DNA of 64,000 nucleotides, taken from positions 40,176,001 to 40,240,000 of the forward strand of contig OZ296653.1 of NCBI GenBank assembly GCA_965655095.1, written 5' to 3'. The notes below the pieces were generated by a model, which had not been told where the DNA came from, did not search any database, and was given only the letters and a program-made list of their open reading frames with translations. Numbering within the stretch: position 1 is the first letter of the stretch; each line of letters starts with the position of its first letter. A program made the translations under genes and the position numbers. This DNA is from Haplodiscus bocki (taxonomy: Eukaryota). Positions 1 to 64,000 of this stretch are shown in pieces.

Positions 1-3000
1 CGTCTAAGATGTTGATTGATTTCATCAAACCCTTGTCAGAGTTTTCCAGGACAGCTTATCTTGTTTTAACTAGTTTCACGATGACCCTGTTTGGTTTACT
101 TTCAAGAGTTTTTCCATAACAAGAATGGTTCCTCAGCCTGTAAAATGACTCTTCGCATTCTGGTGTTCAGGCTGATGTACGACTCCACTTCTCTCGTTTG
201 AACTGAAGGACTCGATGTACTTTAGTAACTTTGAGACCGAGATCCACGCAGAGCTGTAGGTAATGAATGAACCGTGTAAATTTCCAGTGCGAATTAGGTC
301 TGTACAAGTTCTGGCGTGGTAACGAGCTTATTGCCTGCTTGGTCCAATAGGCCCATCTCATACTCGGACAACATACTACGATCAATTTTCTCGTTGGTTG
401 GAGGCAGTGGAAAGTCTTTGCGCATATTGTGAAGGCCATAAGGAAAGACCAAATCGACTTCTAATACGAAGCTAATTTCCAAGTTAATTGCAGTCTTTAG
501 AAATGAGCTAAGTTCACACCAACGATCTCAAAATCATTTAAAAGAAGTGGCAATTTTTGCATAATTCTACCATAAAGATTGTTTGCATCCACGAGGAGAC
601 CATAAGTAGTGGCTTTTGTTTCGTCAAATCTTTCCAGGCATCTGTTGTTCATCGTAGCCAAAGCTTCGAAACAGTGAGGAGACACCTTAATCTGATCAAG
701 TTCTCAGCCATTTCCAAATGACTACGGTCTGTGAGCAATTCCACTCTTGCTTTACAAACTTTTACGAAAGCATCGCCAGAGAGATGAGACCACGTGTGAT
801 AGTGAGCACTATCCAATCCGTAAGTGGAGTAACTTTTCGAAACTGCTCCACCACACATGCAAGTAGCAAAGTGTCCAAACTTAGGTACAGGTCGTGGTAA
901 CTACCGAGATTTTCACACCCAAACTTTTGGAACTTGTGTCGCATGTAGGAAATTCTCTGGAGTAATTGCCACCTGACCATCTTGGAGGGAGTTCGTCCAT
1001 TTTTCTACACTGGGCAAAGAATTTTCCTGAAATTTCTCATAGAACTCGAAATAAGAGTAGGGGTAAAACCCCTTTTGATGGAGTAGTTGCAAATCGTCGG
1101 AACAATGTTAAGGAGAGAGATTATCCAAAAAACTGAAAATCTCTGCAAGTAAACAACCCACAAACTTTTCCAGAGATGAAGCCAAATCTCTATAAGGGTC
1201 GACGAAACGTAAATATTCATAGACAGGTTTTACAAACCCTCCACGGTCGGTGTAAGACGCAACTTTGTTAAGGATCGAAAGCACAATGTATTTTTCATTG
1301 CCTATAGGAATGACTTCAATTTTACTATCTGCTGGGAAAAAGTGTAGATTTTTGTAAAAAAAACGTAAATCATAAATCGAAAGATTATGAGCGAATATCG
1401 GAACGCAGTTTACTGTGCGTCATTTAAGGTTTCATTTACTGTGTGCGAAACCTAAGTACTCTACGCTGCCATGACAGTGATCGAAAACTCTATCGCTTTC
1501 AGCTAAATATCGTGCACAAATCCAGCACTGATCGGAAGGCAACTGGGGTGATCCTGTGTAGTTTCGACGGGTTCATTTCATAAATGTCTTTTGCAAGTCC
1601 GACGAAGCTTTGCATTCAACTAGACGACCTTTCCAATTTGAAAGAGACAGGTTCTGGAGTGTTGTGCTCGATAACAACCAGGCAAAATCCACAAGGTTCA
1701 TGTCTATCTTTTAATCCCGTTTGAGCTTCTATCAGAAGTGTTGGAGCATATAGTTAACGGTTCATTGAGCGACTCAAAATCAAAATGCATGAAAAAAAGT
1801 GCGAACCATCTCGAATGGTAATTTTGGAACTGGAGATCGAATCTTGTTCCGTCTGGTACTTTTATTGTAGCTGCTTCGTTTTGCATGCAAGTCTCAGAAT
1901 GTCTTTCGTAAATTTCACCTGTGAATGAAACAATAAAACAGTTACGACATATTTTGCTCCTCAATCGTGGAATTTGTTGTTCCAAATTGCTGACTAAAAT
2001 ATTCAAATCTTTAATCAAAACATAATGGTAAGCTTGACCTTCGTTAGGAAGAAGAAGGTCTAAGATGAATGATAAGTCCTGTCGTTTTGCTATTGGCAGT
2101 GGAAGGAGATCTTTCTTTTGGTAAAAGACAACATTGAACTAACTTTGTTTATAATTTCAAAGCTTGGAATTTGTTTGAAAGCCATCAGCATTCCGAAATC
2201 GCCAACTGCTGGATGTGTCAATGGATTAGACGGACAATATGTTTCTGGGTATATTTTCATTCTCCAACTGAAATTTTCAGACGGACCCTGAGCATAAGCA
2301 AAATGCCACGCTGCCAGGTAACAATAGAGGAACCAATTGTTATCATCCCGATTCCACATGTTCAACACGCAATTCGTACTCTGAAGCTCACTTGGCAATG
2401 CAAGGTAGGATGAACCTCAAACTGGCATGCAGCAAACTAGTTTCACGTGAAGACCATTGATCTCTTTGGGCATCCACTATTTTCCGTGGGGAATAAAACT
2501 GAACAGATCCGACAACAATTCATCCAGCATAGTGAAAAAAGCCTCCTCTGTGAGTCTCTCACCCCGGCACACTGTTTCCATTTTGGAACTCACGTGAATC
2601 GTGAGATCAATGGCGTCTTCATAAACTAAGGCTGGTTTTTCCGAATTAACTTTTCCTAATGGCTGCATTTTTTTCGGTTCTGCTTGAATATCTTCCTCTA
2701 TAAACTCATCAATAAGTTGCTTTCGGACCACCATGAAGTGTAGGAAATCAAAATCGCCGTTAGCTTCTAAGAAGTACGTCTGCACTGTACCACCGAAAAC
2801 AGATTCCTGAGGTAATTTGCCTTCCGAATTTTGGGTTTGTGTAACTGGACACAACGAATGAAATCTTTGTAAAGGTTCATCGAAAGTTTTTGTTTCAGAA
2901 AAGATGCTATTGCAATAAATGCAGAGTTTCCGTTTTACTGTACAAAGTTTTTCTTCGACCTGTTTTTTCATTACTGCCAAAGAATAACTTTTGAAAGGAC

Positions 3001-3100
3001 ATTCCATGCAGTTTCTCTGCTCAGACTTCGACGTTTCAATGTTACGAATACTGCGGAGATGCCAATATAAGTTTGGCTTGCTAAAAAAGTTTTCCTGCAA
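1..3100 (-). pseudogene. Protein-primed DNA polymerase B (pPolB) with N-terminal C2H2 zinc fingers and an endonuclease VII-like insert; frameshifted, C-terminus runs off the window
   Basis: Motifs in the expected order: C2H2-like CMEC/CIYC (ORF 2477-3100); NRDDNNWFLY; ExoI DFESL; QCWICARYLAESDRVFDHCHGSVEYLGFAH (about 1440-1530); FAHNLSIYDL; YHDLYLSLDTLLLACVVEQFRK; YGLDSAHY; motif A VDANNLYG; LKVTKVHRVLQFK; motif B NHSCYGKTLESK (about 100-130). Confidence 0.92.
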
Positions 3101-5619
3101 AAATCACAGGTTATCATTTTACGCTCCTGAGTTTATTGAACTGGAATTGAAAGCTTGAGGAGGTAATGTTTCCTCTTTTGTTCACGAGCGACTGTTTTGT
3201 TGACTAACTCTGCCGGCTGAAACTAGGTCATCTCATCAAATGCATAACTATTGAAGAAGTTCTAAATGTTTATGATAGTGTCTTCCGTCTGGATGTGAAA
3301 ACAAACACCTCCTATTCTTTTGTTCGTTCAAATATAAAGTGATGGCTTTTGTTCTCTGAAGACAACTTTTGCTAATCTTCAATTCAACTAAGACTAGCTT
3401 CATACGCGGATTTCGTTGAAATTTATTTGATATGAATTTACTGCCATCTGCTTATTGTAAATTATGCCTAAGTGTTTGCGTTATTTTTTGTTTTAGCGGG
3501 AGGACTTAATCCAACTGCTTTTACATTAATAGTCCCCAAACTGGAAAAAAACCAAGGTGAAGATTCTAAAAAACAACCCAACTGGTTCTCAGATAGGGGT
3601 ATCTCTTCACAATCGAAACGGAATAAGACTTCGCGACCACCAACAGGCAATTCAAGATTTCTACGTGCATGAAAAAATGCCTCTGCTAGGTCTACAATTC
3701 CCGAAACTGTTGACAATGTTAGGTGGGACGCAATTGCACTTCAACCGACTGAATGTGTATGGAATTTTTGACGCTCCACTTATCTGATATCTCTTCTCTG
3801 ACAATCGCCAGCGATTCATGAAATCAAGTTTCCTAAAAAGTATAGCCATAGAAGCCACAATAGCTGATGAATAGTTGAATCTCTAGTTTCATTCTATGAA
3901 TAATAAGTGCCTATAATATTGAATTTATAGATTTAGGTTCGTGTAGTATCAAAAGTGTAAACTCACTATAAAAAGAATAATTTTTGAAGGCAGCCGGTTG
4001 TCAATTTGACGATTTATTGAAATTTAACCAGGTACCGAAAAATGAGATATAGAATGATGCCAAAGTGAAAATGGTTTTCGTTTACTTTACATGTAATGTC
4101 TAGACATTGGATAGTTTGTTTTCATGTTTTGCCTACACTCCCAGCTTCAACAGGTTATAAACATGTTTACAAGTCATAAAACGAATAGAGACCTGATGAT
4201 CTCAATTTTTCACAAACAGGGTTTCGTGTAGGCAAAAGATGAAATTTGTTTACAAGTAGTAAAACAAGACCCTGCACGTTCCCATTTTCACAGAGTTCTA
4301 ACCTATCTTTTTCACCATTTTGTTTGCCAAAAAGCATTACTGCTTGTAAAAAAATTAACGGCTCCTTTTCTGCGTCAAAGTTTCAGCCCTAAACATCAAG
4401 CATCATCTATCTGGTTTTATTTCATCAGTTTCTATCATTCAACTTCTTACGTTCCCTAGAAAACAGTTTACTGTTCCAATTTGCTCAAGTGCTCAAATAA
4501 TGAATCGTCCATTCTCTGCCACAATTGACAAAGATTTCGGAAATAGCTAAATCGATATTTCGAAAAATGAGAGGCGTCTAATACGAGTTACAACCAAACT
4601 TATCGCAAAACGCGGACCCCCTTGTTTCTGAAACTTTTCAAAAAAGGAGTTGATGATGAGTATTATCTGGATCAACGACTGACACTCAAAGCTTCTGAGA
4701 TTCATCAGTTGACTAACAATGAAGAGAATGTTGGATTGCAACCAGGACCCGGAGAAGAGGATTTAATGCTAACTATCAAGCGAGAGATGTCATGTAAGAA
4801 ACAAACTTGCCAGATCGCGAACTTCTGGAACTAACTCTGTATAATACTTAATGTTGGCTTATTTGCTTCTGAACATGCATCTTCTTTAATCAATTCACTC
4901 TTTTATCCCAAGAACGTTCTCTTTTTGAAACTGTAAGTATATTTTGGGAATGTTACCAATTGTCAAAAAATTTTTTCCTAATTTCTGAAAACGGTTCAGG
5001 CTATGTACGAACAAAACCCCGATGTTTTTATGAGGTTTCGGAAAATTTTTCCGCATCATATTTGTTTTGAAGAACAGTGTAAAGGGAAAGCTTTTGGAAA
5101 CGACTTTGTTTTACTTTTGGTTTACACTGAAGAAAGCGAAAACTGTGACATTAAGCAAAAACATTATCATCTTCAGGAATCAAGCTCCAGACTTCAACAG
5201 CGAGGAAAGGGGTACGCCGTGCCAAGTTTATATTCAACTTTCTAGCCTCTGATACAAACTAGTTATTTATATTTGTACGGTGAAATATTTGGAAAACTTA
5301 ATCGAGCAGTGACATATAACAGGAATCTGGACAATTACCCGTTTTTCAAAAACACAAAACGAATACGCAAACGAGCCCCCGTGGTGACAAACATATATCA
5401 AAGATCAGAGAAAACTTGTCTCCAGTTTTCCTCAGTAGATTAAACCTGATACTTGATCGTCAACAGGCAGCCTTATTTTAAAGGATGCTTGATATTTTCA
5501 TTTCTCGCTTTGGTACTATAAACAATGAAATTCTAGCTTTTCATTTTGATTCATCTTGTCTTCAGAAAAAAAATGAAAACTTGTTAACGTGAGCGACGAT
5601 AAGTATAAAGTTCATAAAT

Positions 5620-6010
5620 ATATTACAAATCTTAATTGGCGTTCATCATCGATTAGCGGTATTACAGGGTAGTAAACCCTGAGAACAATGAGCAATCTAT
5701 AAGCAATAAAGTCCACAAAAGTTCGATGTAGGCGGCTGAAGAGGTTTTGAATTAATTCCTCACAACTGAAATCTGCATAGGTTAGGCGTTTGTTCACTTC
5801 CTTCTAGGCATCCAGACGTGAGCCCAATGCGTCCCCCAAAAAAACACTCTGTCTTTGTTAGATATTATGAGCCAATGCTTCCCTTCCGCATCCGAAATTT
5901 TGGAGTTCACAATAACGAAAGTGTTCTCGTTGTGGTATAGGAAATGTATCTGCAGAGAATACCCTCACGAATCTAAGTCTCAGGTTATAATACTTCGTAT
6001 TCTGTAGTAA
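5620..6010 (-). pseudogene. Adenain-like (C5) cysteine maturation protease of the Polinton
   Basis: Hand translation, absent from the ORF track: VRVFSADTFP, then after a frameshift ENTFVIVNSKISDAEGKHWLIISNKDRVFF. This matches the Polinton/adenoviral GVF.AD..P...IVN......G.HW catalytic His motif. Boundaries are approximate. Confidence 0.82.
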
Positions 6011-6069
6011 AAAATCGGTACTATCCATCAACGCTTGGTTCCCATCCTTGTGTTCGAGAAGATAATCCT

Positions 6070-7290
6070 GGAAACCTTCCGAGAAGAGTCAATGTAAATA
6101 GTAGAAGACCGTTCACCAAGGAAAAACACTTCTTCAGTGTTTGTTAGTTGTGCTGAAACCTTAGGCTAATAGGATTGGATCCGTTTGTTACCACTCGGTA
6201 AAGATAATCATGGGATGCTGTTATGTGTTGGTTAGGTCCAACATTAAAATAGAGTGATTAGTGTAGTCGTTATAAAGAACTCCAAGACCATGTTGACCAA
6301 AAACTAGAGCTTCGAGCGAATTAGGGTAGATTTCCTTGTCATTCTCTGTTACGAGAGGAGTTCCGGCAACAGGATAAACATTACGATAAACTGTAATGCT
6401 GTTCCGATTGAATTCCTGGAAATCCAAAGGATTTACGTGTTTGGCTCCCAGAAAAGCTTCGTTTGTTGTCATAGCTACTGAAAACCTTCGAATGGGCTCC
6501 ATGGTGGAAAAATCTTCCTGATTGGCACTCTGCATCTCTGTAGAAATGAGAAAAGTTTTACGTATGATCTTAGGATAAGGGTAAAGAGCAGTTTTGGTTA
6601 AGGCAGTCTCAATAGCTGAGTAAACATTGTCACACAGTCATTTTCCGAACCTATAAATCGGCTTGCATAATTTCGATTTCATAATCTTCGGTGTCATCAT
6701 CGTAAATTAGTGCGTTTTCAGGTCAGTTTTCGGCCACCGAAACTATCAGTGTAACTCCACTTATCAGGTGTTTATCATATGAGAAACAAAAAGCGACCCA
6801 ATTCTTTCAAGTAAAGACCTCTGCGGACTCCCGCGTTTCAGCTGACCTTGTATTGAAAACTGTTTCAGCAAAGTCATCAAGTTTCTCTTCATAGAGATAT
6901 CCCTGACATTTCAACCAAGTATCTGTTGCTTCCTGGTTGGGTAAAAATTGTGTTTCAATGAAAGCCTTCTGAGCGTAATTGCCATCAGCAGAAATTTTGA
7001 TGTCATACCCAAAAATACTACACTCAGAGGGAAAATATTGTATCAACAAAGAAAGGTAAATCAGTTGCCGCAGCGTTAGCTGTCGCCATTAGGTCTGCGA
7101 ATCCTAGATTGCACCTCGAGATAAATGTTATGTAAATCGATGAAGTAGCTTCATCTCTAACCACTTCCAACTCCAGTGTGGGTCCATTTGGAGCAAATAC
7201 TGGACCAACTTTTTGCTCGAATGAGGTATTGAAGGTAATCAAAAGAGGGGGACGTTCAAAAATATCCGATTATTTGCGTGATGCTTCAAC
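6070..7290 (-). pseudogene. Polinton major capsid protein (double jelly-roll, hexon-like)
   Basis: Fragments GPTLELEV, NYAQKAFIETQF, FLGAKHVNPLDFQEFNRNSITVYRN..P..GTPL, MLDLT and C-terminal FLGERSSTIYIDSSRKV. It lies between the protease and the core/penton ORFs. Confidence 0.85.
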
Positions 7291-7540
7291 AGGCAAAACC
7301 TTTGGTAACATTTTTTACTCATGAAAAGAAATTTGACAGACTTCTCTGTAGCTTTCTTTCGTCGACTGTTTCTTTTTACAGGTTTGCTCTTTTTGACTGA
7401 TGCACTATCTCCGATTTGCTTTCTCACTGTTCTTTTGACAGCTGATTTCGCAGCTTATTGTGAGATTTTTGTGGCAACATTCATCACTCTGGTAAACTTT
7501 GAACAAACAGTTACTACCCTATTAAATATAGTCCTAATAT
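7239..7540 (-). pseudogene. Small K/R-rich ORF, putative genome-condensing core protein
   Basis: VKKSKPVKRNSRRKKATEKS, located between the minor and major capsid genes. The function is inferred from composition and position only. Confidence 0.45.
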
Positions 7541-7544
7541 AAAA

Positions 7545-8410
7545 GGACTTAGATCTTGCCAAATTTCACTGTTATCGCAACACTACCGGTTCCAACAAAT
7601 GGGACGTAGTCTCCAAACACTGCAACTACTTCAATAAATAATTCCCGGATAGTGTCCAAAATTAGCTTTCTAAACTGCAATTCTAGGAACGATTTATGTT
7701 TCGTGGCAGACGTGATTTGTAGGTTACTCTTTGCTAGTCGTCTTTCTGTATCAATGACACGGAGAACAGGTGTTTTAGCTCCAGATATGTGCTGGTATTC
7801 GTTGATATCGCAGCTAACTAAGAAAATGTTGGTTTTTGCTGCAATATCTGCCGGTTAATCACCCATGATTGTTCGTGTTCGCTTCTTCACTTTATCGTTG
7901 TTACCAATAAAATACCCACCTCGGTGGGGATCCGGCATTCCCTTGAATCCTACCAAAACGAATAGACTTACGTCGTGAAGACTTATTCCATAACCATCTG
8001 CAAAGTTGAACTCTACAGAGTCTTCTTCAGTGCTAGAAGTAACAATAGGTTTCGTACTTTTAGCAACCGCAACATGAAAACAAGTGACAACATCAATGAG
8101 AGTTTTGTATTCACCATCACAAAAAATTCCAATGTTTGACCAATCTTCACGTTCCACCATTACACCTCCTCAGCTTGTATTGCCAGTTCATGGTGAATTA
8201 TTGAAAGGAGTTTTCGGTGTGTATACGATGTACTCTTTGGTAGTAACATTCTTGATACTTATTGGGAAAAGTATTTTTCCAAAGCCACTCTCCAATCTCC
8301 TTCTAGTTGTAAAGGTTCTGCGAGCACGTTGTGAACGCATGCCATTGTATTTGGTCGATAAGTTTCTATCGAACCAGTTGACTCTAAATATATGTCAAAC
8401 TAATCCATTT
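7545..8410 (-). pseudogene. Polinton minor capsid protein (penton-like single jelly-roll)
   Basis: CDINEYQHISGAKTPVLRVID (about 7755-7815) matches the typical YCDI...Q.VG....PLLR.V motif. It is preceded by G.Y...D..., LFVLVGF and followed by YVPF..G. Confidence 0.75.
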
Positions 8411-9344
8411 CTACCAAGTTTTTGTCAACTCTGACTCGTGAAACTTCCATTGAAGGTCTTCTCCTTTAGAGTCAACCAGCAAATAAGTGGGTGGATTAAA
8501 TGTTGCAGCTTTGGTATTCTGGAAGACTTCGTCAGTGAAGCGTTGTTTGTACCCTTTTTCAAGCGGTACATTTTCCCACGCTACTCGAACTTTGTCACCT
8601 GGTTTCAAGTCTGGTTTTCTGACCAGTTTACTCGGCAGTTAAACTATCTAGAAACCAAGTTTGTTACATTCTTCGCCGAAACCTGGTTGGGTGCCAATCC
8701 TGTTACGCTATCGAGAGTTGATTGCGTCAACGAAAGGCTGGAATTCGTTTATGTAGCGATAAAACCAATTGTTCTACGTTTGTTGAAAATGATTTGCGAA
8801 TATTGCGTTCTGCAAATGCCCCTTTCGCTTCACTATGCGTGGTGTAAGTGTCAATGCCTTTGCTTCCACAGAATATTTTGAAAGCTCCCTTGAACTCGGT
8901 TCTTCATCAGACCATAATTTCAATGGTTTAGTTTTGGTGATCATGCGACCATAAGTTTTAGCACTCTCCTCCGCACCTTTAGTTCGCATTGGCTGAACTC
9001 TTGAGTTTTAGTGACAGTAAATCAACAGCAACAACATAGCATTTACCACAAATGCTGTATTCGGCATGTTTGTCTACAGAAGCTGTATCACTAGACCAGA
9101 CCTCTTTGATATCATAAGCCATAACTTTCACACGGGGAACACGTCTGCTGTATTGTCTGTACTTCGTATGTGAATTTTTACTCTGTAGGAAAGTTTCAAA
9201 TTGCACCGGGGACAGAAAACTGGCATTTTGCAGATTAGAAACCCTTCCATACGCTGCCGGTCCTTTCTTATATAACTTATCCAGTTTTAGTTTCTCAGAA
9301 TCTTGAGAGTTTACCACACTCGCGTAAAACAGAGTTCTGCTCAA
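8411..9344 (-). pseudogene. Retroviral-type (rve/DDE) integrase of the Polinton
   Basis: KLYKKGPAAYG..SNL; WSSD; YVVAVDLLS; KPLKLWSD; C-terminal KPGDKVRVA..NVPLEKGYKQRFTDEVF...PPTYLLVDSKGEDLQWKFHESEL, a hallmark of Polinton integrases. Split over at least three frames. Confidence 0.92.
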
Positions 9345-10149
9345 AAATTTTCTACAAACTGCTGATCATGCAGTCGGTGTTTCTTAGATGCTTTCCCTGG
9401 CGTTTTGATTTCAAGTCTCACTATTGTTTTGCTTCCAGTAGGTTTGAGTATTTACTTTGCGTCGAAGTTAGCGACAAAGCTCGGGGAAAAATTGGTCCTC
9501 TCTAAAAATCAGTTTGCAGTCAGGGTCATTCAGTCCTTTCTTTGTTTGCCGTAAGATGTAAAGGAAATCGGTAGCCTCAATCGTGGTTACGCGAGCATCT
9601 ACTGTGAGAAATCCATCTCCGTTCACTCCTACATCCGAGGCTTCGTAAATTTTTCAAGATTGCTTCTGCTTTCTCGAGCTTGTGCGGGCTACAATATTGA
9701 TAGTGATTTCGAAAACCTTTTCTCCACAATATCCGGCTGTTTTTCTACCACATGGGATAGATTTAAATTTTCCTACCACAGGTTTTTGTCTCTGTAGCAA
9801 CGTCAGTTATTTGGCCTTCTCAGTGATTGATGGATCGAACAAAACCTCGAATGATTTCGGTTGCTCTTCAACAAACTTTTTAGGAATTAAAAAAATTCTC
9901 ATGAGCTCATTTTGGAAGATAATAGTAAATTGGACAACTGATCTCCTGCATGAATTTGACTCCTTTGTTGGAGGTGAGATATCGTCTTTTTTTGTCACAT
10001 TGCATAATACTTCCAACTCCATTTCATAGGTGAGTAAGCGATCGCTATTGAATGGAATAATTCTGTTAACTATACTCAGGGTACATTTACAGAGATATTG
10101 CACTTCATCTGCGCTACAGCTACATTCTTTCTTTTGAATGCTTGAGTAG

Positions 10150-10810
10150 ATGCGCGTCTTTCTTTCATTTGTCAAAGCGGTCGCTTTCGCAAGAGAAGAA
10201 GCTAGATTAAAAAATGTAGGAACTGTTCCGGTGATATTGGAACAGAACCGCAACGATTCACTTTTCTGCGGATAGAAATCAACCAGAAAATGACCATATG
10301 AGGACAAACTAGCTTTTTGAACACTGCGACTTGCTTAAGTGTCTACCAAAGTGATCAATATGCTGAACGTCATGCGGAGACTTGAATAAGACAACGTGTG
10401 TTGTCTTGCGGTCAATTGTACGCGACAATATGCTTTGATGACAGAAAATATGTTTGACAAAAATGCAGTGAACCTTTTCATGTCTTCCAGCAAAGGCGAT
10501 CTCAAAAAATTCCTTTCCCTGGTAATTTTCTTCGCAGGAATGATGAAAAACCAGTAAACAGTTTTGAAGCTGCTTAATCAATTCGAAATCGAGACATGGG
10601 ATGAACTCTACGTTGTTTTTCAGCCATTTTATTGAATAATGGCTGCTACTCCTTGCAAAGTTGTAGGTTTTTTGAAGGTTGTGATAAAAAGTTGTAGCTG
10701 ATGCTAACAAGGCAATTATAGGTCGCGTCTCTTGCCTAAGCTTCCAGGACTCACGAGACGTATAAAGCCTATCGTTAGTGAAGATAATTTTGTTCACAGA
10801 TGTGGGCTGG
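10150..10810 (-). pseudogene. A32-like (FtsK/HerA superfamily) genome-packaging ATPase
   Basis: Frameshifted Walker A remnant VSPGSLGK (about 10735-10760); decayed Walker B LLVFHH; AGRHEKVHCIFVKH; SRTI....THVVLFKSPHDVQHI; YGHFLVDF.P...ESLRFCSNI. Confidence 0.88.
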
Positions 10811-13037
10811 GAAGTATATAACCAACCGCAGCTGACAAGAGAGACACCCATACTGGCATTTCTTCACAGGGTACTTCAAAGAAAATTAGTTCTGCTAGAC
10901 TGCTAATGATGAATATCAGAAGAATTACAGCTTGGAAAAAAGCTTGGTCAGATCTGGATAACGTTGTTAAGCTACAAAACTTGCTTTTCCATCTCCAGGT
11001 ATAAATACTTTAGGCTAAAAAAATTCATTTGAGAGTTGTAGGTATTTTATATGCAAAGACAGAAATATTAGAATCATCACAGTGTTTCAGAGTTACTCTA
11101 TTGCTTATTCCGGTTTCAATGCATGTACCGGAAAACGGCAATTTCGACATTGTCATCTCTGTCTTGTAGCTCGTTGAATAATCGCTCGGGCAAGAGGGGA
11201 TTCTCTTTACCAGATAGAGTTGTAGGTTTAGGGGGTGGTGGACGGCTTGATGTTGTTGTCTTTATCAGCTGCTTCAATCGGGCATTTGACATGAATTCCG
11301 ATGAAGTTCAGAAAAGAGTGAATGGAATCGGTACTCGACTTAGGCTGAAGGAATTCAGCATAGCCAAAAAAGACGACTGCCTTCCGAGAAAATTTATGTA
11401 ATCCAACTTGTCGGTATTCTTCTTTCACGAGTTCAATTGTAATAATTCTAGTTGATTCCAACATTCTTGATATTGGCTTGGTTGGTTGTTCATACTGATA
11501 TGGTTAAACTCCGTGACACGGAGAGGAAAAAGTTTTTGATTTTCTGGGTTCGGGCAGCTGTAGACAAGCGTTTTGCTGACATTGACTTAGCCAGAGATGA
11601 AAACAATTTTGATTTCTCCCGTGAGTAATGATGTCGTGGGAAAAATGCTGAGTGATTGAGACAATTGGGACTGCAGTTCTGCGGGAATTCGGAGGCTTTC
11701 GGACAGTTAAGGTGATCCAAATGAATGACCCGGGTGAAGAAGTTTCGTAGAAACAAACATTTTTCGTTACCTTCGGCGTAGACGATGTTTGGGAAGCGGA
11801 CTTTTAAGCCTAGAAAGAAACAGTAGAAAAAAGAATAATCGTAAATTCCAAAGTCCCAGTTCAGACCGTGTATAATATTTGTAATCCAAGTATAGCTTTT
11901 CTGTGCCCTGACAGAAACTAGATGGATGGCATAAGGTGGCTTCAGAAGATTTGTATCGTTATATTCAAAACCCCGGACAGAAAAATCTTTAATAAAGGTT
12001 GATTTAAGAAACGAAAGCCTTCGAAATCAATAGCAACTGTTTGAGGAGTTAGCATAACAAAAAAGTGAAGTTTTTGGTGTAGTATTCTGGTTGAAAACGC
12101 TAAATAAAATAAATTGACCGTTGATTGCTCTAACAGCTTATCCGGAGGACTTCAGTGTAATTGGCTGTTAACTTTGCTACGGCTTGCAAGAAACAGAATA
12201 GTCAATAGGTTTTATACCCTTTGAACAACAAATCAGAATTCACCGATAGAACTGGTGGACATCCCTTCTTTAATATTTCAATATCGACCAATGGGTAAAG
12301 TTGATTGCAGAAGCCAATAAAAAAGTTTCTTCCACGTTCCGAAGCGAATTCTGTTGTCCTCATTACAGTTTGCAAATCTCTGAGATCCCTCAAATTAATG
12401 TCCGAATGTTATATCTGCACTTCCCCAACTTATTTTTATAGCAAACTAACAAGGAAATCCAAAATTGGTTTATTGTTATCGACACATTATAGTGTTCTGC
12501 GACAGTTCACGCAAATTTTACTTGATTAAAAAAATGGTTCTGAAATTGGTCTAAAGGGATGTGTTTACTACATATACTTCACCTTCGAACTTCATATAAG
12601 TATGGTTCAATTCTTTCTCCTTGATGATGTGCCAAATAAACTGAAACCAAAGTTGCTAACAGAGCGAGCGTTAATCACTATCTTGAAAAGCAGCTGTTTG
12701 CAATCCATTGTCGATTTAATCATTAAATACTTGCAACTATGCGGTACTAAGAAACAGATTTCACTCTTTGTTGAGACTTTCCCTACTGCTAGTCCATTTC
12801 GAAGGATAAACTATTGGTGGCTTTCAGAATCGAGCCCTGAACCTTCAGAACTATAGCAGCTGTTTGTACCATGTGAGCTATTTGTGCATTATCGTGAACG
12901 TAGTGATGTGATATATATTCAAAAGATAACCAGTATATTGAGAAGATAACACCCTATGGAGGACTAAAAACAGTATCAACCGTCTTCTTAGATTTTATCG
13001 CTATTGTTTCCATAACTCCCATATTTTTCACCAATGA

Positions 13038-13186
13038 GGATTCACATGGTTTTTTGGGGGTACATACCAAGATTGCGTCAATCTTTTCGCGGGAAAAGAT
13101 TGAGAGAGACGAAAGATTCACCCGCCAAAAAATTGACGCAATCTTCGGATTGACCCGCGAAAAACTATGTGGATCCCTATACTACT
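13038..13186. repeat. Polinton right terminus: 56-bp-arm inverted repeat (fold-back) followed by the ACTACT end
   Basis: 13038-13093 matches the reverse complement of 13121-13176 at 46/56 positions without gaps, around a 27-nt loop. ACTACT lies at 13181-13186; the candidate 6-bp TSD is ACCGTT (13187-13192). Confidence 0.8.
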
Positions 13187-13194
13187 ACCGTTAA

Positions 13195-13720
13195 AAGTCG
13201 GCATCTTTTACTTAAGTAATGCACAGACAAAAACTTCTCCCATTTACAACATTCAACATTGGCTGCGATCTGAAATTTTCCATGGGTTCTTTTTGCCAAA
13301 AAATTCTCGAAAATAGAGCTGTTATAAGCTATTTGTCCGTACAGTGTCAAATGGGAAGTCCTCTACTTTGCCAAGTAGGCCTACACATCGCCTAAACTTT
13401 CAACAGATGTAACAGCAAGACTTCCACCGGCAACATGAATAATTTCCTCCGGTTCAAAAAATTTTCGATAGGATTAGTGCGGAAAAAAGAAATTTGAAGA
13501 ACAGGCTTTTCCTAGCCACTTTGTCATATTGGTAGTCCTTTTTTTGGCACGTAGGCCTCCACAACACTCTAATTTTGCACGGGAAGTAGCACCTAAATGT
13601 TACATAAATATTGTTGGTAGAGTCAAAAATTGTTTCGATGGGTTCGGTTTAGAAATCAAGAAGTTGAAAATCGAATTGTTTTGAGAATCGCTTCAACATT
13701 TCGAAGCACTATACCTCTCA
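13195..13720 (+). repeat. Degenerate tandem repeat, about 175-bp unit, about 3 copies
   Basis: AGTCCT...GTAGGCCT.CAC recurs at about 13376 and 13551. It resembles the 180-bp repeat at 35260-35620. Confidence 0.6.
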
Positions 13721-14125
13721 CATTTGTATGACCATGTAGTTATTTTTGATTTCGAATGAATAAAGTTCCCGTAAGCTTCAATCTTTTAAGCAAGTGTTTT
13801 CGCAAAACATCACAGTGCGACTGCGCCTTTTATTCAAGATTCAATTTCATCGTAGATTGACCATCATGTTATTTTCATTCGAAATGTATGGGCGTTTTTA
13901 TTTTTCAGACAAGTTCTAAGCTAATTTTACTAGTAGAGAAATTGAATAGATATTCGAAACCCCAATCTTCAGCTTCGGAGACTGTAAAAACATAGCCGCC
14001 CAATGCGGATAGGTCTTCGAAAGTTTTTTGATTTGCGCGCTTTCACCTCTGCTATGATGGTCCGTATGGTCCTTCCTGTACTCCCACACAGCTTCTAAAT
14101 AAAATTTTCCGAATACCTCAGAACT

Positions 14126-14196
14126 GGACAGTCAGAGATTCCAACCTCCAATCTGCAGCTTTGGAGATAGGTTTCTTGACCACTAGACAATGTATC
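14126..14196 (-). repeat. tRNA-like sequence (SINE head or tRNA pseudogene, CCA anticodon-like loop)
   Basis: A-box-like TGTCTAGTGGTCAAG, loop CTCCAAA and B-box-like GGTTGGAATC. The stems are poor. A related partial copy lies at about 13950-13985. Confidence 0.4.
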
Positions 14197-14943
14197 TAAA
14201 AATGTATTTCAAAATTTTTCACTAATACTTATAGATAAAAATATATCGGCTAAAAATATGCCGGTGCAAGCCGGCTGTCTTGTTACAACATTCTCGGTCT
14301 CCACCAGTGAATGATCGCTTACAAAATTATCCCTGTTTGCCGCTTTGCCTTATTGCGGAATTTATTTTCGCTGGCTCTTCTTCGCTTATTTATTGCTTAA
14401 GCTGTGGTAAATACACTGGCCACAACTTTGAAATTGCATTTGAAGTCTTGCTTTGTGACTTCGAATGAAAACTTTCACCTGCCAATTCTAAAAATTATAA
14501 TTTTTTGAAGGAAATTCGGAAAACAACCAAACCAAGGGGGTGTTTGTTGCTCTGTATGATGTATTGCACGGCTGCGCCGTAAAATTAAAGTTAACAAAGC
14601 ATCGAATATGCAAATATACTTCAAAATTTCGAATTGCGACATGCGAATAATTTCATGCCAAATATAATTAGAAGAGATACTGTTATCACGTAATTCTAGC
14701 ATTAATCTGTCTTTCCGCTACCATCGGATGCTTCGAATCATGATAAATTTTCGTCAGGGGACTTTTCCCAGATTAGCTAGCATTCTGCGTCCAAGTGCAA
14801 CCTACTCTTAATCAGAGTTAACTTAACATCTATATTGGCGAAATTTGAATTGGCGAAATGTAACCCCAAATGTCTATGACGTCGTCAGAAATTGGCCGAG
14901 TTATCACTAATAACGCTCTAACCAGGAAAGGTAATTAACGTAC

Positions 14944-15684
14944 CTTGGAAAGAAAGTAATCAATAAGCGTCAACGTTGGAGAAGAAAATTTCTCGTATTG
15001 ATAATGCTGTTCTTCATGGGCCAACAAAGAAGAAGAGTTTTCATTGAATATTTTCATGTTCAGAGCAATTCTGTGTTTGTTGGCTGCTACATGCGCCGCA
15101 CTTTCTGCTCTCGCAGCTTTGTTCACTTCTACACCGACGTTAATTGCATCTTGGGGAGGAAGCCCTACACCGGCTGCAGGACTACGCCGTCTGACACACC
15201 CCCCAGCCACGAGGGGAAACATGCCTGTATTTAGCGGATGGGCCACAATTCGTAGCATCTCATTTGGGTCACCAGTCACCAATGCGTGGAATAATACACC
15301 AATGTAGACGACACAACATGATTCAATTAATAGAATCTTCAACTTATCTTCAGAACTTGGATTTCTAGCTAAGGCGTGATCGGATAGAAGTCGAAGAATA
15401 AGTTTAACACCGGGCCAGTCACATGCTTTGGATATAATTTGGGAGTTTATTGATTCAGCACGGCGTCTCTTAGAGGCCAACAAAATGGAAGTTTTATCGA
15501 TTAAGGATGCACGGTTGTTGGCCATTAGTTGACCCACTCTTCGAGGGCTAGCGGTGAAATGAGAAGTGTTCTGACTCGATTCATCCTCACTGCCTTCTTC
15601 TAGGGTGACTTTGGTACTGTCTTGGAGCGATTGGTAAACGCAGGATGACAAAGCACCACACAAGTTCCTCAGCGTTATGGCAAC
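14944..15684 (-). CDS. DMXL: DMXL coding exon 13 (last exon seen; ends at a splice donor)
   Basis: ttttttcag|VAITLRNLCGALSSCVYQSL...WPGV..I...GG...YEKFSSP..TLIDYFLSK|gtacgt. Confidence 0.9.
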
Positions 15685-18600
15685 CTGAAAAAAACGGACA
15701 ACCAAAAATCCAAACTGCAGTCCACTTGTTTTTGAAAGGCTCTTTTTGAGATTTTATGCATCGCGGTGCCAAAAAAATTGCGCAAAAAAATGACACCTGA
15801 AAAAACACAGATGAGTAGCGCCAGTAAATAGCGTCTTCAGAAAACTAAATTATTCAACGTCGCATGGTTTATTCGCAAATGCTTTCGCTAGTTTTCAGCA
15901 AAATTATATTTTCCCTAGTACACATTTTTCCTTTGTAGAAGAGAATATAATAGTACGGATACAATCGAGCTACGATTCCAAACCAGGTGTTGCTAGTAAG
16001 ATTCCGGTCTCAGGTATTTTGTTCTAACCCTCAAAGAATTGGTAGACTGTGGAGGACTTGTATAACTAGTCAACGATTTGGCTAAGTCTTTGCAAAACTT
16101 CTCTAAGTAGTTGAAAGGGTTAACAACCACTGTCTGCACTGGGGCCAAACAAGCCGATATCAATGGAAGTGCTACTGGGAAAGGCAACGCCGAAGACAAC
16201 TGTTTGCGACTGTAGTTCTGCTGCAGTTCTTGCAGAAGCTGTACCAACTCCATTCTGATGGCTGACAACCCACCTCCGTTGCATCCGTACAGCACCGAAT
16301 AAGATAGAAATATTCTCAAAAGTTGCTGGTTTCTTTTCAACCAGCATCTACGACTACGGCTCTTTTCTAAGTTGACATCAGATTGATCAAACACAAAAAT
16401 ATTCGAGCTTGATTCCGGACTAAGAGATCTGAAGTCGTCTTCGTGGAACTCTTCAACCGATTCGCGTTCATAACACAGAGTATGCAGCAAGTTGACAACT
16501 TTTTCAAGCCACATACGAAAGTATCCCCTCAAATGGCTTTCCTCACAGTCAAACGATATTGCAAGAGTCCGCAGCTCCTCTACAAAGATCTTCAAACAAG
16601 CTGACTGTTTCAAATACACTGCGAATATTTCTTTGGTCGAGTCTGAAGCGGTTGCTTTCTTTGATTCCATTTCGAGTGCAATCGTCTGATTTTCTTTTAT
16701 AGGTGAGCTTTCATCTTCCAGTTCAATGGGAGTCAAAACATCTCCGAGGTCAATATCTAATTTCATGTCGAAATTCACGCTCCCGTTAACTTCGACAGGT
16801 GCACCCCAATCGAACATCCCTGTATCAGTTGATTGCTTCTCAGCTTGAATTACCTGATTCACACCTTGGCCTCCAAAACCATCAAATCCATTAGCATTTT
16901 CATGCGACGGTTCTTCAATTGTCCCAGACCGGAAAGGTTTCCGTTTTACAGAAATTTGGTTCACATCTAAGGAGGAGTTCAGGTCTAGATTGTCTTTTCG
17001 GACAGCCGGTAAGATAGTCAACACCTCGAGAGCAAGGAGCGGACAGCCATTTGTGAAATGTGCGGCAGCAGTTTTGAAAAAGAGCAAACGTTCTTCTTTT
17101 GTAACTTCATTCAAATTCATCATTTGCTCTCCTTTTGCATCGTGTACTCCAGTCATGTGAGCTAAAAACACAGATTGTCCTGCGATCGACATGTCATTCA
17201 TTTGCTCGATTTTGAGAATATGTCTTCTCAATATCATCGGATGTCTTCGCAAATAGTTATAGAAGTTGAAGACTGAAATATTTTGACTTTGATCGGTGGA
17301 ACAGGCTTCAATCAATGCTATTAAAGCATGGCTGTAATTTTTCAGCCACCAGTTTGCGATGCAGCGGAGGAACGGGCTATGATTGGACGGATATCCTGCT
17401 CCGACACTGCTGTTATTTACAGCACGAGAAGGGGCTTGGGTTCTAGGCTCATTCACAACTCCATTGACAGGGTTAATTACATGTTGCTGCAGAATCTCTT
17501 GCGCTTTCTGTGAAAAGTCTAGTTGTTCCTCATAAAGTCGCGAAATCACTATCGCTAATTGTATGTCGTGCAATTTTTTAACGCACACCTGCACTGCGTC
17601 ATCAAGGGCTCCGGCGAGTAGGAAAAACGCAGCTGCGTGTTCGAATCTCAGCTTAGAATTCAAGGCGAATGCGTTTTTCAAAGCGATTCTTTTGTTTTCG
17701 GCAGTTGAGAAATCTTTGGCGAAAAAGTTTGTCATTCGTTCATCTCCCACGCTCTTGAACAGCCCCTTCAACACGTTTTTCTTCTGCATTGCAATGTAAA
17801 AAATGGCCGCGTCCATTGGCTCTTTTCTAAACTGAAAATGTTCGCGTGCAACTTTTTCGATCAAACGTCGAAGAGTGTTCAGATTTGTGACCCACCACCC
17901 AACACCCACGTTACGTAAATCTGTCCACTTGGAATTAGGTCTCAAGGCAGCCAGCATTTGGTCTTCACTTTCACTTAGGTGCGCCCACGCAAACCATCCA
18001 GGGTCTAACACTTGCTGAGCTGGTGATGCGAATGATTGCCCACACGCTCTCAGAATGTACTGGTGCAGTTTTAGTCCCATCACAAACTTCATTCCACATT
18101 CATCAATGGTATCTTTGGCCAGGCTACTGTCGGCTCCTGTTGGAACAAAATTGAAAATCATTAGGGCGATCTTTAAGGCTCTGGTACCGGAGCGAGAATA
18201 TCGGTTGTTAACATTTTGTATTTCTACTTTTCATAACATGATTTGACCATTATGGCTATTTGTCTCTTTGAATTTGGTATTGCTGCAAAAACTGTAGAGC
18301 CCAAATATAGTGTGAAGGAGTGGGACTTCGTATCATTCTGAATCAATGTTTCGAATTTTCTCAATCTAAAGAGCTGCGGACCTTGCTGATCCAACAAAAA
18401 ACAAGCGCAGAACAGCTCAAAGTCGGCGGTGCCCATGTGTCGGGCGCGAAAATTTTAGTGAAACAAAGAAATTCATTTTTTTTGTCTCACAGTGCCGAAA
18501 AAATTTCGTAGAAGGCACCTTTTGAAGTTTGTGAGTACTAGTCCGTGCTGGTTATAGACTACACTTGCATGCTTTAAAATATAATGCCAGTGAAAAAAGT

Positions 18601-21600
18601 AGACAATTCGTTGTGATTTAAAAATTCAGAAGTGACTACAAGAGTCGGTTTTTTTTACCAAAGTAAAAGCGCCGACAAAAATCACCTCGAAGCAAAATCA
18701 CTGTAAATAGTTAAGCTAATGTCATAATAAGTTCAAGGCGACAAATAAATGAAGATATAAATTGACACCTTTACAATACAGACATCTCATGTATCAGCGG
18801 CTTTTCTCTGACAAAAAATCTGAAGTAAATTGATTTAGAAGCAACCTGTGCTTTAACTCGTTCCACCCCAAAATACCCAAGCCCAAAATGCCCAAGGCTA
18901 AAATACCTTAAATCCCAAAATACTTCAAGTCCCAAAATACCCAAACTCGAAATATACAAAGTACTCAAGATTTAAACTAAATACAAACTAAATAATTAAA
19001 AGCGTCTTAACATTAAAGAACCCAAAATGTTTGCACGCTGCATAAATGCTTAATTGGTATCGTAATTCTAGACACGATTATTAATAGACTGAACAAAATT
19101 ACTACCACATCTACTATCTACTTTGCAAAAACACTATTTTGTCATAATTTTGTCCCGATATTGTTTTAGGGGGAACACAATTTTGTCTCTCAGGGCCGAA
19201 AATTTTGTGAATTTTCGGAAAAAACTATTCATGAAAATTATTAATTCCAAAGTCTCAAAAGCTATAATTTCAGAAAATTATTTTGTGCAAAAATTTTTGG
19301 ACAAGAAATGCGGAATTTTGGAAATGCAAGTTTCCGATTATTTTTTAGCGAAAACTAGTTTCAAAATTTTTTTGACACTGTGACAAAATCTTGATAATAA
19401 GCCCCCCTTCCCCGTGTATAACCATTTTTGTTAGCCTCGCGGCTGTTTTTCTGTTCAAGGTAATTTTCTGTAAATATTTTGACTAAAGGTATTTTAATCT
19501 GACACCACCAATATTTTGAATCCTCAATAAACCTACGTAATTAAAAGTGTCTGGAAACTTTTGGGTTAAGACGCTAATAATTGTTTAATAAGTATAGTTA
19601 TTTCAATCTTGGGTATTTTGGACTTTGGGTTTGGATACTTTGTCTTGCCACCGCATAAAACTAAAATTCGGTAATTGGACGCTTAGTTCCAGTCGTCTCT
19701 CCATTTTCGGGAAATTTACATAAATCGAATGTACACTGGGAAAATATTTTTCCACTTGAACCGAAATTTATAACAGTTGATTTTACCTTGAGCGAAATCA
19801 GACGATTCTGTGCTGATAGTAGAAACAACTTCTGCGATAGCCAAAAGATGCATCTGTTCTGTCCTCGTCAAGTCAGGAAGTTGAATTTTTGTCAGACATT
19901 GAGAGAGCAAACGCGACTGTGCTGCTCCAAAATATATCGGTCCAATGCTTTTGACAGCTATAGAAAGTTCTTCAGGTTTTGGCGAAAGGGAAGCACTTTC
20001 CCTTGACTTCTCGCCGCTGTCATGGAAAAAATCTATGTCCAAATCTAGCATCGAATCAACAGGTTTCTCTTCACTAAACCCAAACAAGCCAGCGTATTTG
20101 TCATTGGGGTCTTGTACACTTGAATTTTCGGAGGTGTTCTTTGGCCGGATGTCAGATTTACCAGTTTTGCCTCTGAGGTTCAACAACGGATTGGCAGTGG
20201 AAACACTCATGTTGTCCATTTCTACGAGGCTGTGCAGAGGTAGAGGAGGAATGTTGTCAATTTGGGACTTGTTGAGGTCATTGGCTGAGAAGGAAGTAGA
20301 TGCTTTCTTTTGGATTGTCATAGACCTGCTCAACGTTGCCCGTCGGGTTTTCATTGCGTCATGTTTCTCGTCTTCTTCCAGATCTCCTCGTATGATCGCT
20401 TTTACAACTGCTTCCTCTCCGACTACAGCAATTGAAGAAATACCATAATTCAAAGATTATAAGCCTAAACGGGATATAAGACCTTTCGATTTCTATTCTC
20501 CCTAAAAATAGCTCAGTTCAGAGCAGAAAAATCCTCACACTTTCCAACTTTTAGTAAACGAAAGCAACGTCAAAATTGTCCAATGATCCACTTTCTCATT
20601 GAATTAACTTTTTCAAAATACAAAAGAAATTTTGGGAGGTAATTGTTCACACTTCGCATAAACTTTCTTTTGAGAAACATAGTATAAATTCGAAGATCCC
20701 TAAAGAAATCTCAGAGCTTACTTTTTTGTTCCAAAAATACGACACCCCTCTTACTATTCACAATGAACGCCTGTTTACAGAGGGGTCTTATTTATACCCG
20801 CGAAAATATGGTATATGTACACGAATGTCTAAATCGGACTATTTTCTCAAATAATTTCCCATCCCACAAACAGCCTATATGTCCTTACCAGCAACCAAGC
20901 TTCTCAGACCCCAAACGATTCTAAAAATGCAACGGAAAACCGAATAAAAGCGCAAACAACCAAGGATCACAAAAAGAAAGGAATTCGAACTAATGTTGAA
21001 CTAATGTTTTTGAAAACTGACACACACCATAAAATCTAAGCAGTTTTCAAACTATTGGTTCTTGATATTCTATGTTTTACTCCCACGAAATCATGTCAAC
21101 TATAGTCTAATTACTCGATCATATCAGCGACAAATTCTTCAGTTAATTTTGGAACACGATGACAGTAAATTGACATACTCACCAATAGTTTTGACCAAAT
21201 GAGCCAAAATTGCTTTTACGCGCGACGTTTTCCCAAAATTAAGAAGACCAATCAACTGTTTCGGGTGATACTGAGGTAACATCGGTGTCAAACAGCGGCT
21301 TTCCTCAAAGATGCCAGGATCAATGAAGTCCCGCAAAGACACAGCAGCCCCAGTTTCACTTTCAATTTTACTGGCTTCGCAAACCTGAAGCACACAATAT
21401 CCATTGCTAATACAGCCGGCTAGCCCCAGCATATTTTCCACTCACCAATTTCGTAAAAAAAAAGATGAAAACGTTTTTTTTTTCGAAAGAAAACACTCCT
21501 TATTCATCGTATTTTCTAATTATTCCAACTTCACAAATTTTCTGATTTTTTGCCAAAAAAACCTCATACTTAAGGCGGAAAAGATATTTTTAAGAAATAA

Positions 21601-24600
21601 TACCACTTGATACGCATTCTACAGCAAATCTGCCCCTTTACCGATTTTGAAAAAAAATCCTCTTAAAAAAAGACTTTCAAAAAATACGTAAAAATTTCGT
21701 ACGTATTTGAGAAATCTTACTATTTCAGTCGCATTCCACGGCAAATTTGCTATAACTTGGTGATAAAAAAATTTCAATTCCAGAATCGCCCGAACATTCG
21801 GATATTTTCTATTGGCAAACGAACGTAAAAAAACGCACGCGTTGAGTGGCTAAATTTCCTTCTATAATATAAATATGGGTAGAAAATTGAAAAATATTGA
21901 ACTAATTTTTTTACACTTTTCAACGATAATAAAGATCAGTTCTCAGTTGTAAAAAAAGGGCCCCAGGCGGGGCTCGAATATCTACGCACAAGAAATAAAA
22001 ATCGCATTTCGAGGCTACCAAAAAAAAGTCGCGAGGAGGCTCACTTTTGATTCAAAGAAGTTGATTCAATAACGATACTGAAGCTTGAAAGAATTGTTGA
22101 AGAGGGGGATTTACAACAGTATCAAGCGCGTTTTTATCTTACGATATGCAGTTGAAAAAACCTATTTAGAAAAGCTAAATTGCAGAATATATGGCAAAAA
22201 TAGTTATTTCGGCTTCAAATACGTTCTCCAATATTTGCAAAAAATTGAGAAAATTGGCAAAACTATATAGAGGTGTAATCTTCTGCTTTGGAATACGAAA
22301 GAACGTAAATTCCCGAAAAAATACGTAAGTTTCCAAAAAAAAATATCAATCACTGATGGAAACAAATATTGGCGTTTTCAAAGAAATGTGATGCAGCAAC
22401 GGATCAGGTGGCAAAACGATTAAACAATTACGTTGTTCTAAGCCAGTGACGTCATGACGATACAAGCGGTGTGGTAGTAAACGTGCGGCAGAAGTGTCCG
22501 GGACATAGATTAAAGGTCTGAAAAAAGTTCGACGTAGTCCCTATAATATTTTCTGCCTTCAGCTTCGATATACACAACACAACAGAAATAAAATTGGCTC
22601 TTAGGACAGAATTATTTTTCATAGCAATCTTGACTTTCAAAATTTGCAAGAACGGATACAAACCTTGTCATTAACATTTTGTGATGCCAAAGAATTTAAA
22701 GAGTTCACGCTTCCTTTCAGAGAAGCGCTTGCGCTGTGTAATGAAGAAGAATCCTGGCTTTTTCTCATTTTTGTCAATGGGTTCTTAGCGTCACTCAGAC
22801 TTTTAGATATATCAGTGAGAGTTCCTCTTTTTGGCTTGCCTAGACCAGTGGAGCCAGAGCCAAACAAGCTATCGGAAGCTTTTTTCTTGCTTTGCCACTG
22901 ACTGTATATTTGCATTTCGTTCATGAGGCCCAGAATGAGGATTCCATTCGCAGCGCACGTCATCAGAAGTGGGAATGGAGAAAGCTGGTCGGAAGTTGAA
23001 ATGTTGACAAAAGCTATTGGGACCCATTTGCGACAGCAGCTTTCACCTGAATTATAGTTTGCACATGAGGGAAGTATCCAAGAAAAAATTAAGATGTCAT
23101 GTTACCAACATTCTAGTATACAAGAAGCCCGGTGCGCGGGATATTTTTTGACGCCCCTCACCAATGCTTTAGGATGTTTTTTGAAAAGTTTTTAGAATGT
23201 TCTAAGCTCACAGATTATATTTGAGTAAGTTCATCGGAATTTTAGAGTAAAAATTTCAAACGACTATATCAAATCTGATTACATTTAGCCGGAAAAACTC
23301 GAATTGACATCGCGGAGCACCAGGAACACTTCCTAGATGCAAAAAGAACAAAATTTGAGCAGTACCTGAGATACTATTATTTTGAATAATAGAACTGTTG
23401 GCAGTGATTGCACTTTTTGGATTGCTGGAAGCGGTGGAAGATATGCTGGTTGTTTGTGAGGCGTAGACAAAAACAGTTTCCCCAGTGCATACACACAACA
23501 AATATGAGCTATCGTACTTTGGAACCCAACTTAAGTGAACATATTCTCGCGGTGCTGTGCCGTTTTCTTGCAAATCTAGATACACTTTTTTCACACACGT
23601 TGCTCCAAGACTCGCAGATGGCTTCTTACACTGGCGGTCGGAGTCACTAGAGAAGGGTTTTCTGCTAGAACTAGTCTTTTTATAAAACGAGGATATTCGT
23701 CCGAAGGTTAGAGGCTTGGAAGAGACTCCGTTAAGAGCATTGTGGCACGCACGTGGGGGTACAACTGACCCTCGAGAAGTTCCGGCTTTCAGCTCCTCAA
23801 TGGTTGCTCCTTGAACATACACAGGTGGCTTCACACCTGAATTGACAACAGTATCTTCTAAATTCCACGCAGCACCTCCTGAACTTTCATTTTCATATAT
23901 ATCAACTCGAACTGTGACAGTTTCGTTCTTCAAATCCGGGATCTTGTACGACAAGGCTATTCTTCCAAAGTTGGCACAAGTTACACCAACAGGTACAGAT
24001 GGTGTTGTTAGGCTGTTTTCGTTTCCTCGACTGTATACTGAAGTCCATTTTTTCCAATCAAACGATTCGTTGTTGGGTGTCAAAGAGCATTGCCAAAAGT
24101 GCACATGATTGTCGCTTGTAGCGGTGATAATTTGATAAAGAGTATCAGTTCTACTGAGGGGATGTTTTACCAGTTTGCTCACACCTTCAGGCTCAGCAAC
24201 ACAGGTGGCCTCAATGTTAGCACCATCTAGCGGCAATTTTTGGCTACCTTTATACTGCGAGGAAATGGTCAACAGATTTCGAATTTCGGAGCAGCTTTTC
24301 TTTTTCGGACTGCCTCGCTGTACATCGTTCAACGTTTCTTCTGGAATGTTAGACATATTTATGGGGAACATCGGCAAGTTAGAGCTGTCAAAATTCATCC
24401 TAATTACCCAAGTGTAAATATTCCAGGCAGCATCTGCATACTCGAGAGATTTGGCAATGGTTACAAGAACGAAAGTTTCATCGAATACAGAATCTGAGAA
24501 GTTTTCGGGACTATGCAAGTCTGAGGAATTTTCAGTACTGGTTACATCGTTCAGTTTGAAGACGTGAAACAATTTGACAACCGAATTTTGTAGAAATTTA

Positions 24601-27600
24601 GAATTTTCAATTTCTTCAAGTTGAATTATGCAGGCCGGCTGGTTGGTAGATTGCTGACTGACAATATTCAAATTGGCCATTTCTCGTCTTTTCTTCAAAG
24701 GACTTCCTTTCAAAACTGCCATTTCGGTCAGCAAAGACTGAGCTTCAATCACAGACTGATAAACGCGCAGACAATTGCCATCAAATGCCACGAAACATAC
24801 ACTAGGGGATTTAGAGACAGGACCCAGAGTATTATTTGGAAGTAATGTTGGCACCCAACAGGTGTTACAAAATGCGGAAATCTCCGGACTTTGTACTCTT
24901 GCCAGTTCTAAAAGACCTCCAGAGTGGTTCGACAAAGGGCCCACTGGGTCTAGTCTCCAGAGAATTAGTTCACTGCATAAGCCATGAGGAGCCGAAAGGT
25001 CTTCTGTGATTACTCCTGGTCTTTCCATGTCTGGTTCTTCCAAGTTACTTTCCAGCACTGACATTTGTGAAGTCAGTCTTTTTGTTGGCCCGGCTTTAAC
25101 ATTTGTAATTTTCATTTTTGGAACATTGTGATGAGAAACTGTGAGAAGAAGAGGCAATGAAGGGTGGTTTTTGACGTCAATCATTTGAAACCTGTGGCCA
25201 GAGACTCGACATTGGTGCGAAACTGTCTGAAGGGAATTGTATTTACTCAGAGCGTCGAAAGTTACTTCCCATTGGTTCAAAGACCCATCACTGTGTTTCG
25301 AAAGAACAATCACGTTTGGTGCAAAAAGCCCACTTGCGTAGTTTTTATTGGTCAAAATGAACGGGTTGCTCATTTGATGCTCAAACTTTAACTTAAGAAA
25401 CTTTTCAATGTCGTTGGATAAGATATTTCTATACATTAGAAGTTTATTAGAACAGGAAATAGCATCTGATGCTGGAAATGCGTTCGGGATCCGGGAAGCG
25501 AAAGATATTTGAGGGTGTTTGTATCTTCCCTTCCAGTGCTCGTCCAAAGATTCTATCTTCCACACCAGAAGTGACCCATCTAGCGGGTGAATGGCAAAAA
25601 CAACGTCATTACTATTATTCCATTCTTTCAGCCAATGGGGCATAGACTTTCGCAACACTTCAGAAAACCCGTCAATAGAATCGGGAGCCACCTCTAGAGA
25701 TCTCGCGTGTAGCTTTTGATGCAGATTTTCTTTAACTTCTTCCACTGAAACAATATCTCATCGAAGAAAATACTTAGCCAATTGGATTGCTTCTTTCAAT
25801 CGATTGAATCAATTATGTCAATTGAAACCGACTAAAAAAATTGACCACCCGTCTTCCAATATAAACGGTTAGTATAACTACAAGAGCTAAGTGCAATTTT
25901 CGCTTAACCACAACCACAAACAAACGCATGAAATGTGTTCACATTAGGCATGATTTCGTGTCAAAAATTTCTGCAGCAACAGAAAGAATTTTATCTTGTG
26001 AATACTTAGCTAGCGAATCAATCTGATCGAATGGTATAAAGGTCATGATCAAATAATACTGCTTAATACAGTACTGATTTTGTATAACTGGACTGCGCTC
26101 GAAACTTGATTTTCTCAGTTAATCAGGTCTTTCATGAATACCGAGGGCATGCTATTGAACTTTTGGTGAAACAAGGTTCGGTACTAAAAAAATCCTGGAA
26201 ACTGAGCAGGGTGAGCTCTCTTCGCTCGGGCAACTTGTATCCAGTGAACTCAAAAAAAGCGTGAACGTTTCATCCAAGCAATTTCCCAAATTACCTCTAT
26301 TTTTCCCCGATTCAGTTAAGTTCAGATGCTTTAGGCTTATACCACCATATTCCAGACACAGAGCTGGAGCTGAGCTTCTCTTACACTTGCGTGAAGTGGA
26401 AAACTGGATCAACTAATTGCCCATCAAAAACCGCTCAATTGATTTTTGAAGGCCTCGTTATTTACCAGGTAAAAGTTTCTAATAAGAAAAGATATGGAAA
26501 CCAGAGACTTCCAATTGTAATCCTTCTAATACGGATTCATGCTAACCATCGGGTGGCTGCAAAGCAACCCTTAGACGACGAGAACACTCTTCAAAAGACA
26601 ACTAAATTAAAAATTTCGAACTTGACGATACAAATACTATGAAAAAGTATAGGACGGGCCATCCAGGATACTTCGCAAACATTTCTGGCGCTGCTTTATG
26701 GAGGAGCATTACAAGGCCGTAATCCGCACGACAGTCTTCCCCCCCAAAAAAACTTGCCAAGTCAAAAAAAAGAATCAAATTTGATTGCAAACTAAAGATA
26801 CTAGCAAAGGCATTTCGCGCGGAAAGAGCAACATGGGGCATCACTGCTACTCTAAAGAATCTCCTAAATGGGGGGTTTTGATTAAACACTGAATGCAGTA
26901 CAACTCCGCCTCTGAGAAAACCGACATCGAAGAGATCCCAGTAAAACCTTCCAACTTGAACCTATCAGTCAAGATAATTCGCGTCAAATCAATGAAACGG
27001 GACGTCCATGCCTACTCGCACTTTCCGTACATAATGTATTTATAACCACTAATTGACCGCAACGCAACACCTAGTCGAGAAAAAAGGAAAGAAGCAAATG
27101 AGAAAATTTAGACAACAAAACATATCGACAATATCAAGATATCTCTCAGTAAAATTATGAAATTGGATATCCCTGCTTCTTCGTCAATTTTCTAAATAAC
27201 GGGCTTGCAAAAGAGCACTTGACAGCCGTAATACAACCGGTAGACATTGAAAAAATACATTGAAAAAAAGACTTCAGCAAAAAAAAATGAACTAAAAACG
27301 AGTAGGAGAACTTCATGTGGAAAAAAATGAAGAGGGGCGAGTTTGCGTTTTCCAATAAAATCTATCGAGCAGACTTTTGACAGAGCACTGGATGCCCACT
27401 TTCGACACGAAGTGATTGAGACAACAACTTCAGACGAAAATATTTTTCATAAAGACTAGCCCATTAGTAACTTTTCTGGATTAAAAACAGGACAGAAAAA
27501 AAACGTTTTCGACACATTACTGCCTTTATTAGGACCTTTAATCAGCAGTTGATGAATGCAATCTAGTGAATGCAAAAAAATTACTAGGCAAAGAATTCAG

Positions 27601-30600
27601 AAAAGATTTCACAGTCAAACATCAGCAAGTATTGCACATATGTAACGTTATTATCTCTGCTTGATAGATCACTACTGACGGGTTTATTTGCTTTTCAATG
27701 GCACGACCCCGCAGCGAGCTGAGAAAACCAGCAAAGACAATAGCCCTCCAAATTTTCAATAGCGTATTGTTGAACAATGGTAGCAAGTTTCGAACTGACC
27801 AAAAAGCTTTCCTGAAGATCCTAGTGCATAACACTTGCTTGACGCAAGCGTAAGACACATGCGAAGCTGTGTTCCGCAGACTTCCGCGAAAGTGAGATAC
27901 TGAATCGACTGCATTGCCCACCAACGAAAACTGTAATTTAGCAAAGTTTTCAATGAAGAACAAGAAATGGAAAACGCAGCTGTTTAATACCAATCCCACA
28001 CTATCGTACCAGAAGCGTCGAGCAGTGCGATAGAAAAAAAAACAACCTTTAGTCGGCAAGCAATCATTTGAAAAGACAACATAATCTCAAGTTCTAACTG
28101 AAAGTCAAGATTTCTCTATAAAAGTAAGTAGCACGAGATAAGTCCAAGATTTCCGTCAGACAATTTGGCAATCTTCAATGATACTGCCGATCCTTCTCCT
28201 GTTTTACTTTTGCAGCACCGTAGATCTGGAACTGGAATTCAGCGTGGAACTGCATCTGGATGATCTACAGCTGGGTTTGGTGGATGACGTGAAAGGATCG
28301 CAGAGGGTGGTTTGTAGGGAGTACAAGCGGGCCTCTTACCTCGAAAAAGCACTCTGTATTGCATGATAGAAATGTTCCCTTCCTGTCACCAACCTATACA
28401 CTTGCTTTTCCGCTCTTTAGTGTTTCATAATTATGAAGAGAGAAGGCTATTTTGGCTGAGCGGACAAGGACTCCTGATGCTTGGGTCACAATCCTTTCGG
28501 TTAGTTAGGACCAAACCTTTCAATTATCGAATTATTACTCTTCTGAGCTGGTGTCTTATGGGCTCAGTTGTATTTTATATCACAGTAAACATTGTGAAAA
28601 ATTAATTTAAATGTTCTAAATTTTAAATTTCATAAGTAAATAGTTGAAATGTCATAAATGAAAGGTTTACAAGTTTAATATCTGAGTTCAAGTTCATTTG
28701 TCTCCAACTAAGACAATGTTTCAGTACATGACATTTTGTCCCTTCAAACACTTCCGGCTTGTTCAAGAGGGTATCATAGCGTTGGAGGAATCCGGTGTAA
28801 CTGTTGAATTGAAATGACTGAAACGCCCAAATTGAGTTGATGGAAAGACAGGATGAACTCAAAGAATTTCAAAAAGTAGTTAGATACCCAAAAAAATTGA
28901 AAAATTGAAAAGGCCAGCACGAATATCCCAGTGCCCAATTCTGTCACGTGATATTGTTGTGACGTCGGCGTTTTTTTTCAGTCCTAAATTGTTGTTTGCG
29001 TCTTGTGTTGTATTTTAGCCAGAAATGTACTACAATTTTAGTTTACACTTGAAAAATTTAGATTGAAATCAGTTTTGGTAATGTATGATCAAATAAAGGA
29101 GACGTGGAGTCAATCAAGCGTTTGTGGTTGCATATTCAGTTCCCGGAATGCCTTGAATTGATTCAATAATCTGATGATCAAAAAATTGACGTTTGACTAT
29201 GTCAATAGTGTCAGCATCTGCAGGGGTGACTCCAGAGGGAGAATCTGCTATGACTGAATGAGCCATAGCAGTATCTGATTCCTTTCAGGTTGAAGCATCC
29301 GGTTGGAAAAAAACGAAAATGTCCCAATTCATGTTCGAAAGCAAGTAATCAACAAGGTGTTCCTCCGAAACATGAACAATTGGCTTAACGACTATCTTTT
29401 TATTAGCAACTTTTACTACATTTGGAAACAGTCATTCAGCAAGGTGGTAATTACGATAAACAAACATGAAAAACAAATGTTATACTGTCGAAACCACAAA
29501 AACAATAACAGTCGGAAGGCCTGAAATTTGAAGGGGACAAGTGGTTGAATTCGCGAGTGAGCGAGGGTTTCAAAAGTTTCATATCACTCGCTAAAGGACG
29601 TGCTATATCTAAAAGTTGGTTGATGTCACGGAGTCTCGGACTAGGTGGCAGTTCTATTCGGACTTCTTTCAAAAGCTTCAATCTTGCTTCTGCTTTCGAT
29701 TCATAAAGAGGTAACTCGTCTAAACGGGGGACTTATGCAATAAGTGATGCCAGCGGTTGAGGCAACGAAACAAGCAAATTTATTGCAGGACTTTGAGAGC
29801 AACTGGCTAGATCAGATCTTATTTTGATGTTCTTTGTCATGATTTGCAATATTAAATAGTGGCCTTTCAGGTCTTGACTGTTTCATCAATCAGAAGAGAA
29901 GGCTACTATGGCTGAGCGGACAAGAGTTCCAGATGCTTGGGTCACAATCCTCTCGGTTAGTTACGACCAAACCTTTCGTTTATTAAACTATTACTCTTCT
30001 GAGCTGGTTTCTTTTCAGCTCAGTTTTATATCACCATAAACAATGTGAACGAACAATTTGAAAGTTGAATGTTTTAAAATTCATTAGCAAATTGTTTAAA
30101 TGCAATAAATTGTTCAAGTGTCAGGGAATTCTGAGTTCAAGATTCGAGCTTATCTGTCCTCAACTAAGGAAATGTTTCATTACATTACATGCATCAAAAA
30201 TATCAGAAGTACCGTCTAAGCTACTCCGCGAAGTCTGCCGTGAGTTGTTAAATGAGCACAGGAAAATCCATATCGAAGTAAAAGTCTATCTTAACAAACG
30301 AGAAAAAAATCTGACTTTTTCAATTAAAAGTCAAGATATTTGGCAAAAATGCACCATCTATGCTACTCTGCTTAACCTCTAGAACACCAGTAGTTGAATC
30401 AGCGCTGGATGGACCAAATTCGTCGTAGAACAGCAGTTTTGACGAACAACGCAATCAAATAGCTACTAACTTTTCCATTGAAGAATCTGATATATCGCTA
30501 GAAACACTCAAATCGCGTAACAAAGCAACCATTGTTGAACAATCTTAAGAACACAACTGTATAGGTAGTCAAGAGAAGAGATGGCTTCACATAGCCGTAA

Positions 30601-33600
30601 AGAAAAATTCAATTTTTCGAGAAACGCAGCTGCAATCTGTTTATAATTACACGAGTAACGTTTGTCAGCCTACAGGAACAGATACCACAACGTTTCGGGA
30701 GGGGGGCAACAGGGGTTGCGGGTTCGAGCCGCAAACGATACAAAACATTTCCGAACGTTAGAGTCTCGGCAGAGAAGCGAACCTAACAACCATCAGAAAT
30801 AAAATGATAACTGTTCCTTCGATCAAGAAACACTAGCCTCCTTCGGGACGCAAGTGTAAAGCAGAAGAGGTCATGTGTGCTTTGGAAAAATGGTAAAACA
30901 AATCGTTGCAGTTTTCTAAGAATTCAGAAGGGGCCGGAGCAACGAAAACTTTTGAAAAACCGACTTTCAAAGCCGGCTTTGACTTTGAAGGACCGAAAGA
31001 CCAAAAGTGCAAAGTAGATCTTTGGAAGAAATTCACAAAGTTCTGCGAAAGTTTCCAAAAATCAAAGCTTTGTAAACAAGTTGGGTTTGTAGACACAAAT
31101 AAATTGGGCGGCAAAACAGCGAAAAAAACCGCGAAGATCGCGAATTTTGCCGGCTAAAAATGCTATTAACAATCACTTTTGAGCAAATATGCCACATTTT
31201 ATGATGGTTTAAAAAAGTGTCCCCGCATTTGTTTTTCTTGCATTTGCAGCTAAAAAGCAGATTTAAAAAGCAGAAGACCAAAAATTCCTTTAATACATAT
31301 ACAAAAAGAGCTACTTCTCATTCGCTTCAAATCACGAAAGGAGAAAGTGCTGGAAAAATGAAAATTGTTAGTTCTTGCCAACGTTATAGCATAAAACTAT
31401 CAAACTTTGCGGAATTTCCTCAAAATTTAACCTTTCATTTTGTCGATTAGAAAAACACTGAAATTTTTGTTTTTCCCAAATACGCTCAAAAACTAGCAAA
31501 GAAGTAACTTCGTCATCAATTCCGTCGAATGTTTTGAGAAAAGTAGCGTTCGTAAAGAAAACAGCCAAAACTCGTCAAGAAAGCAAAATTTGTTTTTGAA
31601 GGTCACAATTCTAGTTTAGCTTCGAGAATGAAACCACAGTATAAACTTTCAGTACTACTTTGGAATTATTTCGAGAACGTTGATCAGCTGAAGGAAATTT
31701 CAATTCAGAAATAGCTTCCAGGCAGAAAAGAGATATTGAAAAACTACCCACTTTTCAAAGAAAAACATTCCAAAGTTACGCAAAACGGAATTATCAAAAG
31801 CGAAAAAAACTCAGGGGGAATCTAACTCGGTTAGTTGCAGTAACCGAACGCACATGACCTTCGCTACTAACAACTACGTCAAAAGATATGTGATTTACGA
31901 GTTAAAGCGAAGTTCATCCAACTACGCTACGCATAGTGTGCGAGTTACGAACGGTACACAAAAAAATTCCTCGAGCGTAATGAACTGGCTGTTTGCCAGC
32001 TTAAACAGAGGAGGATACCTGGCGACCTCAAAAAACTCGCGGCAGAAAAACTAGGAAAATTGTAGATTACCTTGGTTTCCAGTTTATCGTTGGGTAAATG
32101 TTCAGAAAAGGCACTGTTCACTAGTTTCCTTCGGTACTATCTAAAAATGGCCTCAAGAGATACAGATACAGATATTCGGCTCTCCTCAACATTCAGGAAA
32201 TTTATCAGAATTAGGTTAAAAAATTGTCGAACACAGTAATCAAATGTGCCGAAAGTATCGATATCGTCTTACAAGATTGCAAAAGCGTTCAGAATCATCG
32301 CTGGGTTTGTCATTGTTGTGCAACATATCTGCTACGCCACAAAGTTCCTCTGATGTCAACTTCGAATGGCTTGCAGTATCCTGCGTAACCGATATTTCCC
32401 GAAAAGCCAGTCGAATGAGTCGCCTTTTGGTCTCACCTAGAATAGGATTCAAGAGACTCGTTTCAAAACCAAAAAGTGGGCAACGGGGTCGAATTAGGGG
32501 CGCAGTTAATGTTCCTAATCCTGTGATTGAACTACATAAGACTCTTCCACGTTGTCGAATTAACAAGCATTCAATTCCAGATCAATTGTTTCGTCATTAG
32601 TTTCAAGCAAAGCCCTATTTCGAGCAGATGTCCTCAATGGCCGATGGTATCAACATGGCAGAGCTCCTCTGTAAAACGCCGTTTTTCATTGATTATGGAA
32701 TCACGTTCATATTTTGCCATTCATATTTTGCCACGTCAAATGTTGTCAGATATTGTCAAATGGAAATATAGAGTGACGCTTCTGATACCTCTGCCGAAGA
32801 TACAGATCAAGAGCTTAACATGCTGACATTCGTTTCTTGTGAAACTCCACTTAATTCCTTAACGTGTTTTCCCGTTGCTCCAACAGGAATTCGAAAACAG
32901 TTGCCATTTTCTAATGATGTGAAGACCGAGGAACTAACCTGCTTTTTTAACCGAGCTTTATTGCGGGGAAGGTCCAGTTCCTAACGAAGAATGAAGAGTA
33001 CCAGTCAGTTATTCTGATATTGTGAAAGAAGAACTAAGGTCGAGTGATTGATGATGGGCTTCTCATGAAAAGAACAGGTTCTGGAAAGCTACCAGGTTAA
33101 AATTTTCTTCCCTGTTCGAAATTAAATGCATAGTGACCAGAAAACGAATCCCTAAAATAACTGCCAAACATTTATCGGAAAATTCAATCAGCTTTCTTGT
33201 CAAGCCTGACAAAGCATACGCCTTCACAAGTAGCGTCCAAATTTCACCCAAACTTTTCAAGAATTTACAAAACGAGTTTTTCGCTATGGTCAGGACGTTA
33301 CGACCATATATTTTTCATGAATCCATTTGGATGAATACTTTTTGCATGAGTGGATCCCGACGGCCTGATTTGTGGCGTGTGATTTATCAAAGGAAGTATC
33401 CGAAAAGTACTAGTCCTAGAGATGCTGAACTCGCGAAACTACGTGACCGGAACAGATCCTGTCGGGATTGTACGACACTACCGCAGAGACAGAGAACTAC
33501 GCTTCGTTCAGCAAAAACTTTTAAAGTAATCTGAGTCCCATTGGCAAAGTCATGGACTATAAATGCCGAGACCAAGATCAAAAGCGCCTACTTGCGGAAA

Positions 33601-36600
33601 ACATCCCGACGATTCTATCGAAAAATTTAATGACAGAGCTCTTCGCTGCGATTTGATCCTGCCGGCATTCCTAATTGAGAATTGACTGACAGCGATAGAA
33701 AATTGCATTTAGCTTAACTTCATAAATATTCCAAAGAGACCAAGAAAACCTATGTTTCCAGTGTAGATTTTCCTCAGCCACCTTCACCAAAAATATTATC
33801 AAAACCAATTCCGAGCGATTTTTGTCCAGAAGAACGTGCTCGCATTTTTGCTAGTGCATGACAGTGTATTCATTCTTGAATGACGTTTAAAAGCTACCTC
33901 CCGGTGACCAGTGCACTTCAATCAAATGCTATCCATGATGGAAATAGAACATGAAGATTATTACCTTTTAGCACTAGGGTTCACACTGAAGAGAACTAGT
34001 TTTTTTTGCGAAGGAGTCCTAACTCCCAACTCATCGGACGTGAATGATTGTAATGCCCTTCTGCTTTTCCTTTGGCGATCCAACTTGGATATTCAGTTCA
34101 TTCTAGATTCTTACGCCGTGGCAAAGTAGATCTGCCCATACATCACAAAAGCGCAGAAAAATATGTCAAAAACACTAAAACTAGCATCAGATAAACCCAA
34201 AACAGGCCTCTTAGACAAATCAGAACAGCTGAAACAAATAGTCCGTGCATTTATCAAACACGAAGAAATTGGTGCCAAATAGCTGCCCTACTTCTATTGC
34301 TTCCCTATCCCCTTTGTTTACTTTTTAGGGGATACCCTCAATGAAGTAGTGTGATTTTCGATCTCAACTGACAGTTCACCTCGTGTACACTGCATTAAGT
34401 AGTGTGCCGACTCCAGAATTTTTTCATATTTGAAGAACTGAACGAAAGAAATCTCTGTTCATCCTACAGTTAGTTTTTCAAATAATGAAACTTCCATAAG
34501 ACTATCCCATGGTACCACAATAGGGCTCAGTCACTTTTAATTTTTAGATTTTGGATTTCACGACTACGATGTCTCGCATTTGGTACTTTTTCGGCATGTT
34601 GTTCTGATTCCAAAAAGTCCGGAGCTTCAAGAATAACCACCGTCTGGCAACCCGACTGCCTTGTTTCGATACTGCAACTTTCTCTTTTCTGTGAGAAATG
34701 GCTCCTTCATGCAGATAATAATGAGCAGTTTTTGTTGTCGACTGGTTGATTTTTGACTTTCCTGAGAAAAATAATCGAAGAGCACGAGCTGGGTTTACCA
34801 ACCGCCTCTTACTCTGCAATCACAAATATGCAACAACGTACAAATAGTGTCGCTCGTTTTCGAAATCATTTCTTATTTATTCACAAGTGATCGTCCGAAA
34901 CCACAATGTCACAATTCAAGCATGCCTTTTCATCATTTCTTCTAGACAACTCGAGAAACATCGTCGTTGGAGGCTTCAATGTCGATATTTTTGATCAGAA
35001 AAATTCATTTTGAAACTTCATGGAAGAACAAATTCAACTTATAGGCATATTGAATGGGGAACCAGAAAAAAAAACCTTTTTTAAGCGAGCGCAGCGAAAG
35101 CGAAACCTCTTTAGACACCAGCTTTGGGAAATTCAGAGGCTTTTTTTTCATTCTTTCCCTTCCAATTTGAAATTTTTTTATTCAAAGCTGAATATCTCTT
35201 CACCTATTTAAAGTACCTTTTCCTGAATTCTGCAGAAACGTTACAAGACTCTATTTCTGCGAAAGAAACTTGGAAACAGAGCTAATTTTGGCAAGTCTCA
35301 AGATTGGTCAGACAAGAAGTCGTTCATTTCCACATGTAGGGCACACAATCGCCGAAATTTTGCAAGGGTTAACGACGAGACTCTTTTATTACATACTGAA
35401 ATTTGGTTGCCGTCCAACAATTTTGTGATAGGTTTTTTCTGAAAAGAACTTGGAACCCGAACTAATTTTGGCTAAATTTGTGATATAAGAAGTCGATCAT
35501 TTCGGCACAGAGGGCTCCAAATCTCCTGAATTTTGCTCAGGCTTGATGAAGAGACGTTGTTCTATTGGATACTAAATTTTAATTGCGGTCTCACTATTTT
35601 TCCATAAAATATTTTCCCAAAGAAGCTCGAAATCCTACGCTGGAAACGACTTGGTGAACAGTGGAATTAATTCCATCATTGAAGACTAATTCTCTCGAAA
35701 TAGTGTTTAGTTTCCATCTATAAATTTTCTGGGAGCCGCGCACGTAAGTTGAAGCTCTCCAGTTTTTAAACTAGTGCCCTTCAATAAAAATAGCGGTGAC
35801 GAAACCGCGAGCCTAGCCTTCAAGTGCTTACTGCCTGTGTTTTTACTAGCGCACTTTCGCCGCTACTATGAGATCCATGTGGTTCCTCCTCTATTCCCAC
35901 GAAGCTTTTTTGAGGCTGAAAAATACTTCCAAACTATCCAAAATGTCCTACGAAACTCCTTATGTCGGAAGAATCCTATATAAAATGGAGCTGGTGAACC
36001 GTATCTCGGCTTCTCAAAACTCTCATAATTCAATTGACGTCATTGCCGAAAGAACGAAGCCCAGCAAGTGAAAATAGCGACGAGCAATAAAAAGCGAGTA
36101 GATGCAACTCAGTTATTGGGTTTTGGTTATGGGGTCATTATGATCATGCCGAATGAAGAAAGCGAGTGAGCTCGTCAAGTCGCCCGCTACATTCACTAGC
36201 CTCGTTTATTTATTAAGCGTGATAATATCGAATTCCAAGCCGACAAAAATGTGAACGGATCTTTAAAAAGTCTTGGACAGATTGACAACTTCATCTGCCG
36301 ATCTGACAGTAGGGTTTGCTAGTTCGCAAAATGTCGCACGAAAAAACGCAAAAAAGTACGGGAACCAAAAACCGAATAACCATAAGTAATTCGTTAATTG
36401 AGATTTTCCGAAGTTCTAAAAACAGAGAACCTTATTTACTCAAAAACACTTTTAATAAAATGAAAATGCACAATACAGAAATATCTAGAACTAAAATAAA
36501 CTACAAATTTCGCCATAGAGATGATAAAGTGCATCTAATATGAAGTTTTCAAATTAATTCATAAGAAATTGCCATGTTTTGTATTCACATGAATTGAGCT

Positions 36601-39600
36601 ACCGATTCATTTTTTTTCGAAAGCAAGAACGCCTGAGAAGTCACAAAAAACTCCGAAAGCAGTCAACCTAAAGAAACGCTCCTAAGTCATTCAACAGAAA
36701 CATGTACGATTTCATTAACTTTGTTTGCCAAAATTTTGATTCACGATGACGTAAATTTGACCCGGCACCAAAGAAATTCAGATTACGCTATGGGTAAAGA
36801 TCGTGAAGTCAATCGGATACATTCATCAGCATTCAAAGTTTTTTCAATTTAGAACACAAACAGGCTCGTTGGCTTTGAGCTCAAAATGATCAGATTCCCG
36901 CGTTACCTGATTTAAGAATGTTGATGGCTAACGTCCGAAAGACAGTCAAGGCCAAATCTGAATATAAATCAAAATTAGGTAACTAGTTCACAAATTTGTT
37001 GTACCACAGCGTTGATGGGATCTTGGTAATCTTCGAACTCGGAAAATCTCGAAATTTTCCAACTACACTGAAAGAAAAAGTAGAATATATGCAAAAATCA
37101 GGTCATACCTATTTCAATTCATTGAAAATAATTATTAATTTTCGGAAATGCCCAATTCAGTCATGAAGACAAAGAATTGATGATGACAGCTGATTGAAGA
37201 ATCTACGGAATTGTCAAACTAACCTACAGCCGTATCGAACCCTAAACTAGTATCGTGTTCACTAGTTTCATTTTCTTTCTCAGATGTATCCTCTCTTGAG
37301 GCGGGCTCCTTCCGCGGGTTCGAATCTGGGCATTCTCGCGGCGGGGTTTGGGAACTAATACGACTAAGCTTCTGCCTCAAGTGACGGAAAATAATTTCTG
37401 CTTGCAGATTGAAGTGAAAGTATTTGTTATTGAGCCAATGCACAACAAATTGTGTTGAGTCAGGAATAGTTCCGTTCAAAATTGAGCCAACTGAGGTAGG
37501 AATGTCTGAAAAAGTCATAGCCACTTTTCATATTTTTAGTTGATCGGTGAAAGACTAATACTGTGAATTGACTAATTATATTCACATCAAGTAACACAGA
37601 GGCCAAAGTGTGCTTCGCAACAATTCTGCCAACGTAATACTAGTAAACAAATCAAACAAGTATAACTGATTCTCAAAGGTACCACGGTACTACAAAAACT
37701 ACTGATTAAACATTTTTTTTTGAGAACTGAACATTTTGAAGCTTTGAATGAGCCCATTGTAAGATTTCAGTATGGTCACTCTTATTGATGCAGTGGCTTA
37801 TTCAAATTGCTCCGTTTTCTTATCTTCCAATTCACTGAAATTTTCGATGTGTGCTGAACCGGTTTTGACTGTTTTGGTGATTTCATTGCACGAACCTGCT
37901 TGAGGGTTAATAACGGAGACGAGGTGGAATCTGTTCGGATTTCCATAAGCCATTTCCAGCTGTTGTCTCTCCTCTTCAGCGGTGTCATTCTCAATCTCAT
38001 CGTAACTATCACTGTCTCTGTCATCCGAATTGTTGCCAATTGTTTCCGTCGTCATCATCGAGGACCTTCCTTCCGTTATCGTGAAACCACCAGGAACAGT
38101 ACCAGTTGCTTGCCGGTCCGTGATCAAACCTTGAAAAAAATGAATTACACAAAAGCGAAGCTGTGCTTCTCATCTACTTACGACGACGGTGAGGAACGGC
38201 ATCGAGTAACTAACTACCCACCAACGAACACTGCTCGATTGATTTTTATAAAGTTTTCATATCAAATTTTACAAATATTTTCACGGAAAACAAAACTAAA
38301 ACTGTTCAAAAGCAATCCTAATATACAGGATTCAAATTAAGGATTGGATGGCCACAATCCAACCGATAGTCGCCAAGAAAATCAAATTTGGGTCAAGAAA
38401 AAAACACAAGAACCAACTTGTCGAATTAAAAAATTACAAGAGCAGTCTCACTGCCATATTTTCCGTCAAAGGGGTGTAAAAATCATTCATCGAACATACG
38501 AAATATTTTCGCAAAATTTCTGAAGAAAAAGGATGTTGTCGCTTAGACCTTGTTGGAAGAATTCCAGCCGAAAGCTTCGAAAAATATATGATGCTGAATA
38601 TCGTTTAAAAACAAAAACAATGGCACTTTTCGGCATTTTCGGCCTTGTGAAAACTCTATTGCTGATCCAAAAACCAAGGAGCAGCAATCCGTAGACTCTT
38701 ACAGAGATAAAAAGCTGTCAATCACTACCGTGATGGAAAAAGTCACGCCAACACTCAGGATTCGGAAGTTAAGAAAATTGGTGGTTTCTTTTGAAAAATT
38801 CTCAAGCAAGAGGCTGCGAAGAGACACCCTGATGAAAGACTTCAATCATGAAGTTTTGAAAGACAAGAGATTCAACATCCAGTAAAATTAAAAATTCTGG
38901 CTCCTTTTCGCATGCAGGGATCACAGAAGTGTTCTCCAGCAAAAAAAAACACGAAAATGTTCGTAATTCCTGAGTAATGGGCATAGCGAAAAAACGACAC
39001 CAAAAATCAATTACTTACAGTTTTAGTAAACTCTAAAAAATTATTCTTGAAGTTATTGAGATTTTGCTGAAAAATGTAGAAAATTTGGAAACTTCTGAAA
39101 AACAACGAGTTGTTTTAGTGAGGTAGAAAGTAACTTTGAGAAAACAGATTCATCAGAAACCCTGACGTTCATCGAAAAACTTGTCATTCTTTCGATTTTC
39201 AGAAAAAAATGGAATACAAAAATGTGAAAACGCATACAGGAAGAAGATTGTAGAGGGATTCAAAGCCGTTAGCTGTGACCTGCCTAACTGCGGTGGCACT
39301 GCACATATGTATCAAACAAAATACACATTCGACCGTGAAGTCAAGTTTTTTTTAGATTTTTTCAAAAAATGATTTAAAATGATGCATCCCGAAGTTTCAG
39401 AAGAAACTTGAAGCTCAAGCCAAGTACTCGGTAATGCTCGAAGAAGTTCCAATTTGAAAAAAAATCTGGCTCAAGAAGATCTTCGAAAACCCCAGAAAGT
39501 TGCAGTAGAAAAACGAAGATTTCCCAGAAGTTGATAAAAAGTGGAAAATGATTTTAAAAAATCAGGTGGCAGCGGGGTTGGAGCCCGGACCTTTGTTGTC

Positions 39601-42600
39601 CGAACCTGGTCTATCGTGAAAACCACTACACTGAAGACGTCATGTGGGACTTCGATAAGCTGCAGCGAGAAGTCACTAGAAAAGTAAGAGTATTGGAACA
39701 AATGATCAGATTAAAAAAAGTGACAGAAAAAACTTCGGCGAGTTGTGAAAACAGCATTCTACGTGTCCAGAGGAATATTTAGATGAAAATTTTCGAAATA
39801 TAAGAAAAAAATTTAACTTTTTTTGAACTTCGAGCAACAAACTTTCGGCTGGGGTATCAAAACTGTATTCTACGTGTCCGCAGGAAGATTTTGAGCGAAC
39901 AAGAATTTTTGGAAAATTTCATGGTTGGCGCAGTCAGAATTGGCAAATCACCGGGGAAAAAATACCCACTGCGGGAAAGATTTTCCTTTCGATATATATA
40001 ACGACGGAAAAAGACAAGTTCAAGAACTTGACGTGTAAAGAAACAAAGAACGGAAGGGGACATTCCTGTTTCCTCGCATATAATACAACCAAAAACCTTT
40101 GAGAAAAACCCATTTTAAAGATGGAGTTGAAAAAATTTGGAATTATTGATATAAAAGCAGAAAACTACATGTGGAGAATTTGAAACGTATGAAATAGGAT
40201 ATCCCTGATTCTTCGGAGCTTCTCCCTAACGAGGGCTTTGTAATTAGCACTGGATGGCCGCAATCCAGCAGGTAAAACTTGAGACACAAATCTAAACACA
40301 GGCGGGAAGCCAAACTTAACAATTCATTCTGACTTGAAAAGTTGAAATCACAGCCCCTGAAAGATATTTGAGACCATAACCGGAGATGTGATTGACGTTT
40401 TCAAAAATACAAAACTAGCTGCCAATCAAGAGTTTGTTTCAAAGTGCCAGTTTGAGTCAAGTACCTGCCACATGGTGTAATACCCAAAAGGTTCATATCA
40501 GTCGTCTTCAGTTTACGTCATTTTCCTACGTGATGGTCAAGATGTTCGCAGAGTAAACAGCACCAAAATAAACAAGTATCCACCCAGATGGCAAATTTTA
40601 ACCGTTGGCACAAGATCAGTAGACTCTCTGATAACGTCAAAAAATTGGAATTATGAACGGGGTTAAACAAGCCAACAATGGCCAGAGTAGGCTCTGCCCG
40701 TGAGGTTCACAACACTTATAGGTGGAAGCCTTGATATTCGAACAGTTTTTTCTTTCTCGATGAAAATCAGTATGCTGAGATATGCCGTCACTCGCTTTTC
40801 CGCCGTAATTCGGAGTGGCAGAAAAACGAGGATAAACCGACTGTCGAACATTCGAGGAATAAGGAGTGGCACAAATCGATGGATCAATGGGGTTCTCAGG
40901 GAAATTTCTGTTCTCTCTAGTTTTCGGAAATACGGAAAGCAGCAAAAATGCATGCATTGTAAGTCCGGCTAAAATGGCAGGGGTAATCGAGGAATAAATA
41001 AAAAGATGGATAATGAATATATAAATGAAGGGTACCGCGAAAGTTTTTACGTAAAGGAAGCTGTTGAAATTGCATGGCTTCCGTGTGAGTCTGTTGTCTT
41101 ACCAAAGGCCACAGTAATATTCGGCATTCACTCATGTAAGGTGCCGACTGAAAAAGACAGGCATAAGCCGGATTCGATACCCAATTTTCAACCCACAAAA
41201 ATGAAGGCAAAATAATTAAAAATATGAAACACTTGATGCAGGACATCGCTGGTTTCAGCAACTTCTGCGCATTTTGGACTTTCCAAGAAGTACTGGATGA
41301 CCGTAAACCAAAAGGCACTTTTTGAGAAAACTTCAAAAATTGAAGAAAATTCAGTACACCAAAAAGAAGTGCAGCAATTCCTCGCTTTTCAGGAAGCATC
41401 CTTGCAGCAATATTTTCGGTGGATAACCGATGCTGCGGTTAACCGAGAATTCACGTTCGATTATATCATTGTCAACGATAAAGCGGAAAATCCAATTATT
41501 TCCTGGAAAACCTATACTCGAATGTGACAGTTACTTACAGCAAGATTACGAAGGTATTTAACTAAAGTAAAGGTTTCCGTAGAATATCAAACTATACTTT
41601 ATAAAGTAGCCACAAAGAAAGCAAGGAACGCAGGAGCAACCAGGACGCAATAAAAGTCTTGGTGAATAGTGTTTCAGAATGCTACAACGAAGAACAAAAA
41701 TCTGCTGAAAAATGATACACGTTTCGAAAAACGAAGTTAGTTATTTCGTACATTAATCACAGAAATCGACATCCGGAGTGAGTTCCTGATCGAAAGAGTT
41801 TCCAAAGATGGAAAAGTTGAGAAATTAATGAAGAATTTTACATTTGAAGAAAAATGACTAAACGTGGCTGACTAAAAAAGCCCAGGAGTAAGGACTGAGC
41901 TCTATTTTGGCATTTCCCATCTTTTATTCCATCCTTCTCGCTCGTCTTGTTATCTACATTATTAGAGAGGAGGCGAAGCCGTGCTATTAAACATTTGCGC
42001 AAACGGAATACTAGTGAACAAATCCACTAATTTTAACTGATTTTTAAAGGTGCCACGATACTGCAAAAACTACTGATAACAAGTGTACAGAAACTCAGTC
42101 AACTCTTCTACATTTATATATAAATTCTATAATATTTCATTCGCTCGATATTTGAAATAAAAATAGTAATTCTTAAGCAGCAATGGCAAAGTGAGTAGAG
42201 CAGTCGATTGCCGCGCCAAATGCCAATTGTGAACGGATGGGAAAAGTTCGCAGACGCCTGTGATATAACACTTGCTTGCGCAAGTGTAAAAACAGCCAAA
42301 AGAAGAGTTTTATTGGTTTTTGAGTTTCAACCATCCCTCAACTCGTGGTAAGCGAAACAACGAAGAAGCAAATAAGAATTAGGACGAGAAGTTGTTAACA
42401 GTCAGACAAAAAAATGTCAATCGTAATAAGCTGGCGTTGCTAGCTGAATTAATTGAATTATAATTCTTGACTCGACACATCCCTCCCATTCAACACTCTT
42501 TACACTTATATAATGGCTAGTTTGAAGCAGAAAAAGGTGAGAAATTTACCAAATAACTTGCAATTCCAAATACTTTGCAAAAGTTTCTGGACAAAATGTC

Positions 42601-44597
42601 ATTTTTTCCCTATTGAGATTCGGTTTTGAAAAGTTTGAAAAAAATCACGAAAAGACAGATTAAACTAATTTTTTGAGTTTTCGTCCAACCGTTTTTTTCT
42701 GTCGGGTTGGTTTGTATTGGGGCAGCATTGCTAATATTGCAGTTAAGAGTGAGAGAAATTGTATGCCTTCTGAGTGAGTCAGACGTCTCCGCCCAAATTC
42801 TGCACTTGTTGTCTCTGCAGGATGTTAACAAATATGACAAAACAGCCGACCTAAACGAAAATTGGTTTTATTTTATCTTTAATAATTATTTTCGATGTTA
42901 AACACAATCAAGACTAAAAAAACTTTTTTTATCTGATGTTGAGCGATTACCAAAAACAAGAGGGTCACTTACCACCAACATATTTTCCGCCCACCCAATT
43001 TTGTTCAATATCGCTGTTTTTGAAAATCATCGCTGCGTTTCACATTTTCTTTCATATCTGGTTTTTCTGTTGGAATGGCATATTGTTCAATATGCCTTTC
43101 AAAAGGATGAAATCGTTTTTTTCAAAAAAAAATTTTTTTTCTAATTTTGATTTTTTGCGGGAAAATTTCACAATTAAGACGGAAAAGACATTTTTAAGAA
43201 TTATTCGATACGCGTTCTACAGCAAATCGGCCACCTTCACCAATTTAAAAAAACACCTTCTTTTCGTATGTAAAAAAAATTTCGTATGTATTTGAGAAAC
43301 CTTACCATTTCAGTCGCATTCTACGGCAAATTTGCTATAATTTGTTTCAAAATTTTCAAATTCAGAATCTGGGCATTGCAAATAAACGTATTCGGACATT
43401 TTATATTGGCAAATAAACGTAAAAAAAACTCACCGCTTTGAATAGATGATTTTCCTTCCATATCATAAATATGGGCAGTATATAATAATGAAAATGTAAA
43501 TTTAGGAAGAAAGCCAGAAGGCGGTGGATTTTATGCTGGTTGAAAAATAACTTACTTCGGCATCAAATGACTGGTGGCTCGCCAAGAAAATCCAGTAACA
43601 GTACATGGATGACTGATGTAGACATAATTGTAAATAGCTGTGGATGACATTGATGCTTGCATACATCGTTGGTCTTTGGTATCAGCGGCTATTTGATACA
43701 GCTGCTTGTACCATATCTTCACAAAACTGTCATTGTTGCCTACAGTGGCGAAATACTGGCCATTGGGAGAGAATTTGATCAATTTGATAGCATTGGGTGA
43801 TTTGTACTGCCACGAACAGAACCAGTCTGTCTGAGAATCAACCGACGACGCTTTCCAAAGCTGTATCCGCTCAGCGGCAGCCGTAAGAAGCTGTGACCCT
43901 ATAACAAAAACTAACTACTTCACGTCTCATCACTCAAAAAGTTTTGGATTCGCAAACGGCAATATCAAATACGCACCATCTGGATTCCACGAAAGGCTAG
44001 TGACAAAAGATTCCAACTGAAAGAATCCAATCTCATACCACCTGACCTGCAGAAGAATGAGATTTCCAACCAAACGTTGAATCACACAAAATGAAGCTGG
44101 TTTATATCGAACTGCAATCAAACTCGATTTAATATTAAAACTCAGCGTACTAACATTTTCTGATTTGTTGATAGATACAATGTTACTCCCGTCTGTTGCT
44201 CTGGGCTTGAACAAATAAATGTGATGTGCGTAAGAAGCTGCAATCTGAAACATTCATATTGGAACAATGCATAAAATCTTACAACCACTAATTTTATCAA
44301 TCAAAGCAACAAGGAAAATCAAATTAGAAAGGCTACAGGACTCACCATTCCTTCTGATGACGAACACTCGACACATTCAACTTGAATATTTCCAAATTTA
44401 CTTCCTGGAATAATTTGTAGCGTCTCGAGTCCACAATCAAGAATAACTAAATTTGTTCCAGATCCGTACACTACAAAAGCTGTTGTATTCAAGCAACCAA
44501 CGGAATAACAACTATCACCTGGATTCGCAGCACCAGTGAAAACTTGATGCCTATTGAGAGGCACCAAGCTATCAATTTTGGACACATCTGGCACCAT
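14944..44597 (-). CDS. DMXL: DmX-like protein / rabconnectin-3 alpha (WD40 plus Rav1p_C); 13 exons visible, 3' part missing from the window
   Basis: Joined exons give 2627 codons with no stop; all introns are GT-AG and all phases agree. Diagnostic motifs: HQVFTGAANPGD, IAASY, CRIWAET, FHLVSVINP..DIP, FVVHWLNNK, IHPLDGSLLVW, GHRF, HPSLPLLLTVSHHN, SELILWRLDPVGPLS, LPQYHP.QL, DECGMKF, FAWAHLSESE, GVGWWV, ALKNAFAL..KLRFEHAAAFFLLAG, SVFNFYNYLRRHP, GCPLLALEVL. Confidence 0.96.
16029..18136 (-). CDS. DMXL: DMXL coding exon 12 (Rav1p_C region)
   Basis: ccaacag|ADSSLAKDTIDECGMKF...TNSLR|gttaga; 2108 nt. Confidence 0.94.
18865..19655. mobile_element. MITE / foldback-like element with tandemly repeated terminal units
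   Basis: Left end has about 5 copies of a 15-16-nt CCCAAAATAC-type unit; right end has the inverted TTGGGTATTTTGG...TTTGGG. An inner inverted pair is AGCGTCTTAAC..CCCAAAATGTTT (about 19000-19030) and AAACTTTTGGGTTAAGACGCT (about 19555-19575). Confidence 0.6.
19787..20422 (-). CDS. DMXL: DMXL coding exon 11
   Basis: ctgtag|GEEAVV...IPPLPLHSL...LPDLTRTEQMHLLAIAE...FAQ|gtaaaa. Confidence 0.9.
21183..21384 (-). CDS. DMXL: DMXL coding exon 10
   Basis: cttcag|VCEASK...LPQYHPKQLIGLLNFGKTSRVKAILAHLVKTI|gtgagt. Confidence 0.92.
21424..21881 (+). mobile_element. Dispersed non-autonomous element (MITE-like), copy 1
   Basis: Colinear similarity to 42975-43478 (GGAAAAGA.ATTTTTAAGAA; GATACGC.TTCTACAGCAAATC; ATTTCAGTCGCATTC.ACGGCAAATTTGCTATAA). 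Imperfect termini CCCAGCATATTT / AAATATGGG. Confidence 0.75.
22664..23046 (-). CDS. DMXL: DMXL coding exon 9
   Basis: attcag|ESCCRKWVPI...GILILGLMNEMQIYSQW...NDK|gtttgt. Confidence 0.9.
23366..25744 (-). CDS. DMXL: DMXL coding exon 8 (2379 nt)
   Basis: tttcag|EEVKEN...NNSIS|gtactg; lies within the 829-aa ORF and carries several DMXL motifs. Confidence 0.93.
28435..28740 (+). repeat. About 300-bp repeat with a tRNA-like head (SINE-like), copy 1
   Basis: Near-identical to 29892-30190. The head TGGCTGAGCGGACAAGG resembles the tRNA-Leu/Ser A box TGGCCGAGCGGTCTAAGG. Confidence 0.7.
29892..30190 (+). repeat. About 300-bp repeat with a tRNA-like head (SINE-like), copy 2
   Basis: Direct repeat of 28435-28740, about 1.46 kb downstream. 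Confidence 0.7.
32240..35050 (+). mobile_element. Degraded Helitron relic (Helentron/Helitron2-like) with an internal deletion
   Basis: DUF6570-like LVSPRIGFKRLVSKPKSGQRGRIRGAVNVPNPV...LPR; DVKTEEL; SYSDIVKEELRSSD; Rep-associated EFFAMVRTL; VNDCNALLLFLWRSNLDIQFILDSYAVAK*I..YITKAQK; AFIKHEEIGA; then AP-endonuclease-like NIVVGGFNVDI (about 34960-34990). No helicase motifs were recognised. Confidence 0.82.
35260..35620 (+). repeat. Two-copy 180-bp tandem repeat
   Basis: AACTTGGAA...CTAATTTTGGC...AGAAGTCG.TCATTTC recurs at 35261 and 35441. Confidence 0.7.
37224..37505 (-). CDS. DMXL: DMXL coding exon 7
   Basis: ttttcag|DIPTS...FVVHWLNNKYF...GFDTAV|gttagt; phase 1 matches exon 8. Confidence 0.87.
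37896..38129 (-). CDS. DMXL: DMXL coding exon 6
   Basis: tttttttcaag|LITDRQ...acidic linker...NRFHLVSVINPQA|gttcgt. Confidence 0.85.
39725..39910 (+). repeat. Two-copy tandem repeat, about 111-bp period
   Basis: AAAAC.G.ATTCTACGTGTCC...GGAA.ATTT at 39756 and 39867. Confidence 0.65.
40700..41700 (+). pseudogene. Possible degraded LINE AP-endonuclease remnant (RTE-like)
   Basis: Weak motifs in the expected order: GIHSCKVPTE (cf. YAPT), IAGFSNF (cf. GDFNA) and TFDYII (cf. LDYI). Confidence 0.3.
42690..42850 (-). CDS. DMXL: DMXL coding exon 5
   Basis: tttag|SAVLSYLLTSCRDNKCRIWAET...EKN|gttgga. The donor was chosen because it supplies the phase 1 that exon 6 requires. Confidence 0.75.
42975..43478 (+). 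mobile_element. Dispersed non-autonomous element (MITE-like), copy 2
   Basis: Same family as 21424-21881. Confidence 0.75.
43556..43898 (-). CDS. DMXL: DMXL coding exon 4
   Basis: ttatag|SQLLTA...KFSPNGQYFATVG...VKIWY...HPCTVTGFSWRATSHLMP|gtaagt; ends in phase 2. Confidence 0.92.
43977..44046 (-). CDS. DMXL: DMXL coding exon 3
   Basis: ctgcag|VRWYEIGFFQLESFVTSLSWNPDG|gtgcgt; ends in phase 1. Confidence 0.88.
44155..44244 (-). CDS. DMXL: DMXL coding exon 2
   Basis: tttcag|IAASYAHHIYLFKP...KSEN|gttagt; 90 nt. Confidence 0.88.
44346..44597 (-). CDS. DMXL: DMXL coding exon 1
   Basis: ATG at 44597; MVPDVSKIDSLVPLNRHQVFTGAANPGD...SSSEGM|GTGAGT; phase 0. The exact start is less certain than the 3' end. 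Confidence 0.88.
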
Positions 44598-44726
44598 TGC
44601 AAATCTTAAAATTGGAAGTATTGCATAAATCATTCAAAACCCATGCAGGGAATCACCGCTATACTATTATCAGGTTTTCAATAGGTTAACCACGATACTG
44701 TAAACAATAGCGGTATGCCGAGATGG

Positions 44727-47700
44727 TATCTATGCCGAGCCTAATTGTTGTGATAAACTTATTAAATAGTTTCCGATGCTATGTCGCTGGAGTCGGATAA
44801 TGATGCACTATCTGGTCCACAACCCGCAACTCGTGTTCGTCTACCGTCGGTCGAGGAGTGTCTGGATCGCGTGGAGGTTACCTATTTCCAGAGGGACTAC
44901 TGCCCCACCCTTCAACAACTTCTTTCTTATACAGATGAGTCGTTACAAAAATATTGTAATACTGCTGTTAAAGGCGACCTTTCTCATTTGCTGAAACTTG
45001 CTGTTGCTGCGTTACGTTCATCTATTTATGTCAAGCATTCTCTGCGTAATATCTGTGACAACCTTCAACGATCAGTGACTCAATCCAAAAACTTGATTAT
45101 AAACTTGATTATAAAGTTGAAAACTGTTCTCTTTCTTCTACTGCTCCTCAGCCCGTGGATGGCGGAGTCTCTGGCTCTTCTCCCGGTCCTTTGGTAGATT
45201 GCTCACAAACACTCAATTCACAGAACACCACACCTTCTGCCGCACAACATTCATCGAACTACGACATCTCTCACAACCTCTTGATTCTTGGCGTCCCTGA
45301 AACCGCTGGCTCTTCAAAAGCAGTTCGTAATGCTGCTGAAAAAGACAAGATTGACAATGTTCTTGATCTGCTAGAGGCTAAAACCTACAACATCGCGCAC
45401 TTCTACCGTCGAGGGAAATAACGCTTCACACACAAAGCCGCGCCGCATTGTGGTTACCTTCCAACACTCCTGGCACACTGACTTTGCTCGAGCTAAGGTG
45501 AAGAATCTCAAGGATACCAGCTACTTTTTCAAGGAAGACTGTACTCCGGGAAACCGAATCTTGGAAAAAGCCCTTCTCTCTTCTCGCTACAACCTGCATC
45601 GTCTTGGCGTCGATACGTCTCATCTCAATCTCCATAGTCAACATGGATTCACGAGAGGAAGATCCGTCATGACGGACATGTTACTCTTCCTGAACAAAAT
45701 ACATAAGGCCCTTGACAACAACAGTCAGGATGATGTAGTAGCCTTCTATACTGACTTCTCGAAGGCATTCGACAAAGTCCCTCACTTTGAACTACTGCAA
45801 AAAGTAGCGAACACCGGAGTTGGAGGATGTTTCCTTGAGGTACTTGTTGACTACCTGAAAGATCGAAAACAGTATGTGAGAGTTGACAACCAAAGGTCCA
45901 TAACCTTACCTGTCAACAGTGGCGTCCCTCAAGGGTCCCTTCTTGGGCCTTTACTCTTTTGCATTTTCATCAATGACCTCCCTGACCGCCTCAAATTCAG
46001 TGAGCCCTATATCTTCGCCGACGATCTCAAAATACTTGCAATAAAGCCTGACTCTATTTCTCTCCAAAGAGACTTGAGAGCAATCGAAAGTTGGGTAAAC
46101 GAGAACAAAATGAGCCTAGCAATGGACAAATGTGCCAAACTCACTTTTCGAGGCATAAACAAGAACTTCAAATTGATGGGATCAGTGCTTGAATCTTCAA
46201 GCGAAGTCAAGGATCTGGGTGTAATGATAGACCAAAAACTGAGCTCAACTAGACATGTCGATGTCAGACTGGCGAAAGCCAGAAACGCCCTTTATTACGT
46301 CAGGCGAAATGTCGCTTATCAGATCAGCCGCCAGGTCAAACTTGGTCTGTATAAATCGTTAATTCTCCCGATACTGACCTACGGATTTCACTGCTACAGC
46401 CCTAACAGGACGGACCTAAACAGGCTTGAACGTTTCCAGCGGAAAGCCATCAAATGGATAATGGGCAATCAGTCTGACGATTACAAACGTCAACTCAGTA
46501 CTCTCAATCTCCTCCCACTGCCCATGTTTTTGCAAGTTAATGACTTACTCCTGTTCTCCTCCCTGTGTGATGAACAACATGAGATGATACCCCCTAGAGT
46601 TCCACCAAACAGGCGAACACGCACACTCTTCGAAACAGGTGGAGCCCGAACGGAGAAAGCGAGATCTGAATTCTTCTTCAGAAATAGCCGATTAGCGAAC
46701 AGACTTAACTTGTATATCATCTTTGACGAAAAGGCTGGACTCAAGAGTAGGATTCTGAGAACAATGAAAGCGATATTTGAAGAAAGGTTCTCATTCCAAA
46801 ATGTCTGTACTTGGCAGGCAGCCTGTGACTGTCACCAGTGCAGAGACTTGTGGACAACAATCTAGAACGCTGAATGGGATGCAACGCCCTGCAGCATGCT
46901 GCGAAGACCCTACAACAACAACAACAACAACAATCTCAAACTTTGGAATCTCAAGCTATGCTACAACCCAAATGCAAAAGTTGATATGCTTCTCGATCAC
47001 ACAAAGCCTGCACCAGACCTTTCCAAACTCTCACCGATATCCAATTGACAACTATCTTCCCTGAAACTTGCTTCTGTTAATCCTTGTTCTGTGAATAACA
47101 AAGAACTTCTTCTCAACGATTGGGTATTTGATTAATCTGTTGACATCTGTGCTATCACTGAAACTTGGATTGATTCTTCTGGTTATTCTCAACATCTTTT
47201 CTCACATAACGATTGTACTTTTGCAAACTTTCCCAGAGGTTCTCGTAGTGGCGGTGTGGGGTTCTTGTTTAAGTCAACCCTCTCGTCTACCCTAAACACT
47301 TTCATGTTCGAAACATTTGAATCTGCTTCTTTAACTCTTAAGTTACGCACTGTTACATTAACTGTATTTGTAGTTTACCGTCCTCCGCGCCATAATCAGG
47401 CCGAGTTTCTCGCCGAGTTTGAGAAATTTCTTGATGAGTTATCATGGAGTAAATGCTTCATCATAGTTGGAGATTTCAATATTCATGTCAATGACTCTAC
47501 ATCGAAATTTGCTTCTAACTTTCTGAATCTTTTAACCAGTTTTTCTTTGTCTCAGTTCGTTCATGCTCCCACTCATTGTGCTGGTAACACTTTCGATCTC
47601 ATTATTGCTCCAGATTACATGACAATTCACAATGTGCTTATTTTTCCTGAATGTGACTTTGTTGTAGACCCCTCTCCTATTACATTTACTAATCCTCTGT

Positions 47701-49892
47701 TAGTCGACAAAAACCCTAAATATTTCTTAAAATGCATTAGATCCACGCGTTCGTTCAACTTTGATAACTGGTGTAGTTTCTTTAGCAATTATGTTCCTGC
47801 GTCTGATGACGTGTCTTCCTTATATCGTGACTTCAGTGACTCTGCTGCTACCTATCTTGACCTTCATTGCCCTCGTCGCGTTGTAAAATCTCGCACACTG
47901 TCTGCTCCTTGGTTTGATGCTCAACTCAAGTCACTTCGTACATCTCGTAGTAAAGCTGAACATGCATTCTCAAGAACCGCATGGACGTATCTCTTTTCGC
48001 CTACCGGTCTGCTCGTACATTGTACCGCTCTGCTCTTCAACGCAAACATCGTTTCTATTATACTGATCTTCTATCTTCTTGTAGTACAACGAAACAATTC
48101 TTCGACGCATCGAATACGCTCTTACATCGCCGCCAAGTAAATTACAAGCTTCAATCTTTCTCATGTGCTAAAGAATTGTCTAACCGCTTCATTGATTTCT
48201 TCGAGTCTAAGGTTTCTTCAATAACTGCTTCTTTTCCTCTTGATCGCAACACACTCATTGAATTTCCTGCTGCTACATCGGTTTTCGAATCTTTCCAACC
48301 TGTTACTGCGGATGATCTAAAAAAAACTAATAGCTCTATGAACTTAACTGAAACTGACGCCGATGTTATCCCAACCAAACATTTTAGCAATCGAATTTTT
48401 CTCTCTGCAATCAATCCGTTCCTTCTTCTTATTATTATTACTAGTCTGTCTTCTGGTGTTTTCCCGTCTCTCCTCAAACAAGCAACTGTTGTCCCTCTGT
48501 TGAAAAAACCTAATGCTGATCCTGAAGATTTGTCCAAATATCGTCGTATGTCCCACATTTCTTTCATTTGGAAACTGTTTGAAAAAATCGTCGTTGCTCA
48601 ACTAGTAAATTACCTGACTGTGAACAACCTCTTACCGAAATTTCAATCTGGCTTCCGAAAAAATCACTCTTTTGAAACAGCAATTACCAGAATACACAAT
48701 GATATCTTGTTCGTTTTGGATAAACGTAAAGCTGCAATTTTGTTATTACTGGATCTCACCGCTGCTTTTGGTACTGTCGCACATCCTATTGATCAGAGCT
48801 CTGAAGCAACTTGGTCAACGAGGAAATATTTTGAACTGGTTTTCGTCTCACTTGTGCAATCGTAAAGAATGTATTAAGATCAACAACTGTCGCTCTCGTA
48901 TTCGCATTGTGTTGTGTGGTGTCCCACAAGGATCACCCTGGGCCCACTTCTGTTTACTATATATACAATTTCTATTTCTTTCTACCTCGACTGCCTGAAC
49001 ATTACTTATCATCTTTACGCTGACGAAAACCAACTTTCTTTTTGTGTTGAAATTAATGACTGTGAATCCAAACTTAGTGACATTACCCTGCTCATTCAAG
49101 ACGCCAAAATTTTTCTCAAACGTCTCCATCTCGATCTGAATGCTGATAAAACTGAAAATCTTGTCATAGACCCTTCTTCTCTTGATGGTAGACATGTGAA
49201 AGCATTAGGCTGTATTCTTAGCAACGAAAAACTTCTTCCATCTAAACATATTGACTCTGTTATTCAACGCTGCAATTTAACTCTCCGAGAACTATGGCAA
49301 ATACGAAGTTATCTTTCTTTTCATACATCTCGAACCTTGATTAACTCTCTTATTACCTGTCATCTTGTTCTTTTCAATGGTTGTCGTTCCGCTTTTCCTG
49401 AATATCAGATTACCAAGCTTCAGAAAATGCAGAATCGTTGTGCCAGACTGATCTTCAGACTGCCAACGCATTTGCACATAACGCCATTTATTCATCAACC
49501 CCATTGGCTTAAAGTTTCATATCGAATTACTTTCAAAGTGTGTTTACTCGTGTGGAAATGTTTACACGGATTAGCCCCACAATACCTGACAGAATTACTG
49601 AAGTACTCTTCATCGGGGCTCAGATCACAATCTTCGAAACTACTTACTGCTGAAAGATTTTGCCTAGATAATACTCGTGGAGCTTTTGCTTTGGCTAGCC
49701 CTCGATTGTACAACCGACTACCTTTGGAAGTTCGTGAGGCTGGTTCACTTGATGGGTTCAAAACGAAGCTCAAAAGACATCTTTTCCAACTCCAATTGGA
49801 CAACTGACATTCTCGCAATTTTCCTGCGCGCTAGAGTGCTCACCTCTGAGCAGATGCGCGCGTTAGAAAAATCTGATGATGATGATGATGAT
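44727..49892 (+). mobile_element. L2-clade non-LTR retrotransposon (ORF1 plus APE-RT ORF2), frameshifted and interrupted by a second LINE
   Basis: TSD GAGATGG at 44720-44726 and 49893-49899; (GAT)n tail at 49875-49892. ORF1: NLLILGVPE...RRGK..KPRRIVVTF. ORF2: DICAITETW, VYRPP, IVGDFN, TH.AGNTFDL, FQSGFRKNHSFETA, LLDLTAAF, GVPQGS, YADENQL, and the L2-type C-terminus HITP.....HWL.V.YRI.FK. Confidence 0.93.
45633..46930 (+). mobile_element. 5'-truncated CR1-like LINE with an uninterrupted partial RT frame, nested in the L2 ORF1
   Basis: TSD CAATCTC at 45626-45632 and 46931-46937; (ACA)n tail from 46912. RT motifs QHGF..GRS, YTDFSKAFDKVPH, SGVPQGSLLGPLLF, FADDLK, VKDLGV, and C-terminal CTW...CDCHQC; stop at 46865. 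Confidence 0.94.
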
Positions 49893-50650
49893 GAGATGGG
49901 ACAGGCAGTTAAAAGCTGGCCAATAATTAATTGGAGACAAAAATATGCAACTAATAATTGGTGAATTGATTCCCGAAACATTAATTCGTATCGGTTTTTG
50001 GGCTCCATTACGTAGCTCCGAAAATGGAAAGTATTTTACAGCTCCGAAAACTAATTTCGTGAAAATTCAAAGGAAGCCGTAGTTAAAATTCGACAGGTTC
50101 TAATTCTGATCCATAAGACGATTCATAAACCGAACCTCATTTATCTTATTTTTTTCGCAAGCGAAATTTTCTTCATTAGAGAAGACTATGCATTATCCTG
50201 TGATTAGACAGCAGAAGCTTTAAATAGGTGCCAAAGTTAAGCAAACGCTTTGAACAACATGTAGAAATCGGCTTTTTTATTACTTTCCACTGTATCAAAA
50301 TACTGTATGAGCCAAAAAGCTCTCTGGTACAAATGTTTTCTCAAAAAAAGCTATCTAAAACATTACATTTCGGAGTTGTCAACGATCAGTTCTGTGAGAC
50401 GAATCCTTCCCAATGCTTTCTCCACTAGTCAAAACCAACTAGTTCACAAGATTTTTGCGACATGTCGGTTGTAAGTTGCAAAAATTTAGAATTCAACTAT
50501 CACTATCAACAGAATCAACAGCTGTGCAGACTCAACCTAACTAACAAGGGAAGTTTTGAGCTCTATAGGAGATAAAACCGTACTTCAGATTTAACTTTGT
50601 CCAATATGATTGATTATTCACAGCTTCATCTTCATTTGTTTCATGCTGCA

Positions 50651-50660
50651 CCTTTATATA
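50651..50660 (-). promoter_or_regulatory. Candidate TATA box for DMXL, implying an upstream non-coding exon
   Basis: TATATAAAGG on the minus strand, with a CpG-rich patch upstream (50675-50775) and a donor-like GAA|GTACGG at 50584/50583. Inference only. Confidence 0.25.
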
Positions 50661-51149
50661 CTCCTATGAAAAAAGCAGCCGCGAAAATAAATTTAGCTGT
50701 TTCTTTTTCAAAAAAGCAATGACCGTGCGCACCGGGTCCGGGTGGGAAATGGAAAACTTTTGAAAAGCGCGCGTGTTTGTGTGAGCATATTATCAAAGTC
50801 ACTGAACCAACTCAAGCCGAGGAACTTATCGAACTTTGGGTGTGCGCAGAAATGAAGCCCACGAAACCTGGTGTGATTTAAAGATTCAACTGCTTCACAC
50901 TAAGGCACATATCGACTCAACGTCAAATCTCAACAAAAATGCGGAAGTGAATGGCATAAAAACTCAAATTGCACAAACGAGACTCAGAAACTTTTTGCAA
51001 AAAGTCACGGAAACCATGTAGCAGTTTCGAAGGACCGTTCAGTGACTCAACAGAGGATGAAAAAACTTTTTAGGAAGCACACGCAGAGATAGGGATTAGG
51101 TTGATTCTAACCTGAATGATGAGGTGTTTACTTTCAAATGTCAATATAA

Positions 51150-52300
51150 AGTTTCAAATATTAGCAATTACCTCCTTGATGAACAAAATGAATTTGTAGG
51201 AAAAAGAACAAGGGTGACTGAAACGAAGAATGCGATCTTACAGGTGAACTCGCTCAACAACGATGGGTATTTATCAGGGAGAAGTGGCCACCCTTGCTGC
51301 AAACACCATCTTGGTGTCAGAGTAGGCAGTTTTCTTGAATGGCATGATTGACGAGATATGCATGATAACGGAAATCATGGGTACAACAAGACTATTCGGT
51401 AGCCTGTACTCTAAACCAAATCAACAAACGGAAACAGAGGCTCTACTACAAACATTGAAAACAGCAACAACAAAAATGAAAACATATGGCTGTAGCGAAA
51501 CATTCCTCCGAGGTGACTTTAATTACAGGCACCCTATGCGAAGCCACCATACGAAGACGCACATGGAATTGAACTGTTTGGGCTTTTTGTTGACGAGAAT
51601 CTTCTGGAGATGAAATGTACACAGAAAACAATCAAATCAATGCAATCAGGAAATAGAATCATCAACTTTTGCATCTTATCCCAACACATAGCTGAAGCCG
51701 AGCCCATACAAAAAGTGGACTATGCAGTTTTACATTTCACTGGAGCTATGATTCGGTGAGGTTACATTCTATGAGATCTTTCCAGCATCAGAGAACAAAG
51801 AGAGGAACAGAGAAACGAAAACGAACAGAAATGTATGAAAACCGATTGAACAATGTAGAATAAACTAACTGAAAAAGCTATAAAGGAGATATTGGGTATT
51901 TGCGAAGACAAGGGCCCTGCAGAGTTGAAGAAGATCAAATGTATTTTTGAAGAACCGGCCAAATCAGTCATTCAAGACAGGACAGTAACAAAAACTGAAA
52001 AAAATTTTGGTCACATTTACTGTCTGAATTCAGGAAAGAGCCGCGATGAAAAGGAAAAACTTTCAGAGAAAAAGTCCAATAATGCAAAAGGAAATTGATA
52101 AAAACTTGAAAAACTTCAGTAGAGAACTTGCAGAAACCCAAATTGAAGTCGATGGAACTTGAAGCGGAGCCAGTCATCCATTTGCAAGGAAAGCAGTTCT
52201 GATTAAAAAGTATTTAACGCAGCTACATCCCAACCACAAACAGCAGTTTTGGAAGAAAACGGAGCGATAAGTGCAAAAAATACAAAGCGTGCCCTGATTC
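51150..52300 (+). pseudogene. Degraded LINE AP-endonuclease remnant
   Basis: ILQVN, LFGSLYSKPN, FLRGDFNYRHP and NRIINFCIL appear in AP-endonuclease order, with many stops. Confidence 0.6.
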
Positions 52301-52599
52301 TGGTTGGAAAGTTTTTTTGATGTGGGCACCTCCGAAGTGTCAAATTTTATATTTTCTTGCCTACCAATCGCTGAATTAACAATAAAAGGAAAGTAGTGAC
52401 ATGAAAACCAAAAAACCTACGCCTGGTGCGGCCTCTGGTGGCAAGCCGGGTATCATGGGTGCGACTAACTCTTTTTCGATTCTCGCAGAAAAAAATCATA
52501 CTGAACGTTTTCATTCAACACCAGAAATGAGGAAACGCTGATCGGACAATTCGCATGAGAAAACGATCAAAACTATCCTGCAACAAAAAAAATTTGTTT

Positions 52600-52960
52600 G
52601 CATCAGAACTGGAAACCATTGAAAAATGTCGGTTTTCAAATAATCGTTGAATCCTTCAACCCAAACACGACCACGCAATCTCTTTCCAAGAAACATTGAA
52701 CTGTGACTGAACATAATCCACAAAACGTGGCAAAGACAAAAAAGTCATTAATGTCGACGTGGGAAACGCAACTGTCACGAGAGTCTCTAAACGCACGAAC
52801 AGTTTGTAGTTTTTCCAACAGTTTAAAGTTACGTCAAGAGAATCCACCCATAAGATGATGAGTGTTTTCAATTGCCCTAGCAACTTACGAGAAGACCGAG
52901 TAGAAAATGCCCAGCTTCGTTGAACCAACCGGCAAATCTCTGTACGGAACTGATTCATGC
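52600..52960 (-). pseudogene. Possible hAT transposase C-terminal dimerisation-domain remnant
   Basis: LFVRLETLVTVAFPTST..TFLSLPRFVDYVQSQF resembles L...LT.P.ST...ER.FS.L.R...YLRS.M. Confidence 0.35.
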
Positions 52961-53499
52961 CTCAAACATGAAAATTTTCTTCAAAAAAATATCAATACCA
53001 GCAACGATTTGACTTTGACCGAGTTTTTGCTAGTTTATACCTGGCTAGAGTGATAGAACAGAATGTTTTTACCCCATTCTCGGGGACTCGACACCGACCA
53101 GTTTGTGAGCCAAAAACATGCAGAACCGATGTCAAATGCTAAATCACTTTCAACACAAATTTCACACAAAAGATGCTTCAATTTCAAATAGCTAAACGAA
53201 TCATTCTATCGATTGAAAACTTATCGATACATCTGAAATTTCAGCCATCTCTCGAGAACTAGAAAAAAGTTTCCGCCCTAACTATGAAAGCAACACGGAT
53301 GAACATACCGAGGAGACGCCAAGTCAAAATTATACCAGGCGTTGGAAAAGACAGTGTGAACGTACTCTCTGAGCACCAGCGCGAGTTCAACACAGACCGT
53401 TAAAGCCAACTTACAATTGCTTTGGGCGAAATGCTGGCCAGCGCAGTCACTGAAGTCAGAAAAAAGGCCTCGGTAAACCTTGTTGAAGGCACTGACGTA

Positions 53500-55100
53500 A
53501 AATTAGCTGGATAAAGTCTTGGAATGAAATTGAGATACTGTCATGTGTCGAAAAAGGCTATATTAGTTCAACTAATGTCAACCCAGTCCAAATTATATCA
53601 CAGTTTTCACTTAACAACAGGTGCCAACGACGCCACGAAAGGAATCCAGAGACAAATAAATTGGAAAATGCATCAACTTTTGCCCAACTTTACACTAGTA
53701 GTGATGTTTCCGGAGCAGTGAACGAAAAAAAGTGGAACAGGAGTCAACTCAGATAACAATTGTATGCCGATGGTTGCATATCACCCCAATTGGGGAAAAA
53801 TGATAGACGATTTCTTCAGTAGATCCACAGAGACAGACAGTATAGCTACACTTTGGAAGAAATCATAACTCATTGTCTAGCCTGAACCCAAAAAAAAACC
53901 GAGATGACACATGGTTTTCAAGTTTTTATCTCTTTTTCGACACAAGAATTAGTTCTACGAACGAATGTTGTTCAATCACCTGTCGCAGATCAATGAACCA
54001 CATCTGATACTGGAGCGAGCGGAAATTGGAAATTAGGACATCCAATTCAGCAGACAGTTGAATACTGAACCTGACGCAGTTCGCTGAAGATGCGTTCAGT
54101 TGAAAGAAACTCGCACACTCAATTTTCAAAGACCTCTAGGCAGCATATGATACCAGCAACTATCAGAAAGTCTGTTTGAAAAGTTCACTTTTAGTGATGA
54201 CTACAAACTGATGAGAAAGACGTGGAATGCTTTGTGAAACTGCAAAGTTACTGGCAATTGAATAGTGAAGAAAGCAAGTGGCTGCAACAGCAGAACAGCT
54301 TACCCCATGGAGATGTCGTCACTTTGGAACTGTTTGACATGATCACGAACTAGCAGCCACTGGATCATGCGACACGTAACTTGATTTACACTATTCATGC
54401 AAATGACCGTGCTATGGCCTGACAGAAAAGGACCGTGAGAGTAGTCGAAGACACATCGAGGAAATAGTCTGAGGTCCTCCTAAAATCTATGGAATTATTT
54501 ATCGAAAACGGAAACTTGTCTGTGCTACTTGAGAATAAAACCGGCACACACAAAAATGAAATTACACTGGAGTGCGACCGCACTGATGCATTTACTAAAC
54601 ACAAAGTACATCGGCAAAATAAATCGCCAAACAGTAATTTTTAAAAGTCGCGGTAACAAGACGTGAACAAAAGTTTCTGTTGAGGAGGAGAAAGTAGTTC
54701 CTGCACAAGCTGACATCAGCTTTGTGGCGACAAAACCAAACAGTTCTCCAGATCATCCCATCTTCCCTCAACCTTGCCACAGCACAAAGCACATGCGCAG
54801 TCTATTTCCGATAGAATCAGAGTCAGAGAGCGGATGAAAATTTGAATGAGACCTACCAAGTTGTGATTGGACGCATTAGATCGACAAAAAAGAGGAATTT
54901 GGACATACTAGCAGGTATCAGTGACCCACGATATCGAAGAGATGCTTGCACCCATTCGGAATATTGAAAACAAGAAACAGACGATAAACGCCACTTTGTT
55001 GTGGAGAAAACAACAGGTAGAAAATTGAAGCTTCGGAAACTTTCCGTGAACGCCGACAGGGCACTCGAGAACAAAAATGGCCTCAAGATTCAAAAAAATC
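53500..55100 (+). pseudogene. Highly degraded Ty3/Gypsy-like pol remnant (RNase H followed by integrase)
   Basis: Ordered decayed motifs: GANDATKG (cf. TDAS..G), PMVAY, YWSERKL..IQFSRQLNTEPDAVR (cf. RW..L...I.Y..G..N..ADALSR) and VLWPD (cf. YWP.M). Confidence 0.45.
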
Positions 55101-56449
55101 AACAGCGTTGAATTCTGTGTCAAACTACATTCATTTCAATTTTAAAAGAGAGTTCCACTTGAGGGATTTTTCGTAAGATTTGATGGAAAAACCTCAAGAG
55201 ACTTCCAGCCACAACAAGAAGGTGTCACAGTGCCCTTTTGAAGTGAGGTGCAGAATTCAACTCCGATTGCACATGCGGAGAACTAAAAATAATGCCGCAT
55301 TTCCCTAGATGCTCAAAAAAGACAGACGCACGAGGTACTGAAGAGTAGCAAGCCTCCTGAATTGCCATCAGCACAGGATGCAAGACTGAGGAAACTAAAT
55401 AGTGGACACAACGCCGAGCAACAATGGTAGTGCATCAGGTAAATCATCTAGGCATGAAACTCATAAGTTTTTCCGTCAACCAGCGAAGTGAGTGCAGCCA
55501 TGCGAAAAATGACGTCGAAAAGCGATTCAAAAATCTTTTTCTGTCAAATTGTTTTGGTAACTGAAGCCTGATACGAACTTCTTTTGATATTTGCGGCAAA
55601 AAATTCGAAAATCCAGCAGATTTGTATTGCTTTTTTTGGATAAAGGGCATCATCTCTTCGTTTTTTTGACCAACGCAGAAAAAGTTAAACAACGCATTGG
55701 AACATGAAATCTCAAATTATTCAATGGAAAAAATTCTCCTTTCCAGTTTCGTGAAATTATTGTAATCAAGGAGCAAAAAGTTTTTTTTTCTTTTTTTAAA
55801 TCATCATTTTTTGCGAACGCTAGTTTTTGTTAGTTTTCTCAGCATACGAAATTTTTCAGCCTGTTACTTAAAAGTGTTTCGATTTATGAGCACAAACAAA
55901 ATGCCAGGTAATTGGCTCCTTAATGAGTTACATCAAACTTTTTTTTGAGAAGCAATTTCTATTTTTGACGTCAAGTGTCCCGTGCCGTAACGCAACTAGA
56001 GGTTTTTCCAAGAAAAACCCTCAGTCGAAATCACGTTCAGCACAGTTTTTTGATAGTTCTCTTCAGGTTTGAATTAATTTCCGATTCAAGTAGTAAAGAT
56101 TTTTCGAGAGTTATGTTGATGCTCCACATTTAACAACCTGATGTAAAGAAGTCGAAATGAGAATTCAGAAGAGCCCACTCGGCTGCATAAGTGTAACTTT
56201 TTTCAAGCAGCACGAACTTGATCTAATTGCAAAACAACGAAGCAATTCATAATTTCATTTAAAGTCCTCGGTACTTACTTTTTGATTGTCTGACGCACTT
56301 TTTGTCTGACTTGGATAATTTGGGAGTTGTCGGCGGTTAATTGACAAACACATCGGCCTTTTTAGTACACCGTAAATTCTGAATAACGTCCTTAATTGGA
56401 TTCAGCAGTACAGTTGTGCTCAGTTACCGATTGATCAATCCTGGTTGGA

Positions 56450-59000
56450 AACTTAATGGAGAGTTCTTCTGGTGCCAAAGGTCAATTTGAAGCCAAAATA
56501 TTCAGATGTATTAGTATCGAACCGCTACTCAAAAAAATTAACTTAGCTTGGGTACAAACAAGACAACAGCCAAAAAATACGTTTGGTCTGCTATATTTAT
56601 GTCTTTAGTTACTTCTAGTTTTCTTTATATGCAAAAATTCGAAAATGAATTTTGTGGACAGCAGTTTTCAATTTATTTTTAGTTCTTACTCTGGCCGATC
56701 TAGTAAGAAGATACAAAAATCCTTGCTTCCAACCCTGTTTTTCTGCTTAGGTCCAGAAGAAATTACTTTGCCTCAGAAAAAAGGAAAAAAAGTTCTTTCT
56801 GATAAAAACGCTTCTTCCATTCATTAGTTTTAGGTTTGAAGCTAAGTTATTGACTGCTTCTTGGTAAATTCTTAGGAGATTCTTCTCTTTTCTTAACGGC
56901 TAAGCAGTGTGGAAACAGATAACTCACTGTTTTTTCAATGGAAGTTCTGGGATAAAGCGGGCTTGCAGTCAGGCATCTCTTCTATTCTGAGCGTAGTTGA
57001 TTCGAAGGAGACGTGAATCCAGCAAAATTTCGCTCGCAAACTGTATATCAATTTTGGTTGTTGTCGTAGTATTGATCCAGTTTCTACTTCTGGGACAATT
57101 TGATTTAGTTTGCATCAAAAAACAAAATATTTCTATTGATGATTCCCTCTTCTAATGAGTTTGGTCGGATTGGTGTTGCCAGACATCTTTATTGGTCCGT
57201 CATGTCAAAACATTTTTCGTTTCGTGAAATTTTCGAATCGTTTTTATGAGTTATCAAACAGTTGGACGGTTTTGCTTCGCAAGAGAGCAAGCTTCAGAGC
57301 TGTTCACGTAAATGCAGGTTTCCTGTCGAGGCTTTTTTGATGTGAATTTCCATACGATATCGATTGTTGGTAGTCTTGATGGGGGGATCGGTTGCGCTGC
57401 ATTCATTTTGAGGAAAATTTCAAAATTGTTTCGAGTGATGAAACCATCAAATTTCATTAATCGGTCTATGTTCGAGTTCTTTTATATAAGGGTATAAGAG
57501 TGAACTGTTTGTCGAATTAGTGTTTTCAAAGAGTCAATAGAGTTCCTCTGGACCACCTTCCCGAAGTGATTACGATTATCAGGCTTCCTACTATATGCTC
57601 TCGGAACTACTACTTCTCTGTTTTGTATGACTGAGAAAGCGTAGCGTGGTGGACTGTCCCGCTTAAGAGTTTGTTGTTGGTTTTCACTTCGCTTTTTATT
57701 TTTTGTATGTTAGTTTATCTTGTGTGTATTCTTGATCGCAGACGAACTTGATGAACTATCTTGGCTTCAATTATCTGAATCCAATAAAACGCGCACCATT
57801 GTTGCACTGCGCTCAAACTTTTTTGGACTTGGTGACACAAAGAATTTCTACAGTTAGAATACTTCGGGTTTTCGGAGTCTTGAGCAGGCTTGAAAGTGAT
57901 GCTGAAGGTGTCCTCCAGCATTCCTGAAGTGAAAAACTTTTCGTAGCATTGGTCAGAAGACAATCCCCCGGAACAGCCCCATGCTTGGCTGAAAAAGTTC
58001 ATGTACTCATTATTTAGTTTCATTTGGACTATTCCATGGCTGACGTCATTATACAAAAGGTCGAAGATTACTCGTATCAAAACAATTTTTAATAGTCAAA
58101 GCAGAAGTCCTTTATGTGACACACTGTCAAAAGAGTTTCGCAGGTCTTTATCAAGCATCACTTCGTTTATGTTTGAAACTTTCCGCTGTTTCAGATCTGA
58201 GTTAATTATATGATCGAAGTGTGCGGCTGCTTGACCGGAAATCATAATACTTGTAATCATTCAGAGAGCTTGATAACAGGGTTTGTGTTGTTTGCACGTT
58301 GGAGAATCTTCGGTTTTTTTTCCACTTGTGAGAAGCTGTTGATCTGGGTTTACTCGCTGAGACCTCCCTCTAGTTCAATTATTTGACTATTTTGATCAAC
58401 GGATGCTCGTTTCGACCACAGCTAAATGGAGTATTGTTGAGGTTTTCGCTTCTAAAAAGTTTCTCTGGGCATGTCCACAACCAATGTCCGGACATTTGCT
58501 TTTTTGGTTGAATGCGGTCGCTATCCAGTGACTTTCAAAGACATTGTATGCTTATCATCACTATACCTAACTCTGCCATTGAGATATCAGTGATTTACCG
58601 GTTTTACTGTGAATGAGAAGGGCGTTGTTACTGGTATTTTTCGGCACTTCCTTGCTGATTGAGTTTAAAAAATTTTTCGAGAAAATGCCCTGCAAAATTA
58701 TTGCCACCGAAAAGCGTTTTGTTTAAAAGTGTTTACTTTTTTCCGTGTTTTAAACATGAGGCTATCCAGAGATTCTGAATGCCTCTTGGCTTGTATCCCG
58801 GCAGTTAGATGACAGTGTTTTTGGACTACCTTGTGCCACGTTTGATTCTACAAGGCTTAGTTTCCAGATACATTCAAGATTGTATGAGTTCATAGGAGTG
58901 AAATTTGATAATTTCACGCTTTTGCGAAAACATCCATTGCAGTCTTGAGTGTTGCTGAGTTTGTTCAATTGTTATGTCGAAAAAGGTGTATTAGGCATTT
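56450..59000 (-). pseudogene. Highly degraded LINE ORF2 (endonuclease plus RT)
   Basis: Ordered decayed motifs: TLIPLYKK (about 57490), QPIPPSRLPTIDIVWK (cf. YRPISLLP..SK..EK), LLD..SFES (cf. LD.S.AFD), RQSN..SGP (cf. PQGS.LGP) and IADQT (cf. YADDT). Confidence 0.55.
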
Positions 59001-60431
59001 TGAGTATTTTTTGTAGGATATGTTGGTCATTAGTTTCGCTGGCGATGTTTTTGGCCGTTAATTAGAAGGTGTTTGCATTGTCGTTTGCATCACTTTTACT
59101 GAACTTGATTTTTTCTGTAACGTTGCGGTCTCCTCCAAACTGTTTGTTGGCATAAAGTGTAATTGCGTAGTCGAATTACTTTGTTGATTTCTTGTAATTT
59201 CTAGGACTTAGCGCCCGCCTAAAAATATTGTTAACAGCTCGGTTTTTTGTCACTGTGTACTCTGTGTTTCTGATTTATGTAAGGTTATTGGTCTGCATAG
59301 GCGAACCAGTCACTGAGTTATTGTAAACAAAATGGGAAGTCGGTTTGCTTTTATTTAGGAGTGGAAAATTGCTTCTGAAGATAAGGCGCTGCAGAATTTC
59401 CACCTTGACGTTATTTCGTGTACTCACCCATAACGTCTTTCCAGAGTTCAAATCACTGGCAAAACATCCCTTTTCACTACTTTTGGTTGCCAAAGTCTAC
59501 GTTTTGGCCTTTATTAGGCATTTGATGACTTTTCTGACCTTCTTGGCGTTTGGGGTAACATTTGTGATGGCAAGATTAAACAGGACCACGCCAACGTCTG
59601 CGGTCTACTGTTCACCATACCGTACTGAATTAGTTCCTGTGGTATAAGTGCGACTTGGAAGAATTCACATCAAGCGACACTGATGAAGAGATTCCGCCGA
59701 GATTTCTATTTGATGCCCGAAAAAGTACTTTTTGTGTATTCTGTTTCAGTTTCTTTCAATTGGATGACGTCGGGTATTTGCATCGTAAAAAGTGTGATAA
59801 TAAATGCGCATACTTTTACTGGATGCGCAGGATTAACAACTAACTTTTTTGGATCTTACATAACATGCAAGTTATCATTCCGGAAACAGTGCTTTGAAGT
59901 AGAGCCACATTCACTCAAATATTAAAAAATTTTCATGCTATGAGTTTACATATATATGATAAGTTGTTGGTAAAGTTTTAACAACCTTCATTTTGAGGCG
60001 AAGTTTTTATTAAGGATTTTTATTGTCTGAGTCAAGAGAATTGAAGGGAAAAAAGCAAACAGAAAATGAAACGAAAAACAGAAGATATTCCCTGAACAAT
60101 GCAAAAAGCAATTCCAAGGAAAGAAATAATACAAAAACAACAAATAGATTGAGCAGTACGTTTGTTGTTGAAGCTGTGCAATTATTCGCTCGCAATATTG
60201 CTCATTTATTGGATCACTTCTTGCAAAATTTCGAAGTCACGTTGGTGCGCGTGGCATTTCCCATTTTGAACCTGATCAATTCACGCAAAAGATGATAGCT
60301 TCTCATGCATACCGACTACACAGAAGATCAGAATTTCAACAAAAGTCCTCGGCGACTGATACTGTAGAGTCCTCTAAAATATTTCAACTGGGGAACTAGA
60401 GATTCAAGATAGTGAAAATGACGTCAAATCT

Positions 60432-60435
<4 letters not shown>

Positions 60436-60474
<39 letters not shown>
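60436..60474 (+). repeat. (TC)n microsatellite
   Basis: About 19 consecutive TC units. Confidence 0.98.
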
Positions 60475-60477
<3 letters not shown>

Positions 60478-60649
60478 CACACCTCGTCTGACGTATCCAG
60501 CCGACAATCAACCTGCAGAGGATCGTACTTTCAATTGATATGCAGCAATGATCATTCATTCCCACTTTGAAACTTCATTAGATAACCATATAGACCTGCA
60601 CAAATGGATCACAGAAACTCCGCCGGGGTCGGAATAATGGCTGAAATTT

Positions 60650-60845
60650 TTCCGGTATAAGGGCGTTAACGGCAGTCAAAATTAGCCACAGAAGCCGGTA
60701 TTAACCGAAAAAATAGCGACCTTAACGGCGTTGAATCGGAAAAATAGCGGCGTTAGCGGAGTTTAACTGGAAAAGCAGCGGCGGTAGTTTCCGCGGCTAT
60801 ACCAGTATAATACCGGCCGAGTTTTAACGCTGGTATATCGGAAAA
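60650..60845 (+). repeat. GC-rich minisatellite of TARCGGCGT-type units, block 1
   Basis: Repeated TTAACGGCG / TAGCGGCG / CCGGTAT motifs. Confidence 0.75.
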
Positions 60846-60979
60846 AAACGAGGACCGTTTTCTCCGTCAGTAAACTCACAACATCTGGGAGCTTCATCTT
60901 CCCAAATGAAAGCAGTCAAAGCGAATAACAGCGTCTAAAAAGGAAAGACTATGAATTATAGCACCAAGTTAAAAAAAAG

Positions 60980-62170
60980 TAAAGCGAAAAAAAACATTGT
61001 TGGACTTATAACTGTCGAAAAATTCAAACTCGCAATCCAATCTGTAAATGTTCAACTTTTGTGAAGTTTTTTTGGTCGCACCATGGTCAATGACGCTGGC
61101 AGGGATAATACTTGCAGGCGCAAATTCAAAGCTAAATGATTACGAACAAAGTAAAAAAACGAAAAACCTTCCGAAAATGAATTTCACGGAAAAACCGTTT
61201 TAAGATTTCGGACAAAAAAAGAACAGAAACATAATTCTCGACCTTTCAAAAAACCCCAGTGGGACACCAGGACCCTAAAGCTATCAATTGAATATCGACC
61301 TGAACAGTAAGAATTAAACTAAACAAAATTTTAAAAAAGCATTCAGATTTTCAGATTAAAAATGTAGGAGTTTTGCAAGACTAGAACTAAGAAGTCAAGT
61401 CCTGACATGTTCAACTTTTATGTAGTCTTGGCTGGTTATGAGATGGTCACGGACGTTGGCACGGCTAACACATGAAGGCGCAAATTCAAAGCCCCATGCT
61501 TACAAACAAAAGTACAGAAAATGAAGGACTTTTCGAAAACATGAGTTTTAACCGGAAAACAGTTTGAAGATTTAGGACGATAAAAAGAACAGAAACATTG
61601 TTCTCGACCTTCCAAAAAACCCAGTCAAACAAAAGGACCCTAAAAGCATCAATTGAACATGGCCTTCGTAGACAGTAAGAATTAAACTAAACAAAACTTG
61701 AAAGAAAATGGAAATCAGAACAAAACCGTTGGAACTTTGCAAAACCAGAATTAAGAAGTCAAGTCTTGACATGCTCAACTTTTACGTAGTCTGAACTGGT
61801 CGTGACTTGGTTGATGACACTGACAAGTCTACCACGTGCCGGAGGAAATCCAGAGCTCCACCAAGAAAAATACAAAAAATGAAGGTCCTTTCGAAAACAT
61901 GGGTTTCACCTAATAACCCTTTGTATATTTCACACCAAAAACTCAAAACTTTCACTTTTTGGCATCAGAGAACAAAACAGAGGAACCACAGAACCTCAAA
62001 GGCAACAACTGAAGATTGACTTTTCAACCAGGAAGAAATAAACTGAATTTTTTTGGAGAGAAGCCTTCAGGTTAAAACTGGCAAAACTTCTGCAAGACTC
62101 CAACTAGTCAAGTCTTGAAATGATCAGCAAGTTCAATGACACTACCAATGCCGCCACGTTCAGGCCCAGA
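60980..62170 (+). repeat. Tandem repeat with a 360-364-bp unit, about 3.3 copies
   Basis: GGCGCAAATTCAAAG at 61117 and 61477; AAGAAGTCAAGTC at 61389 and 61753; a further decayed copy near 62105. Confidence 0.88.
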
Positions 62171-62309
62171 CTCCAGTCCCTTGCCGTTCTCCCACACTTT
62201 CGACGAAATATGCTCTAAAAGCCTCGTAATCCTTTGTCAATTAAATGATTGACCATGAGTTTCTCATTCTTCATGGAGTGAGAAAATCAGATTTTTGTAG
62301 ACACATGTT

Positions 62310-62465
62310 TTTTCTGGTATAGCAGCTTTAACGGCGTTCAACCGGAACGCTAACGGCGTTAACGGCGTTCCTTGTCGGTATAAAGGCGTTAACGGCTTTT
62401 TGCTAGTAAGTTAGCGGCGTCAGCGGCGTTTACGCCACTATAGCGGAAAGATAGCGGCGTTTTCC
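62310..62465 (+). repeat. GC-rich minisatellite of TARCGGCGT-type units, block 2
   Basis: TAACGGCGTT / TAGCGGCGT repeated about 8 times, in the same orientation as block 1. Confidence 0.78.
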
Positions 62466-62884
62466 CAAAAAAGTTCGAACCGGGTGATGTGGACGGGAAC
62501 AACGATCCAATTCAATATTTCATTACCTTCGGCGTAACACCCATCCTCTGTTTCGTCAATGACACCCGCAACCTAGCTCGGGGAGTGATGTAGTACAAAC
62601 ATTCAATCTATTCTATATTATCGTCGATCTGAATTTGCGAAGTATTGAAAGGTTCGGAGTTGTTAGATGTTATTCCAAAATGCTGGACATCAAATAAACA
62701 AACCGGAATTGTGGAAGGGAAAAAACAAGGTGCCGTCAACAAGAGAGTCTGAAAGGTGCTTTGAGAGACCCGGATCATAAGAGTGAGACCCTAGATAACC
62801 CAAAAAAGACCAAGGATTATAAGTTTCGGATATTTTCTCAGCATCAAGATGGGTTTTTTGTCAAGCAATATCTCTTGTATTTCT

Positions 62885-62958
62885 TCTTTTCAAGAGGTTT
62901 TAGCTTCTGCATAGCGAAGGATCCTTCACTATGCAGAAGCTAAAACCTCTTGAAAAGA
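62885..62958. repeat. 74-bp near-perfect palindrome (37-bp arms, no spacer)
   Basis: Centred on GGATCC (62919-62924); the only mismatch is C62915/A62928. Confidence 0.97.
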
Positions 62959-64000
62959 CGCTCGAGAGCAATGTTAGGATAAGATAACCCACTTTGACAA
63001 AGCTGTTTAATGTTTGAGCTATGTACCCGAATCTGACAGTCGTGAGTTGTCCATCCGCAATATGTTCCGTCCTAGTCTCCCAGAAACCAACACTGAAACT
63101 GGGTAATCACTTTTGCAGGTAATCAGCGGTGTAGAGGATTCGCCTTAGTCCTATTGTGGCTGGCGTCGGCCTTGGGTTTCAATTGAGTAGAAATCTTGAG
63201 TATGCAAAAAATATTCGTGATTTATAAACTGTTAATTGCACATGATCGCTGATTTTTTTCTCAGGGATTCTGATAATCTTCCCGAACCACCTTATGTGAC
63301 CAAGTGGCGTGGATCCATCAAAATGACTTTGAAGAAGCAGACTGGAGAGTCGCTTTATTTAAAATCGTTATCATCAGGATTTTTATAGTCCAGTTGATCT
63401 GGGGTTGCCTGGAGATGTTGGGACCGGAACCTCAGTCTCACTAGCAAAGTCATTTGTTCATTCGCTTGAGGAGTTTTCTGCTTTTGGCTATTGTCTGATC
63501 GAATATCTAATGACACGACAGTTAGAGCTGCCAAACTTCTTCATCTTGCATGCGACGTTGCATATTTGACTTTGCTAAATTCTAGACATTGCTAAATTTC
63601 TGGCGTTTTTGTTTAATTTGCTTTCCTTCTATGGTGGTCTCTGGATTGGGTTTTTTGTCTAGAAGCTGCATTTTTTGCATCTCCAGTGTTTTTGAAAAAT
63701 GTTTTTCCGAAGTTATAGCAGACATTTTACAGAAAGAAAGGATCGAAATTCAAATGAACTAATTCGATGGCATGAACTGATTATTTTTTCATGAAGAAAC
63801 AGAAAATAAGGAAAGCAGGAAAAAGTTCTAATAATTGTCAAGTTTTTGCAAACTTTCACCAAATATTAAATTGGAAAACAAAAAGTACTGTCCTTGGAAA
63901 AAAGTAAAATATTCAATAAATGCAACAACTAGGGATTCGAGCCCTTTTTCAGGCATGAAAAATAACTCTGACACGTATTTGACATTTGATGTTTCAGGCA

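Follow-up and report, generated by a model that had tools for sequence, protein, structure and literature searches.

A Polinton family of Haplodiscus bocki carries a long palindrome at one of its two ends, and the short centre of this palindrome occurs in two reverse-complementary forms that are scattered among nearly identical copies. On balance, we lean towards reading the palindrome as a replication structure by which the displaced strand would regain a duplex origin, while template switching would flip the centre. An earlier note on the same DNA had described a fold-back with symmetric E2F-like and ATF/C-EBP-like motifs at a Polinton terminus as a candidate origin or promoter module. The flipping centre was hidden from that sequence-only reading because the copy at hand has lost it, and the idea of an origin module remains plausible.

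The Polinton family H

The window, i.e. the whole stretch of 64,000 nucleotides analysed (G000:C6:40176001-40240000), holds an element that, judged by its sequence, is a Polinton of a family termed H. It runs 5.7 kb further left, to G000:C6:40170314, and has a total length of 18,873 bp. Within the window, the following parts were delineated:

1..13186, minus strand: decayed Polinton of family H (tblastn of the L085 and L035 ORFs, Pfam on those ORFs, far end)
10125..10797, minus strand: broken packaging ATPase gene (tblastn, 60–65%; Pox_A32 E 2e-4 on L085, under the curated cut-off)
8417..9302, minus strand: broken retroviral-type integrase gene (tblastn; rve E 2e-9 on L085)
5615..6028, minus strand: broken adenovirus-type protease gene (tblastn; Peptidase_C5 E 0.003, under the cut-off)
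1..3117, minus strand: broken region of the protein-primed DNA polymerase B with N-terminal zinc fingers (tblastn; DNA_pol_B_2 E 8e-16 on L035)

Broken homologues of the L085 and L035 ORFs were detected by tblastn across window positions 1–12402 on the minus strand, and the main ORFs of the family point away from the terminus at 13186, termed end A. The weak Pox_A32 and Peptidase_C5 matches sit in the expected gene block. Pfam analysis of 34 ORF fragments of the window itself returned zero Polinton families, as these genes are broken, and the ORFs preceding the protease in family H copies gave zero Pfam matches, a double jelly-roll capsid protein included. The polymerase gene of other copies comprises an endonuclease VII-like motif (Endonuclease_7 E 0.001 on L035). 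The left terminal repeat, which the earlier note had expected upstream, was found at G000:C6:40170314, where the far terminus of the window copy exhibits 81% identity over 105 bp to the far end of another copy. The hexamer ACCGTT, adjoining the outside of end A, had been taken for one half of a target-site duplication, a proposal not borne out for this copy, as the 6 bp at its far end differ at 4 of 6 positions. For the family as a whole, 6-bp duplications, inside the 5–8 bp expected of a Polinton/Maverick, were observed within one mismatch in 16 of 18 paired-end elements, 12 of them exact, which together with the pPolB, rve, ATPase and protease genes of family copies corroborated the assignment to a Polinton terminus.

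The terminal repeats of end A and the opposite end B match over ~72 bp at 88–93% (BLAST), or at 83 of 106 positions without gaps, and thus lie at or under the range of 100–1500 bp that the available text of 10.1101/2023.08.22.554363 gives for Polinton/Maverick terminal inverted repeats. With the Polintons/Mavericks ('adintoviruses'), as covered in the available text of that source and of PMC8502044, family H shares pPolB, rve, ATPase, protease, AG...CT ends, the 6-bp duplication and a size of 17–19 kb, whereas its repeat is short and decayed (~72 bp at 90%, 106 bp at 78%) and one of its ends carries an inverted duplicate with two isomers. Such a one-ended, two-isomer palindrome is not described in the available parts of either source, the word 'hairpin' being absent from those of the former.

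A DNA search for the fold-back returned at least 103 matches, and 40 of 430 candidates were scored. All 30 of the top-ranking loci (one being the window and one a duplicate) continue into one and the same Polinton interior, showing that the fold-back is part of the Polinton, as had been claimed; an independent MITE was rejected, since these loci run on into the element and have no flanks of their own. The interior boundary was present in 57 of 64 examined loci (56 distinct), the remaining 7 being without such a match.

Several further features were noted in family H copies and in the window. The first ORF behind the hairpin (L085:541-831) encodes a small membrane-anchored EGF-like protein (weak Pfam match) with a homologue in family S, described below. 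A ribosomal protein S5-like ORF near end B (L035:8507-9001, also in L038, L040 and L044) contains two Pfam domains above the cut-off, and a variable ~27-bp tandem array located 1.6–3.1 kb inside end B of L035 and other copies encodes a lysine/arginine-rich repeat ORF. Tandem segmental repeats at G000:C2:36546858-36578485 each comprise a family H end B plus host flank. Elsewhere in the window we found large exons of a host RAVE/Rav1p_C-domain gene (14935–25643, minus strand), a broken LINE-type endonuclease/reverse transcriptase (45669–48865, plus strand) and a separate, loopless, near-perfect 74-bp palindrome (62885–62958). A viral contig collection yielded one marginal protein match and zero repeat-pattern matches, none of the 19 family H ORFs inspected had a TAAATG start (poxvirus-type promoter), and a sigma-70 promoter scan gave nothing above shuffles, the sigma-70 model being inapt here.

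Fold-back of the window copy and its full-length form

The arms of the window fold-back (13038–13093 and 13121–13176, 56 nt each) are complementary at 46 of 56 positions (82%) with a spacing of 27 nt, and the element terminus at 13186 follows 10 bp past the arm. These dimensions, as well as all five motif strings at their coordinates, were as reported by the earlier note. As single-stranded DNA the fold-back has a predicted energy of −40 kcal/mol (z −8.25), matched by 0 of 200 shuffles, and the predicted fold pairs more bases than the 56-bp arms alone. Alignment to the natural full-length copy L012 revealed that the window copy is without 58 bases between 13093 and 13094, from which it follows that the 27-nt 'loop' and the best double E2F site are deletion products. 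Thus, the arms of the proposed hairpin exist, whereas its ungapped 56/27/56 shape belongs to a deletion derivative. The double E2F-like site TTTTCGCGGGAAAA at 13084–13097, which had been listed among the E2F-like sites of the arms, is the junction of this deletion, and a double E2F site like that at adenovirus nt 280 was accordingly discarded as a feature of family H, the junction being confined to one copy. The parts of the window copy are:

13177..13186, minus strand: 10-bp unpaired terminal tail (AGTAGT... element start) outside the palindrome (sequence; shared by other copies; not paired in the full-copy fold)
13094..13176, minus strand: outer arm, 83 of 95 bp left, equal to terminal-repeat positions 11–93 (alignment to L012)
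13094–13120, minus strand: orphaned stretch of the outer arm, the former '27-nt loop', its partner lost (alignment to L012)
13038..13093, plus strand: remnant of the inner arm, 56 of 95 bp, an inverted duplicate of the terminal repeat (alignment)
13093..13094, no strand: junction of the 58-bp deletion, which took out the 7-nt flip/flop centre together with a 33-bp unit (alignment to L012)
13154..13163, minus strand: E2F-like word, core of 33-bp unit 1, outer arm (sequence and unit comparison)
13121..13130, minus strand: E2F-like word, core of 33-bp unit 2, outer arm, here in a private variant (sequence and unit comparison)
13084..13093, plus strand: E2F-like word, core of unit 2, inner arm (sequence and L012 alignment)
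13132..13142, plus strand: CRE/C-EBP-like site, outer arm, older CG form (motif identity from the available text of PMC3668366)
13072..13082, minus strand: CRE/C-EBP-like site, inner arm, older CG form (sequence and arm comparison)
13187..13192, no strand: host flank at the expected target-site duplication, 4 of 6 positions differing at the far end (paired-end comparison)

In its full form the palindrome lies behind a 10-bp tail and comprises two mutually inverted arms of 95 bp each, separated by a centre of 7 nt, together 197 bp located 10 bp inside the end, and it is found at end A only. Alignment identified the inner arm as an inverted copy of the short terminal repeat, present at this one end, and the symmetry of the E2F and ATF/C-EBP motifs, which had been taken as the point of the structure, stems from this duplication. 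Among the 56 distinct end-A loci, alignment gave 26 full forms, 20 central deletions and 10 truncations, with the lengths of seven loci judged by eye. Central deletions affect 1 of 11 young copies versus 19 of 35 older ones, and the full form is present in both the oldest and the youngest copies. L025 (G000:C12:2821912-2822309) exhibits an extra ~110-bp inverted duplication of interior sequence between tail and palindrome.

In the youngest copies the arms are identical at 93–95 of 95 positions, compared to 83 of 106 between the two termini, the outer arm resembling the inner arm more than the far terminal repeat. The arm-to-arm mismatch increases with copy age (rho 0.75, n=34, leaving out L007, L008, L013, L026 and L145), and private changes show no depletion around the centre (0.040 versus 0.023–0.025 elsewhere in the arms), together indicating that the arms are not kept matched once inserted. 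Identical changes in both arms numbered 13, against ~7 expected by chance. A 286-nt contig from the DNA run X5 extends, without gaps and with 12 differences, from the unique interior through inner arm and centre into the outer arm, of which it includes 56 bases; the long palindrome, whatever the orientation of its centre, thus exists outside the assembly.

Two states of the palindrome centre

The 7-nt centre occurs as two reverse complements, with state X in 26 and state Y in 13 of the 39 scorable copies (17 of 56 being unscorable), a ratio with a binomial p of 0.053 against 1:1. Exact genome-wide patterns of the two forms were found 8 and 7 times. Among the 11 youngest scorable copies X:Y was 6:5, and an older clade contained 10 X to 1 Y. 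On an interior tree of 53 sequences (L029, L130, L133 and L147 left out; most inner branches unresolved) the centre states required 17 and 11 changes, compared to shuffled means of 17.8 and 11.0, and its well-supported branches force at least 6–7 centre changes. The centre states are likewise scattered on a polymerase-region tree of 16 rows, so that X and Y as two fixed subfamilies are contradicted by both trees. At the closest range, the Y copy L010 differs from the X copies L012 and L016 by 6–8 positions per 1,500 neighbouring bases (99.5% alike). Since the two arms diverge as copies age, with no less mismatch around the centre, the centre state was presumably set before insertion.

Perfect arms prevent short reads from separating the centre states, and an assembly error in perfect-armed copies is possible; five Y copies with arms 12–20% apart argue against it. 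The truncated copies L022 and L149 are broken at the identical base beside the 7-nt centre, as would be expected if hairpin tips were cut in the chromosome.

This shared breakpoint is also in line with an alternative that we regard as unlikely, in which the end-A stem would prime synthesis or extrude as a cruciform, the endonuclease VII-like domain within the polymerase would cut it, resolution would invert the palindrome as it does in parvoviruses and poxviruses, and the tail would be restored by copying the far end. Cruciforms are a substrate of T4 endonuclease VII, and 14 of the 15 scanned family H stretches contain an endonuclease VII-like D-H...H..N motif; the motif is, however, also present in the hairpin-less family G, and no HUH motif was detected in the ORFs of 11 stretches scanned. 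The near-equal isomers of the young copies would be expected from such a process, whereas the 10 X to 1 Y of the older clade deviates from the 1:1 ratio expected under obligatory hairpin transfer. The arm variants point both ways: an old three-base variant lies in the outer arm of one Y copy and in the inner arm of 7 X copies, and a variant at position 39 agrees in direction (5 X versus 1 Y), but the Y copies carry mixed arm variants with no clean whole-arm swap, the direction fitting in 2 Y copies. Hairpin priming has been proposed for the palindromes of virophages and a PLV in the available text of 10.64898/2026.07.28.741278; in family H the 10 nt next to the 3' end lie outside the stem, which in this form cannot act as a primer.

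Motifs within the 33-bp repeat array

Each terminal repeat, at both ends, consists of three units phased at 33 bp that keep a common core (T-run, CGC, purine-rich, AATC) between divergent spacers. The E2F-like word occurs in 4 of the 6 paralogous unit cores and forms the core of this 33-bp-phased repeat, which is likely a protein-binding array. There are four such words in 207 bp of end A and two at end B, compared to 0.3 per kb in the host DNA of the window, and the word is absent from families K, K2 and T as well as from every A-end of family G. The consensus of E2F sites is TTTSSCGS.

Such an array could act as a promoter or enhancer, bound by E2F/DP and an ATF-C/EBP dimer, with the duplication doubling the sites and the flip arising as a side effect. 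We consider this improbable, although part of the evidence is in its favour. The word TTTCGCGG coincides with a site that E2F binds in the left terminal region of adenovirus 5 (PMC4726734, available text), its density at end A exceeds that of the host, the cores stay in 33-bp phase although the third spacer differs wholly between the ends, the main ORFs lead away from end A, and the first gene behind the hairpin encodes the weakly matching EGF-like membrane protein. Family S moreover holds an end-B module inside its terminal repeats, where no DNA end is possible. Yet the conserved core includes GTGAATC, which is not part of the E2F consensus, the hairpins of families K and K2 are without the E2F word (0/26), and it is left unexplained why two unrelated sequences should each have the duplicate inverted and starting 10–12 nt inside the end. 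The available text of PMC8502044 puts forward the concept of LxCxE 'oncoid' proteins; in the ten family H stretches scanned we found no LxCxE ORF, bar one match in the protease.

Motif conservation was assessed on 70 arms from 36 copies, with L007, L008 and L013 collapsed and two unreliable arms dropped. Non-CpG differences amounted to 0.041–0.049 in the motifs versus 0.074 elsewhere, a gap that is due to shared variants in spacer 3, whereas the private substitution rates of the motifs (0.022–0.031) and of non-motif positions (0.028) were equal. The E2F-like core survives in the 33-bp units at both ends, while the motifs are not extra-protected from private changes.

The ATF/C-EBP site, in contrast, could not be upheld as a conserved element, as its central C was present in only 22 of 70 arms and altered in 48, end B having a third form of the site. 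The TGAC half and the AA end of this bZIP site are retained, and 9 of 12 family K ends also contain TGACACAA, both speaking for a promoter. C/EBP is known to tolerate other forms of its site. Against a promoter, the bound CRE/C-EBP forms given in the available text of PMC3668366 are TGAC/GCAA and TGAT/GCAA, ACAA being absent from its main text. Random CpG decay as the source of the bZIP change was rejected, because C/T segregates at 22/48 arms with zero G-to-A partners in 70.

Related Polinton families

Family G, the closer relative of family H (ATPase 75–81% identical), has ordinary terminal repeats of 96–219 bp and no hairpin (z 0.0–1.2, three A ends), so that the hairpin is dispensable in the G lineage. 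Family K2, the termini of which match those of family H by nothing beyond 7-mers, exhibits a fold-back at end A in 5 of 5 paired elements (z −5.5 to −11.2), compared to z −0.5 to −1.2 at end B in 4 of 5 and −4.5 in one. The K2 stem begins ~12 nt inside end A, which, like that of family H, is the end upstream of the ATPase-integrase-protease-polymerase block. A compensatory two-base change was detected in K2, with GG in 11 of 12 outer and 10 of 11 inner arms and TT in 5 of 5 end B sequences. The same layout in a sequence-unrelated family indicates that structure, not sequence, is kept, and the H/K2 layout may be ancestral with loss in family G or may have two origins. In 200 bp of the K and K2 termini the E2F word was found in 0 of 26 cases (30 loci, 26 with a terminus), which speaks against the motifs as the point of the structure. 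The end A fold of family K is weaker (z −1.7, −3.8 and −5.1).

These comparisons bear on the possibility that the palindrome is a passive by-product, i.e. a chance fold-back duplication on a successful master copy, with its flips and homogenisation being ordinary, functionless template-switch mutations. Such a mechanism is already known (PMC8604942, available text), family G thrives without a hairpin, the palindrome shows instability, with deletions or truncations at 30 of 56 loci, and the star-like interior tree of family H with its short inner branches implies that few master lineages were sampled. We nevertheless find this explanation doubtful, given that K2, an unrelated sequence, shares end, offset and a compensatory change, and that full length was kept from the oldest to the youngest copies despite frequent deletion after insertion.

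Additional observations concern the other families. The K2 loci (L195-L212 as well as L215, L219, L220, L222 and L226) represent a decayed Polinton with a ~110-bp fold-back at end A only; in L205 the centre is maybe in the flipped form or carries a point change. The abundant Polinton family S (G000:C1:27280122-27298872; L108, L109, L112, L113; L086-L105, L115-L118) has interior DNA unlike that of family H and harbours, ~555 bp into each of its two long terminal repeats, a 98%-identical H end B terminus in which the 33-bp unit is present 1–5 times. We interpret this end-B module as a capture of a family H terminus by another family. The first 130 bp of family S termini (L106-L118) contain a subterminal stem, the arms of which co-change between copies, adjoining TGACGTAA, CCAAT words and a ~29-bp tandem array. 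At L179:2630-3122 a family G copy is interrupted by a 493-bp element, with AGTAGT at its termini and inverted repeats of 101 bp, which is possibly a miniature Polinton derivative.

Discussion

In the replication reading that we favour, strand-displacement synthesis would expose end A as a single strand, which would fold into a long stem beside the free 10-base tail. Adenovirus re-initiates via an end-to-end panhandle; the stem of family H may substitute for such a panhandle as the duplex origin for protein-primed re-initiation, without involvement of the far end. Template switching of the polymerase between the arms would then homogenise them and invert the centre, the orientation of which would be drawn during replication of the element and frozen at insertion, and the full-length hairpin may be under selection in the active lineage. 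At inverted repeats, template switching brings about spacer inversion and arm homogenisation, also without a function (PMC8604942, available text). Counting against the replication reading are the closer family G without a hairpin, the weak fold of family K, the small excess of identical changes in both arms of family H and the competition between hairpin and panhandle: with predicted energies of −115 kcal/mol for the hairpin and −82 for the end-to-end panhandle, the hairpin should win, hindering re-initiation at end B, which is without a long hairpin and folds weakly (−13 to −15).

The nearest precedent are the terminal palindromes of protist virophages and a PLV from Halocafeteria, as presented in the available text of 10.64898/2026.07.28.741278. 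There, too, an integrated Polinton-related element ends in a palindrome that was considered a possible replication hairpin. Those palindromes, however, are located inside the TIRs beside the target duplication, measure 52 nt in the figured case and belong mostly to non-pPolB elements, with no flip or orientation reported in that text, whereas the family H palindrome is found at one end of an animal pPolB element, 10 bp inside, with 197 bp and two isomers. The chromosomal template-switch events of PMC8604942, in the text available, likewise include arm homogenisation and spacer inversion, but they are rare and involve short repeats, whereas in family H the orientation is randomised within <1% divergence and appears to stop changing after insertion. 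The adenovirus left end (PMC4726734, available text) shares with family H a protein-primed linear genome and TTTCGCGG-type words near the end facing the first gene; its site was shown there to bind E2F/Rb, whereas the family H word is a candidate site. In the literature searched, including the available parts of 10.1101/2024.03.18.585575 and PMC11296320 and thus with partial coverage, we found no description of a one-ended or flipping palindrome in Polintons.

Parvoviruses such as AAV and poxviruses possess terminal hairpins with an asymmetric flip/flop centre, the hairpin being the very end that primes or closes the genome. Family H resembles them in having an asymmetric centre in two reverse-complement forms, but differs by the 10-nt unpaired tail outside the hairpin in integrated copies, by the mixed arm variants of its Y copies and by the absence of a Rep/HUH motif from the ORFs scanned. 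A hybrid of both modes, to which we assign a low probability, would be an animal Polinton clade with protein priming at the tips and a one-end hairpin or cruciform that the polymerase would cut with its endonuclease VII-like domain. If true, each integrated copy would be a snapshot of one resolution product, and adenovirus-type and parvovirus/poxvirus-type end replication would be joined in one genome.

For the interpretation of such termini, motif symmetry in a decayed palindrome is no evidence of transcription-factor logic. The copying of Polinton ends has so far been inferred from gene content, and the model cited for it in the available text of 10.64898/2026.07.28.741278 is the original end-annealing proposal. 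If the palindrome of family H is indeed a replication structure, short terminal repeats would be predicted to accompany one-ended fold-backs, and a two-state centre, drawn anew between near-identical copies and frozen thereafter, would provide a direct genomic record of a replication intermediate.
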